Shown piece by piece: positions 1 to 64,000 of a DNA stretch of 64,000 nucleotides; within the stretch, counting starts at the first letter, position 1, and each line of letters opens with the position of its first letter. This DNA is from Pseudomonadota bacterium (GTDB lineage: Bacteria; Pseudomonadota; Gammaproteobacteria; Steroidobacterales; Woeseiaceae), in NCBI GenBank assembly GCA_038531945.1, contig JBCBBH010000001.1:147456-211455 (forward strand), read 5' to 3'. Both the position numbers and the translations under genes were made by a program. The notes beneath the pieces were generated by a model. That model made no database searches and was not told where the DNA came from. It was given only the letters and a program-made list of their open reading frames with translations.

Positions 1-411
1 ACCACCAACCGCGTACATCCGCCCATCCGGTCCGCGTTGGAAGCTGTACTGAATACCTCCCTTCGCATAGGGGCCGGCGACCGCCAGATGCGCCTGCTCG
101 TGTGCTCGCACTTCACGGTCGCGCGCTTGCAACTCCTCGACTTGTTCGCGCTCCTGGTCGGTCAGGCCATCGACACTTGATGCTTCGCTGGCTTGACGGT
201 CCTCACCAGGCGCAGCATCTGCGCTCGCCGCAGTGCTGGTCTCGGAAACCGGTGCGACGGCATCGCCCACGCGCACAGAATCGCTGACAGAGCCGTTTTC
301 ACCAAACAGCACCGCGGCGTCCTGGCGCAACAGCTCGGCAGGACTTCCTGCCTGGACCCTCTGCGCGCGAGCAGCGACATACACGACCGGATTGAACGAA
401 ATGCTGGTCAT
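1..411 (-). CDS. SprA-related family protein (3' end lies outside the window; start ATG at 411)
   Basis: Minus-strand translation from ATG 411 gives [17 protein letters not shown]...[39 protein letters not shown]. The EQAH...[14 protein letters not shown] motif is typical of the SprA-related family. The ORF runs off the window edge and is not in the ORF track. Confidence 0.4.
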
Positions 412-469
412 CAAATCTCGGGAATATGTAATGTTCCGCAGAGGCTAGCGACAGGCTAGGACGTTCCCT

Positions 470-2176
470 TTAGTGTTTTTTCTCGCGCCGCAGCCCCAGT
501 TGATAGTCGTACAGCGACGGCACATCTTCGAGCTCAACATTCAACAACTCGATGTAGGGTGCCGGCCGGTAGTCAAGTTCGAATTCGCGGTTCCCGTGGA
601 GCCCCACAATACGCGCCATCGGCCCCTCATCGAGACCCTGAAGCGTTACCACCTCGTCTGGATGAGCACCACCCGTGATGCGAACGTTGAGATTCCAGGC
701 CGTATTGAACCCGCCATGACCGGGCTGCCAGTACGGCGCGCCGCTACCATCGAACACTGGTGCTACCGCCCCTGCTTCGGTTTGCATCGCTCGCATGTGC
801 AACGTGACGTCGTCATAGAGGTTCTGATGATTAGCTCCGGCGTGCTGATCGAGGGTGGGCGTCGTAAAGACCTCGGCGTGCTTGTAAACGCATTTCGTGG
901 ACTGCGTGTTAAACGTCAAGGAATGTAAGACCGGGTTTAACACTGCGAGATGCTCAGCGAGCACGTTGTGGACGTTGCCCATATGAACCGCATAGTGCGC
1001 TCTACGATTTCCATCGGACAGAATGTTGCGGAATGTCAGATTGGCACTGGCGTAACTCAGAATGCCGCTATCCGCATTCGTTATACGAACATTACGAACC
1101 CACGAATCAAATGCCGTCGTGAAGTAGATACCGTTGTAGCCGCGTTCCATATGGTGACCAAAGAACGGAGATTCGGGAAACTCTAGATGCAAACCTTCGA
1201 TTCCCACTTCTTCAAGCCCGTCCCAACCTGCAACCTGCGCCGGAATGGTTGCGTTCGCATCGTGCAACAGCGGGTCGGCCAGAGTAACGGTGCGACCGTC
1301 GACGGCCAGTACCCGTGACGTCTGCCGAACCAAGGGACGCTTGGGGAAACTCCAGTGATGCGATCCTGCGCGCTCATAGAAATCGCCATACAGGGACTTG
1401 ACGATTCCCGCATCCGGGCCGGTCGCGTTGATCCACTGCACCTGAACAATTGCTCCAACCGAAACGGCATCCGCTGTAGACAGAGTCACGGTCTGGCTAC
1501 CACGCGTACCGGTCTCGACATTCGCGAGTGCGCGGATCGGTGGGTCGTACTCCACAAGATAGGGCGCAGTTCGAACGCCGGGCTTCTGGATCCAGATGAA
1601 TCCCCCGCTCCACGAATACTCGGAAAAGAAGTCATTGAGGTTTTTGTCGGGCTCAACTTGCCGCTTGTCGAGTTTGCGAATGTAGGTCCTCAACTCATCC
1701 AGCGAATCACTTTGATCGACCTGATTGAGTGGCCGAGGGAAGTGAAGCGTGGTGCCGCCTGCCCCTGAACCGGCGCCCTGCAAGACGAGGTGTGACCTGT
1801 CGATCTTGAGGACGTCCGAGATCCGATAACGACCCGCTGAGAAGCGAACGATGACTGGTCCTGATATCTCCCTCGCTCGGTCGAGCGCTTTCAAAACGGC
1901 CTGGGTATCGTCCACCGAGTCGTCGGAGCGAGCCCCGAAGTCATCCACGTCGATAACCGTCCCGCGACTCTTCGGAAGCGACTCGAGACCATTTCGGTAA
2001 CCCGCATAGGAAAAGTCCGGCAGGAAATTGTCTTGCCTTATTGTCTTTACGGACAATAAGTCTGGAAGCGGTTGCGCCGCATCAACGGCCTGCCATGACG
2101 CCAATCCTGTAAAACCTGACACAATCGCAACAGGAACAAAAAACAGTTTGTTAATCAGGTGCTTATGTATTTTCAT
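470..2176 (-). CDS. secreted pectate-lyase-superfamily (right-handed beta-helix) protein
   Basis: N-terminal signal peptide. Motif IDVDDFGARSDDSVDDTQAVLKALDRA is typical of Pectate_lyase_3-like beta-helix proteins. Repeated NVRITN/ANLTFRN beta-helix rungs. Confidence 0.55.
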   Translation of the reverse strand: MKIHKHLINKLFFVPVAIVSGFTGLASWQAVDAAQPLPDLLSVKTIRQDNFLPDFSYAGYRNGLESLPKSRGTVIDVDDFGARSDDSVDDTQAVLKALDRAREISGPVIVRFSAGRYRISDVLKIDRSHLVLQGAGSGAGGTTLHFPRPLNQVDQSDSLDELRTYIRKLDKRQVEPDKNLNDFFSEYSWSGGFIWIQKPGVRTAPYLVEYDPPIRALANVETGTRGSQTVTLSTADAVSVGAIVQVQWINATGPDAGIVKSLYGDFYERAGSHHWSFPKRPLVRQTSRVLAVDGRTVTLADPLLHDANATIPAQVAGWDGLEEVGIEGLHLEFPESPFFGHHMERGYNGIYFTTAFDSWVRNVRITNADSGILSYASANLTFRNILSDGNRRAHYAVHMGNVHNVLAEHLAVLNPVLHSLTFNTQSTKCVYKHAEVFTTPTLDQHAGANHQNLYDDVTLHMRAMQTEAGAVAPVFDGSGAPYWQPGHGGFNTAWNLNVRITGGAHPDEVVTLQGLDEGPMARIVGLHGNREFELDYRPAPYIELLNVELEDVPSLYDYQLGLRREKKH

Positions 2177-2357
2177 TGGTGTGGGCGAGGATTCTCTTTA
2201 TGGGTATCAACGGTAACTCAGAGGTACGAGTTCGACAATGTCTGTCAGTGAAGTCGTTCCAGGGGTAACGAAATGACCTCTTTGACACCGGTGACATTTT
2301 CCGTATGCTTAATCGTGGGTGGGACAAGTCCAATCCGTTTTGGGTTAATTCAGGTAC

Positions 2358-5297
2358 TTGCCAGGGGGGCAAAAAGTGAAACATCCGCAACGCATCATTG
2401 CGTTCGCCGTATGTGCGGCGACGTTTAATCTATCGACTCCAGCTTTCGCGCAGGACAATGACGAAGGTGCTGAACCTATCGAAGAGTTCATTGTTCAGGG
2501 CATCCGCGGCTCACTCGCGGGCGCGGTAGATCAGAAACGCAACTCTGACACGCTCGTCGAGGTCATTATCGCTGAGGACATCGGCAAACTGCCTGATCAA
2601 AACCTCGCGGAAGTCCTTGAGAACATCACCGGAATTCAAATCACGCGAACCGCGGGCGTCGGTACTGGCGTGCAGATTCGCGGCACGAATGCGAACCGGG
2701 TTGAGTTCAACGGTGTGTCGACGGTCGGTTCCGGTGCTGGCCGGAGCGGCATCAACTTCGAAGACGTCAACCCCGCGATCATCTCGGCGGTAGAGGTCAC
2801 GAAGTCGCCCGACGCCAAAACGATTGAAGGTTCCGTCGGCGGAACGGTCAATTTGAGAACCGTTCGACCGTTGGCGCTGTCAGACACGTTGGGCGCCATT
2901 CGGGTCCAATACGAAGAAAGCAGCCTGACAACCGACGGCAGTCAACCCCGCGTCTCGGGCGCTTTCGGTGACAACTGGTCGACCGATGCCGGCGACTTCG
3001 GCTTCGTGATCAGTGGCAGCTACACAGAACAGGAAGCGGTGTCGTTCCGGCCACGAGCCGACCGCGACACGCGAGTACAGCCCGATGGTTTCCCGAACGA
3101 ATATCTTGGTATCCAGTTCCTGGTTCAGGAACAGGAAAATTTCGATTTCGAAACCACCAACCTCGCGACTACCTTCGAGTGGGCACCGAATGACAGCCTG
3201 AAGTTCAGCTTCGACGCCATCATCAACGAGCAGGAGCGCAGCCAGGACAGCTATCGCCTGCAAGCATCAGGCGTCAGCACGCTGCGCAACATCAGCATTC
3301 CGACCTCGTTCGAAACCGTCGACTTCGGCGTCGGACCAGGACTGTTTGATGCGGCACTGACTGGCTTCCTGGAGCCCGACCTTGCCAACGATGATGATGA
3401 CCCGAACCTGCGCTTCTCGAGCGACACAGGTTCACGAGTCACCGATAGCGCTGTGTTTGCACTGGCGGGTGAGTGGACCGGCGAACGCTGGAGCGCGCGC
3501 GCCGAAATCGCGTCGACCACGTCCGACACGGTGAACCCAAACCTCAGCACGACACTGAATTTCATCAACCCAAACTGTCCGCAAGACGGTACGAGTAATG
3601 ACAACTGTGTACCGTTTGCCTATGACTTGTCGGGTGGTTCATTGGCGTGGGGCATCAACTTCGACTCACCTTTCGCGCCGTCAGTTGCAGATCTCACCAA
3701 TCCGGCCAACGTCGTTCTCGACCAGGTCATTGTCGGACGCAACACGACGGAGAACGAAGAAAACGCTTTCCGTGTAGATTTCGGTTATGAACTCGGTAAC
3801 GACTTCATCGCATCAATCGATTTCGGTCTTCGATACAACCAGTCATCGAGCACGTTCAATGATGTGGAAGACCGAATTGGTGGCTTTAGTCAGCTGGTGG
3901 ATAGCCCGAACGGATTGTTGTTTGAAGAACTTCTGGTCAACGGCCCGAGCAACTACGGCGATGCGGATGGTCGCTCGTTGTTCATTGCGAACTTCCTGCT
4001 GGTCGATCCGAACCGAGCGTTTTCGGATCCGAATGGTGTAATCGACATTCTGCAGAATGCGGTCATCGAGCATGACGCAACACCCGACATTCTGGCACTC
4101 GCTTCAGATCAGGATCAGTTCTATAACGTGGACGAAGACACCACCGCGTTGTACGCCCAGGCAAACTTCGAATACGGCATCTTCCGCGGTAACTTCGGCT
4201 TCCGCTACGTCGATACATCGATCGACTCCACCGCGTTCGGTTTTGCGGATGCGAATGGGGACAGAAGCCTCGTCACAGTCTCTTCGAGCTATGACTTCTT
4301 TCTGCCGCGCATCAACGTCGTTGCGGACATTCGCGATGACATGATCATTCGCTTTGGTGCTGGCCGCGATATTCGCCGCCCGAACTTCAGCGACATCAAC
4401 ACTTCATTCGAATTGGATGATCAGGAAAACTCAGTCATTCGCCAGGGCAACCCGAACCTCCAGCCCGAAGAGGTCAATTCTTACGATCTCGCATTCGAGT
4501 GGTATTTCGCTGAATCGTCAATCGCGAGCGCTGGCATCTTCTACAAACAGCGCACCAATATCTTCGGTGATCTGTTTGATGGTGCCTTGTTGTTTGAGGA
4601 TCCGAGCACAACCAGCGGCCTGGCTCGCGAAACCGATCCAAGCTGCCCTGGCGGCGGTATCTTCAACCCGAACGTCATTCCTAACGTGCTGGGTGACGAT
4701 ATGACGATGGGGCTCTGCGTCGACTTTGAAACGCCAATCAACGATGCAGACACCACCGAGCAGTTTGGTCTGGAATTAGCATTCCAATACAGCCTTGCCG
4801 ACTTCGAGGATCGTCTGGGTTGGGCTTCAGGCTTTGGCGTCATCGCTAACTACACGTGGCAAGAGTTCAACGGTGGCGCTGTCATCGACGAAACCTCTGG
4901 TCGGGGCGCGCAGGTTCTGGGTGAAGGCGTACGGATCCCGCGTGGCCTGCTCGACTTCTCCGAGAACGCCTACAACTTCACGTTGTTCTACGAGAAATAC
5001 GGATTGTCAGCTCGCATGCGCTACACCTGGCGTGAAGGGTTCCGCACGCAGGACTTCGGTGGCGGTGCCAACACCAGCGGCAGTAGTACGTTCAGCTTCC
5101 CGGTCAACACGCTTGATCGAGGTCAGCTAAATGCCAGCATCAACTACGCGATTACTGACAACTTCCTGGTCGAACTTCAAGCGGTCAACATCACCGAAGA
5201 ACGCATCGATCAACGTTGTGTCAGCGAAAGCGGTCCGTTGTGCTTCGTCGGCCTGCCCGATCGCCGAGTTGCACTAGGCGCCAGTTACCGGTTCTGA
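2358..5297 (+). CDS. TonB-dependent outer-membrane receptor
   Basis: Signal peptide and plug domain (DTLVEVIIAEDIGKLPDQNLAEVLENITGIQITR). 979 aa with a C-terminal ...ASYRF aromatic terminus. Confidence 0.9.
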   Translation: MPGGQKVKHPQRIIAFAVCAATFNLSTPAFAQDNDEGAEPIEEFIVQGIRGSLAGAVDQKRNSDTLVEVIIAEDIGKLPDQNLAEVLENITGIQITRTAGVGTGVQIRGTNANRVEFNGVSTVGSGAGRSGINFEDVNPAIISAVEVTKSPDAKTIEGSVGGTVNLRTVRPLALSDTLGAIRVQYEESSLTTDGSQPRVSGAFGDNWSTDAGDFGFVISGSYTEQEAVSFRPRADRDTRVQPDGFPNEYLGIQFLVQEQENFDFETTNLATTFEWAPNDSLKFSFDAIINEQERSQDSYRLQASGVSTLRNISIPTSFETVDFGVGPGLFDAALTGFLEPDLANDDDDPNLRFSSDTGSRVTDSAVFALAGEWTGERWSARAEIASTTSDTVNPNLSTTLNFINPNCPQDGTSNDNCVPFAYDLSGGSLAWGINFDSPFAPSVADLTNPANVVLDQVIVGRNTTENEENAFRVDFGYELGNDFIASIDFGLRYNQSSSTFNDVEDRIGGFSQLVDSPNGLLFEELLVNGPSNYGDADGRSLFIANFLLVDPNRAFSDPNGVIDILQNAVIEHDATPDILALASDQDQFYNVDEDTTALYAQANFEYGIFRGNFGFRYVDTSIDSTAFGFADANGDRSLVTVSSSYDFFLPRINVVADIRDDMIIRFGAGRDIRRPNFSDINTSFELDDQENSVIRQGNPNLQPEEVNSYDLAFEWYFAESSIASAGIFYKQRTNIFGDLFDGALLFEDPSTTSGLARETDPSCPGGGIFNPNVIPNVLGDDMTMGLCVDFETPINDADTTEQFGLELAFQYSLADFEDRLGWASGFGVIANYTWQEFNGGAVIDETSGRGAQVLGEGVRIPRGLLDFSENAYNFTLFYEKYGLSARMRYTWREGFRTQDFGGGANTSGSSTFSFPVNTLDRGQLNASINYAITDNFLVELQAVNITEERIDQRCVSESGPLCFVGLPDRRVALGASYRF

Positions 5298-5338
5298 TCA
5301 ATACACCCCCATCAATGATGGGAGCCGGACAAGGGAAA

Positions 5339-5366
5339 GCCCCGGCCTACACGCCGGGGCTTTTTT
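5339..5366 (+). terminator. rho-independent terminator downstream of the TonB receptor gene
   Basis: GCCCCGGC...GCCGGGGC hairpin followed by TTTTTT. Confidence 0.6.
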
Positions 5367-5669
5367 CTCTCGGATTGAACATGGTTCGCACCGCCGAGTG
5401 CCGGAACAATCTGCGACACCAGCAGTGCTTCCAGAAAGTAGAGCGAAGAAACTTAGATACAGAGTATTCAACCGATAAACATCAAGCCGAAACGTTTGCC
5501 GACGCATGGGGTGACGCGGCTGCAAACTAGCGACGAGTTTCGGAACAGCGTACCATTGACACCGGTGGCAATAGTCAGATGCGAACAACAAGAAAAGACA
5601 ATTCGTACGCATCGATCTCGACATCCGACGCGTTCCAGTTCGGTTGATTCTTGGGGAAGGATTACCTGA

Positions 5670-6533
5670 ATGCCTAGTCTAGAAAACGCAACCAACGTTG
5701 GTCAGCCGCTACCGACTTCGATGGATGACATTTCCAAACGGCTGGTGGCAGCGCGTCGATCCGGGCGCGCGTTACCGGACTTTCCGGGCGAACTACCGAG
5801 CTCCTTGAGCGAAGCGTATGCCGTTCAATCTGCGTCGATTTCGCGTTGGTCGGACGAGGTCGCCGGTTGGAAAGTAGGCGGTGTGCCGCCAGAGTTGCGT
5901 AGTACGCTCGGCGCGCCGCGTCTGGCCGGACCGATCTACCGATCGTCCGTTTTCGACGTTGCGACCAATGAAGAAAAGACGATGCGAATTTTCGATGGAG
6001 GATTCGCAGCCGTGGAAGCGGAATTCGTCATTGAACTTGCCGAAACGATCAAACCGGTTCAGCGAGATTACGCTGACACGACACTCATCGACGTTGTGGC
6101 AGCCATGCACATTGGCGCAGAGATCGCGAGCAGCCCGATGGCTGACATCAACCGCATCGGTCCCATCTGCGTGGTCTGTGATTTCGGCAACAATAACGGC
6201 CTGCTCGTAGGACCGAGCATTCCAGACTGGCACACCCGACCCGCCTCAGAGTTGACCGCACGCGTCTTTGTCGATGATGCACAGGTTGGACAGGCGACCG
6301 CTGAAACCGTCGAAGGGGGACTTTTGCAATCGCTCCGGTTCCTGATCGAGTTGTCCGCACAACGCGGCGTAACCTTGCATGCGGGAAGCTACGTCTCCTG
6401 CGGGGCGTTGACCGGAATTCACGATGTGACCACAGCATCCAAAGCGCATGTGGATTTCGGCGCTTTCGGCGCCTTCGACGTGCGGTTTGAGGCGGTAGGA
6501 GCTGATGCGCACGTAGACTCGGTGATCGGCTAG
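5670..6533 (+). CDS. FAH-family hydratase/decarboxylase (2-keto-4-pentenoate hydratase-like)
   Basis: GWKVGG motif and overall similarity to the MhpD/HpaH hydratase family. RBS GGAAGGA upstream. Confidence 0.5.
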   Translation: MPSLENATNVGQPLPTSMDDISKRLVAARRSGRALPDFPGELPSSLSEAYAVQSASISRWSDEVAGWKVGGVPPELRSTLGAPRLAGPIYRSSVFDVATNEEKTMRIFDGGFAAVEAEFVIELAETIKPVQRDYADTTLIDVVAAMHIGAEIASSPMADINRIGPICVVCDFGNNNGLLVGPSIPDWHTRPASELTARVFVDDAQVGQATAETVEGGLLQSLRFLIELSAQRGVTLHAGSYVSCGALTGIHDVTTASKAHVDFGAFGAFDVRFEAVGADAHVDSVIG

Positions 6534-6544
6534 CGGCATCAGAA

Positions 6545-7639
6545 ATGGCACGCACCAGCCGGAAATCTCAGATCGATTTTGCTGCCGCCGCGCGACGCTG
6601 GGCGGAGACCAATAAAGACGGCCGCAAACCGACGATCAAAGACGTCGCCGAACTTGCGCAAGTGTCGAAAAAGACGGTGTCACGAGTCATCAACAACTCG
6701 CCACTGGTCAACGAAGCGACCCGCAAGGGTATTCAGGCACTGATACAGGACATCGGATACCGACCAGACCCACAAGCGAGAGGTTTGGCTTCGCGCCGCT
6801 CCTATTTGGTCGGCATGATCTCTGACAACCCAACGCCTCAGTATGTCGTCAATATCCAACTCGGGATTCTCGACGTCTTGCGGCAAACCGGCTATGAACT
6901 GGTCGTGCATCCTTGCGACCGCAAAAGCGATACGTTCATTGAAGACGCACGTCGCTTTATCGAGGTCCAGAAACTGTACGGCGTCATCCTGACGCCATCC
7001 GTGTCAGAGGATGAACGTCTCGCCGAAGTACTGCGTGAACTGGGATGCGCGTACATTCGAATTGCTTCGATAGCGATGGACATGGAAAAGCGTATGATCG
7101 TCACCAACGACCGAGTTGGCGGACGAGAAGCTGCCAGACACCTCGCGAAACTGGGCCACAAACGTATTGCAATAGTGGCTGGTCGACGCAGCTTCCGCTC
7201 GTCGCACGAGCGGCGAGCAGGATTTGAGGAAGGTCTTGCAGAGTTCGATATCGCTCTTCCGGATGAGTACGTACTGCAAGGTGACTACACATTCGAGTCG
7301 GGCTTCGCATTGGGTTCGCAGATTTTGGATCTCGACCCTGCTCCAACGGCGGTTTTCGCATCGAACGACGAAATGGCAGCCGGCGTATTGCAGGCAATGC
7401 ACGTCGCAGGCCAAACGCCACCCGACGCTTTGTCGATTGTCGGTTTTGACGATTTCGAAACCGCAACCCGTGTCTGGCCCCGACTGACAACGGCGCGCAC
7501 GCCGGCACGCAAGATCGGGCGGCTTGCAGCGGAGCGGCTGTTCGAATTCAACAATGATAGCGATGGGGTCAGCGGACCGAATCAAACCACACCGCGATTG
7601 ATTGAACGAGACTCCACTCGACGAGCACCAGGAAACTGA
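6545..7639 (+). CDS. LacI-family transcriptional regulator
   Basis: HTH TIKDVAELAQVSKKTVSRVINN followed by a periplasmic-binding-like core. It has an unusual 26-aa N-terminal extension. Confidence 0.85.
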   Translation: MARTSRKSQIDFAAAARRWAETNKDGRKPTIKDVAELAQVSKKTVSRVINNSPLVNEATRKGIQALIQDIGYRPDPQARGLASRRSYLVGMISDNPTPQYVVNIQLGILDVLRQTGYELVVHPCDRKSDTFIEDARRFIEVQKLYGVILTPSVSEDERLAEVLRELGCAYIRIASIAMDMEKRMIVTNDRVGGREAARHLAKLGHKRIAIVAGRRSFRSSHERRAGFEEGLAEFDIALPDEYVLQGDYTFESGFALGSQILDLDPAPTAVFASNDEMAAGVLQAMHVAGQTPPDALSIVGFDDFETATRVWPRLTTARTPARKIGRLAAERLFEFNNDSDGVSGPNQTTPRLIERDSTRRAPGN

Positions 7640-7682
7640 CCGGTCCGGACCACCAGCCACCAATACGGGATAGCGCAGACGG

Positions 7683-8444
7683 ATGAACAACACGATCTTC
7701 AACCTTGATGACAGAGTCGCAATCGTTACCGGTGCCAACACCGGTCTCGGACAAGCCATCGCCGTGGCGCTTGCTGGCGCAGGCGCTGCTGTTGCATTGG
7801 TCGGACGTTCCGCGCCGACCAAAACGGAGAAAATGATCAGCGAACGCGGCGGCAAATCCGCTGTGGTCATGGCCGACCTCAGTACTGCGGAGGTGACACA
7901 ACAAGTCATCCATAAATGTGAACAGGCGTTGGGACCTGTCGATATTCTGGTGAATAACGCCGGAATTATTCGTCGGAACGATGCGCTTGAATTCAGTGTG
8001 TCCGACTGGGATGACGTCATGGCGACCAACCTCAAGGTGCCGTTTTTTCTGGCGCAGGCTGCTGCACAGTCGATGATCAAGGGTCAGCGTGGCGGCAAGA
8101 TCATCAACATTGCATCGCTACTGTCGTTGCAAGGTGGGATTCGCGTCGCGTCGTACACATCGAGCAAGAGCGGGCTTGCCGGTCTGACTCGCTTACTGGC
8201 CAACGAGTGGGCCGCATCGAACATTAACGTCAACGCGATCGTTCCCGGCTATTTTGCAACCAACAACACGCAGGCATTGAGGGAGGATCAGACTCGCAAT
8301 CGACAAATTCTCGAACGGATTCCAGCGGGTCGTTGGGGAGATCCATCCGATCTCGGAGGCGCCGCAGTGTTTCTTGCATCTGCCGCATCCGACTATATTC
8401 ATGGAACGCTGTTGCCCGTCGACGGCGGGTGGCTCGGCAGATGA
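7683..8444 (+). CDS. SDR oxidoreductase, KduD-like (candidate uronate/DEH reductase)
   Basis: VAIVTGANTGLGQAIA Rossmann motif. The N-terminus resembles KduD (2-dehydro-3-deoxy-D-gluconate 5-dehydrogenase). Confidence 0.75.
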   Translation: MNNTIFNLDDRVAIVTGANTGLGQAIAVALAGAGAAVALVGRSAPTKTEKMISERGGKSAVVMADLSTAEVTQQVIHKCEQALGPVDILVNNAGIIRRNDALEFSVSDWDDVMATNLKVPFFLAQAAAQSMIKGQRGGKIINIASLLSLQGGIRVASYTSSKSGLAGLTRLLANEWAASNINVNAIVPGYFATNNTQALREDQTRNRQILERIPAGRWGDPSDLGGAAVFLASAASDYIHGTLLPVDGGWLGR

Positions 8445-9439
8445 TCAACCGACGCACCTTCCTGCTGGCGCCGTTGCTACTGTCGGCCTGTGGCCGACGC
8501 AAGGGTGCACGGCCGTTGTTCGCCGCAGATTCACAGCCTCTGGGTTATCCCACCACGGAGGGGCTACGCGCGATCGACCAGCTGTTGAATGAACGTACCA
8601 ACGGCGAAATGCGAGTTCGTGTGTATCCAGGCGGACAAATGGGGGCCGAAAAAGATACGCTCGAAATCGCCGTGTTCGGCGGACTTGATCTCACGCGCGT
8701 CAATCTGGCTCCTGTTAATTCGATCGTCCCTGAGACCATCGTCTTGGCGTTGCCGTTTCTGTTTCGATCGATCACACATTCAAGAGCCACGTTCGATGGA
8801 CCCATCGGGCGACGCATTCTCGATGCAATGTCGCCGTATGGTTTGCGCGGCATGTGCTACTACGATTCCGGCGCACGCTGCTTTTACAACACGAAACGGC
8901 CGATCGTCACTCCAGACGACATGGCGGGTATGAAAATTCGCGTACCCAAATCCGATATCTACGTGGCAATGATCCAGGCGCTTGGCGCGAATGCGACGCC
9001 CATACCTTATGGTGAGGTCTATCAATCGCTGGTACAGGGCGTGGTGGACGGCGCGGAGAATAACTACCCGTCCTACGAAAGCTCCAGACACTTTGAGACA
9101 GCGCAGAATCTCAGCCTGACACGTCATGTCATGGCTCCGGAACTCGTCGTCGCGTCAGGTCGAAGCTGGGATCGTATGAGTCAGGAAGAGCAAGAACTCT
9201 TGCAAGCCGCCGCGACAGACTCAGTGCCGATCATGCGAGCGATGTGGGACGAACGCGTTGCCGTATCGAAACAGCGAGTCAAGGAAGCTGGCGTTGCGGT
9301 AGTTGAAAATGTCGAGCATGCGGCGTTTGTCGATCGCATGCTGCCGGTCTGGGATCGCTTCGTCACGACCCCCCAAATGCAGAAAACGGTTGATGACATT
9401 ATTCGTGTCGGCGCCGGCCTCGAGGACATCGATGAGTAA
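8441..9439 (+). CDS. dctP: TRAP transporter substrate-binding protein (DctP family), lipoprotein
   Basis: Start re-set to ATG 8441, which overlaps the upstream stop (ATGA). Lipobox LLLSAC. DctP-like fold motifs. Confidence 0.8.
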   Translation: MINRRTFLLAPLLLSACGRRKGARPLFAADSQPLGYPTTEGLRAIDQLLNERTNGEMRVRVYPGGQMGAEKDTLEIAVFGGLDLTRVNLAPVNSIVPETIVLALPFLFRSITHSRATFDGPIGRRILDAMSPYGLRGMCYYDSGARCFYNTKRPIVTPDDMAGMKIRVPKSDIYVAMIQALGANATPIPYGEVYQSLVQGVVDGAENNYPSYESSRHFETAQNLSLTRHVMAPELVVASGRSWDRMSQEEQELLQAAATDSVPIMRAMWDERVAVSKQRVKEAGVAVVENVEHAAFVDRMLPVWDRFVTTPQMQKTVDDIIRVGAGLEDIDE

Positions 9440-9929
9440 TCGACTGAGCAATGCAAGCGCGAGCGTCAGTAATCTTGCGAAGTGGATATCGGGCCTCGGA
9501 CTGCTCGTAATGACCGCCATCATCGGAATGCAGGTGTTTGCACGCTACGTCCTGAACGACAGTCCCGCCTGGGCGGAACAGGCAGCACTACTTCTGATGA
9601 TCTGGTATGTGTTCATCGCTGCCGCGGCCGGCATTCGCGAAGGGTTTCATATCCGAATCGCCGTCTTCGCTGACAACCTTCCCAAGCAACTACGACGAGC
9701 TGTGCGAATCATCGCCCAGTTGGTGGTGATTGTTTTTGGTATCGCAATGGTCGTGTATGGCATCGAACTGACGCAGGAAACCTGGCGTCATGTCATACCC
9801 ACGCTCGGTATCTCGCGGGGTTTTGCGTATATACCCATCGCGGTGTCCGGCGTCATGATCACAGGCTTCGCCATTGAACAACTAGTCGCGGAGATCCGTG
9901 CGAAAGAGGTCACGCCGCAATGGAACTAG
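9432..9929 (+). CDS. dctQ: TRAP transporter small permease (DctQ family)
   Basis: Start re-set to ATG 9432 (MSNRLSN...). Four TM helices. Lies between dctP and dctM. Confidence 0.7.
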   Translation: MSNRLSNASASVSNLAKWISGLGLLVMTAIIGMQVFARYVLNDSPAWAEQAALLLMIWYVFIAAAAGIREGFHIRIAVFADNLPKQLRRAVRIIAQLVVIVFGIAMVVYGIELTQETWRHVIPTLGISRGFAYIPIAVSGVMITGFAIEQLVAEIRAKEVTPQWN

Positions 9930-11200
9930 CAATACTGATTGGCGTGTTACTCGCGCTGTTGGTAATCGGCGTCCCGGTCGCCTTCGCTCTCGGCGCCGCG
10001 TCTTTGGTGACTTTCTACGTGCTCGACATTCCGTTGATCGTCGGATTCCAGCGAATGGCCGCCAGCATGAACATCTTTGCATTAATGGCGATTCCATTCT
10101 TCGTCTTCGCCGGCGACTTGATGCACAGAGCCGGGATCGCGGAGCGCCTAATCCGCGTTGCTGATGCCGCACTCGGACGCACCCGTGGCGGACTCGGTCA
10201 AGTCGACGTCGGCGCATCAATGCTGTTCGGCGCCGTCTCGGGGTCCGCTATCGCGAGTGTCTCCGCCATTGGGTCCACCCTCGGGCCCATGATGCGCGAA
10301 AAAGGTTACGACTCGGACTACGTTGTGAACGTTTCGGCGACGTCCGCTATCACCGGATTGTTGATTCCGCCGTCGCACAACATGATCATCTACGCAGCGG
10401 CTGCTGGCGTCAGTATCTCACTGGCCGACCTGTTTCTCGCGGGGGTTATTCCAGGCGTTTTGACCGGATTGTTGCTCATGGTTGCCGCGTACTTTGTCGC
10501 GGTCAAACGTAACTATCCGCGCGGTGCATTCCCCGGATGGCGTGCGTTTGTCGCCGCATTTGCCGCTGCCATCCCCGGGTTACTTGCGGCGGCGATTATT
10601 GTTGTCGGCGTTTTATCGGGGGTCTTCACACCCACCGAATCCGCGGGTATCGCCGTGGTTTACACGATTCTCGTGGCTTTGTTCGTTTATCGCTCACTCA
10701 CTTGGGAGCGGTTTGTTGCAGCAACAACGGCCTCCGTCAGAACGACGGCGATGGTCATGATCGTGATCGGCGCAGCGGGCGCTTTTGGTTGGTTGCTCGC
10801 GCTGCTCCAGGCTCCCACTCAACTCGCGGATCTGTTGAAAGGAATTACCGAGAATCCGTTGCTGCTATTGCTCCTGATCAATCTCGTCTTGCTGCTGCTC
10901 GGCACGTTTATGGACATGGCGCCGCTGATCATCATCACCACACCAATCTTTCTACCCATGGCAACAGAGCTCGGCATGGACCCGGTTCAGTTCGGCATCA
11001 TGTTGCTCCTGAATCTGGGTATTGGACTCGTCACACCGCCAGTGGGCGCCGTGCTTTTTGTCGGTTGTGCGATCGGGAAGATTCCGATCGAGCAGACGGT
11101 GAAAACAATCTGGCCGTTCTATGGTGCACTCATCGTGGCTTTGATCGCTGTGATTTACCTGCCGGCGCTATCGCTATGGTTACCAGGTTTGCTCGGCTAG
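9920..11200 (+). CDS. dctM: TRAP transporter large permease (DctM family)
   Basis: 426-aa polytopic membrane protein of DctM-type. Its start overlaps the dctQ stop. Confidence 0.85.
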   Translation: MELAILIGVLLALLVIGVPVAFALGAASLVTFYVLDIPLIVGFQRMAASMNIFALMAIPFFVFAGDLMHRAGIAERLIRVADAALGRTRGGLGQVDVGASMLFGAVSGSAIASVSAIGSTLGPMMREKGYDSDYVVNVSATSAITGLLIPPSHNMIIYAAAAGVSISLADLFLAGVIPGVLTGLLLMVAAYFVAVKRNYPRGAFPGWRAFVAAFAAAIPGLLAAAIIVVGVLSGVFTPTESAGIAVVYTILVALFVYRSLTWERFVAATTASVRTTAMVMIVIGAAGAFGWLLALLQAPTQLADLLKGITENPLLLLLLINLVLLLLGTFMDMAPLIIITTPIFLPMATELGMDPVQFGIMLLLNLGIGLVTPPVGAVLFVGCAIGKIPIEQTVKTIWPFYGALIVALIAVIYLPALSLWLPGLLG

Positions 11201-11219
11201 GCTGACGCCCAGCCGATCA

Positions 11220-13457
11220 TCATTCGTAGGTAACGTTGCTAACCTCGTAGCCATCATGATTGGCACGAATCGGCGCTGTCCCGGTCATCGCAAGATCGCG
11301 AATTCGCGTTATCGGCTCCCCATTGGTCAAAAACAACGTCAACGGCGCACTGTCAGACCAGGTTGAATCAGACACCTGAAGGTTCTGTACACCGTGAAAT
11401 GCAAGCGATGCGCCTGACTTGTTTCGCTTCCCGAGCCCAACATTCCGGAACGTGGTTCCCGAGATGTTGACTATCGGTCCGAATGTACTTTCGTCTGTCC
11501 CGCCGCGGTACAAATTGGCAACCGCACCTTGAACATCAAGGAATGCGCTGCCCTCTATCCGAATATTCTCAGCGTTGTAGATTCCAAGATCATCGGTTTC
11601 CTTGTCCAGCGCCAGAATCGAACCCGTGATGTTCGTCATCTGCGTGTTTAAAATTTCGATTCGGTCCGCGAAAGTGCTACGAAACACCTTCAGGAAATCG
11701 AAACTGTGGTTTACATCAAGATCCGTAATTTTACTGTTGCGAATCACCAACGAATAATTCTGGTTCATGGAATACCGGTCGGTGCTGATCACGTTATTAC
11801 CTGCAAGATCTGGTGACTCCGCGCCGTCAATCCAAACGTTATCGAGTTCCAGCGATCCGCCATTGCCGATCACGAAGAACGTCGACTTTTCCGAACGGAT
11901 GACCGGCTTCGGACCGTCGGGTGCAACGATTGAAAGTGGGTGAGAGGCAGTGGCGTACTTGGTTAGGAGGTACTCCCCACCACTATCGAGTACCAACACA
12001 TCACCAGGCTGGCTCGCCTGCATCGCATCGAGCAACGTGTTTGTTCCCGGCGCGACCGATACCTCTGAACCACCACGAAACGCGACGTTAGGTTCGCGCT
12101 TCGGATAAAAATCCGCTCCGGTTGCCTCCTTGTCGACCGGCAGTTTCGCTTCGCCAAATCCTATGCGATCGAGTAACTCCTGATCCGGCACTCGGAGTCC
12201 ATCGGCGTTGACTTGTGCAGAATAAGGCACGCTCGAAAAACCTTCTGCAAACGGTGCTTGCGCCTCTTCGTTCAACAGATTGCCCTGAAAACTGATCCCG
12301 GACACGTCGTCGTAGATTGTGAATGGGTTGAGGTTGGTGCGCGACATGATGATGTTGTCGTGCATCGTGGTTCCGCTCGGAGGCGCAGAGCGCTCTTCAT
12401 CCGACCCGGCACACAACTGGATGTGATCGCTGTCGATCACAATGTTGCTATCGAGCACAGAATCGATCACCGGATCGTAGCGATTGATGGGACCATTCGG
12501 AACACCGTTCATGATGACGAGCGCACCACGAAAGCGATGACCGGTCAGCCCGTACAAATAATTTTTTCGTACGGTCTGATTCTCGTTGATGATGCGAATC
12601 CCGCCCGTGTTCGGTTTTCGATTGCCGATGAAATAATTATTTTCGACAGTAGTGTAGTGCCCGTGGCGCATCGTCAGTGTTCCCTGACTCTCGAAAAACA
12701 CATTGTCGCGAATCTCGTTGCCGCAGGATTTACTTGAGATAATTTCGAGCTCACCGCTGGTACGGTCGAAATAGTTTTCACGAACGATCGTGTTTGAAAA
12801 CTCACGCGAGTAATGACTGGTTCCGATGCGCAGCGTTTCACCGCCATTGGACCCCAGAGTCTGCCGCGGTCCGAAGTAATTGCGTTCGATTATGTGCCCG
12901 TTTTCATGACTCGCTTCGGTGTTCATTTTCACAGCGAGCGTGACCCCACGATTTCCCTTATTCACGAGCGTGTTGTGATCGAATCGATTCTCCCTGCCGT
13001 AGATGGCCACCCAGGTATCCGAGGAATGGCGCTCAGGGTTACTGAAACTGTCGATCACGGTATTTGTGACACGCGAGTGATTCGCCAGCTCGCTTTTCGA
13101 AGTACGAAACGAAATGACTTCGCTGGTCGGCGTGTAACCATCTCGAAAGACGAGATCTGAAACCACGATGTACTCACCGGAAATCGACAGATTAGACTCA
13201 CCCGAAATGACCACGCCACCCGGCGTCTGGGCGGTCAAGTGAACCGGCGACTCTGCCGTACCGCGTGCGCGCAACTCGAGCTCAACATCACGCCAGACGC
13301 CGTCTGCCAAAACAATTTTGTCGCCAGGAGCCAGCTGCCGCGTCGCCATTTCGAACTCATCTATCGAACGCACGAGCGTCCCATCGGTGCGCGCCGCACA
13401 GGCAACGAGCGTTGCGGTCAGTGCAGCAACAATAAATCTGAAAAGTCGGGTAGTCAT
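11220..13457 (-). CDS. secreted right-handed beta-helix polysaccharide lyase (PL6-like candidate alginate lyase)
   Basis: Signal peptide. Many parallel beta-helix rungs (NxxIxxN repeats). The size (745 aa) and the alginate context fit a two-domain PL6 lyase. Confidence 0.45.
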   Translation of the reverse strand: MTTRLFRFIVAALTATLVACAARTDGTLVRSIDEFEMATRQLAPGDKIVLADGVWRDVELELRARGTAESPVHLTAQTPGGVVISGESNLSISGEYIVVSDLVFRDGYTPTSEVISFRTSKSELANHSRVTNTVIDSFSNPERHSSDTWVAIYGRENRFDHNTLVNKGNRGVTLAVKMNTEASHENGHIIERNYFGPRQTLGSNGGETLRIGTSHYSREFSNTIVRENYFDRTSGELEIISSKSCGNEIRDNVFFESQGTLTMRHGHYTTVENNYFIGNRKPNTGGIRIINENQTVRKNYLYGLTGHRFRGALVIMNGVPNGPINRYDPVIDSVLDSNIVIDSDHIQLCAGSDEERSAPPSGTTMHDNIIMSRTNLNPFTIYDDVSGISFQGNLLNEEAQAPFAEGFSSVPYSAQVNADGLRVPDQELLDRIGFGEAKLPVDKEATGADFYPKREPNVAFRGGSEVSVAPGTNTLLDAMQASQPGDVLVLDSGGEYLLTKYATASHPLSIVAPDGPKPVIRSEKSTFFVIGNGGSLELDNVWIDGAESPDLAGNNVISTDRYSMNQNYSLVIRNSKITDLDVNHSFDFLKVFRSTFADRIEILNTQMTNITGSILALDKETDDLGIYNAENIRIEGSAFLDVQGAVANLYRGGTDESTFGPIVNISGTTFRNVGLGKRNKSGASLAFHGVQNLQVSDSTWSDSAPLTLFLTNGEPITRIRDLAMTGTAPIRANHDGYEVSNVTYE

Positions 13458-14215
13458 ACGGATTCGCTCTTGGGAAATACAGTCAGATAACGTTGGCGGC
13501 TCGCCGCCGCCTGGACTCTTAGCGCCTCAACGGCTTTCGCCTCGGACGAGTCGATCATCGAGGTCAGCAAACGCGTAAAGTGTTGCTGCATCGCGGTTCG
13601 GGCCGCCGACGAATCGCGGTTTTTTAACGCATCGTAGATTGCCTGATGTTCCCGACCACGCTCACGCGCCATCGCCTCGGAGCAGACGGCGTCATGCGCG
13701 TCATGCACGTTGGCCAGCTCAACACGCATACGCCAGAGCGACTCGATGGTGTATTGCACAGCCACGTTGCCCGATGCGCCAGCGATAGTCAGGTGAAACT
13801 CGCGGTCGGCCATAAGCGATGCGTCATCACCATCCGCATGGGACTGGGACATGACAGTGACCAGTGACGCGAGGCGATCCAGTGTGGTGTCGGAGATGTT
13901 TCGTGCAGCCAGTGCTGCGGCCTCGGACTCGAACAGCAGCCGCGCTTGTGTCAACTCCAACGCACTGACGGTGGGAATGTCCGCATCATGCCTCGACGCC
14001 GGTTCAGTCACATACGCGCCTGACCCGGGCTTCACAAGGATGTACCCCATCGCCTGGAGGGCGATTTCGGCCTCGCGAACGGTCACGCGACTGACGCCCA
14101 TCTCATCGGCAAGCTCACGCTCACCCGGCAGTCGATCTCCGGGCTGGTAAACCCCGTCGAGAATTTTTCGCTGCAGACGGTCAGCTACAGATTGGTAGAG
14201 TCGAAGGTCAGTCAA
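13454..14215 (-). CDS. GntR-family (FadR/FCD subfamily) transcriptional regulator
   Basis: N-terminal wHTH (GDRLPGERELADEMGVSRVTVREA) plus an FCD domain. Confidence 0.85.
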   Translation of the reverse strand: MTDLRLYQSVADRLQRKILDGVYQPGDRLPGERELADEMGVSRVTVREAEIALQAMGYILVKPGSGAYVTEPASRHDADIPTVSALELTQARLLFESEAAALAARNISDTTLDRLASLVTVMSQSHADGDDASLMADREFHLTIAGASGNVAVQYTIESLWRMRVELANVHDAHDAVCSEAMARERGREHQAIYDALKNRDSSAARTAMQQHFTRLLTSMIDSSEAKAVEALRVQAAASRQRYLTVFPKSESV

Positions 14216-14376
14216 ACGCCCGCTCCCACTAAATTGGTAGGACCAATGCTAACACAATTGATCGAGATTCTGATCTGCTCGCGAACCAGCATTTCTCTGC
14301 GGTGTGTTAGAGGAAAAAGCAGGAATTCACTAATTGGCCTGTTCAATTTTCGTCGATTGATCTGTACAGTTAGCGC

Positions 14377-16692
14377 ATGGGGATCATGGGCGAAATGGCG
14401 GCAATTGGAATGCGGATCGCTGCGATTTCACGTCGCTGTATCCTCGGCGGTAAGTCGTGCGTGATCGGCGCCCTATTGCTGATCACGCATGCCGCGCATG
14501 CTGCCTCCGCGAGCCACCCACGCCTTGTCCTGACCGAGGAAGGCGTACAGAACATTCGCGCGTCACTGGGCTCAGTCCCGCTGTTTGATACAACGCTCGC
14601 TCGTGTCCAGGCAGAGGTCGACGCTGCGATCGCCGAAGGCATCGATACGCCAATACCGAGGGACTTGTCGGGTGGCTATACGCATGAACGCCACAAACGA
14701 AACTTTTTGTTGATGCCGAAAGCAGGCGCGCTGTATCAAATCCTCGATGATGAGCGTTACGCGATCTATCTTCGGGATATGTTGATGCAGTACGAAGCGT
14801 TGTATCCGACGCTGCCACTGCATCCGCAGGAACGCTCGTACGCACGCGGCAGACTTTTTTGGCAATGCCTGAACGACGCGAACTGGTTGCTCTACGCCAG
14901 TCAGGGCTACGACGCAATCCATGACTGGCTGTCCGAGGAAGAGCGTCAGCGGTTGGAAACCAATCTGTTTCGCCCTTTCGCCGATTTTCTGTCGGTTGAA
15001 AACCCTCAGTTCTTCAATCGGGTGCACAATCACAGCACTTGGGGCGTGGCCGCTGTTGGAATGATTGGCTTGGTCATGGACGACGACGAACTTGTGGAAC
15101 GCGCACTCTACGGGCTAAGCAGTCAGAATATGGACGCTTCCGCGCGCGACAACGACGGCGGCTTTATCCGCGCGGAAGGACAAGCAGTCGGTTTCCTCGC
15201 CAACCTCAATGAACCTTTCTCGCCGGCCGGTTACTACACCGAGGGGCCGTACTACCAGCGCTACGCGATGTATCCCTTTCTGATGTTTGCGCAGAGCCTG
15301 AACAACGCGAGGCCGGAACTTGGAATACTGGAATACAAAGACGGCGTCTTGTTGAAAGCGATCGACGCAATGCTCCAGCTCACTGACGCCGACGGTGAGT
15401 TTTTCCCGCTGAATGATGCGCAAAAGGGCATGTCCTTTTTGACCGGCTCGGTGGTCACCGCAGTCGATATCGCCTATCACGTCGGTAGTCACGACGCTCG
15501 TTTGCTGGACATCGCCCAACGACAAGGTGTCGTTACGCTCGATGACGCAGGATTCGCCGTCGCGAAGGCAATTGATGACGGAAAAACCCGGCCTTTCGAC
15601 AAGCGCAGTATCAATTTGTCGGATGGTACAAACGGTGATCAAGGCGGTGTTGCTATTCTGCGCACCGATACAGAATCGCTGACGCTCGTGTTCAAGTACA
15701 CCGCGCAGGGACTCAGTCACGGACACTACGACAAGTTGTCGTTTTCGCTATTCGCAGACGGGCACGAAGTCATTCAAGACTACGGTATGGCTCGCTTCGT
15801 CAATGTCGGTCAGAAAGGCGGTGGCAACTACCTCCCGGAAAACACGAGTTGGGCGAAGCAGACCGTCGCTCACAACACGGTCACGCGAAACCAGACGTCG
15901 CACTTCGACGGCAAGTATGAAATCGGCAGTGCGCACCATTCCGAGCTCGCTTTTTTCGATATTTCCAATAGTGCCGTGCAAGTGGTCAGTGCGGTTGAAC
16001 GGAACGCGTACCCCAACACGGTGCTCCGACGCACGATGGCGCTGTTGCAAGGCTCGCGTTTCGACAATCCACTGGTTCTCGATGTGTTTCGCGTAGAGAC
16101 GGACGAGCCCGCTCAGTTCGATCTGCCGTTTTGGTATGTCGGTCAGCCGTTGGGAAGTGGCGACACGGTATCCGTGAGGCCTGTCCAGCCACCAGAAATT
16201 CTCGGATCATCTGCGGGCTATCAACACTTGTACGCGCTGGCGCAAGGAAAACCATCAAGGCCGTTCTCGAGATTTCAGTGGTTATCCGAAGGCCGTTTTT
16301 TCACACTGACAACGGATAACGCGGCAAACGATACCTGGCTGCATACCCAGCTCGGCGCGAACGACCCCGAGTTCAACCTGCGACCCGATCGTGCGGTGAT
16401 GCTTCGACGAGCGGCCGCCGGGGATCACGTGTTTGCATCCGCGATCGAAATGCATGGCGCATACAGCACCGTTTCGGAACTAACGGTTGACCCGCAAGGC
16501 CAGCTCGATTCGGTCGAGGTGATTCATGCCAGCGCGCGCACCACCGTTATCGAACTGAAAGATATTGAAGGGCGATCCAGTCTCTTTATTGTTGCTAACA
16601 CAGACACCGAAGAAGATACGCAATACGAGCTGACGATCAACGATCAAACGTTCCGCTGGAGCGGTCCTTATCACTACATTGAACTAGAATAG
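14377..16692 (+). CDS. heparinase II/III-like (PL17-type) oligoalginate lyase
   Basis: N-terminal alginate-lyase alpha-barrel region (NRVHNHSTWG) followed by a heparinase II/III-like C-terminus (LSHGHYDKLSF). Signal peptide. The true start may lie a few codons downstream. Confidence 0.65.
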   Translation: MGIMGEMAAIGMRIAAISRRCILGGKSCVIGALLLITHAAHAASASHPRLVLTEEGVQNIRASLGSVPLFDTTLARVQAEVDAAIAEGIDTPIPRDLSGGYTHERHKRNFLLMPKAGALYQILDDERYAIYLRDMLMQYEALYPTLPLHPQERSYARGRLFWQCLNDANWLLYASQGYDAIHDWLSEEERQRLETNLFRPFADFLSVENPQFFNRVHNHSTWGVAAVGMIGLVMDDDELVERALYGLSSQNMDASARDNDGGFIRAEGQAVGFLANLNEPFSPAGYYTEGPYYQRYAMYPFLMFAQSLNNARPELGILEYKDGVLLKAIDAMLQLTDADGEFFPLNDAQKGMSFLTGSVVTAVDIAYHVGSHDARLLDIAQRQGVVTLDDAGFAVAKAIDDGKTRPFDKRSINLSDGTNGDQGGVAILRTDTESLTLVFKYTAQGLSHGHYDKLSFSLFADGHEVIQDYGMARFVNVGQKGGGNYLPENTSWAKQTVAHNTVTRNQTSHFDGKYEIGSAHHSELAFFDISNSAVQVVSAVERNAYPNTVLRRTMALLQGSRFDNPLVLDVFRVETDEPAQFDLPFWYVGQPLGSGDTVSVRPVQPPEILGSSAGYQHLYALAQGKPSRPFSRFQWLSEGRFFTLTTDNAANDTWLHTQLGANDPEFNLRPDRAVMLRRAAAGDHVFASAIEMHGAYSTVSELTVDPQGQLDSVEVIHASARTTVIELKDIEGRSSLFIVANTDTEEDTQYELTINDQTFRWSGPYHYIELE

Positions 16693-16710
16693 ATCCACAG
16701 GGGAAAAACT

Positions 16711-17466
16711 ATGAAAACATTGGAAGGAAAAGTCGCGATCGTTACCGGTGGCGCACGTGATATCGGTCGCGCCGTATCAGAGCAACTTGCTGCGGGAGGC
16801 GCGAAAGTTGTTGTCAATTACTTCAGCAACCCGGCGGCGGGTAATGAGACGGTCGCCGCCATCGAGGCCGCCGGTGGGACCGCAATCGCGGTCGCAGGCG
16901 ACATGACAAAGAAGGCGGATGTCGACAATCTTGTCGCCAAGACTCGTGAGGCCTTTGGGGACACCATCGATATCCTCGTTAACGTGGTCGGGGGCCTGGT
17001 CGCACGCAAGGGCCTCGCGGAACTGGACGATGAATTTTTCGATCGACTCATGCGCTTGAATGTCACGAGCACCTTCCTGACCACGCACGCCATCGCGCCC
17101 CACATGGGTGAAGGCAGCGCCATCGTAAACTTCTCATCACAAGCCGGGCGCGACGGTGGCGGACCAGGGGCTGCCGTTTATGCTGCATCGAAGGGCGCGG
17201 TGATGACGTTTACTCGAGCAATGTCGAAAGAGCTCGGACCATCCGGAATCCGAGTCAACTGCGTATGCCCCGGTATGATTGCCACAACCTTCCATGACAC
17301 ATTCACCAAAGATGAAGTCCGGAAGAACGTCGCGAATGCAACGCCATTGCGTCGCGAAGGTCAGGCATCCGAGGTCGCAGACCTGGTCGTGTATCTGGCA
17401 TCACCGAAGTCGAGCTTCATGACCGGGACCAGCGTCGACATCAACGGCGGGTTGTTCTTCTCGTAA
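16711..17466 (+). CDS. SDR-family oxidoreductase (FabG-like; second candidate DEH/uronate reductase)
   Basis: VAIVTGGARDIG Rossmann motif. Catalytic YxxxK region (YAASKGAV). Confidence 0.8.
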   Translation: MKTLEGKVAIVTGGARDIGRAVSEQLAAGGAKVVVNYFSNPAAGNETVAAIEAAGGTAIAVAGDMTKKADVDNLVAKTREAFGDTIDILVNVVGGLVARKGLAELDDEFFDRLMRLNVTSTFLTTHAIAPHMGEGSAIVNFSSQAGRDGGGPGAAVYAASKGAVMTFTRAMSKELGPSGIRVNCVCPGMIATTFHDTFTKDEVRKNVANATPLRREGQASEVADLVVYLASPKSSFMTGTSVDINGGLFFS

Positions 17467-17482
17467 ACGGCAGTCAATCGAT

Positions 17483-18391
17483 ATGGCGCGAATCAGTTTA
17501 TTCGGTGAACCACTTTTGGAGCTGGCGGGTACGCGCGCAGGTGTTGTGCTTGGACCCGCCACACTCGGCGTCGCCGGAGACACGCTCAACACTGCGGTGT
17601 ACCTCGCGCGACTCGGTCACGAAGTAAACTACATCACCGCGTTGGGCACCGACACTTACTCGGATGCCCTGATCGAGCAACTCGAAGCGGAAGGCGTGTC
17701 AACCGGGAACATCGCACAGCATCCCTCTCGCGTTCCCGGACTTTACGCGATCCGAACGGATGAGAACGGCGAGCGCTATTTTACGTACTGGCGCGACCAG
17801 TCCGCCGCACGCGACTTCTTCTCGCTGCCGGATGCAGGCGAGAAATTTGCATCCGCTATGGACGGAGACCTTTTCTATTTCAGCGGTATCTCGCTTGCGA
17901 TTCTTTCGACAGATCATCGTAGTCTGCTGCTCAACATCGCGCGCCAATGCACCTCTCGGGGTGTGCGCGTCGCTTTTGATGGCAACTACCGACCGTACGG
18001 CTGGCAGTCCAGGGAAGCGGCGAGAGACTGCCTGAACGCTGTCGGCGGAATCGCGGACGTAGTGCTGCCCACCAGCGAGGATGACGACAAACTCTTCGGT
18101 GATGCGCCGCCTATTGAGCATGCGCGACGCTGGAAAGCACTCGGTGTCGATACGGTCATCGTCAAGAACGGCCCGGACGGCGCGTGGGTGCTCAGCGGAT
18201 CGAACGACCCGACTCATGTCCCGGTGGACGAGGTCATCCAACCCATCGACACAACTGGCGCGGGCGATAGCTTCAATGCGGCCTGCCTTTCCGGCCTGCT
18301 CGAGGGACAATCGCCAGCCGATGCGGCGGCCCATGGCAACCGGTTAGCCGGACAAGTGATCCAGCATCGAGGTGCCTTGATTCCCAGGTAA
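17483..18391 (+). CDS. kdgK: 2-dehydro-3-deoxygluconokinase (PfkB family)
   Basis: PfkB ribokinase-like motifs (DTTGAGDSFNAA near the C-terminus). Its position in a uronate locus. Confidence 0.8.
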   Translation: MARISLFGEPLLELAGTRAGVVLGPATLGVAGDTLNTAVYLARLGHEVNYITALGTDTYSDALIEQLEAEGVSTGNIAQHPSRVPGLYAIRTDENGERYFTYWRDQSAARDFFSLPDAGEKFASAMDGDLFYFSGISLAILSTDHRSLLLNIARQCTSRGVRVAFDGNYRPYGWQSREAARDCLNAVGGIADVVLPTSEDDDKLFGDAPPIEHARRWKALGVDTVIVKNGPDGAWVLSGSNDPTHVPVDEVIQPIDTTGAGDSFNAACLSGLLEGQSPADAAAHGNRLAGQVIQHRGALIPR

Positions 18392-18495
18392 GACGTCGAC
18401 GCTGAACGACCTAACCAATCTCACGCTCTGGTCTTACCAATTTGCAAACCGTGCTACTATCAATTCGTTATCTGTGAGTTACGAGAACGCACGGC

Positions 18496-19254
18496 ATGCC
18501 GAATGACAAGCGCCTATACAGAAACGTCAAGGCGCGGATAGAAGAACAAATCGCTAACGGCGAGTATTCAGCGGGTTCCAGACTGCCGCCGGAGCGCGAG
18601 TTAGCAGAGCGTTTCGGAGTCAGCAGACCCACCATTCGTGAAGCCATGATTGCGCTGGAAGCACTGGGTCGCGTTGACATCAAGACCGGCTCAGGCGTCT
18701 ACGTGCGCGACATCGCTCAGCCAACCGACAATCTGGATGCTCGAATCAGCGCATTCGAGCTTACCGAAGCGCGCGCACTCATCGAAGGTGAGGCTGCTGC
18801 ACTGGCAGCGACTATGATCACGGACGAGCAACTCAAGCAGCTCGAGGCTGTCATGTTCGATATGGTCGATGAAACCGAAGACGGAGAGTTGCTCTCCGAG
18901 TTCGCGGACCAGAAATTCCACCGACTGATTTCGGAAGCGACCCGCAACACGATGATGATCAGCGTGTTCGATAAGCTCTGGTATATCCGTGATCACTCGC
19001 CCGAGGTGCACGCGGCTTACCAAGCGATCTGCGAGGACGACCCGCAATCTCGAGTGGACGAACATGTTGAGATTCTTGATGCCCTCAAGTGTCGCGACCC
19101 GAAAGCCGCCCGAGAAGCGATGCACAATCATTTCGGGCGAATTCTGAACAAGCTCATCGCCGCCGATGAGCAAGCCCAGTTCGATAGAATTCGGCGCAAG
19201 ACCCAAGAGAGCCGCGAACGCTTTTCACTTGGCCATCTTTCGACAGCACCTTAA
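18496..19254 (+). CDS. GntR-family (FadR/FCD) transcriptional regulator
   Basis: wHTH (SRLPPERELAERFGVSRPTIREA) plus an FCD domain. Confidence 0.85.
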   Translation: MPNDKRLYRNVKARIEEQIANGEYSAGSRLPPERELAERFGVSRPTIREAMIALEALGRVDIKTGSGVYVRDIAQPTDNLDARISAFELTEARALIEGEAAALAATMITDEQLKQLEAVMFDMVDETEDGELLSEFADQKFHRLISEATRNTMMISVFDKLWYIRDHSPEVHAAYQAICEDDPQSRVDEHVEILDALKCRDPKAAREAMHNHFGRILNKLIAADEQAQFDRIRRKTQESRERFSLGHLSTAP

Positions 19255-19277
19255 AGCTGTACTTGTCACCACAGCGC

Positions 19278-20222
19278 CTACTGATTCGACTTCACTTTGC
19301 TGATCGAAAAGTTCGCGAAACGCACGACCTCTTCGTCCGGTCGCAGATTGTCTCTATCGAGTATTGATCGATAAATCCCCCACTTTGGACGAACAAAATG
19401 GCCGGCGGTTGTACCACGCCACAGATCAAGATCCCCCGCATCGATATCGAAAATCACCGCGTCATCGCGTAAGCGTTTGACGATCACTCTCAGGGATCCC
19501 GTATCGGAAAAGGTCGCTCGGCAATAAGCTGTCAGCCATTCACCCTCAATCTCTGACCAATCTGATCGCTGCAGGACTTGACGCTCCGGCGGCGAGCTGT
19601 GACGGACTTCGATGCCATCTTCGCCGCGTCGTTTAGAACCCGAAATTGTCAGGATTGGTTGGCTATCATCACCACCCACCGCTTTCAATTGGAACAAGTG
19701 CGTGAAGCGGCGCGACACCGTCATGCCGTGATCAATCTTGAACTTCCAACGAAAAACTAATGTCTCCCCTTCGAAGCCTTTGACGGCATCTTCAGAACTA
19801 CTGTAAGTCTTGATCTCATTTCGCTGCCGATCCGATTTGTCGCGACGATCGCGATCTATATCGTCGTCACGATGAATAACAAAAACAAAATGCGGGCCAA
19901 CCTCGGGGTCAGAGTCTTCGTAAATATGCGCGGCGCCTGGGTGGTTGATCGAGTACAAGTCGGGCGCCTCGATGGATCGCTTGCCACCGAAGGCTCGAAT
20001 CAAATCGTAGGCATCCTTGCCCTGCCCTGCGCCGTCCGCATCCAAACGCCGTTCGCTCACCACAACGAACGCGGGCGTTTTTGTCGCGGATTCGGATTCT
20101 TCGTGCGTCTCCAAGAAATCGCCGGGAGCGGTCGAACGATTCACAGGGTCAGCGCTGCATGCAACAACAATCAATACTGCTGCAACCCATCCGATCTGCT
20201 TCTGCATAACGCTCACTGACAA
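19278..20222 (-). CDS. secreted protein, possibly a concanavalin-like (PL7-like) lyase
   Basis: Signal peptide. Loose matches to the PL7 R-x-E-L / Q-x-H / K-x-G-x-Y pattern (QRNEIK, THLFQLK, PKWGIY). Weak. Confidence 0.3.
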   Translation of the reverse strand: MSVSVMQKQIGWVAAVLIVVACSADPVNRSTAPGDFLETHEESESATKTPAFVVVSERRLDADGAGQGKDAYDLIRAFGGKRSIEAPDLYSINHPGAAHIYEDSDPEVGPHFVFVIHRDDDIDRDRRDKSDRQRNEIKTYSSSEDAVKGFEGETLVFRWKFKIDHGMTVSRRFTHLFQLKAVGGDDSQPILTISGSKRRGEDGIEVRHSSPPERQVLQRSDWSEIEGEWLTAYCRATFSDTGSLRVIVKRLRDDAVIFDIDAGDLDLWRGTTAGHFVRPKWGIYRSILDRDNLRPDEEVVRFANFSISKVKSNQ

Positions 20223-20302
20223 CTGTCCGCTTCACCAAGAATCATCTCAGCCGACGATACGCAACCAAAAGCCCCCAGCGCCACGGGGTATTGCTTGTGG
20301 TG

Positions 20303-21673
20303 CTAGCCTGTCGCCGCAGAAGGTCGCCGCCGACGTCGACGTCGTTTCTTGGCAGCGGTCGGCTTAGCGTGGGTCGCCTGCGAACGCGACCCTGACTTCG
20401 AAGCTGCGGCGGGTTTGCCGTTGGACTTTCGTCGCCTGCGCGGATTCTTCTTCGCCGAATTCTCGTTATTTGAACTCGGCGCGTTTCGTGACTGTCGGCT
20501 CGGACGACCGCCGCGCTTCGCAGGTGCCGCCTTCACGTTTGGATCGGGCTCGAAACCCTCGACAATCTGCTGCTCGATGTATGAGCCCAGGAGCTTCTCA
20601 ATGTCGCGAAACAGCTTGGTGTCGTCGACACAGACCAACGACGCCGCGTAGCCGTCCTCTCCCGCTCTTGCGGTCCGTCCGATCCGATGCACGTAGTCTT
20701 CGGGAACAGACGGAAGATCGTAATTCACGACGTACGGCAATTTATCGATATCCAGCCCGCGCGCCGCAATATCAGTCGCGACCAATACTCTGATTTCGCC
20801 CGACTTGAATCCTTGCAGTGCTCGCGTACGAGCGCCCTGCGACTTGTTGCCGTGAATCGCGGAGGCGTCGATACCCTCTTCAGTGAGTTGACGTGCGAGT
20901 CGATTCGCACCGTGTTTGGTGCGCGTAAAGACCAGCACCTGCCGCCAGTTACCGGAGCCGATCAGGTATGCCAACATTTCGCGCTTGCGCGCTTTATCAA
21001 CCGGATGCGCCACTTGGGTGACGCGTTCAGCGGTTGTATTGCGCGGTGCGATTTCGATCTCGACCGGCTGATTGAGAATCGTCGATGAGAGATTCAGGAT
21101 GTCCTTCGAAAAGGTTGCTGAGAACAAGAGATTCTGTCGCTGGTTCGGCAGGATCTTCAAGATCTTCCGGATATCGCGAATGAACCCCATGTCCAGCATG
21201 CGGTCCGCTTCGTCAAGAACGAGCATCTCTACATGCGAAAGGTCAATAGTATTCTGACCGACGTGATCCAGTAGTCGCCCTGGCGTCGCGACAACAATAT
21301 CAACACCGCTGCGAAGCTTTGCGATTTGCGGACGAATGCTGACACCGCCAAAAATCTGCATCGACTTTAGTGGCAGGTTCGCGCCGTAGGCTTTGACGCT
21401 CTCACTGACCTGAATTGCCAGCTCTCGCGTAGGCACCAGAATCAAGGCGCGAATCTGTCGCTTTCCTCGACCTGGCTTGCTGTTGAGTTGCTGCAGTAAC
21501 GGCAGAGTAAAACCGGCGGTCTTGCCGGTGCCGGTTTGTGCGCTGGCCAAAATATCTCGACCGTCAAGTACCGCTGGAATCGCAGCTGCCTGGATCGGTG
21601 TCGCCTCGCGGTAGCCTTGTGATTCGACCGCGCGCAACAATTCAGCCGACAGGCTGAGTTCTTCAAATAACAC
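20303..21673 (-). CDS. DEAD-box ATP-dependent RNA helicase (RhlE-like) with a basic C-terminal tail
   Basis: Q-motif, [12 protein letters not shown] (VLDEADRM), SAT and HRIGRTAR motifs. Start re-set to GTG 21673, which is preceded by a GGAGA RBS. The track's 56-aa N-terminal extension is not helicase-like. Confidence 0.85.
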
Positions 21674-21885
21674 TGGGAGTTTCTCCGAGTCGTCTGAACG
21701 TCGCTGCAAACCATGGGGTCGCTCAGCGCGTTTCGGTCCAGACTTTGGATTGATTATGCGATCTGGCGGACTGCCAGAATCGTCGTGTGTCGACCGAAGG
21801 ACACAAAAGATAAAGAGAGGATACCAGATAAGGCGATGTGGCAAGGGATTGATTGCGTCAACTGTGATCGGCTGCCGCCGGGCTA

Positions 21886-23379
21886 ATGCTCGGATGCCTG
21901 AGTCTCAACGGTGTAAATCAAAAGCGCTTCGAGCGTTTGTGCGCTGAGTGGCGCGGTGCCGGTATACTTACGCGCGTGAAAAGTTTGTTACACCCTCAAC
22001 GCACCTTGCTTTCGTGTTGTGCAGCACTACTGCTCCTTCTGATTGGCCTGCCTACCGTCGCGCATTCACAGTGGCCGCAACAAAGCTGCAGCTTACGTCA
22101 CCGTATTCCGGTCACCATCACAGCGACTGCAGGCACACATTCAAGTGAAACTCGTATCGATTTAACCAGCACTGACTTCCCGATCGAATATGCGTTCTCG
22201 AGTGATGGCGAAGATGTACGAGTATTCCGATCCGATGACTCGACCCCTGTCGACTTCGTTGTCGCAGGGTGGGACGCCATAGCGCGAACCGCGACGATCT
22301 ACACCCGTCTACCACCCATCGCCAGTGGCGGTTCAGAGTTGATCTATATCTATTTTGGCGATGAGTCGTTGGCAGCAGCCGACAGTCCGTTCGCGGTTTT
22401 TCCGGATGCGGGTGTGCGACTTCGCAGTCGCGTTTCGACGGCAGATCCAACGAGTGCGGCTAGCGGGTTAGCCGCGTTTGAAGCGGCGACCACCGACGTC
22501 GATGATTCGGTGCGACCCACGGTGACTGGGTTGCGCAACCGAGATCTGGGTGGATCCAATGGCAATTTCGGTTGGTGCATCAGCGCGGTGTTGAATGTCA
22601 CACCCGCCACCACGGGCACATGGGACTTCCGTTACGGCGCGGACTTCGGCCGGGGTGGACATCTGTACGTCAGTGGACAGGCGCTCGAAGAAGACTGGAA
22701 CGACGATCTTTGGTGGTCGGGTAACTATGCGAACACTGGCGAAACCCTTGAGGGCAGCATCACGTTGGCGCCCGGCTGGCATCGCTACGAAGCACTTGGC
22801 TTCGAAGGGTGCTGCGACGGACGTGTCGGATTTCAGGCGCGCCCGCCAGGTGGTACATGGCAAGACCTGGGCTCCAGTAACTTTGCGCTCCGAGGGGCCC
22901 AGTGCATCAACGTCGATGTGAACACAAGCATCGCGCCAAGTGAGAGCTGCACTACCAACCTATCGCTGACGAAAACCGTGAGCGTCGATGCGACAAGTGA
23001 GTCCGAGTACAACATTCCCGGCAGTATCGTGCGCTACGACATTCTCGTCGAGAACCTCGGGCAGCGCATTGATCCGACGACGCTCGTCTTAACCGATGCA
23101 TTCCCTGACGAAGTTGCATTGCTGGTTGCCGGCAGCGGTGTGTTTGAGTTCGCCGATGGCGCTGAACCATCCGGTATTGGTTTCTCTTACGGCGGCCCGA
23201 ATAGCACGACCGACAGCGTCGAATTCTCCACGGATGGCATTAACTTCGGCTACATTCCAAGCGCCCCGTCTGATCCAGCGGTCACTCATATTCGCTTCCG
23301 CCCGACTGGCGCATTCAATCCGCGCAGCGGCTCGGCAACACCGAGCTTCACCATCAGCGTCCTCGGGGTCGTGCAGTAG
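21886..23379 (+). CDS. secreted protein with a PA14-like domain
   Basis: Signal peptide ([14 protein letters not shown]). PA14-like stretch [22 protein letters not shown]...[15 protein letters not shown]. The start is uncertain. Confidence 0.4.
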
Positions 23380-23388
23380 CGAATTCTC

Positions 23389-23805
23389 ATGGCGCGTTCG
23401 AAAAGACAAGAGACGCAGGGAAACGGCATCGCCGCACGTATTCGAACAGCTCGCGAACGTGCGCAACTCGAGCCCACTGAACTTCGAGAAGCGCTAGCGG
23501 CACTCGGGCTCGATGTTTCGAAAACGGGATTGCACCGTCTGGAAACCCAAGACCCCAAGAACCCGAATTTGTCGTTGATCGAAGCGATTGCGAGCATCAC
23601 GAACGTCTCCCCAAGCTGGATTCTGTTTGGCGAAGGCGCAACCACTAAGCCAGACGAATTCGGACAAGCCATCCGAAGTCGCGTTGTCGATACGATCGAG
23701 TTACTCGTCGGTGCACTCGATCTCACCACGCGTCAAGAATCGACAATTAACAACTGGATGAAATCCGTTCGCGAGTCTAAACCCACCAAGCTCAGAAAAC
23801 CCTGA
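23389..23805 (+). CDS. XRE/Cro-type HTH transcriptional regulator
   Basis: HTH region IAARIRTARERAQLEPTELREALAALGLDVSKTGLHRLE. Confidence 0.6.
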   Translation: MARSKRQETQGNGIAARIRTARERAQLEPTELREALAALGLDVSKTGLHRLETQDPKNPNLSLIEAIASITNVSPSWILFGEGATTKPDEFGQAIRSRVVDTIELLVGALDLTTRQESTINNWMKSVRESKPTKLRKP

Positions 23806-23849
23806 ATGTGAACGCGTTCCGTTTTTCGGAACAAATGTTCATTTTTCTG

Positions 23850-23877
23850 TTGACAGCGTTTTAAAGCTGCGTATACT
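23850..23877 (+). promoter_or_regulatory. near-consensus sigma70 promoter (TTGACA, 16-nt spacer, TATACT)
   Basis: TTGACA at 23850-23855 and TATACT at 23872-23877. The predicted TSS at about 23884 sits 2-3 nt before an ATG. Confidence 0.6.
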
Positions 23878-23886
23878 CCCCGCCCC

Positions 23887-24057
23887 ATGATGATAGTCAA
23901 ACAACAACTCGGTCTCGGCACCACCGCTGGCAGTCATTGGCATACACCCGCCAATACCGCCGGGGTCGGCGACGTACGCCTGCTCTCGATGCAAGCGTAT
24001 CCAGCCGTCAACCGTTTTGATTTGCGCTCCACGATTTGTGGGGAACGTATGACCTAG
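23887..24057 (+). CDS. candidate leaderless small ORF (56 aa) or small-RNA body
   Basis: The ATG lies immediately after the promoter, with no SD. It translates as MMIVKQQLGLGTTAGSHWHTPANTAGVGDVRLLSMQAYPAVNRFDLRSTICGERMT. It is below the track threshold. A terminator follows at 24123. Confidence 0.3.
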   Translation: MMIVKQQLGLGTTAGSHWHTPANTAGVGDVRLLSMQAYPAVNRFDLRSTICGERMT

Positions 24058-24122
24058 CCTCCCAGAAATTTTTCCTGGAAGGCTCGACACACGGACCTTC
24101 CAGGGAAAACTCCAAGTAGAGA

Positions 24123-24157
24123 CCCCGGTCGGTTCGTTAGAACCACCGGGGTTTTTT
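24123..24157 (+). terminator. strong rho-independent terminator
   Basis: CCCCGGTCGGTTC-GTTA-GAACCACCGGGG hairpin followed by TTTTTT. A second 9-bp hairpin lies at 24072-24104. Confidence 0.7.
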
Positions 24158-24281
24158 ATTGCCTCCGGTTTTTGCTCTTTAACAATGTGGATTGTTCAGA
24201 CGTTGGGGGCGGAGTCTTTATGGGAAAGACTGCGATCTACAGACCCGTCGTGCGCTTATGCGCCCGCCCCAAGCGTTTTTG

Positions 24282-24358
24282 GCTAACGTAGCTCAATGTG
24301 GCAGAGCAGCTGTCTTGTAAACAGCCGGTTGTGAGTTCAACCCTCACCGTTAGCTCCA
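24282..24358 (+). tRNA. tRNA-Thr(TGT)
   Basis: Full cloverleaf folded by hand. Acceptor GCTAACG/CGTTAGC, D arm TAGCTC..GAGC, anticodon loop CTTGTAA, T loop TTCAACC, CCA encoded. Confidence 0.8.
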
Positions 24359-24363
24359 TTTAT

Positions 24364-24448
24364 GGAGAGGCAATCATTGGCGAGAATAGCCGGCTGTAAC
24401 CCGGTGGTCCTTATGGCCTTGTAGGTTCAATTCCTACCCTCTCCACCA
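24364..24448 (+). tRNA. tRNA-Tyr(GTA), long variable arm
   Basis: Acceptor GGAGAGG/CCTCTCC, anticodon loop CTGTAAC, long variable arm, T arm GTAGG-TTCAATT-CCTAC, CCA. The D arm is atypical. Confidence 0.65.
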
Positions 24449-24450
24449 AC

Positions 24451-24522
24451 GGATCGGTAGCTGAGACAGAATAGCGGCTGGCTGAAGACCAGCAGACGAT
24501 GGTGCGACTCCATCCCGATCCA
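24451..24522 (+). tRNA. non-canonical tRNA-like gene, anticodon GAA (Phe-like)
   Basis: Perfect 7-bp acceptor GGATCGG/CCGATCC. Anticodon stem-loop GCTGG-CTGAAGA-CCAGC. The D loop lacks G18G19 (AGACAGAA) and the T loop is TGCGACT, so T54-Psi55-C56 is absent. No encoded CCA. Confidence 0.45.
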
Positions 24523-24526
24523 CCGT

Positions 24527-24602
24527 TGCCGTGTAGCTCAACAGGTAGAGCAGCCGACTGTTACTCAGTTTGTTGATGGTTCAAATCCATCCATGGCAGC
24601 CA
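24527..24602 (+). tRNA. tRNA-Asn(GTT)-like
   Basis: Acceptor TGCCGTG/CATGGCA with disc G and CCA. Canonical D and T arms. Anticodon loop CTGTTAC with C37 and one C-A mismatch in the anticodon stem. Confidence 0.55.
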
Positions 24603-24606
24603 CCCC

Positions 24607-24682
24607 GGGGGATTAGCTCAACGGGTAGAGCACCTCGTTTGCAACGAAAAGGCTCTCGGTTCAAATCCGAGATCCTCCACCA
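24607..24682 (+). tRNA. tRNA-Ala(TGC)-like (G3:U70 present)
   Basis: Acceptor GGGGGAT/ATCCTCC with a G3-U70 wobble. Canonical D and T arms. Anticodon loop TTTGCAA, but the anticodon stem has two C-A mismatches at its base. Confidence 0.5.
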
Positions 24683-25152
24683 AATTTCGAGTCATCGGTA
24701 TTACCGAGGCTCTTGATAGCGGCCTGGCGCTGCTAACCGTCGGTAACGGCGGGAAAGGAACGCACCCATGGCGTTTCGCCGAGACTTGAGTTTCGGTCAC
24801 TCCAGGCAAGTTCGGCCTCCGGTTGTTCTCGGCACTGTCGGGAATAGCGGCCAAGCGATACGCGGAAGTAGCGTGACTGACGCACCGGCAATGTCGGGAA
24901 TGCGGGTCCGTGAAAGAACACGTGGTGGTGCAACCCGCGACACCAATATCGTCAACCGTGAGAGGTAACGAATAGTGCAGTTCAGTGCGAGCCTTGCAGG
25001 CAAGTGCGACTGTGCAGAAGGCGAGGGTTCTGGTGGTCAGCCAGCGTCCTTTTCATCGGTCAAGTAGCCGGCAGGTGAACGACATTCGGCGTGTTGTATT
25101 TCGTCGCCCAAAAGGTGGCGAAGCGACTGAGGCGCGCACGTCGCAGTGGGAT

Positions 25153-25223
25153 TGTGATTTAGCTCAATGGCAGAGCGATTGCCCAGCAAGCAATAGGTGC
25201 AGGTTCGACTCCTGTGTTCACGA
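25153..25223 (+). tRNA. non-canonical tRNA-like gene (anticodon loop CCAGCAA, C33, A34-G35-C36)
   Basis: Canonical D arm (TAGCTCAATGGCAGAGC) and T arm (GCAGG-TTCGACT-CCTGT). Perfect anticodon stem ATTGC/GCAAT. The loop carries C33 and A34. The acceptor has one mismatch. No CCA. Confidence 0.35.
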
Positions 25224-25579
25224 CTAACGTCAAACGCAAAGACGCGCCTCGGTACGCCGTCGAAAATGGCTTAAGGCCGGAGTCTACGGACAATCCGGCG
25301 GTTGGATCAGCCGCAAGTTGATCGGACCTTGGCAGCAAGCCGCACGGTCGGGAAGCCCCCGTTTGGAGCCCGCAAGGCTCACGGTACGCAAGCTGCTGAC
25401 TAGACGTGTACTACAAGTGCATCGCCGCACTTCAAAAAAGGCAGTCATGGTCTTCGACTGTCGAGTTGGCTTCGGCCAATCGGCAGTGGACAAGCACGCA
25501 ACGAGTGTCACGCACGGCATTCGGTACTCGTGCGAACGGAGGACTACAAAGCGCCTAGTCTCAGCGCTTTTCCTTTTCC

Positions 25580-25655
25580 GCCACGATAGCTCAATCGGAA
25601 GAGCATCGGATTGTCGATCCGAAAGATGTCGGTTCGAGTCCGATCCGTGGCGCCA
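25580..25655 (+). tRNA. tRNA-Asp(GTC)
   Basis: Cloverleaf folds cleanly. Anticodon loop TTGTCGA, T loop TTCGAGT, CCA. One A-C mismatch at 7-66. Confidence 0.8.
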
Positions 25656-25661
25656 TTCTTC

Positions 25662-25737
25662 GATCCTGTGGGCTAACGGTTAGGCCACCAGACTTTCAAT
25701 CTGGGGATTGCGAGTTCGAGTCTCGCCAGGATCACCA
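25662..25737 (+). tRNA. tRNA-Glu(TTC)
   Basis: Acceptor GATCCTG/CAGGATC, anticodon loop CTTTCAA, T arm GCGAG-TTCGAGT-CTCGC, CCA. Confidence 0.8.
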
Positions 25738-25739
25738 AA

Positions 25740-25866
25740 TGACCAGTAGCTCAGCGGGTAGAGCACACGCCTGATATGCGTGAGGTCGCACGTTCAACGC
25801 CAGGCAGGATGCCTCAGTGCCGCGTAGCACAGGACGTGCGAGAGCGGCCCGTCGCCTGGTCAACCA
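25740..25866 (+). tRNA. split/interrupted tRNA-Ile(GAT)-like gene (about 68-nt insertion replacing the T arm)
   Basis: The 5' half is canonical: acceptor TGACCAG, D arm, and anticodon arm CACGC-CTGATAT-GCGTG plus variable AGGTC. The matching 3' acceptor CTGGTCA-A-CCA is found only at 25856-25866. The intervening 25788-25855 forms three hairpins rather than a T arm. Confidence 0.35.
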
Positions 25867-25872
25867 AACACT

Positions 25873-25949
25873 CTGCGTGTAGCCAAACTGGATAAGGCCC
25901 CTGACTTCGAATCAGGAGATTGAGAGTTCGAGTCCCTCCGCGCAGGCCA
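25873..25949 (+). tRNA. tRNA-Arg(TCG)
   Basis: Acceptor CTGCGTG/CGCGCAG, anticodon loop CTTCGAA, T loop TTCGAGT, CCA. One mismatch in the T stem. Confidence 0.7.
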
Positions 25950-25955
25950 AACACT

Positions 25956-26033
25956 CTGGGAGTAGCTCAGCCTGGTCAGAGCACTTGCCTTGGAAGCAAG
26001 GGGTCGCTGGTTCAAGTCCAGCCTTCCAGACCA
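25956..26033 (+). tRNA. tRNA-Pro(TGG)
   Basis: Acceptor CTGGGAG/CTTCCAG, anticodon stem-loop CTTGC-CTTGGAA-GCAAG, T arm GCTGG-TTCAAGT-CCAGC, CCA. Confidence 0.8.
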
Positions 26034-26058
26034 ACGTTTCGAAACCGGAGCGCTACAA

Positions 26059-26146
26059 GGAGACTCGCATGGCTGGCGTGCTTATCGGTCTTGAAAACCG
26101 TGATGTCCTGACGGGCGTGGGGGTTCGATCCCCACAGTCTCCGCCA
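26059..26146 (+). tRNA. tRNA-Ser(TGA), long variable arm
   Basis: Acceptor GGAGACT/AGTCTCC, anticodon CGGT-CTTGAAA-ACCG, long variable arm, T loop TTCGATC, CCA. Position 8 is C and the D arm is atypical. Confidence 0.65.
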
Positions 26147-26152
26147 ATCGAT

Positions 26153-26230
26153 GGTGTATCTAGCTTAATCGGCAAAAGCTCCGGGCCGTGACCCCGGGAG
26201 ATATCGGTTCGAGTCCGATGATTCACCCCA
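26153..26230 (+). tRNA. tRNA-His(GTG) with G-1 and C73, anticodon loop CCGTGAC (C33)
   Basis: G-1 is present and the discriminator is C, the His identity set. Anticodon stem CCGGG/CCCGG. The loop has C at position 33 instead of the near-universal U. One T-T mismatch in the acceptor. Confidence 0.6.
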
Positions 26231-26236
26231 ATTCAT

Positions 26237-26328
26237 GGAGATGTGGCCGAGTGGCTTAAGGCACTCGTTTGCTAAACGAGAGAGGGCTCGAAAGTCCTTC
26301 CCAGGTTCGAATCCTGGCATCTCCGCCA
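26237..26328 (+). tRNA. tRNA-Ser(GCT), long variable arm
   Basis: Acceptor GGAGATG/CATCTCC, D arm TGGCCGAGTGGCTTAAGGCA, anticodon CTCGT-TTGCTAA-ACGAG, long variable arm, T loop TTCGAAT, CCA. Confidence 0.8.
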
Positions 26329-26337
26329 TTTGTCTAT

Positions 26338-26408
26338 TGAGAGGGAGGCGGTCTCAGACGAGAGTCATAACCTCGTTGTCGTCGGTTCGAATCCGACCCT
26401 CTCGACCA
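26338..26408 (+). tRNA. tRNA-like gene with CAT anticodon and truncated D arm (71 nt)
   Basis: Acceptor TGAGAGG/CCTCTCG with A and CCA. T arm GTCGG-TTCGAAT-CCGAC. Anticodon loop GTCATAA. Only about 14 nt are available for the D region. Confidence 0.4.
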
Positions 26409-26477
26409 TTACTTTCTAGCTCAGCCGGCATAACGTCGCTCTCGCAGAGAGGCAGTCGGCGAGAAAATCGAACAACT

Positions 26478-26555
26478 ACGGCTATAGCTCAGCGGAAAAA
26501 GAGCGCGACCGTGCGAAGGTCGAGGACGGAGGTTCAAATCCTTCTAGCCGTGCCA
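26478..26555 (+). tRNA. tRNA-Arg(GCG)
   Basis: Perfect acceptor ACGGCTA/TAGCCGT, D arm TAGCTC..GAGC, anticodon CGACC-GTGCGAA-GGTCG, T loop TTCAAAT, CCA. Confidence 0.65.
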
Positions 26556-26561
26556 AACCAT

Positions 26562-26636
26562 TCAGCGATCGTCTAACCGGTAGGACACCAGACTTTGACT
26601 CTGGAAGTAGAGGTTCGATTCCTCTTCGCTGAGCCA
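26562..26636 (+). tRNA. tRNA-Gln(TTG)
   Basis: Perfect acceptor TCAGCGA/TCGCTGA, anticodon CCAGA-CTTTGAC-TCTGG, T arm AGAGG-TTCGATT-CCTCT, CCA. Confidence 0.8.
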
Positions 26637-26641
26637 ACAAC

Positions 26642-26715
26642 AGGTCGCTCTTCTAACGGCAAGATAACGGATTCCAAACCCGTGAATCGGTGTTCGACTC
26701 ACCGGCGGCCTGCCA
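26642..26715 (+). tRNA. tRNA-Trp(CCA)
   Basis: Acceptor AGGTCGC/GCGGCCT, anticodon loop TTCCAAA, T arm CGGTG-TTCGACT-CACCG, CCA. Confidence 0.75.
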
Positions 26716-26721
26716 ACAACT

Positions 26722-26796
26722 GATGCTGTGGTCAAATGGCAAAGGCGCGAGGTTGCAACCCTCGAGATGACAGTTCAACTCTGTCCAGCATCTCCA
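26722..26796 (+). tRNA. tRNA-Cys(GCA)
   Basis: Perfect acceptor GATGCTG/CAGCATC, anticodon CGAGG-TTGCAAC-CCTCG, T arm GACAG-TTCAACT-CTGTC, CCA. Confidence 0.8.
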
Positions 26797-26885
26797 CGGC
26801 CAGACACAGCGAGTAGTTCAAACATCGGACGCTCCGTCGACGAATCGATTTATGAGATAGCGGCCAGAAAAGGCTTTCTTGAAGC

Positions 26886-29228
26886 TTACCGCACACCCAA
26901 TGGCGTGAACTCGTATCGCTCAGAAACTGCGCATCGCTGCAATGATCGCGTGACGACGACGCCGGACGATATGAAATTCACCGTGATGTCGCGATGGTCG
27001 ATTGCACCCTGAAACGATCCTTGTGCGGACTCAATGATCAGTACCTGCTTGGAATCATCGTAGTGCAATTGGGTGACTCGACGTTCACCGCGGCGCCACG
27101 CCTCAGTACGGTCATCGTCTTCGATCAGACGAAAGTGACCATTGGCTCCGGTGTACACGTCTATCACTAACTTCGACTTGTCGATAAAGGCAGTGGTGAG
27201 TGCGTACTCTCGTTTCGGAATGATGGCACCAGCACGGACGTAAAGCGGCATGGCGTTGTTCTCTTGGGTAAGTACTTGCTCGCCATCGAGAAGGTCGCCA
27301 CCACCGAGTGGATACCAGCCACCGTTTGGAAGCCAGACGCTGGTGTGGCTTTGATCGACAACCGGTGCAACAAGAATGCTGGGGCCGAACATAAACTGAA
27401 GATCGCGCTTCCAAGCAGATTCACTGTCAGGAAACTCGAGTAACATCGGCCTTGCGATAGGCAGGCCGGTGTCGGCAGCCTCATGCGCCACCGAATACAG
27501 ATAGGGCATCAACTCATAACGCAGTCGCCCATAGCGGTGTGCTGCAGCAACGCTCGATTCACTGCGATCAAGAGGCCAGCGCGACTGACCCATACCGTGC
27601 GGTTTCCAAATGGGTGCGAACGCACCAAGCGCCATCGCCCACCGTTGATATAGCGATTCGTCGGGACCGCTGCCTTGGTCCCAATCGAAAAAGCCGCCGG
27701 CATCATGCCCCCAAAACGGGAAGCCAGCGAGACCGGCCAATTGCATCGCACGGATCTGCGACGCCATATCGTCGTCGTTGGGTTTAATATCACCGCTCCA
27801 TAGCGTCGCATAGCGTTGGGCGCCCGCGGTCATGCCGCGCACCCATACGAAAGGTCGATTGATGATCGGTGACCGATCCCAACCCTCTGCCACGAGCGCT
27901 TTGGCGATCAAAAAAAACCAGTAGTTCCGCATCTCGGCTGAACTGCGCCCATTGGCAAGCACGATGTCTTTCGGTGCCGCGCCCTGCTCGTCGAACTCGT
28001 CGATCCAAAGCGCATCACCCGGGAAGTTGAGAGCGGGATTTAGTGATTTCTCGTAAAACACCTGCCAGAACCAGCGACGAAAGTCCGGGTTCGTCAAATC
28101 CGGCGCACTTTCCGGAAACTCGATATTGTCGATCGTCGGAAGATTAAACGACGAAGTCCAGCCGTCCGAGAAACGTGCGATGCAGCGGTTGAAGTCGATC
28201 GTTGAGACCAACCCATTGCCTTCCAGCCATGTTGCCCAGGCGACAGGATCTGGGTAGCGAGTTCGGTCCCATTCGATTTTCGACTCACAACGCTTGCCGC
28301 CCGCCGCGCGCCACCGGTTATCGTTGACCACGTGATCCAACGGCAGTCCCGCAATACGGTGCGATTGGATCTTGTCTTTCCACCACGCTTCATCGGAAGG
28401 CGTATCAGAGTTGTGATCGTGACCCTTGTCCGACAGCTGCAGGCCGAACATCGACTTCATTGGCAGGCGTGGACGGCCCGTCAATTGTGTATAGCGATCG
28501 ACTACTGCCTTCAACGAAGGTCCCGCGATGAACACATAGTCCATCTGTCCGGTAAACCCGTGGGTGTCAATCGCGATGCTGTAGTCCCCATCCGCATTCA
28601 ATGCAAATCGGTTAGGGAACGTACTGTTGAGAAAGACGCCGTAGCCGCGACTCGATAGATAAAAGGGAACGATTAGCGGTGCCTGCTCGACGGGTTCGCT
28701 GCCATAGTTGCGCTCTACGATGGAACCCGAAAGATCTAGCCGATCCGCGCGCGCGAAATAGCCGTGGCCCAGACCGGTGAAGCGCTCGCCGTCCACGGGC
28801 ACGAATCGAACACCGCGTTCGTCGCCTGCTCGGTACGAGCCCATTTTTTCTTGCAGAATCGGTGTGGTGCTTTGTGCGGTCTCGAATGAGACTGCTAGCG
28901 TTTCGCGATCGATCACCACTTTGAGTTCACTCGATTGCAGTACCACTGTATCGCTGTTAGTTGCGACATCAACACTGCTCGTCCAATCGTGTGACTCGAT
29001 CATCTCGTAATAGCTATCCGGCAGAAACGCCTCGCCGTCGTGGGCGGTTTGCAGACGTACCATTGCGTCGCCGAACCACAATATTCTGAGGGTGCGCGAA
29101 CCATCTGGCGACTCGACATAGAACGCACGAGAGTCGGTATGGAACTGGGACGCTGCACAGCCGCACAGGACTAAGACGGCAGTGGCGAGCAGGCTGAGTT
29201 TCACTTGTGTTTTTGTCGGCACGTTCAT
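26886..29228 (-). CDS. glycoside hydrolase family 31 (alpha-glucosidase/alpha-xylosidase-like) lipoprotein
   Basis: GH31-like core with a candidate nucleophile region (ALWIDEFDE). Start re-set to ATG 29228 (MNVPTKTQ...LVLCGCAAS lipobox). The track's 39-aa extension overlaps the neighbouring gene. Confidence 0.7.
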   Translation of the reverse strand: MNVPTKTQVKLSLLATAVLVLCGCAASQFHTDSRAFYVESPDGSRTLRILWFGDAMVRLQTAHDGEAFLPDSYYEMIESHDWTSSVDVATNSDTVVLQSSELKVVIDRETLAVSFETAQSTTPILQEKMGSYRAGDERGVRFVPVDGERFTGLGHGYFARADRLDLSGSIVERNYGSEPVEQAPLIVPFYLSSRGYGVFLNSTFPNRFALNADGDYSIAIDTHGFTGQMDYVFIAGPSLKAVVDRYTQLTGRPRLPMKSMFGLQLSDKGHDHNSDTPSDEAWWKDKIQSHRIAGLPLDHVVNDNRWRAAGGKRCESKIEWDRTRYPDPVAWATWLEGNGLVSTIDFNRCIARFSDGWTSSFNLPTIDNIEFPESAPDLTNPDFRRWFWQVFYEKSLNPALNFPGDALWIDEFDEQGAAPKDIVLANGRSSAEMRNYWFFLIAKALVAEGWDRSPIINRPFVWVRGMTAGAQRYATLWSGDIKPNDDDMASQIRAMQLAGLAGFPFWGHDAGGFFDWDQGSGPDESLYQRWAMALGAFAPIWKPHGMGQSRWPLDRSESSVAAAHRYGRLRYELMPYLYSVAHEAADTGLPIARPMLLEFPDSESAWKRDLQFMFGPSILVAPVVDQSHTSVWLPNGGWYPLGGGDLLDGEQVLTQENNAMPLYVRAGAIIPKREYALTTAFIDKSKLVIDVYTGANGHFRLIEDDDRTEAWRRGERRVTQLHYDDSKQVLIIESAQGSFQGAIDHRDITVNFISSGVVVTRSLQRCAVSERYEFTPLGVR

Positions 29229-29242
29229 ACTCAGGTGTTCGG

Positions 29243-29974
29243 CTAGTTCGAGAAACCCCAAAGACCAATGTTGTCGAATTGAACACGCTTCGGCAGTTGC
29301 AGCAGGAAAAGCACCGCAGCGGCAAGGTCTTCGGTTTGCAACCAACCCGGTGTCATCTCATCCGCAACTTTGGGCTTTGGCACTTGCACAAGACCTGGGC
29401 ACAAGCTGTGAACCTTGATGCCGAATTCGCGGACTTCTTCCTGCAAGGCGAGTCCGAAACCAAGAACGCCGAACTTCGCGGCGCAGTAAGGCGCTGCCTC
29501 GGCGTAACCATTCTTGGCCGCTTGCGACGCGATATTGATGATGAAGCCGCTCCGGTTCGCCTGCATGGTCGGCAGCACCGCCTGACTCATAAGGAACGTA
29601 CCTTTGGTACAGGTCTCAAGTACGAGATCCCAGTTGGCCTCGGGACAATCGATGACCTTATCGGTCACACCGAGTCCCGAATTGTTGATCAAGAAATCAA
29701 CGCCGCGGTATTGAGCGAGTGTCTCTTCGACGATCGCTTGAACCTGCGCTTTGACACGCACGTCGGCAGCGACTCCGATGCAGTTCGACTCAAACTCATC
29801 GTTGAGTTCCGCCGCAGTTTCGGTGAGCAGGTCTGCACGTCGCGATGTGATCACCACGTCGACACCGCTCGCCATCAGGCCCCGAGTAATCGCCAGGCCG
29901 ATACCCGAGGCACCACCCGTGACAATGGCCGTTTTCCCTCGCAAATCGCTTGAGGAAGCAGTCAGTTCATTCAT
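29243..29974 (-). CDS. SDR-family oxidoreductase
   Basis: KTAIVTGGASGIGLAI Rossmann motif. Start re-set to the internal ATG 29974. The track start 30094 would run into the tRNA-Lys gene. Confidence 0.75.
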   Translation of the reverse strand: MNELTASSSDLRGKTAIVTGGASGIGLAITRGLMASGVDVVITSRRADLLTETAAELNDEFESNCIGVAADVRVKAQVQAIVEETLAQYRGVDFLINNSGLGVTDKVIDCPEANWDLVLETCTKGTFLMSQAVLPTMQANRSGFIINIASQAAKNGYAEAAPYCAAKFGVLGFGLALQEEVREFGIKVHSLCPGLVQVPKPKVADEMTPGWLQTEDLAAAVLFLLQLPKRVQFDNIGLWGFSN

Positions 29975-30013
29975 GGCTCGGCAGTATAGATCAGGTCTGC
30001 TTGATGCATCATC

Positions 30014-30089
30014 GAATCGATAGCTCAATCGGCAGAGCACCCGGCTCTTACCCGGGAGGTTGTGAGGTCGGAACTCACTCGATTCACCA
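30014..30089 (+). tRNA. tRNA-Lys(CTT), T loop GTCGGAA (non-canonical T54)
   Basis: Perfect acceptor GAATCGA/TCGATTC with A and CCA. Anticodon CCCGG-CTCTTAC-CCGGG. T stem GTGAG/CTCAC, but the loop starts with G rather than T. Confidence 0.6.
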
Positions 30090-30095
30090 AACAAT

Positions 30096-30170
30096 AGCCC
30101 GATAGCTCAGCAGTAGAGCACCGCTCTCACAAAGCGGAGGTCGGTGGTGCAACCCCACCTCGGGCGACCA
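30096..30170 (+). tRNA. non-canonical tRNA-like gene, anticodon CAC (Val-like)
   Basis: Anticodon CCGCT-CTCACAA-AGCGG. The D loop AGCAGTA lacks GG and the T loop is TGCAACC, the same co-variation as in the Phe-like gene at 24451. A1-G72 mismatch. CCA encoded. Confidence 0.45.
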
Positions 30171-30307
30171 CTTTTGACGCAATTCCGTCATACCGAGGTC
30201 TGAATTGTCGCCAAGTTCTGCGGACCGGGTTCTTTGAATTCCCGACTGGCGCGCAACGCTAACCATCGCCGCGCGTGTACCGAACGAAACGGCATTCTCA
30301 CCGCCAC

Positions 30308-30384
30308 TGGAAATTAGCTCAGATGGGTAGAGCATACGACTCATAATCGTACGGTCGCAGGTTCAACTCCTGCATTTCCCACCA
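30308..30384 (+). tRNA. tRNA-Met or tRNA-Ile2 (CAT)
   Basis: Anticodon TACGA-CTCATAA-TCGTA. Canonical D and T arms. The 1-72 pair is a T-C mismatch. CCA. Confidence 0.7.
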
Positions 30385-30681
30385 CTGGCTTCCACAGCCA
30401 TCCTGGCGAAAAGAACGAGAGTTCTGCGGTTCGAATCCGCCCTTGCAGAGAGATTCTGCACCACCGCGACTGTGTCCAGCGAACGGCAATGCGAGCTTGC
30501 TCGCGTTGTCTGACGCAGCAACCGGTTCGCCGGTCGCCGTGCTGGTCCGTACGCCGAACCGATTCCCGAAACGACGCCGGACTGTGTGCGCTCGCACTCG
30601 CGTCGTGTGTCGAATCGCGTCTCGGTTCCGCCTACGCACCACCGGCTGCCCGCGCACGGGTTGTGGACACAGCCGCACCCA

Positions 30682-31269
30682 TCAAAAATCCGCGCCTGAC
30701 TTCAGCGTAAACACCACAGAAATCTCAAGTTGGTTGTTGCGCTTCTCGGGCGTTGCGAGAAGCGCGAATTGACCAAGTGCTTGAGAGCGAGCGATGTCCC
30801 GTTCAGAAAGCAGAGAGTCGTCGGCAAGAAAGACCTTCGGCGCCCATTGGTTTCCGTACTCTTCGGATACCAATGTGAAGTGAATATGGGCGGCCTCGCG
30901 GCCGAGATGGTCCGCAGCCGGACGGATGGTTTGGAACACAAACTCACCGCATTCGTCTGTGATCGCCCAACCTTGCAATCGCCACATCGTGAGCTCGCGA
31001 TCGTTTCGGCCCAGTTCGAAACCTTCAGCGTCGCGATGATAGGAATGCACGACGACGTTGGGTGCGACTTCGCCAACAGGCGTAAAGACTGTCCCGCGCA
31101 CTACAAGCGGCTCACCCGGCTCATCGGGCGAACCAATCCGCGACACCGATGACAATGGAACACTCTTTGCCGCAATCGCTTCGTGCCAAGCGCGAAGCCA
31201 GGCTGGATCAACGTCGCCGGCAACAGAAGCGCCGCTCCATAGCGCTGCGCAAAGAACCCAATATTTCAT
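30682..31269 (-). CDS. secreted intradiol ring-cleavage dioxygenase-like protein
   Basis: Signal peptide. AAHIHF iron-ligand-like motif. Size and pattern resemble small protocatechuate-dioxygenase-like lipoproteins. Confidence 0.4.
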   Translation of the reverse strand: MKYWVLCAALWSGASVAGDVDPAWLRAWHEAIAAKSVPLSSVSRIGSPDEPGEPLVVRGTVFTPVGEVAPNVVVHSYHRDAEGFELGRNDRELTMWRLQGWAITDECGEFVFQTIRPAADHLGREAAHIHFTLVSEEYGNQWAPKVFLADDSLLSERDIARSQALGQFALLATPEKRNNQLEISVVFTLKSGADF

Positions 31270-31357
31270 CCACGACCCTCAGTTGGACTTCACTTCCTGT
31301 TAGATAGTAGATCGGACTGAGAGGTTTAACTCACTGACCAACAAAGGAGGTGCTTTG

Positions 31358-32644
31358 ATGGCTCACTCATCGAGCCAGGCCAGTCGCGTAGCCGACTGGG
31401 TACGAAATCGCAACGAGCAAGCACTGGCTTTGGCGCGTCGCGAGAACAAACGCATGTTTCCGACTACAGAAACATACAACGATAACAACCAAGGAGAACG
31501 CAACATGTTTTACATGAAGTTCAACGTGCGCAAGCACGAGCGTGCACTCCTGTTCCGCGACGGCGATTTCGTCAAGTTCCTTGAGCCTGGCGTGCACCGT
31601 TTCGTGACGGTTTTGCACAAGTACACGGTCGAATCGTTCGACATCACGGTACCGCTATTCGCACACCGGCTGCAGGACTTCCTGGTGGAGTCCTACGCAG
31701 AGGATGTCGCTCGCTACTTCGACGTAGTGACGACCGATGCCAATGAGATCGCCATCGTCTACCACGACGAGCGTGTCACGCTGATCATGGCTCCAGCCAC
31801 GCGCCATCTCTTCACGAAGGGTGTGCGCAAGATTCGCGTCGAGCGCTTTGCGATCACCGGTGATGTCGACGTCGACGCCCGTTTGGCCAAGCGCCTGTTG
31901 ACGGGCGACGACCGAACGTTGCAGGCGATCGCTGAGAAGGCGATCTACGCGCGCATCGTGTCGGACGGCCACGTGGGCTTGCTCTACGTGGATGGTGAAT
32001 TGAAGCGCTCACTGGCACCGGGTTACCACGCGTTTTTCGCGGTGGAGCGCGATGTCGAGGTGAAGTGCTTCGATACGCGTGTGCAGACGCTGGAAGTCTC
32101 CGGCCAGGAAATCCTGACCAAGGACAAGGTGGCTGTGCGCATCAACCTGACTGCAACCTACCAGTACGCCGATGTGGAAGCGGCTGTGCGTGCTGCGAAG
32201 GACCCGCTGGATCACCTGTACAAGGAAGTGCAGTTCGGTTTGCGCGGTGCGGTCGGTACCCGAACGCTGGATGCTTTGCTTGAAGACAAGACGGTCATCG
32301 ACACGTCGGTGGCACGTCATCTCGATGAGCACTTCGAAGCAATGGGTATCACGGTGAAGTCCGTTGGCGTGAAGGACATCATCCTGCCGGGTGACATGAA
32401 GATGTTGCTGGGTCAGGTGGTGGAGGCCGAAAAGGCCGCGCAGGCCAACGTGATTCGCCGTCGCGAAGAGACCAACGCGACCCGTTCACTTCTGAACACC
32501 GCGAAGGTCATGGAGACGAACGCTGTGGCGTTGCGTCTCAAGGAGCTCGAGACGCTCGAGAAGATCACCGACAAGATCGGCAACATCTCGGTTTACGGCG
32601 GCCTCGATGCCGTGTTGAACGACCTGGTTCGCATGAAGCAGTGA
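31358..32644 (+). CDS. SPFH/Band-7 (stomatin/flotillin-like) domain protein
   Basis: Band-7 core (ILTKDKVAVRINLTATYQ...KDIILPGDMK...EAEKAAQANVIRRREETNA). ATG 31358 has an AGGAGG RBS. A second possible start, ATG 31505, also has an AGGAG RBS. Confidence 0.8.
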   Translation: MAHSSSQASRVADWVRNRNEQALALARRENKRMFPTTETYNDNNQGERNMFYMKFNVRKHERALLFRDGDFVKFLEPGVHRFVTVLHKYTVESFDITVPLFAHRLQDFLVESYAEDVARYFDVVTTDANEIAIVYHDERVTLIMAPATRHLFTKGVRKIRVERFAITGDVDVDARLAKRLLTGDDRTLQAIAEKAIYARIVSDGHVGLLYVDGELKRSLAPGYHAFFAVERDVEVKCFDTRVQTLEVSGQEILTKDKVAVRINLTATYQYADVEAAVRAAKDPLDHLYKEVQFGLRGAVGTRTLDALLEDKTVIDTSVARHLDEHFEAMGITVKSVGVKDIILPGDMKMLLGQVVEAEKAAQANVIRRREETNATRSLLNTAKVMETNAVALRLKELETLEKITDKIGNISVYGGLDAVLNDLVRMKQ

Positions 32645-32728
32645 GTTCGACCAACCGGCGAGAGGTCAGGTGCAAGGCCTGGCCTCTCGCCATCTATTCG
32701 CCTTCGGTGTACCGAAGGCAATCCCAAC

Positions 32729-32804
32729 GGTGAATGTAGCTTAATGGCAAAGCCCCAGGCCGTGACCCTGGAAGATGCCGGTTCGACCCCGGTGGTTCAC
32801 CCCA
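32729..32804 (+). tRNA. tRNA-His(GTG) with G-1/C73, anticodon loop CCGTGAC (C33), second copy
   Basis: G-1 plus discriminator C. Anticodon stem CCAGG/CCTGG with the same C33-containing loop as the His gene at 26153. One G-G mismatch at 7-66. Confidence 0.55.
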
Positions 32805-32810
32805 AACACT

Positions 32811-32888
32811 AGCCGTCTGAAGGGAATTGGCATACCTACCTGTCTTAGAAACAGGTGCTTCTCGGTTCGACTCCGAGGGCGGCTACCA
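32811..32888 (+). tRNA. Leu-anticodon (TAG) tRNA with short variable arm (class-I-like)
   Basis: Leu-type D loop (GGAATTGGCA) and A73. Perfect anticodon stem CCTGT/ACAGG with loop CTTAGAA. It has a 5-nt variable loop in place of the long arm that all bacterial tRNA-Leu normally carry. Confidence 0.55.
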
Positions 32889-32943
32889 ATTTTTCTGGGC
32901 AGAGCTGACTGGGCGTCTTCAGGGCGTGGTACCAATGGCGTGA

Positions 32944-34032
32944 ATGCCTACTCCTTGGGTTCACTCTCGTCTTTATTCGTGGCCGATACGCACGCACAAT
33001 CAGGTAGGGTGCATTGAGTCGAGCATCGGAATTAGCAGACGGCGAATAGTTGTGACCACACGAACTCGAAACGTTCTCCTGTTCGGCCTACTCGTTGTGG
33101 TCGGAATCGCAATGGTCAAGATACGAAATCCGAGCGTCGACCTCGCTGTTGATCGACAAGATATCGGCAGCACTGTATCCGCGGAGGAAATCCCAAAACC
33201 AGGGGCGATAACAACTCTGGCCGACGCGCCCGGCGATGCGTTCGCTGATGCCGCAGCTTCAGCGGTCGCTACCGTCCCTGACGAGACCTGCGTCCGAGCC
33301 AAGGACGTGGAGATGCTGCTCTTGAGTTCCAGTGAGCCGCAGCGAATTCAAAACCTGATGTCCTACGGAGAGTGGTTCAACGACTACGCCGGCGTCGATG
33401 AAGCAACACTCGAATCACTTGCTGATCAACTCGACACCAAGGCGATGATCGTCCTTGGGACTCAAGCCGAGTTTCGTGCCATCGGTAGGGACCCTGCACT
33501 GGCGGTCGAGAAACTCAACGGAAGTGCCGTGAGAGAGAATGTCCAAAACAATGCCTTTGACGCTTGGTTGCGAGACCGAGAACGTATCGATGCCCATCGA
33601 AAAGATGTCGAAGCAGCTCGCGACTGGTATTACCAAGCTGCACTCCTTGGCGATCTCGGCGCTCTCCCTTTTCTTGGTGACGTACAGCTGGCGTTAGAAG
33701 AAACACCCGTAAGTCTCGGTTGGATTAGCCAAGAGGACTTCGATCAACTCCCTCGGCAGGCGCAAAACCCTAATGAGGTGCGTGGCGCTTATGGTGTGGC
33801 GGCTACTCGAATCGCTCCGAACGCCGGTACTGGATACGCTGGTTTACTACAGGGAATCTACGAGATATCGCTTACGCATAAGCCGTTCGCGGACGCGTTA
33901 GCGGAACAGTACAAACGCGACCGCGCCGATCTCGGCCTGCCACCGCTTGAGGTTCCACCGGCTGAGATTTCTCTGGATGAGTTAAGAGACCTTGCGGCAC
34001 GGCTCTGTCCTGGCGAAGAAGATTTCCTCTGA
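32944..34032 (+). CDS. hypothetical membrane-anchored protein
   Basis: N-terminal TM segment (VLLFGLLVVVGIAMV) and an acidic/helical C-terminal domain. No recognisable family. The start is uncertain. Confidence 0.4.
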   Translation: MPTPWVHSRLYSWPIRTHNQVGCIESSIGISRRRIVVTTRTRNVLLFGLLVVVGIAMVKIRNPSVDLAVDRQDIGSTVSAEEIPKPGAITTLADAPGDAFADAAASAVATVPDETCVRAKDVEMLLLSSSEPQRIQNLMSYGEWFNDYAGVDEATLESLADQLDTKAMIVLGTQAEFRAIGRDPALAVEKLNGSAVRENVQNNAFDAWLRDRERIDAHRKDVEAARDWYYQAALLGDLGALPFLGDVQLALEETPVSLGWISQEDFDQLPRQAQNPNEVRGAYGVAATRIAPNAGTGYAGLLQGIYEISLTHKPFADALAEQYKRDRADLGLPPLEVPPAEISLDELRDLAARLCPGEEDFL

Positions 34033-34090
34033 CCAACAGTCTTGGTCAACACCATGATCGAGCTTGGCTCGACAAATGGCCTCAACCAAA

Positions 34091-34167
34091 GCGCAGCTGA
34101 CGGGAAAGGCATACCTGGATAGCTCAAACCTATTCGTTTCCCCGTTCGAATCGGGGGCTGCGCACCA
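34091..34167 (+). tRNA. Leu-anticodon (CAA) tRNA-like gene with short variable arm, 45 nt upstream of the HNH-RtcB operon
   Basis: Perfect acceptor GCGCAGC/GCTGCGC with A73 and CCA. T arm CCCCG-TTCGAAT-CGGGG. Anticodon GATAG-CTCAAAC-CTATT. The D region TGACGGGAAAGGCATACCT is paralogous to that of the TAG Leu-like gene. 5-nt variable loop. Confidence 0.5.
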
Positions 34168-34211
34168 ACTCCCTCTGAACAATCCACATTGTTGAAGTCG
34201 TGAGAAGAACG

Positions 34212-34799
34212 ATGATGGAACAAATTTTGAAACTCGATGTGGGCGGAAGACCGATTGGTTGGATCACCCAGGAACAAGGCGCGCTGCTGTATTGCAGAGA
34301 TCAAGTCGCGTGGGAAGCCGGCGACCAGACGATCGTGTTACGCGGTGGATTCTCGCGTGTGACGGGACACCGTTCGATGTTGACGATCAACAGTATCGTC
34401 GCGACCACGAGCATCGACCAGTCGGCAGACAACTGGGCCGGCGGAACGGCGCTGACGAACGCGGCACTGTTCCGACGGGATCAGTACCTGTGCTTGTACT
34501 GCGGTGGATCGTTCAGCCGATCCGCGTTGACGCGAGATCACATCGTTCCGGTTTCGCGCGGCGGTGAGGACTGCTGGGAAAACGTTGTGACCGCGTGTCG
34601 CGCCTGCAATCAGCGGAAGGCGGATTTTCTGCTAGCCGAGTGCGGCATGTCGTTGCTGGCAACACCGTACGTCCCTAACCGAGCCGAAGGATTGATTTTG
34701 AATAATCGGCGAATTCTTTGCGACCAGATGGCGTTTCTGCAAACGCGCGTCGGTCCGCAAAGTCGAGTCGCTAGGACGAACAAGAGAGAAGAACAATGA
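34212..34799 (+). CDS. HNH endonuclease
   Basis: CLYCGG...TRDHIVPVSRGGEDCWENVVTACRACNQRK is a classic HNH/HNN zinc-finger nuclease motif. Its stop overlaps the rtcB start (ATGA). The track start is GTG 34200 and the ATG is at 34212. Confidence 0.8.
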   Translation: MMEQILKLDVGGRPIGWITQEQGALLYCRDQVAWEAGDQTIVLRGGFSRVTGHRSMLTINSIVATTSIDQSADNWAGGTALTNAALFRRDQYLCLYCGGSFSRSALTRDHIVPVSRGGEDCWENVVTACRACNQRKADFLLAECGMSLLATPYVPNRAEGLILNNRRILCDQMAFLQTRVGPQSRVARTNKREEQ

Positions 34800-36028
34800 A
34801 CAACGTAACGGAAAACTACGACGTCCTGTTTGATGGGGGCGTACCTGTAAAGCTGTGGACGCGTGGCGTCCCAACAGACGAACGCGCACTGGATCAACTG
34901 CGTAAGGCAGCCTCGATGCCGTTTATCTACAAGCACATCGCAGTCATGCCGGATATGCACGTCGGTAAGGGCTCGACCATTGGTTCGGTGATCCCAACCA
35001 AGGGCGCAATCATTCCTGCCGCGGTCGGTGTGGATATCGGTTGCGGCATGATGGCCGTGCGCACGAGTCTTAACGCGTCTGACCTGCCCGACAACCTGTT
35101 CGCGATTCGTTCGGCAATTGAAGCGGCGGTGCCGCACGGTCGGTCGAGCGGTCGCGGGAAGCGGGATAAGGGCTCGTGGGGCGAAGCGCCCGAGGCATCG
35201 TTGGATGCCTGGGGTAGCGGTCTCGCCGCGCGGTTCTCGCAACTGGTAGAGAAGCACCCTCGCCTTGCGAAGACGAACAACTTGAACCACCTGGGAACGC
35301 TCGGAACAGGCAACCACTTCGTTGAAGTGTGCCTGGACGAAGCGCAATCGGTTTGGTTCATGTTGCACTCGGGTTCGCGCGGTGTCGGTAACGCGATCGG
35401 GATGCACTTCATTGCGCTGGCTCAGCGTGAGATGGAGCGCTTCTTCATCCACCTGCCGGATCGGGATCTCGCCTACCTTGCCGAAGGCACCGAACACTTC
35501 GACGACTACGTCGAAGCGGTCGGTTGGGCGCAGGACTTCGCGCTGGCAAATCGTCGCGTGATGATGCTGCACACGATCCGTGCGGTGCGCGATGCGCTTG
35601 CTCGCCACTTCGATGCGGAACTTGAGGCCGTGAACTGTCACCACAACTACGTGGAGCGGGAGCATCACTTCGGTGAGAACGTACTCGTGACGCGCAAGGG
35701 TGCGGTCAAGGCAACGAAGGGTACGATGGGCATTATCCCAGGCTCGATGGGCGCCAAGTCGTTCATTGTGCGCGGACTCGGAAACGAGGAGAGCTTCTGC
35801 TCTTGTTCGCACGGTGCCGGTCGCATCATGTCGCGGACGCAAGCGAAGAAGGCGGTGTCGTTGGCCGAGCACAAGGCGGCGGTGGCGCACGTCGAATGCC
35901 GGGTCGATGCCGATGTTGTGGATGAAACGCCATCCGCGTACAAGGACATCGATGCGGTGATGGCGGCCCAGGATGATCTCGTTGAGATCGTCCACACGCT
36001 ACGCCAGGTCGTTTGCGTGAAGGGCTAA
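34796..36028 (+). CDS. rtcB: RNA-splicing ligase RtcB (3'-phosphate/5'-OH RNA ligase)
   Basis: RtcB family motifs include ...HNYVEREHHFG... and ...CSCSHGAGRIMSR. About 410 aa. Confidence 0.9.
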   Translation: MNNVTENYDVLFDGGVPVKLWTRGVPTDERALDQLRKAASMPFIYKHIAVMPDMHVGKGSTIGSVIPTKGAIIPAAVGVDIGCGMMAVRTSLNASDLPDNLFAIRSAIEAAVPHGRSSGRGKRDKGSWGEAPEASLDAWGSGLAARFSQLVEKHPRLAKTNNLNHLGTLGTGNHFVEVCLDEAQSVWFMLHSGSRGVGNAIGMHFIALAQREMERFFIHLPDRDLAYLAEGTEHFDDYVEAVGWAQDFALANRRVMMLHTIRAVRDALARHFDAELEAVNCHHNYVEREHHFGENVLVTRKGAVKATKGTMGIIPGSMGAKSFIVRGLGNEESFCSCSHGAGRIMSRTQAKKAVSLAEHKAAVAHVECRVDADVVDETPSAYKDIDAVMAAQDDLVEIVHTLRQVVCVKG

Positions 36029-36033
36029 ACCGG

Positions 36034-36078
36034 GTGGCCATTTTCAATTCATTGGAGTTGAGGATGGCCACTTTTTTT
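36034..36078 (+). terminator. rho-independent terminator after rtcB
   Basis: GTGGCCAT...ATGGCCAC hairpin followed by TTTTTTT. Confidence 0.65.
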
Positions 36079-36089
36079 GAGCAAGCACC

Positions 36090-37007
36090 ATGGACACTAA
36101 AGAAGCAAAGGAGATCATTGACTGTCTTGGGCAAGACGCATTGCCGTTCTGGTATTTCCGAGATCGCTATGCGCTCCTGTTGATCAGTATGCTCGGCGAC
36201 TCAGTCTCCAAACAGGAGATTAAAGCGTCCCCGTATGCGCAACTCTTGGACAAAGCGGCCGTGCGTTCCGTTCTTGCACAGTTCCGTGGGCGCGCGGCTC
36301 CCAGTCATGCCTTCGAACTGGAGACGCGCGATGAGCCCGTTTCGTATCCGCTGACGCTGGCACTCTGGGGTGGACACAGCCACTGGTGGGTGCAAACCAC
36401 GCGGCGAGGTTACAGCTTAGTCCTGCAACTCAATTTTCCGATTGAACACAACCGGACCTACCGCAGGCTCATCGATCCCGAAGGTCGAATGCCATTTGTG
36501 TATACGGATCACCCCGTTCGAATCAAACGGTTCGTGACGATGGCTTGGTCTCGGATGGATGTGGACCTCAACACCGGCGAAGTCTTGATTGAAGAGATTC
36601 AATCCGACTGGATGCGCCATTGGCGACACTACCGAGAAGTTGCACGACAGCGTCGACACTGTGTGCCCGTGCGTGGCCTATGCGTTGCTGTCGACAACAT
36701 CATCCAGTATTGCGACACAGAACTCTCTAAACACCAGCACTGGCCGGAAACCATGCTAGCGGCAAGCATCTGGTTCATCCGTTGTCAGCTCGGCATTCGC
36801 CGGATTTTCTATCACACCCACGAATCGGGCGCGGCACTGAAGCGAACGGGTGATCGCAAGCCACCGCGCTCGCTTTACACGAAATTACCTGCGCGGTTTT
36901 GCTTCCGCGAAACGGAGACACGACCTGCCTTCATGCAGCGTGGTGTGCGGACGAACTGCTCGAAGAAGGCGGTGGCCGCTGCTCGGTTCCAGCTGCTCGA
37001 ACTGTAA
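36090..37007 (+). CDS. hypothetical protein (305 aa), downstream of rtcB
   Basis: Long ORF with coding-like composition and no recognisable motifs. The RBS is not obvious. Confidence 0.4.
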   Translation: MDTKEAKEIIDCLGQDALPFWYFRDRYALLLISMLGDSVSKQEIKASPYAQLLDKAAVRSVLAQFRGRAAPSHAFELETRDEPVSYPLTLALWGGHSHWWVQTTRRGYSLVLQLNFPIEHNRTYRRLIDPEGRMPFVYTDHPVRIKRFVTMAWSRMDVDLNTGEVLIEEIQSDWMRHWRHYREVARQRRHCVPVRGLCVAVDNIIQYCDTELSKHQHWPETMLAASIWFIRCQLGIRRIFYHTHESGAALKRTGDRKPPRSLYTKLPARFCFRETETRPAFMQRGVRTNCSKKAVAAARFQLLEL

Positions 37008-37029
37008 TGGTGTCCGCGGAGACCAATCG

Positions 37030-37278
37030 CTAGGGATCGCAGTCTTCGTCTGATTTCGATAGCGGCTTTATGCCGTCTAGGACTTCAGCGATCATCAGTC
37101 GAAACGACCGATCGGATTGCTCTGCTGCCTGCAGAAGTTCCAGTGCTTCTTGTTGTGTCTCGGTATCGACGTCGGCCTGGGAAATGAACCGGATCTGACA
37201 GGTTGGAGGTTGTTGACGCGCTTCACGAAACAACTCTCGGATGCGGCGCCATTGCGCTGTCGTGTTGTCGTCCTGCAT
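37030..37278 (-). CDS. hypothetical small acidic protein
   Basis: 82-aa ORF that is convergent with the upstream gene. No known motif. Confidence 0.25.
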   Translation of the reverse strand: MQDDNTTAQWRRIRELFREARQQPPTCQIRFISQADVDTETQQEALELLQAAEQSDRSFRLMIAEVLDGIKPLSKSDEDCDP

Positions 37279-37358
37279 GAGCGCGTCCCAGTGACTATCC
37301 TTAGCAGTTGAAAAAGACCCGGCCCGACGTCACACGCCGGACCGGGTTCACGCGTGCG

Positions 37359-40300
37359 CTACTGCGATGTCAGCGCGAATACCACCTCGACCGTGGAGTC
37401 ATCAAAAACAATGATGTCGCTGCGTCCATCGCCATCGACGTCTCCCATGAAACGAGGGTTCGCATCGAAGGTAAACCCGCGATTGGAAGAGAACTCCGGC
37501 ACCCACTCGCGAATGGTGCCGAACACGCCTCCCTGTCCAGGGTTCAACGAGTAGTAGACGGCACCCGGTTCGGTCGGTGACAGAGACCCAAACCCGACGA
37601 GGTCTACGTAACCGTCGCCATCAACATCCGCGAAGTAGCGCGGATCTTCGAGCGGCTGCCACCCATCATTGATAGAGAACTGACCTGAGATCGTGCGGAC
37701 CGAACCGATTGGCGTCAGTGCGCCGTTTGGTGCTTCCTCTCTATCGATAGCCGGTGACAAGAGCACATCGTTGTCCGAGAACGCGACAACATCGTCTTGT
37801 CCATCGTTGTTGATATCCACGATGACGCGCGGGTTTTCGTCAACATCCCAAGATGGGCCGACAAACAGTGTGTCGTACGTTGCAGTGTTCGAAAACAATG
37901 GCGGCGTGCGATCTGGTCGTGCCCTCGCCAAGGCGGTTTGGGTAAATCCGAAACCGATAATGTCTTCGAAGCCGTCGCCATTCACATCAGCCAGGAGTCG
38001 CGGTGCACCCTCAGTCCAGCCGCCCGAGTTGGGGCCGAATCGACGGATCGCAAAATTGCCTGGGTCTGGGTCGACGAAACCGGTGCCCGATGCCTGCGCG
38101 ATAATGACGCCGTTATCGCTGAACGCGACGATGTCATCGAGCCCGTCACCGGTCATGTCCGATAGATAGCGCGGGTTATTGCCGAAGTCCGAGTAACCTT
38201 GAGCAGGACTGTAATCCTCGACGCATGGATCGCCGTCACACAACACCGTGAATTGACCGCTACCATCGTTGACCGCGATGTAAACACCATCCGCTCCGAA
38301 CACGACGATATCCAAAGCAGCACTGCCGGATACGTTGGCCAGCACGCGGCGTTGAGCGTCCTTGTCGAAACTCGCTCCGCTGGCGAAGTCTTCGAATTGT
38401 CTTACCGCCGTATCAAAGCCTGCACCATTGGACAAAGCGATGTAGGTGCCATCCGGACCGAACCCAACAATGTCATCGCGCTGGTCACCGTTGACGTCTC
38501 CGATCAAGCGAGTGTCATCGTTCTCGTTCCAGCCGCTGTTAAACGAAATTCCGATATCCGCGGAGAATCGATTTCGAACGCCGACGGTAAAGTTCCGGAA
38601 CTCGGAGGGTGCATCCTCAAGATCTGCGGTCACGGTCACCGTGTACAAACCGTCGTCGGCGTACGTATGCACGACCGGAACCACGATGCTCGGAGTACAT
38701 GGCGAGCACGGCTGCGACTCGAAGTTTGGCGTGCCGTCACCCCAGTCAATGACCAAACGGGTAACCGCACGATCACTGCCCCCGGATGCAACGGCGGAAA
38801 CCGTGCCACCGAAGGTACTCTCCGGACCGAAGAAGGTAGCGGTGATGTCGACACGATCCGGGCCGGTCGGATTTTGATCGGTGTTGTCAGGTTCGCCGTC
38901 TCCATCGGTATCAGCGCGACTCGGGTCGGTACCGCGATTAAACTCCTCAAGGTCGGTCAGCGTGTCGCCGTCGGAATCGCTGTTCAGCGGATCGGAGAAC
39001 ACCTGCCGCACCGCGCCTTCCACTGAGATCGCCCATCCGTCCCGGGTTTCTTCGAAGTCGTTCAGACCGTCACCATCGGTGTCGACGTCTGTCGCCGATG
39101 TGCCCAAAAGAAACTCTTCGCGATCGAACAACTCATCACCATCCTGATCTCGCAAGTAGACCAGCGAAATTCGGTCGCGCGGCATCATGTTCAGATCGTC
39201 GAAATCTGTCGTTGGATCGTCAGCACTCTCGCTACTGGTGAATACATACCAGAACCCGTCGGTGATGCTCATCGTCTCGACACCACGAACACTGTTCACG
39301 GTCTCGCGCGACTGACCGGTCGGAACACCGTTCTCATCCACAATGTCTGTCACCGTCGTCGTGTACGGAATACCGAGGATCGACATCAAGTCTCCCATCG
39401 GCGTACCGATCACCTGATTGTTCACGTCTCGCGGCACGTTGGTCGCCACTTGGTAGCTTTCAGTTGTCCGATCGCCACCCAAGACGTTGGTGTTGGCACC
39501 GTAGTCGATGGTGACCTGCGCGGTTTGTGCAGCGACGTTCATGGAGACCATGCCCCACGTAAGGCCATCCGCCGTCCCGATGTTGGTCATCGAGTAATTC
39601 GTGGCCGTGAACAGCAGTCCGCTTGGGTCTCGCATCAACGCCTCCAGGTTGTCAGCGTTCTCGAAACTTCTTCGAAAGTCCTGTTCGAACGATTGGCCGT
39701 TGGGCAACTCGGTTGCCATGTTCTCCGGGTTTTCAACAACGAGACTGCCGAGCGTCTGCACTGTACCGCGTGCTGTGCGGCGACTCGCACCGATCGTCAG
39801 ATCTTCAAGATTGAAGGTCAGATTCGACGTGTTGGTGACACGAATCCGCGTGGTCAGCGTGCCACCATCGGTGACGCGATTCTGAGAGGACGTGTCATTG
39901 GTCAGTCGGCCGTACTCCTGCCGAGAGTTCGACGCCGACGCGCGTGTCACGGACGTCGATTGCTCTTGCGTCACAGAAGCGGAGACACTGGACTCCGTTC
40001 CTGACTTCGCGGTCCCGCCGATCCCGGTGGGACTGGCCGAAGCACTGGCTTCTGCGTAGACGCGTGTGCTGGCCGACAGCGTTGCGGAGGTTGCCGTGGT
40101 ATCGGATCGCGAGAACGAAGTCTCCTGACCTCTTTCATAACTCGAGGAATACGTTTCGCCAGCAGTACTGCCGGTCGTGTCAATCACGTTGATATCTATT
40201 GACGGATCAGCGATCACCTCGATAGAGACGGATGGCAGATCCGCGATCAACGGGTCGAACCCGCCCTGGTTGGTTTCGCGAAAATCATCAAGCCCATCGC

Positions 40301-40823
40301 CATCGGTGTCCGCAAGTCTCGGAGACGTTCCGATCGCCATTTCCTCGGCATCGGTGAGGCCGTCACCGTCGAAGTCGGTGCTGGAACTGGCAGTGACACA
40401 ATCGATAGTGACGTTCGTGACATCGGCGTTCGCCGTGCCAATTCCGTTGGCAACCGTACACGTCTGGGTGGGATTCGATGGTTGCGTGAGCACCGTCACG
40501 TCGTAGGTCGAACCACTATCGATTTCCGTCGCGAACGTGAATGTACCGTTGGCAGTTACGGGCAGGTTATCGGTCGCATTGTTCTGCAACACGAGTCCAT
40601 CGCCTTCCAAACCACCCACCGTGCCGCCGACCGACACTTGGGTTGTGGGCGTTGGTGTTGGCGTCGGAGTGGGTGTCGGTTGCGATCCACCACCGTCACC
40701 GCCACCACCGCCGCCGCAGGCAGCAATGGCAAGGCTCATTAAGGTCAGCCCTGCGCTTTTTATGATCTTGTATTTCATGGTCTTCTCCGAGCCCGCACCA
40801 GCAGGCGAAAAAAGTGGGTTCAC
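37359..40823 (-). CDS. giant surface lipoprotein with FG-GAP (integrin-alpha-like) and thrombospondin-type-3-like Ca-binding repeats
   Basis: Lipobox LAIAACGG followed by a Gly/Pro-Thr linker. Multiple D-x-D/N-G-D-G-xxD-IV FG-GAP motifs (ADVNGDGFEDIIGFG, GDVDGDGRSDIIVFD, VDINNDGQDDVVAF). Several DTDGDGLxDxEE TSP3-like motifs. Confidence 0.7.
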   Translation of the reverse strand: MNPLFSPAGAGSEKTMKYKIIKSAGLTLMSLAIAACGGGGGGDGGGSQPTPTPTPTPTPTTQVSVGGTVGGLEGDGLVLQNNATDNLPVTANGTFTFATEIDSGSTYDVTVLTQPSNPTQTCTVANGIGTANADVTNVTIDCVTASSSTDFDGDGLTDAEEMAIGTSPRLADTDGDGLDDFRETNQGGFDPLIADLPSVSIEVIADPSIDINVIDTTGSTAGETYSSSYERGQETSFSRSDTTATSATLSASTRVYAEASASASPTGIGGTAKSGTESSVSASVTQEQSTSVTRASASNSRQEYGRLTNDTSSQNRVTDGGTLTTRIRVTNTSNLTFNLEDLTIGASRRTARGTVQTLGSLVVENPENMATELPNGQSFEQDFRRSFENADNLEALMRDPSGLLFTATNYSMTNIGTADGLTWGMVSMNVAAQTAQVTIDYGANTNVLGGDRTTESYQVATNVPRDVNNQVIGTPMGDLMSILGIPYTTTVTDIVDENGVPTGQSRETVNSVRGVETMSITDGFWYVFTSSESADDPTTDFDDLNMMPRDRISLVYLRDQDGDELFDREEFLLGTSATDVDTDGDGLNDFEETRDGWAISVEGAVRQVFSDPLNSDSDGDTLTDLEEFNRGTDPSRADTDGDGEPDNTDQNPTGPDRVDITATFFGPESTFGGTVSAVASGGSDRAVTRLVIDWGDGTPNFESQPCSPCTPSIVVPVVHTYADDGLYTVTVTADLEDAPSEFRNFTVGVRNRFSADIGISFNSGWNENDDTRLIGDVNGDQRDDIVGFGPDGTYIALSNGAGFDTAVRQFEDFASGASFDKDAQRRVLANVSGSAALDIVVFGADGVYIAVNDGSGQFTVLCDGDPCVEDYSPAQGYSDFGNNPRYLSDMTGDGLDDIVAFSDNGVIIAQASGTGFVDPDPGNFAIRRFGPNSGGWTEGAPRLLADVNGDGFEDIIGFGFTQTALARARPDRTPPLFSNTATYDTLFVGPSWDVDENPRVIVDINNDGQDDVVAFSDNDVLLSPAIDREEAPNGALTPIGSVRTISGQFSINDGWQPLEDPRYFADVDGDGYVDLVGFGSLSPTEPGAVYYSLNPGQGGVFGTIREWVPEFSSNRGFTFDANPRFMGDVDGDGRSDIIVFDDSTVEVVFALTSQ

Positions 40824-40923
40824 TCTCTAATGCGAAAAGCGCTCAGAAATCGTTTAAAAAAACCGCAACTCCGGTCGATTGCCATTGGAAACAATGTGTT
40901 ATGTTTGCCTTGGAGGGGAGGCG

Positions 40924-41478
40924 ATGACTGAAAACAGCGACATCACGCAGCTGATTTCTCAATGGCAGGCTGGGGACGAGGCTGCGTTGGAGCAGCTCGC
41001 ACCATTTGTGTATAGCGAACTGAAACGCCTAGCTCGCAGCTATATGAATCGCGAACGGGTCAATCACACGCTGCAAGCCACGGCGTTGGTCAACGAGGCA
41101 TTTCTGCAGTTGGCCGGCACCGATGCGGACTTCGAGAGTCGTTCACACTTTATGGTAGTTGCCGCACGAATGATGCGCCGCACACTGGTGGACCATGCGC
41201 GTGCGCTCCACAGTCAAAAGCGCGGGGGCGGCGAACGCCCCGCCACGCTGCATGAGGATGCTGTTGGCGGCGCCGAACGATCGGATGAGTTGCTCGAGCT
41301 CGACCTCGCACTCGACCGGCTGGCTGGTCATGATCAACAGCTCGCTTCTACAGTGGAGCTAGTCTACTTCGGTGGACTCACGTACGAAGAAGCTGCGGAG
41401 CACCTCGGGCGCTCTCGCTCGTCTGTGTACAACGATCTACAGTTCGCGAAGGCGTGGCTAAGAAGAGAGATCGGGTAA
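40924..41478 (+). CDS. ECF-type RNA polymerase sigma factor
   Basis: N-terminal ITQLISQWQAGDEAALEQLAPFVYSELKRLA is characteristic of an ECF sigma subgroup. A region-4 HTH lies at the C-terminus. Start re-set to ATG 40924 with a GGAGG RBS. Confidence 0.7.
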   Translation: MTENSDITQLISQWQAGDEAALEQLAPFVYSELKRLARSYMNRERVNHTLQATALVNEAFLQLAGTDADFESRSHFMVVAARMMRRTLVDHARALHSQKRGGGERPATLHEDAVGGAERSDELLELDLALDRLAGHDQQLASTVELVYFGGLTYEEAAEHLGRSRSSVYNDLQFAKAWLRREIG

Positions 41479-41568
41479 CGCTAGACATAAAGTCGATATG
41501 AAGTGGTGCGCTGCAAATGCCACTACAATCATTAGGGTTGTTCCACGAATTCATTTCCACTATTTATT

Positions 41569-42684
41569 ATGGCGAATACACAGTCCGCTAACCGCCCACT
41601 TGCGCCCTTCCTGCGCCGATGCGCGCTCATATTGCTCATTACCTGCTTTGCTGCAGGTTGCGCCGGCTACAAACCCACATTGGGAGGTCCGGAAGAGCGC
41701 CCCGAGACTGTTTTGTTGGTTCCTATGCCAACCGGAAGTGCCCTTCCGCTGACAGGCGATGAATCGACACCCTGGCTTTACGTAGGCCCGGCGTTAACCC
41801 CCGCCGACCTGGCGGTGATGGCCGGTCTCAATGCCATTGGTTATGTCTGGGATAAATTCCGGATGAACAAAGCGCAGTCTCGCCTGGCACTGGCAGGGTT
41901 AACGTTGCCGATGCCGGACCCCGAAATGGCACTGGCTAACAATTACCAAACCTACTCGCCTGTAGACATTAAGCTCTACGTGCCGCAAGCCGACGAACTA
42001 GAGCCTATCGAAACCACTGCTGCGACTTTGGCCGCGCGCCACAACACCGACTCGGTGGTTTATCTCTATGTGCAGCCCAGTATCGCCGGAGACCTCGACC
42101 GACATCGCCTGGACGTACGCCAACTCAGTTTCAATCATTGTGATGTGATCACAGAGACTTGCGACAAAGCTATCGAGCGTTGGTTTCATTTTCTCAGCGA
42201 ACGTACTGAGCTCGATGACGTGGAAGTCGAACCGCTCGATGTGGAAAGCGAACGCTCCAGGCTTGAGGCGGCAGAAGCGCAGGCGCTAACCCAGTTTCCA
42301 GAGCAATCGGAGGAAATCACAGCGCGTTATGATCGGTTTCGCAAACGACTCGACAACGAATCGTTTATGCGAGATGTGCAAGCGCTTCGAACTTTGTGGT
42401 CGACATCACGGCTCGATGCTGACTACCAGATTGCGTTCGACGAGTTGTCCGCCGCGATCGCCATGGATTGGGCGCGAACAGAAATCAATCGGTCGCAATC
42501 GGTCTTCGACCGAATGCTGCGATTCACCGTCGCAGAAGGTTACACGGTGGAGAAGCGAGTCCACAGAATTCGTTACAAGGACGGGCGCAGCATGTATCTG
42601 ACGCGGGATGGCGACGTTGTCGTGGCCCCGGGCCTCGCGGCATGGATCCCACGCGAAGGACGTGAAACAGAAGCGGACGACTAG
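41569..42684 (+). CDS. hypothetical lipoprotein
   Basis: Lipobox LITCFAAGC. No recognisable domain. Lies downstream of the ECF sigma factor. Confidence 0.45.
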   Translation: MANTQSANRPLAPFLRRCALILLITCFAAGCAGYKPTLGGPEERPETVLLVPMPTGSALPLTGDESTPWLYVGPALTPADLAVMAGLNAIGYVWDKFRMNKAQSRLALAGLTLPMPDPEMALANNYQTYSPVDIKLYVPQADELEPIETTAATLAARHNTDSVVYLYVQPSIAGDLDRHRLDVRQLSFNHCDVITETCDKAIERWFHFLSERTELDDVEVEPLDVESERSRLEAAEAQALTQFPEQSEEITARYDRFRKRLDNESFMRDVQALRTLWSTSRLDADYQIAFDELSAAIAMDWARTEINRSQSVFDRMLRFTVAEGYTVEKRVHRIRYKDGRSMYLTRDGDVVVAPGLAAWIPREGRETEADD

Positions 42685-43369
42685 ACGTCAGTCGAGTACG
42701 TAGGAACACTACCCTCTAGTGAGAGTGAGTCAAAGCTGTGCATGCCAGGGCGTCCCTGCGGAGTGCTGCGTCGATCGACAACGACGCCGCGCTAAGTGAA
42801 AGCGTCTGCTGTCAGCCGAACGCCGCCACGATGTGCTTTTGTTCAAGCGCTTCGAGGAAGTCAGAGTACGGTTGTTCGCCGAGCATGCGAATCGCCGTGT
42901 CCTGCCAGTTCGCATCCAACCAAACGGCGAGTTCGGTGGCCTCGCTAGCTCGACCTCGGTGAATCAACCCAAGCCGCTCTGAGATCTGGTTTGGTGCCAG
43001 CCAGCGGAACTGTCGATGGCGATGCGTGCGCGCTTCCTCTCGGAAAAAGTTAGGCATTGCGTGCATAGGTGGCTCTCCCTTTTGCAGCCGTATTTACGTT
43101 AGAAAGCCATGCGCCATTCGGCAAGTGACATTTTTATTGCAGTTATTGCATGAATCTGAAACAACAACTTGGCGGAAACACATAACAATCCACTTGAGGA
43201 GAGTTCTATTTTCTCGCCGAAATCCGCGCGTGTTTCTCGGCAACTCTCGCAACCCGTGGGAAGTGGCGGCTTGGCCAGAGATCTTCGTTTGGCCGTCAAT
43301 CTCAAACGGTCGCGCGTTGTCGATAGTGGCTGGTATAGACTGTTGCGATCACTCCAAAAGGAATCTCGC

Positions 43370-43924
43370 ATGAAACTTCATTTTGTTTTGTTCACCACTG
43401 CGTTTTTATGCGCGTCCGTCGCGACTGCGGATGACCACGCGATGACGCTTACGAGCACGGACATCGAGCACGGTAGCTTCATGGATAAGGCGCAGGAGTT
43501 TGCGGGGTTCGGATGCACGGGTGACGACCAGTCACCACAACTTTCCTGGTCAGGTGCACCGGAAGGCACCAAAGCGTTTGCCGTGTTTGCGTATGATCCC
43601 GACGCCCCAACAGGCAGCGGTTGGTGGCACTGGCAGCTCATCAATATCCCAGCAGACGTAACCGGACTTGCGGCTGGAGTCGGCAGCGCAGATTCGGAGG
43701 ATTTGCCAGAAGGCAGTCAGCAGATGAGAAACGATTACGGCAACGCGGCGTTCGGCGGCGCATGCCCACCGCCAGGTGATGGCGCGCATCGTTATCAATT
43801 TACGGTATTCGCTTTGTCGCAGGTGCTCGAGATTCCGGCCGATGCGTCCGCGGCTTTGACCGGTTACATGGTGAACGCGAACAGCCTCGCGTCGGCGACG
43901 ATCGAAGCGCTGTACAAGCGCTAG
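43370..43924 (+). CDS. YbhB/YbcL-family (PEBP / Raf-kinase-inhibitor-like) periplasmic protein
   Basis: Signal peptide. PEBP motifs (FAYDPDAP, GAHRYQFTVFAL). Start re-set to ATG 43370 with an AAGGA RBS. Confidence 0.8.
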   Translation: MKLHFVLFTTAFLCASVATADDHAMTLTSTDIEHGSFMDKAQEFAGFGCTGDDQSPQLSWSGAPEGTKAFAVFAYDPDAPTGSGWWHWQLINIPADVTGLAAGVGSADSEDLPEGSQQMRNDYGNAAFGGACPPPGDGAHRYQFTVFALSQVLEIPADASAALTGYMVNANSLASATIEALYKR

Positions 43925-43945
43925 CCTGAACACAGGACACGCGCA

Positions 43946-44659
43946 ATGAGCATTGTCAGCGAGCGCATCCGATATTCGCACAACGATATTGAGTTCGAGG
44001 GCCATTTCGCCTATGACGATGCAATCGACGGACCGCGTCCGTTGGTCACAGTCAGTCACGCATGGAGCGGCCGCAGTCCATTCGAGAATGAAAAAGCCGA
44101 GAAGCTCGCAGTGATGGGGTACGCGGGCTTCGCGATCGACGCTTATGGTGCAGGCGTACGTGGCACCACACGCGAGGAAAACACAGCATTGATGACGCCG
44201 ATGCTCGACGACCGATCGGAGTTGCTCGAGAGGCTGCGTGCGGGTGTGGCAGCCGGTGCAGCGCATGCGTTTGTCGACGACAGTCGAATTGCAGCCATTG
44301 GGTACTGCTTCGGCGGCCTCTGCGCGCTGGATCTTGCACGCTCAGGCGATCCACTGAGTGGCGTGGCGAGCTTTCATGGATTATTCCAGGCGCCGAATTG
44401 GCCAGTCGCGAATATCAAAGCAAAAGTTCTGGCATTGCACGGCTACGACGATCCGATGGCGACCCCCGACTCGGTGTTGGCGTTGGCGAAAGAGCTCAGT
44501 GACGCCGGCGCCGATTGGCAGCTCGTTGCCTACGGCAACACGAAGCACTCATTCACCAACCCACAGGCCAACGACCCAGCGAACGGGATCGTCTATGACG
44601 CAATCGCTAACGCTCGCAGCTGGCAGGCTTTACAGAATTTTCTGACTGAAATCTTCTGA
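43946..44659 (+). CDS. dienelactone hydrolase family protein
   Basis: DLH-fold motifs (IGYCFGG nucleophile elbow, LHGYDDPM). Confidence 0.8.
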   Translation: MSIVSERIRYSHNDIEFEGHFAYDDAIDGPRPLVTVSHAWSGRSPFENEKAEKLAVMGYAGFAIDAYGAGVRGTTREENTALMTPMLDDRSELLERLRAGVAAGAAHAFVDDSRIAAIGYCFGGLCALDLARSGDPLSGVASFHGLFQAPNWPVANIKAKVLALHGYDDPMATPDSVLALAKELSDAGADWQLVAYGNTKHSFTNPQANDPANGIVYDAIANARSWQALQNFLTEIF

Positions 44660-44873
44660 AGACCGACATAGCCACGGTTGAGGTGTGAACACCGCGGCAG
44701 GGTAGTAAGCGACTGTCGATGGTCTGCGGGCTGTACGTTTGTCAGGCCGCGCGGAATCTGATGTGAGCGAACGAACGCTGCAACGTCGATACCTGCAGCC
44801 TTACTCGCTGACCTCAGGAATATCAACGCGATTGCGTTGGCGACCATCGAAGCGGTGTGCGAGCGCTAGCGGT

Positions 44874-45413
44874 CTAGCCGGATTCACCTTCCAGTGGAAC
44901 ACGCACTGACACCGCCACGATTTCGTACAGCGGACCCGCTTTGAAAGCCCCGGGTTTGCCAGCGTCCTTGCTGAAGTGCTCGGCCTGGGCTTGCGTCAAC
45001 TCGTGGCTCTTGAGCACGCCATGTAACGTCACGGTGCGGCCCGCTATGTTGGTCGGCACAAAAAACTCATAGTCCTTGAACGAAACTCGAACGACATGTT
45101 GACCGTCCTGCGCGACCAGGAAACAACCTTTCTTCTGGCAAACCTGTTTGACCGTGGTCTCTATCTGAACTTCTTGATCGACGAATTCGGGGGCTTTTAC
45201 CATGACATCAGCAAGACTCTGAAGGGAATCTACGGCAGGCATTGGAACCCCAAAAGTCTCATGAGTCGTGGTGACTTCGACCGGATCGGACAAACGTATG
45301 ATGCGCTTCTCGTCCGCGACAAGCGCGCTGCTGCAAAAACCGAATAGCAGGGAAATGCCTGCAAACCGCACGACCTGCGACCATGACTTTCCTCTGTCTC
45401 GTGTTCTGCTCAT
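44874..45413 (-). CDS. hypothetical secreted protein
   Basis: Signal-like N-terminus. No confident family assignment. Confidence 0.35.
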   Translation of the reverse strand: MSRTRDRGKSWSQVVRFAGISLLFGFCSSALVADEKRIIRLSDPVEVTTTHETFGVPMPAVDSLQSLADVMVKAPEFVDQEVQIETTVKQVCQKKGCFLVAQDGQHVVRVSFKDYEFFVPTNIAGRTVTLHGVLKSHELTQAQAEHFSKDAGKPGAFKAGPLYEIVAVSVRVPLEGESG

Positions 45414-45508
45414 CCGTTTTCTCGCTGTGGTGACGGTGTCTTATTGGAGAATACCAGCAACCAAATGGCCAAAGAACACACTGTCCGTCAATGACAGCAA
45501 ACAAAATA

Positions 45509-45537
45509 TTGACATATTTGCACAAACACGCAAATAT
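45509..45537 (+). promoter_or_regulatory. promoter with overlapping ArsR/SmtB-type operator (8-bp inverted repeat ATATTTGC-N8-GCAAATAT)
   Basis: TTGACA at 45509-45514 and AAATAT near 45532-45537. A perfect inverted repeat lies at 45514-45521 / 45530-45537, directly upstream of the arsR-like start at 45544. Confidence 0.5.
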
Positions 45538-45543
45538 AAATAA

Positions 45544-45867
45544 ATGACTACAGACCAGACAGAGTCCCTCGCCAACCTTCTCAAGGCACTGGGAGAGTAC
45601 AACCGACTTTCTATGGTCTATGAGCTGTGCAATTGCCAGGCCCCGCGAAATGCGATGTGTTTGTGCGAATGCTGCAGCGTCGATGCCTCAGTCGCATCGC
45701 GGCACCTCAAAGTGCTCGCGCAGGAAGGCATTGTGAAAATCGAAAAAAAAGGTCGGGAGCGAATTTACTCGCTCAACCGAACCGATATCGCAACAAGATT
45801 GCGGGCCCTCGCGAATCAGATTGAAGCGGAGCCCAGTGTAGAACCCCTTCAGGGAGTGTCGTTATGA
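45544..45867 (+). CDS. ArsR/SmtB-family metal-sensing transcriptional repressor
   Basis: wHTH core with metal-site cysteines (ELCNCQ..., LCECCSVDA). Confidence 0.8.
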   Translation: MTTDQTESLANLLKALGEYNRLSMVYELCNCQAPRNAMCLCECCSVDASVASRHLKVLAQEGIVKIEKKGRERIYSLNRTDIATRLRALANQIEAEPSVEPLQGVSL

Positions 45868-45959
45868 CCGAAGAGAAGAAATGTCCGTGTGAGTGTGGCG
45901 GTGGCCCGTGCTGCAAAGAAGGCACCTGTAAGTGCTGCGCTAAGGACTGCTGCTGCTAG
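45864..45959 (+). CDS. cysteine-rich mini-metallothionein-like peptide (31 aa, 11 Cys), not in the ORF track
   Basis: The ATG overlaps the arsR stop (ATGA). It translates as MTEEKKCPCECGGGPCCKEGTCKCCAKDCCC and is followed by a terminator. Confidence 0.45.
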   Translation: MTEEKKCPCECGGGPCCKEGTCKCCAKDCCC

Positions 45960-46011
45960 CGCCGCGTGAGGTGCTCTCAGTGCGCGCCCTGCGGCACTGA
46001 AAATACACTTC

Positions 46012-46048
46012 GAACGAAATCCCGAAATGCCGCGCATCTCGGGATTTT
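46012..46048. terminator. bidirectional rho-independent terminator
   Basis: TCCCGA...TCGGGA hairpin followed by a T-run. It lies between the convergent metallothionein and EEP genes. Confidence 0.5.
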
Positions 46049-46055
46049 TTATGCG

Positions 46056-47186
46056 TTAGTCGTCGGCAGCCCTTTCAAGCGTCATCACCAACGGCAGGTG
46101 ATCCGACACGCCGCGGCGGCGTTCCAGGTCGAACCGTCGCACCGTGCCGTCCCGTTTGAGTTGCTCGCCGTACTCGTCAGCGATGAACACCCCGCCCTTC
46201 TTCAGTTGCCATGCGACACCCGCCTGTTTCGCGGGTGAGTACAACACCATATCGAGGAACGACCAACTCTTGCCCGTCGACCAGTAATTTGTGCCGATGC
46301 AACCCTCGCAATCGACCTCATGTGCGACCGTCCAGAACGGACGTACGCGATCGTCCATGATGGTCGTATCTTTCATTTCGCGTGCAGGTGTATTGAAGTC
46401 GCCTGCCGCAAACACCGAATGATCCGGCGGCACGTCGGCGCGAAGGGCATTCAGGTGATCATAGGCAATTTCACGAAGCTCAATCGGGTGATACGGCGCT
46501 GGGAAGTGCGCCGAGAATCCGGTCAGACGCTGACCATCGGGCAGTTCAAACGTCGCTTCTAGAATACCGCGCGTGTCATCCGCTCGATCCGGAAAATCCG
46601 ACGCATCGAAATCATGCAACACGGGTTTCCCGACCAATGGCAATCGCGACAAAAATCCGACATCAATACCGCGTATGTCACGCCCTTCAAGTAGCACGAC
46701 CGTCTCGTAGCCCGCTGGTTGAAGATAGTCGTCCGCGAGACGTTTGAGGATGCCGATGTTTTCGACCTCCTGCAAAGCGACAACATCCGGACCACGACCA
46801 TCGTTCACCTGGAGAATCGTCGCTGCGAGTTGGCGCAACTTGAAGTCGACCGCATCCTCGGTCCAATCGAGCTCAAGACACTCCTCTCGCCATTTCGGCA
46901 CTTCTACGGGTTCGCACAACGCAATATGTGCAGTATTCCGCTTCGCGCTGACCGGTAGATATGCGTGATCGCTCTTGCCTGGGTCATCTTTGGCGTCGAA
47001 CAGATTCTCAACGTTGAACGTCATGATGGTCACAACGGGATTGGTCCGCGCATCGTTCGGTTGCGCTCGATCCATCGTGCATGCGCCCAACACAATCGCA
47101 GCGCATCCCAATAGTGTCCGGCTCAATACTTTCCCGACGAGGTTGTCGAAGTTATTATATCGACAAATTTTAGACGTCTTATCCAT
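46056..47186 (-). CDS. endonuclease/exonuclease/phosphatase (EEP) family protein, secreted
   Basis: EEP motifs (TFNVENLFD, DVVALQEVE, SDHLPLV). The signal/lipobox is LLGCAAIVLGAC. The start is probably the internal ATG near 47186. Confidence 0.7.
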   Translation of the reverse strand: MDKTSKICRYNNFDNLVGKVLSRTLLGCAAIVLGACTMDRAQPNDARTNPVVTIMTFNVENLFDAKDDPGKSDHAYLPVSAKRNTAHIALCEPVEVPKWREECLELDWTEDAVDFKLRQLAATILQVNDGRGPDVVALQEVENIGILKRLADDYLQPAGYETVVLLEGRDIRGIDVGFLSRLPLVGKPVLHDFDASDFPDRADDTRGILEATFELPDGQRLTGFSAHFPAPYHPIELREIAYDHLNALRADVPPDHSVFAAGDFNTPAREMKDTTIMDDRVRPFWTVAHEVDCEGCIGTNYWSTGKSWSFLDMVLYSPAKQAGVAWQLKKGGVFIADEYGEQLKRDGTVRRFDLERRRGVSDHLPLVMTLERAADD

Positions 47187-47521
47187 AAGCCACAAAAATA
47201 AATCGCTTGTGTGACTGAGAGATAACTCTCTATATTTATTGATTTTATTCAGCACTCTCGCCCTTTCTTCGACTATGCTGCGCTTGAAATTCAGAATTTA
47301 GGCGTCATTATGGAGTCTGCAGGTAGCCAGTGTTGCATCTGGTTGTCTAAGACAGTCGAATTCTCAATCGATCTTTTCCGCGAAAGACTCGATCGGTAAC
47401 ACCGGTTGCCGATTGTCTGCCCTCACAACTTTGTACTCGCTTCGCCTTTGGCTGGGAACCCGTAGTGCGGGACCGAGTTAATCGGGCGACCACGACATTA
47501 ACTGGATCGAAGGAACGTGAA

Positions 47522-48469
47522 ATGATGAACTCCTCCGCGTTGTTGGCAGAAATGCCGGATATTGCAGCCAGACAACATTTGCATCCACAAGGAACACTGG
47601 ACTGGGTCGGCATGAGCAATGTGCACGTGCCGCTGCACATCTCAGATGGCGGCGACGCGCACCGGGTTGCCGCGAAAGCGCAGATCTACGTGAACCTCGA
47701 AGACCCGCAAGCCAAAGGCATTCACATGTCGAGGCTGTATTTGATGTTGGATGAAAGCGCGGCAACACACGCATTGACCCCTGCAGTTATGAGCGAACTG
47801 CTAGGCGGCATTTTGGATTCACACAACGATTTGAGTTCGCGTGCGTTCATTCAGTTTGATTTTGAACACCTGCTTCGCCGCCCGGCGCTGTTGTCCGACA
47901 ACTCAGGCTGGAACAACTATCCCGTCAAGTTGAAAGGCACGTTCATCGATGGCGAGCTTCGTCTCGAATTGGGCGTGACGGTGCAGTACTCATCGACCTG
48001 CCCTTGCTCTGCCGCGCTGTCACGGCAGATCATCCAGTCGCAATTCGATAAGGACTTCGCCGGCAAGGCAACAGTCTCGGCGGCGGATGTACGCGCTTGG
48101 CTCGGCACCGAAGAAGGCATCGCGGCCACGCCGCATTCGCAACGCAGCGAAGTGCACATTCTGACGCGGCTTGAAGCCGGTGCCGATGAGTTTCCGATCA
48201 CGGATTTGATCAACCAGATCGAAGACACTTTGCAAACGGCGGTACAAACTGCCGTGAAGCGGGAAGACGAGCAGGAATTCGCACGTCGTAATGCCGCGAA
48301 TTTGATGTTCTGCGAGGACGCCGGCCGCCGCGTGCAGAAGGCACTGAACAACGATGGGCGTTTCGCAGACTTCTGGGTACGCGTCGAGCATATGGAAAGC
48401 TTGCACCCGCATGACGCGGTCAGCATCGTGACCAAGGGTGTTGAGAACGGCTACTTGCCTATTCCGTAA
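47522..48469 (+). CDS. folE2: GTP cyclohydrolase FolE2 (type IB / MptA family)
   Basis: FolE2 family signature region (HLHPQGTLDWVGMSNVHVPL...GIHMSRLY). Start re-set to ATG 47522 with an AAGGA RBS. Confidence 0.85.
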   Translation: MMNSSALLAEMPDIAARQHLHPQGTLDWVGMSNVHVPLHISDGGDAHRVAAKAQIYVNLEDPQAKGIHMSRLYLMLDESAATHALTPAVMSELLGGILDSHNDLSSRAFIQFDFEHLLRRPALLSDNSGWNNYPVKLKGTFIDGELRLELGVTVQYSSTCPCSAALSRQIIQSQFDKDFAGKATVSAADVRAWLGTEEGIAATPHSQRSEVHILTRLEAGADEFPITDLINQIEDTLQTAVQTAVKREDEQEFARRNAANLMFCEDAGRRVQKALNNDGRFADFWVRVEHMESLHPHDAVSIVTKGVENGYLPIP

Positions 48470-48492
48470 GCTCTCAGCATCGATCAGATCGA

Positions 48493-48529
48493 GCGGCACA
48501 CGACGTGATTCGTGTGCCGCTTTTTTTTT
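48493..48529 (+). terminator. rho-independent terminator after folE2
   Basis: GCGGCACACG...CGTGTGCCGC hairpin followed by T9. Confidence 0.7.
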
Positions 48530-48767
48530 GCGTCAGGTTTGACTGAATCCCAGAGCTCGAAACTTGTCGCGATCTCATGAAGCGCATCACGCACATTGCG
48601 ACCAGGTATCTAACTCGAAGTTAGATGTCGAATACATCGACTAAAGCGCGATCGCGTTAGGCATCGGTTGTCAGTCCTCTGCCATAAAAACGCTTTCGAA
48701 ATCGCTGCGAATGGACAGCCCAATAATCTGAAAGATATGTTATAACATTGCGCCTTTTCTGGCGTTA

Positions 48768-49919
48768 TTGCTTGCCATGACCACAAGTTTGCAAAACCAA
48801 CTGGATCCCGATTTTGTATTCGATGTGGTGGTCGTCGGAGCTGGTGCCGCGGGGATCGGGGTAGCGGTCGCGTTGAGACATGCGGGTATCGAGAAATTTA
48901 TTGTGTTGGAGCGTGATCGAGTGGGTTCCTCGTTTGCGAATTGGCCAGCGGAAACGCGCTTTATAACGCCATCCTTTCCAACCAACTCAGTGGGGATGCT
49001 CGACCTGAACTCTGTTGCGATTGGGGTATCGCCCGCCTTCAGTATGGAGGTCGAACACCCAACTGGACCGCACTACGCAGAGCACCTCGGGGCAGTAGCT
49101 GACCATTTTGATTTACCGATCTATGAGCAGACGGAGGTCAACAGCGTTACACGTCAGAATGCCACTTTTGACCTCGATACGAGTGAGGGCACCTTACGAT
49201 CAAAGCATCTGATCTGGGCCGCTGGCGAGTTTCAATTTCCTCGTAAAAATGGCTTTGCTGGCGCTGAGCATTGTCGACACACAGCGACTGTCGCGAGCTA
49301 TGACGACATCGAGGGCGACGATGTCATCGTGATCGGAGGATTTGAAAGCGGGATCGATGCAGCGTATCACCTCGCCTATCGCGGCAAGCGCGTTCGCGTC
49401 TTCGATAGTCGTTGCCCGTGGGAAAGCACGAGCTCAGATCCGAGCATCACACTATCGCCATTTACTTTGGAGCGCTTCCGTGAGCCCGTATTCTCCGAGC
49501 AAGTCTCGCTATTCCCAAACACACCGGTGACTTCAGTTGAGCAAGTCAGTGATGGTTATCACGTCATCGACGGCAATGGCGCTACTCACCGCACGAGCGC
49601 GTCTCCGTTATGGGCTGGTGGCTTCGACGGCGGTCATAGTCAGATTGGAAATTTGTTCGTATCCCGCCCAGATGGCCTGCCCGAATTGAGCGAAAACGAT
49701 GAATCGACACGAACGCCAGGGCTATTTCTTTGCGGGCCTTCGGTGCGACACGATAACCATGTGTTCTGTTTTATTTACAAGTACCGACAACGTTTCGCGG
49801 TCGTTGCCAAAGCCATCGCAAACTCGCTGGACGTACCTGCAGAGGGACTGAAGGAATACCGCGTATGGGGAATGTATCTCGACGATCTCTCTTGTTGTGG
49901 AGGTGAATGTGTATGTTAA
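48768..49919 (+). CDS. FAD/NAD(P)-binding oxidoreductase (flavin monooxygenase-like)
   Basis: N-terminal dinucleotide-binding motif FDVVVVGAGAAGIGVA and a second GG motif (VIVIGGFESG). Cys-rich C-terminus. Confidence 0.7.
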   Translation: MLAMTTSLQNQLDPDFVFDVVVVGAGAAGIGVAVALRHAGIEKFIVLERDRVGSSFANWPAETRFITPSFPTNSVGMLDLNSVAIGVSPAFSMEVEHPTGPHYAEHLGAVADHFDLPIYEQTEVNSVTRQNATFDLDTSEGTLRSKHLIWAAGEFQFPRKNGFAGAEHCRHTATVASYDDIEGDDVIVIGGFESGIDAAYHLAYRGKRVRVFDSRCPWESTSSDPSITLSPFTLERFREPVFSEQVSLFPNTPVTSVEQVSDGYHVIDGNGATHRTSASPLWAGGFDGGHSQIGNLFVSRPDGLPELSENDESTRTPGLFLCGPSVRHDNHVFCFIYKYRQRFAVVAKAIANSLDVPAEGLKEYRVWGMYLDDLSCCGGECVC

Positions 49920-50248
49920 GTGTGAGACACGAAAATGAATGGACCGCGGCCGTACGACGCAAAAGACGAGCGCACATGCTGCGACCCGCTTGGCTAGGCC
50001 AAACGACCGCGAGCGCCTGCTGGATTGCCAGCATGATGCTTTACGGACTTAGCTCCGCGGGAGACTGGTTGCAGCTCACCGCTGCTTCGGCCTGGTTGTT
50101 CGCCAATCTTGCGGAGCTACTCACCGACGCTTCTACAGTTTCAGCACAACAGAGCACAGCGGTAAACCCCGACACAACCTGTATCGGTGATGAGGCGTGA
50201 GCAGTCTGGTACAGTCAGAGAAGCTTTGGTTTCAGGAGTTTTGAAGCG

Positions 50249-50464
50249 ATGATGAAGGGACCGATTCCCACGACTTACGAAGAATGGCGCCACTGCATCA
50301 CAGTGGAATGTGGCATTCCTTTGACGTCGGACTACATCGCCACGCGCCTCGGTGTATGGCGTGAAGAGAAAACCCAGGAAACTCGGCGTTTCCGCGAACT
50401 CTACGGCGATGCGTACTGGCGCACGATCATCAGCTGGTTTGAGCGGGCTGAGAAAGAGGCCTGA
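50249..50464 (+). CDS. hypothetical small protein (71 aa)
   Basis: AGGAG RBS 9 nt upstream. No known motif. Confidence 0.3.
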   Translation: MMKGPIPTTYEEWRHCITVECGIPLTSDYIATRLGVWREEKTQETRRFRELYGDAYWRTIISWFERAEKEA

Positions 50465-50652
50465 AGGCTGCCTTTACTCGAATCGGGCAAATCGCGTCGA
50501 ATCCACCCTAGCAACCTCATCGCTCAGTACCGCTTTTGTTCAGAGTAGCATCACGTATCCTTTTGCGTAGCGAGTGAGATAAAGCCTCGACTGGCGTCAC
50601 TTGTGTAGAACGCCGCACCGGCAAAGTCTCAATTACGCAAAGGGAGATTGCT

Positions 50653-52503
50653 ATGCAGAATAATGAGTCCAGGCGCCAGTCAGCTTACGATGTTCGTGTT
50701 GCTGCTGCACAAGTCGCCAGAGATCGCGTTCATCCGGAACATGTTGCGAACGGAGACGAGCAGAAGTTTCGACGAGACGATAGCGGATCGAACATACCGA
50801 GCTATCTCATCAGTTACACCAAGGGTTTGCCGCACGACCACAAAACCGGCCTCGTGCAAGACCCTGCGCACTTCAATCAATTCGTTCGCGCAATCGACAG
50901 CGGCGACCCCCGTGATTTTGTCGATACGCCACTTGGTTTTGCAGCCAACACAGGGTCTCACCACCTTAACTGCGATGGGCTACAGAAGTATTGGAAATCG
51001 CACAAAGCGAAAAAAAATAACGTCAGTATTCGCGCATGGGAGAGCCAAGGCGCGGGCAATACATTCGATCTGGAGGGGCCGGATGCACAGGCGACGTTTA
51101 TGCCACCAGCACCAGCGCTGGGCAGCGCGGAGCTGACCGCTGAAATGGGCGAGGTCTACGCCCAAGCCCTACTGCGCGATGTGCCGTTTACTGCAATGAG
51201 CCTCGGAACCAACGCGTCCGCTACTGACAAGAACCGCGTCAAGACAATGGTCGACAAACTCAACCAGTTGGACTGGTTCGCCGGCAACGTGGAACCAAAT
51301 GAATTCGAAGCCAGTCGTTTACGCGAGTCGCTGCTACCGCACACCGCGTTTCGTGGTATCACGCCTGGCGATGATGTGGGTCCGTATATTTCGCAATTCC
51401 TCTTAGCCGGCAATCGCGGTATCAACGGCAGAGATGAAGAGCGAAATCGCGCCGATGGCTTGGTGACCTACGGCGCCATCAATATAGACCAACGCGTTCG
51501 TTTCGCGTGCCCCGGTGTCGATTACATGACGACGTGGCCTGAATGGCTGGATGTACAAAACGGCGCGGATTTTCGAGGGTTGGAATCTTACGAGGACAAA
51601 CCCGCGCGTCGATTTATCACTACACCGCGCGACCTGGCTACATATGTGCACTACGACGCTTTGTACGAGGCCTACTTGAATGCGTGCTTGTTCTTGCTGG
51701 CCGAGGGTGTCCCGTTTGATCCAGGCATACCGTTCCAGGCACCGGATGCAAAAGACCACCAACAAGGATTTGCCCATTTTGGAGGGCCGCATATTTTATC
51801 CTTGGTCACCGAGGTGGCGACGCGAGCGCTGAAAGCGGTTCGTTATCAGAAGTTCAATGTGCACCGTCGCGGCCGGCCGGAATTGCTCGGTGGACGCCTG
51901 GAGAAAGCGAGCCACCTCGTTAGTGATGCACCTGAGCTAGGGGAGATGTTCGACGCGTTGCATAGCGTTGGAATTCTGGATCATGTCCGCAAGCACAATA
52001 AAAAACAAAACAAAGGAGAGAAGACCGCCGCGCTCAGAAAAGGCACGTTGCTCTTGCCAATGGCGTTCTGTGAAGGTTCGCCGATGCATCCGGCCTATGG
52101 TGCAGGTCACGCGACGGTGGCCGGCGCCTGCGTGACGATCCTAAAAGCATTTTTCGATCACAAGCGAGTATTGGAGGTCGCTAGCCCGGGTAAGGCGTTT
52201 GTGCCCAACGCGAGTGGTACAAAACTCGTAGAGGTTCCAGTGCTCAAGCCAGCGCCCACACCGACTAACCCCAATGCATCCGCACCTGGAGTTCTGACTG
52301 TCGAGGGTGAACTCAACAAACTCTGCTCAAACATTTCAATCGGCCGAGATTGGGCGGGCGTTCACTATTTCACTGACTATATCGAGTCGGTACGCATGGG
52401 TGAAGAAATCGCAATCGGCATCTTGGAGGAACAAAAGCTGACTTACGGCGAGAACTTCTCTATGACTGTCCCGCTTTTTGACGGCGGTAGCGTTCGCATC
52501 TAA
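50653..52503 (+). CDS. vanadium-dependent haloperoxidase-like / PAP2-superfamily protein
   Basis: Three acid-phosphatase/V-haloperoxidase motifs in order: K-x7-RP (KFNVHRRGRP), P-x-Y-G-A-G-H-A (SPMHPAYGAGHATVAGA), and R-x3-G-x-H-x3-D (GRDWAGVHYFTD). The 616-aa size is typical of bromoperoxidases. Confidence 0.55.
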   Translation: MQNNESRRQSAYDVRVAAAQVARDRVHPEHVANGDEQKFRRDDSGSNIPSYLISYTKGLPHDHKTGLVQDPAHFNQFVRAIDSGDPRDFVDTPLGFAANTGSHHLNCDGLQKYWKSHKAKKNNVSIRAWESQGAGNTFDLEGPDAQATFMPPAPALGSAELTAEMGEVYAQALLRDVPFTAMSLGTNASATDKNRVKTMVDKLNQLDWFAGNVEPNEFEASRLRESLLPHTAFRGITPGDDVGPYISQFLLAGNRGINGRDEERNRADGLVTYGAINIDQRVRFACPGVDYMTTWPEWLDVQNGADFRGLESYEDKPARRFITTPRDLATYVHYDALYEAYLNACLFLLAEGVPFDPGIPFQAPDAKDHQQGFAHFGGPHILSLVTEVATRALKAVRYQKFNVHRRGRPELLGGRLEKASHLVSDAPELGEMFDALHSVGILDHVRKHNKKQNKGEKTAALRKGTLLLPMAFCEGSPMHPAYGAGHATVAGACVTILKAFFDHKRVLEVASPGKAFVPNASGTKLVEVPVLKPAPTPTNPNASAPGVLTVEGELNKLCSNISIGRDWAGVHYFTDYIESVRMGEEIAIGILEEQKLTYGENFSMTVPLFDGGSVRI

Positions 52504-52712
52504 TTTGCAAAAAACTGTAGAGCTCGTTCTCGCGGAAGTGAGAGCGGGCTTTTTTGCGTAGGCGTTTGTCAACAGAGGCGCGCTGAATCGTTCGACTGCC
52601 TACCCGTCTAGTCGGTTTGGTGCTAGGTTGGGGTCTTTGAGCCGAACCAGATGGCGCCACGCCATTACACGCTGGTCTAGATGATCTATTTTGGTGAGCG
52701 ACTAGCCCGACT

Positions 52713-53882
52713 ATGCAGTCCTTTTCATTCAACACCGTACGGACAATTATCAGCGAAACGGGCGCAATTACGCAGATTGCTCGACATTGCAAAAATCTCG
52801 GTATTCGCCGCCCGATAATCGTGACCGACACTGGGATCGTGCAGCTCGGACTATTGTCGGATCTTCAAGGTCACATAAGTGCTTCAGATCTCGAGCCGAT
52901 CGTGTACAGCGACGTCGTTGCGGATCCACCGGAATCGGTCGTGCTTGAGGCCGTGGCAATCGCGCGACGGGAACACGCAGATGGCGTCATCGGTTTCGGC
53001 GGCGGTAGTTCAATGGACACGGCGAAACTCGTCGCGCTAATGGCCAATTCCGATGAAGCACTCGCAGACATCTACGGCGTTGATCAAGTTCGTGGAAAGC
53101 GTCTACCTCTCATCATGATTCCGACGACGGCCGGAACGGGCTCGGAAGTCACAGCGGTCGCTATTGTGACTACCGGTGAGACAACCAAAATGGGTGTGGT
53201 GTCTGCCGAGCTGTTTGCGGACGTCGCGCTGCTCGATGCGTCTCTGACGGTCGGTCTTCCTCCGCACATCACAGCGATGACGGGCGTGGACGCGATGGTG
53301 CATGCGGTCGAGGCATACACCAGCATTCATAAAAAAAATGCGTACACAGATATGCTGGCGACTCAGGCGCTTCGTTTGTTGGCCGCGAATATCGTGACCG
53401 CAACCCACAATGGCAACGATCTCTCTGCCCGTCAGAATATGTTGCTCGGTGCGTGCCTCGCTGGACAAGCGTTTGCGAATGCGCCAGTCGCAGCGGTGCA
53501 CGCCTTGGCTTATCCGCTCGGCGGGCACTACCACTTGCCGCATGGCTTAACGAATTCGCTGGTGTTGCCGAGTGTGCTTGCCTTTAACAGTGAGTGCTGT
53601 GCCAATTGGTATGCCGAACTTGCACCGATCTTTGTTGCAGAAAGCGAGTTAGCTTCAACCGACGACGAACGCGCCCGGCAACTCATTGACTACTTCGTGA
53701 GCCTGATTGCAGAAGTTGGTTTACCCGCTACGCTTGCCGACGCAGACGTGCCGGAGAACGATCTGGATATGCTGGCAAGAGATGCGATGGCGCAACAACG
53801 GTTGCTGATCAATAATCCCCGCCCGGTCACTGAAACTGACGCGCGAGCCATCTACCACAACGCTTACCTCGGAACCGTATGA
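52713..53882 (+). CDS. iron-containing (group III) alcohol dehydrogenase
   Basis: Fe-ADH motifs (GGGSSMDTAK and His-rich metal-site region). Confidence 0.85.
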   Translation: MQSFSFNTVRTIISETGAITQIARHCKNLGIRRPIIVTDTGIVQLGLLSDLQGHISASDLEPIVYSDVVADPPESVVLEAVAIARREHADGVIGFGGGSSMDTAKLVALMANSDEALADIYGVDQVRGKRLPLIMIPTTAGTGSEVTAVAIVTTGETTKMGVVSAELFADVALLDASLTVGLPPHITAMTGVDAMVHAVEAYTSIHKKNAYTDMLATQALRLLAANIVTATHNGNDLSARQNMLLGACLAGQAFANAPVAAVHALAYPLGGHYHLPHGLTNSLVLPSVLAFNSECCANWYAELAPIFVAESELASTDDERARQLIDYFVSLIAEVGLPATLADADVPENDLDMLARDAMAQQRLLINNPRPVTETDARAIYHNAYLGTV

Positions 53883-54331
53883 GCAACGACGAACTTGAAA
53901 GGCAGCGCGCACGCTACGGTTGGTTTGCGCCGATCACTACACGCTGGATGGACAATGACGTGTACGGCCATTTGAACAACGCTCACTACTACTCGTATTT
54001 CGATACGATCGCCAACACGTTTCTGATTCAGAAGTGCGGTCTCGATATTCACGCGGGTGAACATATGGCGTTCGCGGTGCATTCCGAATGCAACTACAAG
54101 GCGAGCCTTGCCTTTCCGGACCAGCTAGAAGGTGGCTTTCGAATCAACCATCTCGGCAACAGTTCGGTGCAGTACGGGATCGGTATCTTCAAAAAGGACG
54201 AACCGCTTGCGGCTGCATACGGCACTTTTACTCATGTGCTGGTCGAACGTAGCAACCAAAGACCGACGCGAATTCCCGACTCGATGCGTGAGCCATTGCA
54301 AACGTTGATGAAAGAGCGGTTCGACACGTAA
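53879..54331 (+). CDS. hotdog-fold acyl-CoA thioesterase (4HBT/YbgC-like)
   Basis: N-terminal WMDNDVYGHLNNAHYYSYFD is typical of 4HBT thioesterases. Overlaps the upstream stop. Confidence 0.75.
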   Translation: MSNDELERQRARYGWFAPITTRWMDNDVYGHLNNAHYYSYFDTIANTFLIQKCGLDIHAGEHMAFAVHSECNYKASLAFPDQLEGGFRINHLGNSSVQYGIGIFKKDEPLAAAYGTFTHVLVERSNQRPTRIPDSMREPLQTLMKERFDT

Positions 54332-54568
54332 GATCAAGCCGCGCGCGTCAGACTGACGTCGACTCAATTAGAAAATCGACCAGCAAGAAAGGACGCCAAT
54401 GACCTTAACCTCCTGCCCGAAAACTGGACCTACCTAAATTAGAAGCTCTGATTGATTCACGTACCCTGACGGTAGGGAAAAGTGGCAGACTCAAGAGGTC
54501 GAAATACACTGGAGAGCAGATTGCGTTTGCGAAGCGTCCTACACGAAATCCCCGATATTTAGCACGCC

Positions 54569-55252
54569 ATGGTCCTTGTTCTCATCCTCGCAATTTTCCT
54601 CGCGGCTTTGTTTCTGCCCGGTTTCTGGGTGCGTCGCGTAATGGCGCGGTATAGCAAACCTGCCGACCGCTATAGCGTTACCGGAGGGGATGCCGCTCGA
54701 CGCCTGCTCGACTTGAATGGTCTGCAAAGCGTCGGCGTCGAAGCAACAGAGTCGGGCGATCATTACTCGCCGCTTGAGAAGATGGTGCGCCTTAGCGCAG
54801 ACAATTTCTCAAGCAAATCACTGACTGCCGTCACCATCGCCGCTCACGAGGTGGGGCATGCCGTGCAAGATGCGATTGGGTATCCCGCCTTGCGTTTGCG
54901 AACACAGCTTGTGCGTTGGGTAGGTCCGATACAGAAGGTTGGCGCTGTCCTGCTGATGGGCGCACCGGTGATTATCGCGGTGACGCGGATTCCATCCGCG
55001 GGCGTGCTGATGGTACTGGGAGGGTTCCTCACGCTAGGTACCGGCGTCCTCGTGCACATGGTGACGTTGCCCACCGAGTTTGATGCGAGCTTTGGCAAGG
55101 CGCTTCCGATGCTCAGAGAGCATGACGTGTTGATTGCGGGCGACGAACGCCACGCCCGTCGCCTCCTGCGTGCCGCGGCGATGACTTACGTTTCGGCGTC
55201 GTTGATGAGCCTACTAAACATCGCGCGTTGGTGGGCCATCCTTCGCCGTTAG
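54569..55252 (+). CDS. YugP-family zinc metallopeptidase (membrane)
   Basis: N-terminal TM helix, HEVGH zinc motif, and C-terminal TM helices. Confidence 0.75.
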   Translation: MVLVLILAIFLAALFLPGFWVRRVMARYSKPADRYSVTGGDAARRLLDLNGLQSVGVEATESGDHYSPLEKMVRLSADNFSSKSLTAVTIAAHEVGHAVQDAIGYPALRLRTQLVRWVGPIQKVGAVLLMGAPVIIAVTRIPSAGVLMVLGGFLTLGTGVLVHMVTLPTEFDASFGKALPMLREHDVLIAGDERHARRLLRAAAMTYVSASLMSLLNIARWWAILRR

Positions 55253-55559
55253 CACTCGCCCTAAACCAAACCGAACAAGCGGATCTCCCAGAAGCTGTAT
55301 CTGCTGCTCAGAGCCAAGACTACCAACTGTCGTCGAGGGTGGATCCATTGACAAGACGGCAAGTGAAACACGCCGCTAGTACAACAGATATGCCCATGGA
55401 CGCGCAGCGCGCTACTTGTACAATTTATCTGATCGGCGAGGCTGTTCGCCCTCGACTCTTGTTCCAGACAAAAAACAACGCGGGGCCTTATCGCTCAGCA
55501 ATAAAAGCCCCGCGCGTAACATCGCAGTCCTACTGCCACGGCACCAATCACAAGAAACG

Positions 55560-56069
55560 CTAGGTGGTTTTGGCTTGAATGAGATGTCGAATCACGTCAA
55601 TGACTTCATTGCCAGCCTGTTCATCGATGTTTTGCCCTTCGATGATAGATCGTTTAAACGAGAAATCGCCCACCCATCCGGAGGCCTCCACCACAGCGAC
55701 AGAGAGGCTCTTGTTCAGGACGTAATAGACAATGCCTGCAAGCACGAGTACCAACGTCAGGATTTTGCTTACTGTGATGGATCCGAGCCCGGCAACGATA
55801 AGGCCTGCTGCAACCTTCCATGGTTTCCCGTAAGCAAAGTAGGCGGATGTCACCGACTTGATTGGGATGACCCTCATCTCTTTGCCTGCCAGTGATGAGT
55901 CGGTGAATTTAATCAGATCTTCTTTGATCTCAACTTCACTGACTGGGTCGATGCCGACCAGTGAGAGAAGCCACGCGATCAGACCTCCCTCTCGTCCAAC
56001 AATTTTGACAAAGTTACCTTGTTCATCAGCTTCACGCTGACAACTCCATTCTTTTATAACGAGTGCCAT
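55560..56069 (-). CDS. hypothetical membrane protein
   Basis: Two or three predicted TM helices. No known motif. Confidence 0.35.
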   Translation of the reverse strand: MALVIKEWSCQREADEQGNFVKIVGREGGLIAWLLSLVGIDPVSEVEIKEDLIKFTDSSLAGKEMRVIPIKSVTSAYFAYGKPWKVAAGLIVAGLGSITVSKILTLVLVLAGIVYYVLNKSLSVAVVEASGWVGDFSFKRSIIEGQNIDEQAGNEVIDVIRHLIQAKTT

Positions 56070-56310
56070 ACTTCACCTCCGCTTGTTGTAGTTTTTTTGT
56101 TCATCTCAACCTTTTCACCGTCGGTCTGCTAATGACCGATCTGCAGACGTATTCTTCACCTTTCTTTGTATGCTCCAATGAAGCAGAGTCTTCGCCGCGT
56201 TATCGGAAGATCAGATATCCGCGCTTCTTAACAAGTTTCATAATCAGTTGGTCGAGGTATCAATATCCGGCCACGCATCACCGCGCGGCCGGATGATCAG
56301 TACTTCACCA

Positions 56311-59300
56311 CTATTGCAGCAGCCTGACTTCGTAGTCGCCGGCGCTACTGTCGCCCAAGGCACCAACTACAATTCTGTACGTGCCGGATTGGCTGACATC
56401 ACATCCGAACACATCAGGACCACAGTCAAATGCCACGGTAGTTCCATCCGTTCTTCGGTTGATCAAACGTCCATTCGGCGCGTACAACCACACTTCTGGC
56501 GTGAATCGATCTCTCGTGTCAGTGATACGAAGCTGGAAAGTGGGATTGGCGGTCTGGTCGAAAATGAAGCTATCGAGGTCACCGATAGTTAAATCACCAG
56601 TTACCGCGCCATTGCTTACCAACGCACCATTCTCGTTGCTATTCGGGACATCCACGAATCGAATCTCGTAGTCACCGACGCTTTGATCACCTAACGCACC
56701 CACAACCAGTCGGTAGGTTCCCGTCTGTGCAATATCACAGCCGAAAACCTGTGGACCGCAATCGAATGCGACCGTAGTCCCATCCGTTCTTCGGTTGATC
56801 AAACTTCCATCCGGCGCATACAACCAAACCTCAGGCGTGAATCGATCCAGCGTATCGATTACGCGAAGATGCAATGCAGTTTCTGCTGTCCCGTTGAATA
56901 CGAACGTATCCAGATCACCGACCGTCAGGTCTCCCGTCACACTACCATCGTTGACCAACGCACCATTCTCGTTGCTGTTCGAGACATCCACGAATCGAAT
57001 CTCGTAGTCACCGACGCTTTGATCACCTAACGCACCCACAACCAGTCGGTAGGTTCCCGTCTGTGCAATATCACAGCCGAAAACCTGTGGACCGCAATCG
57101 AATGCGACCGTAGTCCCATCCGTTCTTCGGTTGATCAAACTTCCATCCGGCGCATACAGCCAGACCTCCGGCGTGAACGTGTCGCTCGTATCCGTTATCC
57201 GGAAATGAACCGCCGACTCTTCGCGAATTGTAAACTCGTATTCATCCAAATCACCCGCCACGTCAACCGAGCCAACAATCAGTACCTCATCAGTCATTGG
57301 TAGTATGGGCGTGACTGTTGTTCCCCCGGTCATCCCACACTGGATATTGGACAAAGGCGAAGTCCCCGCGATCTCGCTGACGCCGGCGACTGCAAAGCAG
57401 TACGTCTGGTTTGGCAACAAACCTTCGACAGCGGCGGATGTTTCGCCTGATGAAGCAACAGCAAATGGCGAACTGCCCGACTCCGTGTCAAAAACCACAT
57501 ATTCAGCATCCACTGGGTAGTTCATCGGAACTGTCCAGTTCAACTGCAACGACGTATCTTCGCTCGAAGGAATGGCGAGCAAAACCGGACTTTCAATGCT
57601 CTGCTCGCTATTCGGTGGTGTTGTGGGTACTGAGCATATGAACCCAGAGTTCTCCGGCACCGGTGACACGCCTCCGTAGATATCCTCGGCCGTCACTGCG
57701 TAGCAGTACTCGCTTCCAACAGTGAGATTCGAGTCAAAAAACTGCGAGTTGGCACTGGTAGCAACTCTTACTGGCAACTCTTCCGATCCAGATTCGAATC
57801 GCCAGACTCCGTACTGAATAACTGAGGTTTCCGGAGGCGCTTGATCCCATGCCACAACGAGTTCGGCTGAGCGGGTCGACGGCGCGACCGAAACGCCTTG
57901 CACTGCGGCTAGTTCCTGGACAGGATCATCCTCCTCACAACCGATTCCGTTTTGCGAAAAAAGCTCGTATTCATTCTCCGCAATGACAAGCTCTTCTCTA
58001 TAGAAAATCAAATCCAAGGAGCCACCAGCAGACCAACGAAACCCACCGTACGTTGAGCGCGAAAATGGGCAGGCCGCATCTGCGTCAAAGATCATCGAGG
58101 CTTCAGCAACAGCCTGCGATTGCAGGAAAGGTCCTGCCAGACCCAGGATGCGCATATTTGCCTGCAGTCCTGGCGCGATAGTCAACGTAAGCGCGCCCTC
58201 GATTTGATCAACATTCTGCACGTCGAATCCCGGCTGCCCTCGATCAAACTCAATGCTGTAGCCAGAACTTCGCCGCCAATGCACGCCAGTCGATATGTTA
58301 CTGAGCGTGGAAACGAGCCGGGGCTCGGCCTGGACATCGAGCGCGAGCTCTGCAGTCACAACCGGCTCAATTTCAAATGTCACAGGTATTGGTCCAGGAA
58401 TCGGAATCGTCCCTGCAATCGGCAGGCGGACTTCCGACATGAACTGTTCACTATCTAGCAGGTTGCCCTCAACGATTAGCTCAATTGTTGACGTGAGATC
58501 CGTCTCTGCGTAAAGACGCCACTCCTCAACTCGCGGTAACAGACCAGCATCGCCAAAAGTAATTGCGAATTCGAATTCGGGATCGATACTGAAACTTCCC
58601 GTCAGTGCAACTAGACTGGATTCAGTTTCCCGAAGAATAAACCTTTCGGAGTCCCCCAAGTCTATTCGGAATACGCCGCCGACGAGTGCCTCGCTACGAC
58701 CGGGTTCTTGTGACGCCGCTGGAGCCGTCAGACTGCGTACAGCAAGTCGCTGCTCGCCGATACTCGAGGCGACTACCGTTCCAGAACGGACAATCTCCGG
58801 AAGCGCAACGTCTTCAGTTTCGAAACGCGTATTACCGCTTGGCAACACCTGACTCGAAATAATTCGGCGCCCAAAAAACACAGGACTTGTCCCTGCGCCG
58901 TTCGCGAGCAAGATAGTGCCGACACCAAAGCCCGAAATGTCAGCTGTCGATTCAAACTCGAGTAGCTGAACGGAGGGTTGAAACCCCAGAATGCTATTGA
59001 CCTGATCAGCCGACAGTGTAACGACGTCGGGCTGATAAACTAGTGGTGCTTCTGAAACTACCGTTGAAAAAATCGCTCGATTGTCATCGAGGAGAATCGT
59101 ACACCTCGTCCCATCTACCGAATCGCAATTCTGCCAGCGAACAAACCGGTTACCGACTTCCGGCGCAACATCAACCGTTACTGTGGTACCGACCGGAAGC
59201 GTCGCGAGGCATTGGCCACTCTGGGATAAGCAGTCCAAAGTTTCGCCTGACTCTAGGCTGTACTGTGCATCACCGAATGTACTGACCAACAACTGAACTT

Positions 59301-59673
59301 GCTGCTGAAGCACCTCAACCGTTCGTTGCACACTTCCTTCGTTGCCAGCGCTATCTTCGGCCCGGTAAGTGAGTGAGTAGACACCAGCAACTGAAGTATC
59401 AACCTCTCCAGTAATAGTGACGCCAACATTTCCGTCTACGTTGTCTTGGGCGGTTGCGCCGTCCTCTCTGTAGATGCCTTCGAACGGCAAAGTAACTGCC
59501 GATTCACCCACCAAGGTAACGACGGGTGGCGTTGTATCAGTATTGCCTGGGGGCGGTGGCGTCGGGCTGTCGCCATCCCCGCCGCCACCTCCGCCGCCAC
59601 ATCCCGCCAAGACAATCGCCGGCAAAGCGAACAAGAGGACTCTTAGCCATTTGCTGTTGGATTTATTTTTCAT
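56311..59673 (-). CDS. giant surface lipoprotein with DUF5011/HYR-like Ig domain and three C-terminal PPC-like repeat domains
   Basis: Lipobox LAGCGG followed by a G-rich and Pro-rich linker. N-terminal DNVDGNVGVTITGEVDTSVAGVYSLTYRAEDSAGN (DUF5011-like). Three near-identical repeats of about 112 aa (GDLTVGDLDTFVFNG...RLVVGALGDQSVGDYEIRFVDV). Confidence 0.65.
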   Translation of the reverse strand: MKNKSNSKWLRVLLFALPAIVLAGCGGGGGGGDGDSPTPPPPGNTDTTPPVVTLVGESAVTLPFEGIYREDGATAQDNVDGNVGVTITGEVDTSVAGVYSLTYRAEDSAGNEGSVQRTVEVLQQQVQLLVSTFGDAQYSLESGETLDCLSQSGQCLATLPVGTTVTVDVAPEVGNRFVRWQNCDSVDGTRCTILLDDNRAIFSTVVSEAPLVYQPDVVTLSADQVNSILGFQPSVQLLEFESTADISGFGVGTILLANGAGTSPVFFGRRIISSQVLPSGNTRFETEDVALPEIVRSGTVVASSIGEQRLAVRSLTAPAASQEPGRSEALVGGVFRIDLGDSERFILRETESSLVALTGSFSIDPEFEFAITFGDAGLLPRVEEWRLYAETDLTSTIELIVEGNLLDSEQFMSEVRLPIAGTIPIPGPIPVTFEIEPVVTAELALDVQAEPRLVSTLSNISTGVHWRRSSGYSIEFDRGQPGFDVQNVDQIEGALTLTIAPGLQANMRILGLAGPFLQSQAVAEASMIFDADAACPFSRSTYGGFRWSAGGSLDLIFYREELVIAENEYELFSQNGIGCEEDDPVQELAAVQGVSVAPSTRSAELVVAWDQAPPETSVIQYGVWRFESGSEELPVRVATSANSQFFDSNLTVGSEYCYAVTAEDIYGGVSPVPENSGFICSVPTTPPNSEQSIESPVLLAIPSSEDTSLQLNWTVPMNYPVDAEYVVFDTESGSSPFAVASSGETSAAVEGLLPNQTYCFAVAGVSEIAGTSPLSNIQCGMTGGTTVTPILPMTDEVLIVGSVDVAGDLDEYEFTIREESAVHFRITDTSDTFTPEVWLYAPDGSLINRRTDGTTVAFDCGPQVFGCDIAQTGTYRLVVGALGDQSVGDYEIRFVDVSNSNENGALVNDGSVTGDLTVGDLDTFVFNGTAETALHLRVIDTLDRFTPEVWLYAPDGSLINRRTDGTTVAFDCGPQVFGCDIAQTGTYRLVVGALGDQSVGDYEIRFVDVPNSNENGALVSNGAVTGDLTIGDLDSFIFDQTANPTFQLRITDTRDRFTPEVWLYAPNGRLINRRTDGTTVAFDCGPDVFGCDVSQSGTYRIVVGALGDSSAGDYEVRLLQ
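56330..57330. repeat. three tandem copies of a 336-bp coding repeat, two nearly identical
   Basis: Long identical DNA stretches begin near 56655 and 56990 (period about 335-336 bp). A third, more diverged copy lies at 56320-56650. Confidence 0.7.
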
Positions 59674-59855
59674 CTTATTCTTCCTTGGTCGTTAGACCAC
59701 TTTTGCCAGACAAGAGGTGCCCGTGCGCTTGGCTGTGGGGCCAGGCGATAGCTGTTTTTGGTTTGGTTTTCGGCAGGCCCTATTGCGAAACAGGGCACCC
59801 ATTTGCCGGTGCGAACACCGCTAGGGTGAACGCACCGACAACCGATGGGTTTGCG

Positions 59856-60629
59856 TCAGTACCGAATTCTCTTCTTTATCCGATCGATCTGTGGGCGTAG
59901 TTGCTGCAGCTCACGTGGATCGAGATAGGTGTACGCTTTGGCGAGCGAGTCGTTGTATACCCCTTGCAGCGTGTCCACCGTGGGATTGAAGATCCCAGCA
60001 TCATTGTAGTGTTGGTTCGATGCGATTGCCGTCGCAGACCATGCGTCTTGTGAAGTTACATTGTATTGCTTTGGGGGGATCTCAACGCTTTTGACCCACA
60101 TCTGTTCGCCAGACTGTGGTTCACGTGCTTTCATCGTCAACTTCCCGGTAATGCGCATGCTGCCGTCAAGCTTGTAGACTGTGGAATTTGGATTGTTGGC
60201 ACCACCAAGAAGACCCGCCAGCGTGGCTTGTTGCCGCCTTTCCATTGAATGCGACTGATCCATGTCGATGTCGATCAGCAACACCAGATCGGCAATCTCT
60301 TTCTCGGAGTAGACGATTTCGTCGTAGGTTTCGTACGGGCCATATACTGTATAGCCCCGAGCCGACAAAACCTCCTCGAAGTCATTTGCCATGCTGCTGC
60401 CGAAGCTAACGTATGGCTCGACTCCAGAACCCTCGAAGTCAGAAGCATATGACGGGTTCACGAGAATAATCTTCATTCCAGCATTTCCGGCGCTGGCTGT
60501 TGCCGGAGGAACGTAATCAAAAGACGCAGGCTTCAGTGGTTCCTTTGGTGCTTGCTCTGGTAAGGCGCAACCAACAATGTTGAGTGTTGCGAACAAAACC
60601 AGTCCGATCGTTGTTTTTCTAAGGCTCAT
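59856..60629 (-). CDS. hypothetical lipoprotein
   Basis: Lipobox LNIVGCA. No known domain. Confidence 0.4.
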   Translation of the reverse strand: MSLRKTTIGLVLFATLNIVGCALPEQAPKEPLKPASFDYVPPATASAGNAGMKIILVNPSYASDFEGSGVEPYVSFGSSMANDFEEVLSARGYTVYGPYETYDEIVYSEKEIADLVLLIDIDMDQSHSMERRQQATLAGLLGGANNPNSTVYKLDGSMRITGKLTMKAREPQSGEQMWVKSVEIPPKQYNVTSQDAWSATAIASNQHYNDAGIFNPTVDTLQGVYNDSLAKAYTYLDPRELQQLRPQIDRIKKRIRY

Positions 60630-61025
60630 TTCTTCTTCATCTCCCTGATGAGTAATCGCCGTTAAATTTTTTTCGTTGCAAATTCAGCTGCAGCGTTTCG
60701 GCGAGGATCGAGTCTCCTCCCCTAACTCTGAACTGAACCTGAATCGTTGGTTGGCAATGTCTGAGAAACCCTGGCGTCATCGCGAAGCGCTTTTTCTTCT
60801 TTGATTAGGCGTACGAATCCCCACTACCCCCGATGCCAAGGTACAAAGATCAAAGATGGCACTCCAGTGGAGAATTGGTGCCGAACAAATGCCAAAACGG
60901 CACAATTTGCACTGCCATTGCACATCAATTGCACATGACTGGCGAAACAGGAAGCGGCTGCGTATTCTGGACTCGCGGTAAGGGGAACACACTCACGTGC
61001 TAAGGACTGGATCGGAGGGGTTCAC

Positions 61026-61886
61026 TTGCAGAACAGTGATTTGTGGTCGCGACGAAAAGACGACGTAAAGCTGTACACATCGAAAGAGAAACGCGCATTA
61101 ATCGAGCGACTTTTGGAATTGAGAGACGGTGTCAGCTGGACTGCCGTTTACAGTAATAGGGAGGTCGCCGCCCAAATACCCAGTCGTCGAACTCTGTACC
61201 GAATCTTCGAGGATCCGGTGAATTGTCACATTCGAGACTCCACGGCTCGCCAGATCGAACGGCTGCTGACTATTGCGGAGCACGGCGAGAGCAACGCAGA
61301 AACCCACCATGAACTCGTGCCACGCTCGTACTCCATCTTGAGGCGCTTGATGGGCTTGTCGGAGCGTTCCGGCGCACGGTTTCTCGAAAAATTCCAAGGG
61401 TGTTACAAGTGCGTCCGGATGACGACTGCGACAAGTCAGATCCTGGTGACGCATTTGAGGATCGAAGAGATCGTCCCTGGAATCCCAGCGTTCAGTCATA
61501 TTGAGACTATTCCCGATGAAGCCTCACAGATCCCCGGACGAGGTCGTCGGGTGCTAACGCACGAAGGCGTGATTCTGGCGCGTGGCAGACGAGCCACTTT
61601 TTTGTCGCCCAGCGGGAGCCTACGCCAGATGACCTGCATTATCTCAGCGAATCTGACGCGCCCAGCCTTCAGCGGCCTGTTGATGTCAGTCGATGCAAAG
61701 CATGAACTTCCGTTTGCTGCTCGCGTTTTCCTGACTTGGGTACCCGACATCGAGGAAAGCGAGGTTATTCACCATCCCGACTACGGCCTCTTCTCCCCCG
61801 ATGACTCGCACTACTCGGCATACGTTCCTTATATCAGCAACGCTATTAGTCCCGACTCTGTTCTCGTACCGGAAACTGACGTCTAG
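61026..61886 (+). CDS. hypothetical protein
   Basis: 286-aa ORF with no recognisable motif. Confidence 0.3.
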   Translation: MQNSDLWSRRKDDVKLYTSKEKRALIERLLELRDGVSWTAVYSNREVAAQIPSRRTLYRIFEDPVNCHIRDSTARQIERLLTIAEHGESNAETHHELVPRSYSILRRLMGLSERSGARFLEKFQGCYKCVRMTTATSQILVTHLRIEEIVPGIPAFSHIETIPDEASQIPGRGRRVLTHEGVILARGRRATFLSPSGSLRQMTCIISANLTRPAFSGLLMSVDAKHELPFAARVFLTWVPDIEESEVIHHPDYGLFSPDDSHYSAYVPYISNAISPDSVLVPETDV

Positions 61887-62056
61887 GATCAACCGCGGCT
61901 CTGTTGTATCGGGAGTGGTCTTTGGTGCTGCTATCAGGACCGTCCGTTTGCAACGCTGACTTAGGTCGGTGTCTAACTTTGATTGCACTTTCCCGTTTGC
62001 CGTTTGCGATCTTTGTCTTGGACTTTGCAATGCCATCACGACATCATGGGTAATCG

Positions 62057-63229
62057 GTGAATCGGGAAGCGATCTGCGGGCACATGGATAACGAATACGA
62101 GTACACACCGCGGGAAGTAGCACCCGACCCGAAACGCGAACTTCGTTTTGGAGACGGCAAGATCGGTGCGCTGCTTTCTCTGAGTCTCGGGATACTCAGT
62201 GTATTGGCTGTGCTGGCCTACCGCTACCCGTCGTATCTGACCACGACTGAGCTACGGCAGGTCTACGATGCGGAGTCGTTGCAGGTGCTTTTGAAGTACG
62301 GCATGTACACGTCGTTATTGTTCGGCTTCTTGACGTTCGTTTTGAACCGCGGGCGCTACCGAAAGATGGGTGGTGCAGGCATCGCGTTCACACTGATCGG
62401 TTTCTTACTCGGTGGTTACAACATTCCCGTCGGATCGGTCGAACCTCGTGCGCTATCGCTGGGTATCGACTGGTTGATCCTGGCGCTGCTCGGATCCATC
62501 GTTGTATTCATGACCTTAGAGAAATTGTTTCCTAAGTACCGCAACCAGGTCATCCTCCGCCCCGAGTGGGATATCGATCTGTTCTATTTCTGTTTTAACC
62601 ACCTTGCGATCTCGGCCATTATTCTTTTCGGCAACTATCACGCGAGTCACTTCGATTGGGCTGTGAGCGCGGACGTACAAGCGTTCATTCAATCAACGTC
62701 GCTCTGGCTGCAGTTCGCCGTGATCGTCATCTGCGCCGATTTCGTTTTGTACTGGGAGCATCGGCTGTACCACGAGGTCAAGGCGCTGTGGCCGATCCAT
62801 GCGGTGCACCATTCTGTTGAGACTTTGGATTGGCTGGCCGGTTCTCGCGGTCACTTTATCCAAGTGTTCTCGGAACGTGCGATGGTCATGATCCCGTTGT
62901 ACTTGCTTGGCGCTGACCCGGCCGCGCTGAACGCCTACGTCGTGTTTGCCGCACTTCAGGCCATTCTCATTCACTGCAACTTGTCTTTCTCCTTCGGACC
63001 GCTGCGCTACATCTTCGTCACGCCGCAATTCCACCATTGGCACCACAGCTCCGAAGCACCAGCGATCGACACAAACTACTCCGCACACCTGGTGCTCTTC
63101 GATTGGTTATTCGGCACTTATCACATGCCCGATAAACACTGGCCAGCGGAATACGGTACGACAAAAAAACTACCCCGATCGGTGTGGGGGCAGTTGATGT
63201 ATCCGTTGAGGGGTTTGAGAGAGGAGTAG
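62057..63229 (+). CDS. fatty-acid hydroxylase / sterol desaturase family membrane protein
   Basis: Histidine boxes HEVKALWPIHAVHHS and FHHWHHS, with several TM helices. GTG start. Confidence 0.7.
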   Translation: MNREAICGHMDNEYEYTPREVAPDPKRELRFGDGKIGALLSLSLGILSVLAVLAYRYPSYLTTTELRQVYDAESLQVLLKYGMYTSLLFGFLTFVLNRGRYRKMGGAGIAFTLIGFLLGGYNIPVGSVEPRALSLGIDWLILALLGSIVVFMTLEKLFPKYRNQVILRPEWDIDLFYFCFNHLAISAIILFGNYHASHFDWAVSADVQAFIQSTSLWLQFAVIVICADFVLYWEHRLYHEVKALWPIHAVHHSVETLDWLAGSRGHFIQVFSERAMVMIPLYLLGADPAALNAYVVFAALQAILIHCNLSFSFGPLRYIFVTPQFHHWHHSSEAPAIDTNYSAHLVLFDWLFGTYHMPDKHWPAEYGTTKKLPRSVWGQLMYPLRGLREE

Positions 63230-63266
63230 GCTTTTACGGGCCGAGCAGCGACTGGACGGAATCACG

Positions 63267-63998
63267 TTAAGCTCTGCCCAGCAAGTCTTGCTCAATCTCG
63301 TCCGCCCACACCATTGTTTCGCCACGACGCAGTCTCGCCTCACGAATAAGCCCAAGATTCTTAGCCGTAGTCTCGGGCATCCATCCCTCACTCCCGATTT
63401 CTGGCACCATTTTGGTTAAGTATTGTCGCGCGCGTCCTTCATCCTTCGCGAGCACGGCCAGCTCGAGCTGGGTAGCGTAGTCCCAATAGTCGGCATTCTC
63501 ACCATCGGTTCTGCGATCAACCGAGTATTGAACGACGGGAAGAAGTCGATCTTTCTCAGGATCAGGAGGATCGGAAAGCTCCATCAGCGTAACGGCGTTT
63601 ATGCCGGGGTACGCATCCCGCCAATCCGTCTCAAATCCTCGCTTATAGGCATCGATTGCCTTGTTGAGAAACGCAGATGCCATCGTCTGATCACCCTGAG
63701 CTTGGGCAGTCTGCCATTGATCCTTGTAGACCCGGCCCAAAATCCCATACGTTTCACTACTAGGCCCATGACGTTCTAATACGCATTTGAGAGTTTGCTC
63801 CGCGTCAGCATGACGTCCATCTCGATTCAGTGCAAAGCCATACTGCTCCTGAATCATCACCTGACGTCGAAACGGCTCCGACATGGCTTCCACCAACGCA
63901 ATCATTTCTTTCCAGCCACTCTTTGCTCGATAAGAAAGCAGTAGGTCGACCAGCACTCCGAGCTCGACATCTACCAGCGGTCCGAGCTCCTGCTCCAC
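63267..63998 (-). CDS. tetratricopeptide-repeat protein (5' end probably beyond the window edge)
   Basis: TPR-like helical repeats. The ORF begins 2 nt from the window end, so the true N-terminus probably lies outside the window. Confidence 0.5.
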   Translation of the reverse strand: MEQELGPLVDVELGVLVDLLLSYRAKSGWKEMIALVEAMSEPFRRQVMIQEQYGFALNRDGRHADAEQTLKCVLERHGPSSETYGILGRVYKDQWQTAQAQGDQTMASAFLNKAIDAYKRGFETDWRDAYPGINAVTLMELSDPPDPEKDRLLPVVQYSVDRRTDGENADYWDYATQLELAVLAKDEGRARQYLTKMVPEIGSEGWMPETTAKNLGLIREARLRRGETMVWADEIEQDLLGRA

Positions 63999-64000
63999 TG

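What the first reader, a model, noticed from the sequence alone, without database searches (positions are those of the whole stretch)
50653..52503. Putative vanadium-dependent haloperoxidase in an alginate-degrading background
The protein has the three PAP2/V-haloperoxidase active-site motifs in the correct order and spacing (K..RP, P.YGAGHA, R...G.H...D) and is 616 aa, the length of a bromoperoxidase. Bacterial V-haloperoxidases are rare and mostly come from marine algal associates.
Basis: partly seen in the sequence, partly recalled or inferred. Interest (0 to 1): 0.55.

Follow-up and report, generated by a model that had tools for sequence, protein, structure and literature searches.

The report
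Vanadium bromoperoxidase gene in marine gammaproteobacterium
The gene almost certainly encodes a vanadium-dependent bromoperoxidase of the red-alga/cyanobacterium type, but it is an ordinary, already-annotated member of a large and widespread bacterial family and has no detectable link to the alginate genes nearby.

Summary
It matches crystallised vanadium bromoperoxidases over its full length: Acaryochloris marina 5LPC at E 7.6e-199 (59% identity) and Corallina 1QHB/1UP8 at about 1e-164. An AlphaFold model superposes on them at TM 0.82-0.86. PAP2 acid phosphatases, fungal VCPO and Streptomyces NapH-type enzymes are not significantly matched. Every vanadate-site residue is conserved (K400, R408, G485, H486, R565, H571). 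So are the two bromoperoxidase-type second-shell residues (R397, H479) and the AmVHPO substrate-pocket residues (E130, Q371, F373).

The gene has its own Shine-Dalgarno sequence and a strong terminator, is under strong purifying selection, and shares no neighbours with homologues elsewhere. It therefore appears to be a stand-alone, leaderless, non-selective HOBr/HOI generator.

An alginate locus (PL6-like, PL17 oligoalginate lyase, KdgK-like kinase, transporters) does exist but lies more than 31 kb away.

The rarity claim is wrong. NCBI already names the identical protein "vanadium-dependent haloperoxidase", and the family has 858 clusters at 50% identity (E<=1e-30) across at least ten phyla.

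The parts
50653..52503 (+). Coding sequence of the 616-aa vanadium-dependent bromoperoxidase homologue (stop codon included)
   Evidence: ORF list. phmmer against PDB: 5LPC 7.6e-199, 1QHB 2.3e-164. AF2 model pTM 0.85. Foldseek TM 0.82-0.86 to A. marina and Corallina VBPOs. Identical protein in NCBI named vanadium-dependent haloperoxidase.
50641..50646 (+). Shine-Dalgarno sequence AGGGAG, 6 nt upstream of the ATG
   Evidence: Read directly from the sequence. GGAG and its spacing are the only upstream elements conserved with the 85%-identical homologue.
51040..51042 (+). Codon for E130, equivalent to AmVHPO Glu139 (substrate pocket / hypohalite relay residue)
   Evidence: Residue mapping. Invariant in the 40-sequence alignment. 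69 of 70 in the genome-derived set. Role taken from PMC11871015.
51763..51771 (+). Codons for Q371-G372-F373, equivalent to AmVHPO Gln399 and Phe401 (pocket residues contributed across the subunit interface)
   Evidence: mapping. F373 is 70/70 and Q371 is 62/70 conserved. Role taken from PMC11871015.
51841..51879 (+). Motif I, R397-YQ-K400-FNVHRRG-R408-P409: vanadate-binding Lys and Arg plus the i-3 halide-specificity residue (Arg, the bromoperoxidase type)
   Evidence: R397 = AmVHPO R425 = Corallina officinalis R395 (R397 in C. pilulifera numbering). K400 = K428/K398. R408 = R436/R406. Counting along the 1QHB chain reproduces K398 and R406.
52087..52113 (+). Motif II, H479-PAYG-A484-G485-H486-A: the bromoperoxidase-type extra His (H479), the vanadate-contacting Gly, and the catalytic acid-base His (H486)
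   Evidence: 70/70 conserved. H479 = AmVHPO H513 = Co H478. A484 replaces Co Ser483, exactly as in the active AmVHPO.
52345..52377 (+). Motif III, R565-DWAGV-H571-YFT-D575: vanadate-binding Arg and the His that covalently ligates vanadate
   Evidence: 70/70 conserved. R565 = Co R545. H571 = Co H551.
52520..52555 (+). Intrinsic terminator: a 14-bp GC-rich hairpin followed by a U6 run, starting 17 nt after the stop codon
   Evidence: RNA fold gives -27.5 kcal/mol, z = -5.25, with 0 of 200 shuffles as stable. The homologue in L004 has a hairpin of unrelated sequence plus a U7 run at the same place, z = -5.81.

Best explanation
The gene encodes a cytoplasmic (leaderless) vanadium-dependent haloperoxidase of the Corallina/Acaryochloris bromoperoxidase clade. 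It probably forms a homo-oligomer. Inferred mechanism, by homology to the solved enzymes: vanadate is bound covalently to H571 and held by K400, R408, the G485 backbone, H486 and R565. H2O2 adds to give a peroxovanadate, with H486 acting as acid-base catalyst. Bromide or iodide attacks the activated peroxide to give HOBr or HOI (or an enzyme-associated equivalent). That product then halogenates electron-rich organic molecules, or reacts with a second H2O2 to give O2. Arg at the i-3 position (R397) and His at position 479 are the bromoperoxidase-type residues, not the chloroperoxidase-type ones. I therefore expect oxidation of Br- and I-, with poor Cl- oxidation at seawater chloride levels. The gene has its own ribosome-binding site and its own terminator and has no conserved partner genes. 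It therefore appears to be a stand-alone, non-selective hypohalite generator rather than a tailoring enzyme of a biosynthetic pathway. The most likely physiological role is consuming H2O2 while producing reactive bromine or iodine for chemical defence or signal interference, with volatile bromocarbons as by-products. What is shown: homology, fold, residue conservation, the transcription signals at both ends of the gene, and purifying selection. What is inferred: vanadate binding, halide preference, oligomeric state, localisation and physiological role.
For: Full-length phmmer hits only to vanadium bromoperoxidases: 5LPC 7.6e-199, Corallina about 1e-164, Ascophyllum 1.7e-47. Identity to AmVHPO is 59.2% over 593 aligned positions, and E139, Q399, F401, R425, K428, R436, H513, G519, H520, R588 and H594 are all conserved. 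These residues are invariant across 40 close homologues and 69-70 of 70 across genome-derived homologues. The AF2 model has pTM 0.85, and Foldseek gives TM 0.82-0.86 to the A. marina and Corallina VBPOs. The role of the i-3 Arg in halide specificity comes from PMC11871015. A Shine-Dalgarno sequence is present and the terminator has z = -5.25. None of 11 window neighbours appears at any of the 82 homologous loci other than the three copies of this same locus, and no neighbour family recurs in more than 4 loci. Purifying selection is strong: pN 0.086 against pS 0.79 versus the 85%-identical homologue. There is no N-terminal hydrophobic stretch, and the N-terminus aligns with the start of the AmVHPO chain in the crystal entry.
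Against: No biochemical data exist for this protein, and I found none for any non-cyanobacterial member of its subclade in the literature searched. Halide preference cannot be read reliably from sequence: PMC11871015 stresses that it is not set by one residue, and PMC13519999 notes that AmVHPO shows some chlorination. The AF2 monomer has pLDDT<50 exactly at the active-site and interface loops (130-139, 369-379, 401-405, 479-483), so site geometry is not confirmed by the model. No promoter was recognised on the + strand. The physiological role is conjecture.
Confidence: 0.85

Rival explanations
1. It is physiologically a chloroperoxidase: it oxidises chloride efficiently at seawater concentrations rather than being limited to bromide and iodide.
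For: AmVHPO itself shows weak chlorination (8% MCD conversion; also noted in PMC13519999). Halide specificity depends on second- and third-shell and inter-subunit effects that cannot be read from sequence.
Against: The i-3 residue is Arg (R397), as in the bromoperoxidases of A. marina and Corallina. In AmVHPO only the R425S change gave strong chlorination, and Trp occupies this position in the chlorinating enzymes cited in PMC11871015. H479 occupies the position that is Phe in fungal VCPO (my own knowledge of CiVCPO F397 and AnVBPO H411; not tested here). R397 is conserved in 69 of 70 homologues.
Confidence: 0.08
2. It is a site-selective halogenase acting in a pathway with its neighbours: the upstream YpdA/FMO-like flavoprotein as H2O2 supplier or co-tailoring enzyme, and the downstream Fe-alcohol dehydrogenase and 4HBT thioesterase.
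For: All of these genes are on the same strand within 4 kb. Algal bromoform loci pair VHPOs with an NAD(P)H oxidase (my own knowledge; not tested here). The pocket residues E130, Q371 and F373, which bind arenes in the AmVHPO R425S variant, are conserved.
Against: A strong terminator separates the gene from the ADH/thioesterase pair, and 734 nt holding two small ORFs of unknown status separate it from the flavoprotein. None of these neighbours occurs beside any of the 82 other homologous loci, including the 85%-identical one. The flavoprotein scores far below every NCBIfam equivalog cut-off. The protein is remote from the selective NapH/esVHPO-type enzymes (Foldseek TM 0.13-0.22). No core biosynthetic genes (PKS, NRPS or prenyltransferase) were found among the annotated neighbours.
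Confidence: 0.05
3. It is a PAP2-type phosphatase, or a non-halogenating VHPO-fold enzyme like the NapH3 isomerase, that has kept the fold but lost vanadate chemistry.
For: There is a weak Pfam PAP2 match (E 0.044). Apo-VHPOs are known to have residual phosphatase activity, and the active sites are homologous (my own knowledge; not tested here).
Against: PAP2 scores 14 bits against a gathering cut-off of 27.2. No phosphatase is matched by sequence at E<=1 and none by fold at E<0.9. Every vanadate ligand and the catalytic His are strictly conserved across the family under purifying selection, unlike degenerate homologues. The closest relatives with solved structures are demonstrated bromoperoxidases.
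Confidence: 0.02

Closest known systems
AmVHPO, the vanadium-dependent bromoperoxidase of Acaryochloris marina MBIC11017 (PDB 5LPC; mutants 8Q20/8Q21/8Q22)
   Same: Full-length alignment at E 7.6e-199 and 59% identity. Same fold, TM 0.84-0.86. Identical vanadate site, including Ala in place of the Corallina Ser, the i-3 Arg, and the pocket residues E139, Q399, F401 and H513. Leaderless N-terminus.
   Different: The host is a heterotrophic gammaproteobacterium, not a cyanobacterium. The query falls in a separate subclade populated by non-cyanobacterial phyla. It lacks several AmVHPO insertions in the N-terminal half and carries a short Pro/Thr-rich insertion around residues 532-545. It has not been characterised biochemically.
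Corallina officinalis and C. pilulifera vanadium bromoperoxidases (PDB 1QHB, 1UP8, 7QWI, 8VH0)
   Same: E about 1e-164 over the full length. TM 0.82-0.85 and 46-47% identity. K398, R406, H478, G484, H485, R545 and H551 are all matched, as is R395.
   Different: These are eukaryotic red-algal enzymes. Ser483 is Ala484 in the query. The dodecameric assembly of the algal enzymes was not tested here.
Ascophyllum nodosum VBPO I and II (PDB 1QI9, 5AA6)
   Same: Homologous catalytic C-terminal half (E 1.7e-47 and 2.3e-42). TM about 0.7.
   Different: Only 27-28% identity. Trp rather than Arg at the i-3 position (PMC11871015). Different N-terminal architecture.
Selective bacterial VHPOs (Streptomyces NapH1, PDB 3W36; NapH3, PDB 8CXL; XhnO11, PDB 9L8X; and the Microbulbifer/Enhygromyxa alkyl-quinolone brominases)
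   Same: Same superfamily and the same vanadate chemistry. The alkyl-quinolone subclass also lies outside biosynthetic gene clusters in marine gammaproteobacteria (PMC8407465).
   Different: No significant sequence match. Foldseek TM 0.13-0.22. The quinolone-brominating subclass is reported to carry secretion signals, whereas the query has none.

Membership tests
Vanadium-dependent haloperoxidase, Corallina/Acaryochloris bromoperoxidase clade | Full-length sequence homology to biochemically and structurally characterised members | tested here: met
   phmmer: 5LPC 7.6e-199 (query 5-616), 1QHB 2.3e-164 (query 3-616). 59.2% identity to AmVHPO.
Vanadium-dependent haloperoxidase, Corallina/Acaryochloris bromoperoxidase clade | Histidine that covalently ligates vanadate (Co His551) | tested here: met
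   H571 aligns with Co H551 and the equivalent Am His. 70/70 conserved.
Vanadium-dependent haloperoxidase, Corallina/Acaryochloris bromoperoxidase clade | Vanadate-oxygen hydrogen-bond donors Lys, Arg, Ser/Ala-Gly-His and Arg (Co K398, R406, S483-G484-H485, R545) | tested here: met
   K400, R408, A484-G485-H486 and R565. All are 70/70 conserved. The Ser-to-Ala change is shared with the active AmVHPO.
Vanadium-dependent haloperoxidase, Corallina/Acaryochloris bromoperoxidase clade | Bromoperoxidase-type second-shell residues: Arg three residues before the catalytic Lys, and the extra active-site His (Co H478 / Am H513) | tested here: met
   R397 and H479. The meaning of the i-3 Arg is taken from PMC11871015.
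Vanadium-dependent haloperoxidase, Corallina/Acaryochloris bromoperoxidase clade | Helical-bundle VBPO fold | tested here: met
   AF2 pTM 0.85, mean pLDDT 78.7. Foldseek E 3e-49 to 2e-43 and TM 0.82-0.86 against 8Q21, 5LPC, 7QWI and 1QHB.
Vanadium-dependent haloperoxidase, Corallina/Acaryochloris bromoperoxidase clade | Vanadate-dependent oxidation of halide by H2O2 | not testable with these tools
   Needs recombinant protein and an MCD, thymol-blue or phenol-red assay.
Vanadium-dependent haloperoxidase, Corallina/Acaryochloris bromoperoxidase clade | Homo-oligomeric (dimer-of-dimers to dodecamer) assembly, with active-site pockets completed by the neighbouring subunit | tested here: inconclusive
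   Only a monomer was modelled. Its low-confidence segments (130-139, 369-379, 401-405, 479-483) coincide with the residues that PMC11871015 places at the subunit interface. This is suggestive only.
PAP2 acid phosphatase / lipid phosphatase (non-haloperoxidase) | Match to the Pfam PAP2 model above its gathering score, with K-x6-RP, PSGH and SR-x5-H-x3-D motifs in a domain of about 200 aa | tested here: not met
   PAP2 scores 14 bits against a cut-off of 27.2, E 0.044. The motifs are K-x7-RP, GAGH and GR-x5-H-x3-D. No phosphatase in PDB matches by sequence at E<=1, and by fold all score E>=0.9 with TM<=0.14.
Selective bacterial VHPOs of natural-product pathways (NapH1/Mcl24 type) | Sequence or structural similarity to NapH1-type enzymes, and location in a biosynthetic gene cluster | tested here: not met
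   No sequence hit. Foldseek TM 0.13-0.22 and E 2e-3 to 2e-2. Neighbours are FolE2, a flavoprotein, an Fe-ADH, a thioesterase and a Zn-peptidase, and none is conserved at homologous loci.
Fungal-type vanadium chloroperoxidase (Curvularia inaequalis, 1VNC) | Detectable similarity to 1VNC; Trp and Phe at the halide-pocket positions | tested here: not met
   1VNC is absent from the sequence hits. Foldseek E 2.7, TM 0.10. The query has Arg and His at the corresponding positions (the equivalence of the Phe position rests on my own knowledge).

The most novel reading that the evidence does not exclude
This gene belongs to a large, biochemically uncharacterised subclade of Corallina/Acaryochloris-type bromoperoxidases carried by non-phototrophic bacteria: Woeseiaceae-like gammaproteobacteria, methanotrophs, Thiotrichaceae, Desulfobacterota, Planctomycetota, Acidobacteriota and Verrucomicrobiota. 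If these enzymes are active in situ, heterotrophic and even anaerobe-affiliated marine and sediment bacteria would be an unrecognised source of reactive bromine and iodine and of volatile bromocarbons. That role is currently attributed to macroalgae and cyanobacteria. In this organism the enzyme could be an adaptation to the H2O2- and halide-rich surface of the brown algae whose alginate it consumes.
Probability: 0.2. Interest if true: 0.55.

Novelty: new member of a known kind. Interest (0 to 1): 0.25.

Why it matters
On its own the gene matters little. It is a correctly auto-annotated homologue of well-studied enzymes with a fully canonical active site. Its modest value has two parts. It is a candidate robust biocatalyst from an uncultured marine gammaproteobacterium. 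It is also one example of a heterotroph-borne bromoperoxidase subclade for which I found no characterised member. If those enzymes are active, budgets of marine reactive bromine and bromocarbon production that consider only algae and cyanobacteria would be incomplete.

Tried and rejected
1. Operon with the downstream Fe-ADH/4HBT thioesterase pair. Rejected: a strong terminator follows the stop codon, the homologue has its own terminator, and these genes are absent from all other homologous loci.

2. Upstream Pyr_redox_3 flavoprotein as an H2O2-supplying partner. No support: it is only a generic YpdA/FMO-like match far below the cut-offs and never co-occurs with homologues.

3. Functional link to the alginate locus. 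Rejected as unsupported: that locus lies at about 2.3-19.3 kb, more than 31 kb away and beyond a tRNA array and unrelated genes. No recurrent neighbour of any kind was found in 478 neighbour ORFs from the homologous loci.

4. Recent horizontal acquisition or a mobile island. GC content is 0.54-0.56 across the gene and its flanks. No phage hits were found, and only 6 distant plasmid hits among 72,556 plasmids. The patchy phylum distribution and the tree still suggest older transfers.

5. Conserved upstream operator or promoter. The alignment with the 85%-identical homologue conserves only the RBS, and the sigma-70 scan found nothing on the + strand.

6. Profile libraries. Pfam gave only a sub-threshold PAP2 hit and NCBIfam gave nothing, although precomputed tables list PF22778 VCPO_2nd. 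This discrepancy is unexplained.

7. Small ORFs at 49907-50200 and 50249-50464. No family match and no conservation beside homologues.
Full report
**Observation.** The window has an ATG-to-stop ORF of 616 codons at exactly 50653..52503 on the + strand. An AGGGAG Shine-Dalgarno sequence lies at 50641-50646, 6 nt before the ATG. The spacing of the first motif is K-x7-RP. That is the spacing of the Corallina bromoperoxidases (K398...R406, recounted on the 1QHB chain), not the K-x6-RP of PAP2 phosphatases.

**What it is.**
- A phmmer search of all PDB chains returns only vanadium bromoperoxidases. The hits are A. marina 5LPC (E 7.6e-199, query 5-616), its R425 mutants 8Q20-22, Corallina officinalis and C. 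pilulifera (1QHB, 1UP8, 7QWI, 8VGX; about 1e-164, query 3-616), and more distantly Ascophyllum 1QI9 and 5AA6 (1e-47 and 1e-42).
- No acid phosphatase, fungal VCPO, Zobellia-type or Streptomyces NapH-type enzyme appears, even at E<=10 for the catalytic half.
- An AlphaFold2 model built from a 40-sequence alignment has pTM 0.85. It superposes on the A. marina and Corallina structures at TM 0.82-0.86.
- By contrast, NapH1/NapH3/XhnO11 reach TM 0.13-0.22, 1VNC 0.10, and PAP2 phosphatases at most 0.14.
- Pfam-A gives only a sub-threshold PAP2 hit (14 bits against 27.2) and NCBIfam gives nothing.

**Active site.** I used the residue numbering of PMC11871015. The 5LPC chain index equals native numbering plus 27, confirmed by the position of the R425S and R425D substitutions in 8Q21 and 8Q20. 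Mapping the query gives:

| Query residue | Equivalent |
|---|---|
| E130 | Am E139 |
| Q371 | Am Q399 |
| F373 | Am F401 |
| R397 | Am R425 |
| K400 | Am K428 / Co K398 |
| R408 | Co R406 |
| H479 | Am H513 / Co H478 |
| A484-G485-H486 | Co S483-G484-H485 |
| R565 | Co R545 |
| H571 | Co H551 (vanadate ligand) |

- The Ser-to-Ala change at 484 is shared with the active A. marina enzyme.
- All of these residues are invariant in 40 close homologues.
- Across homologues from 70 loci they are conserved in 69-70 of 70, except Q371 at 62 of 70.
- R397 is the bromoperoxidase-type residue at the i-3 position. In AmVHPO, replacing this Arg with Ser gave strong chlorination, and the paper notes Trp at this position in chlorinating enzymes.
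- From my own knowledge, H479 occupies the position that is Phe397 in the fungal chloroperoxidase and His411 in Ascophyllum VBPO. It is a second bromoperoxidase marker.
- The monomer model has low confidence exactly at loops 130-139, 369-379, 401-405 and 479-483. The paper places these residues at the subunit interface, which fits an obligate oligomer but proves nothing.

**Gene organisation.**
- A 14-bp GC-rich hairpin followed by U6 lies at 52520-52555, 17 nt after the stop codon (-27.5 kcal/mol, z = -5.25).
- The 85%-identical homologue (P0002, locus L004) has a hairpin of unrelated sequence plus a U7 run at the same position (z = -5.81). In both genomes the transcript therefore ends directly after the gene, so the downstream genes are not co-transcribed with it.
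- Upstream, only the ribosome-binding site is conserved, and no sigma-70-like promoter was recognised.
- The window neighbours are FolE2, a YpdA/FMO-like flavoprotein, two small ORFs with no family match, an Fe-alcohol dehydrogenase translationally coupled to a 4HBT thioesterase, and a Zn-peptidase.
- None of these occurs next to homologues at 65-85% identity.
- None occurs at any of the 82 loci other than the three copies of this same locus.
- All-against-all clustering of 478 neighbour ORFs found no family shared by more than four loci, and those cases reflect lineage synteny.
- The gene is under strong purifying selection: pN 0.086 against a saturated pS of 0.79 versus L004.
- GC content is uniform (0.54-0.56) across the gene and its flanks.
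- There are no phage hits and only six distant plasmid hits.

**Host and background.**
- NCBI holds the identical protein, named [quoted passage not shown]. It is recorded on a 1.03-Mb contig, and an identical copy lies on the 8.3-kb contig JBCCAX010000125.1 of GCA_039814565.1.
- A RhlE-type helicase in the window has its best named relatives in Lentisalinibacter/Woeseiaceae and unclassified Gammaproteobacteria at 72-74% identity. The host is therefore an uncultured marine gammaproteobacterium. Family-level placement is tentative because it rests on one marker.
- The "alginate-degrading background" is real. At about 2.3-19.3 kb the window carries the following:
  - a TonB-dependent receptor, TRAP transporter genes and LacI and GntR regulators;
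  - a PL6-like lyase (Chondroitinase_B, E 1.9e-111);
  - an oligoalginate lyase (NF042990, E 8e-201; Alginate_lyase plus Heparinase_II/III domains);
  - two SDRs and a PfkB kinase.
- That locus is more than 31 kb from the haloperoxidase gene, beyond a tRNA array and unrelated genes. Nothing ties the two together.

**How common is it.**
- 7,391 of the 8,000 scored candidate clusters (90% identity) have E<=1e-10.
- An exhaustive HMMER pass over 1.84 billion representatives at 50% identity finds 2,939 at E<=1e-3, 1,812 at E<=1e-10 and 858 at E<=1e-30.
- Six short peptide patterns alone recovered 77 species-level genome loci. They come from Methylococcales, Thiotrichaceae, Beta- and Alphaproteobacteria, Desulfobacterota, Planctomycetota, Acidobacteriota, Bacteroidota, Verrucomicrobiota, Chloroflexota, Acidimicrobiaceae and many Cyanobacteria, including A. 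marina itself.
- In a neighbour-joining tree, the query sits with P0002 and P0003 inside a subclade made almost entirely of non-cyanobacterial bacteria. That subclade is sister to the cyanobacterial clade containing AmVHPO, and an alphaproteobacterial clade lies further out. This is a distance tree without support values.
- Reviews still list only "a few bacteria" with VHPOs (PMC13102585). They describe the macroalgal and cyanobacterial enzymes as non-selective producers of diffusible hypohalous acid, implicated in antifouling and volatile halocarbon formation (PMC8407465).
- I found no paper characterising a non-cyanobacterial member of this subclade in the searched library. That is absence in one library, not proof.

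**Mechanism and rivals.**
- The best-supported reading is a leaderless, stand-alone vanadium bromo/iodoperoxidase. It uses H2O2 to make HOBr or HOI via a peroxovanadate bound to H571. Confidence in the enzyme class is 0.85. The physiological role (peroxide consumption, chemical defence or signal interference, with bromocarbons as by-products) is inferred and much less certain.
- Rival 1 is efficient chloride oxidation. It is possible but disfavoured by R397 and H479.
- Rival 2 is a selective pathway halogenase working with its neighbours. The terminator, the lack of conserved context and the distance from NapH-type enzymes argue against it.
- Rival 3 is a phosphatase or a non-halogenating fold relative. 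The perfectly conserved vanadate site under purifying selection argues against it.

**Verdict.** The finding is an ordinary, already correctly annotated member of a large known family, so I rate it a new member of a known kind with interest 0.25. The only angle of wider interest is the uncharacterised, heterotroph-borne subclade to which it belongs.

Noticed in passing
window 24282-26796, 30014-30384, 32730-32888 (+ strand): A dense array of 22 tRNA genes within 8.6 kb: 17 in one 2.5-kb run, then groups of 3 and 2. It includes unusual anticodons for a bacterium (Ala-AGC at 25153-25224 and Arg-GCG at 26478-26555) and a second tRNA-His. The array is interleaved with a GH31 glycosidase gene and an SPFH/Band-7 protein gene.
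   Followed up: partly
window 2358-19254: A complete-looking alginate utilisation locus. It holds a TonB-dependent receptor, a LacI regulator, an SDR, TRAP DctP/DctM transporter genes, a PL6-like lyase (11220-13457, -), a GntR regulator, a PL17 oligoalginate lyase (14377-16692, NF042990 E 8e-201), a second SDR, a PfkB (KdgK-like) kinase and a second GntR regulator.
   Followed up: partly
window 50653-52503, and homologues P0002 and P0107: Two tool sources disagree. Precomputed Pfam tables assign PF22778 (VCPO_2nd) to this family. A live hmmscan against Pfam-A at E<=1 returns only a sub-threshold PAP2 hit. NCBIfam has no matching model, although NCBI names the protein a vanadium-dependent haloperoxidase.
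   Followed up: partly
window 37359-40823 (-), 56311-59673 (-), 40879-41478 (+): Two very large predicted surface proteins (1154 and 1120 aa) with FG-GAP, TSP3, PKD, Ig-like and fn3 domains flank the region. An ECF sigma factor gene diverges from the first of them.
   Followed up: no
window 49907-50200 and 50249-50464 (+): Two small ORFs (97 and 71 aa) lie between the flavoprotein gene and the haloperoxidase gene. ORFs at these positions are called as genes in the deposited copies of this locus, the first with a different start (74 aa in the NCBI copy, 95 aa in the Logan copy). They have no family match and are absent beside all homologues, so it is unclear whether they are real genes.
   Followed up: partly
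L004 (Logan SRR26493839 contig, closest homologue at 85% identity): The closest homologue's contig also carries DUF2341 and PEBP-family genes, which occur elsewhere in the window (21886-23379 and 43169-43924; the PEBP protein is 68% identical). This suggests a related organism whose gene order around the haloperoxidase gene has been rearranged.
   Followed up: no
H1: plasmid NC_019690.1 (Pseudanabaena sp. PCC 7367), 62481-65283: A plasmid-borne haloperoxidase homologue (46% identity) matches in two pieces. An IS630-family transposase is annotated under the match, so this is apparently an insertion-disrupted copy.
   Followed up: no
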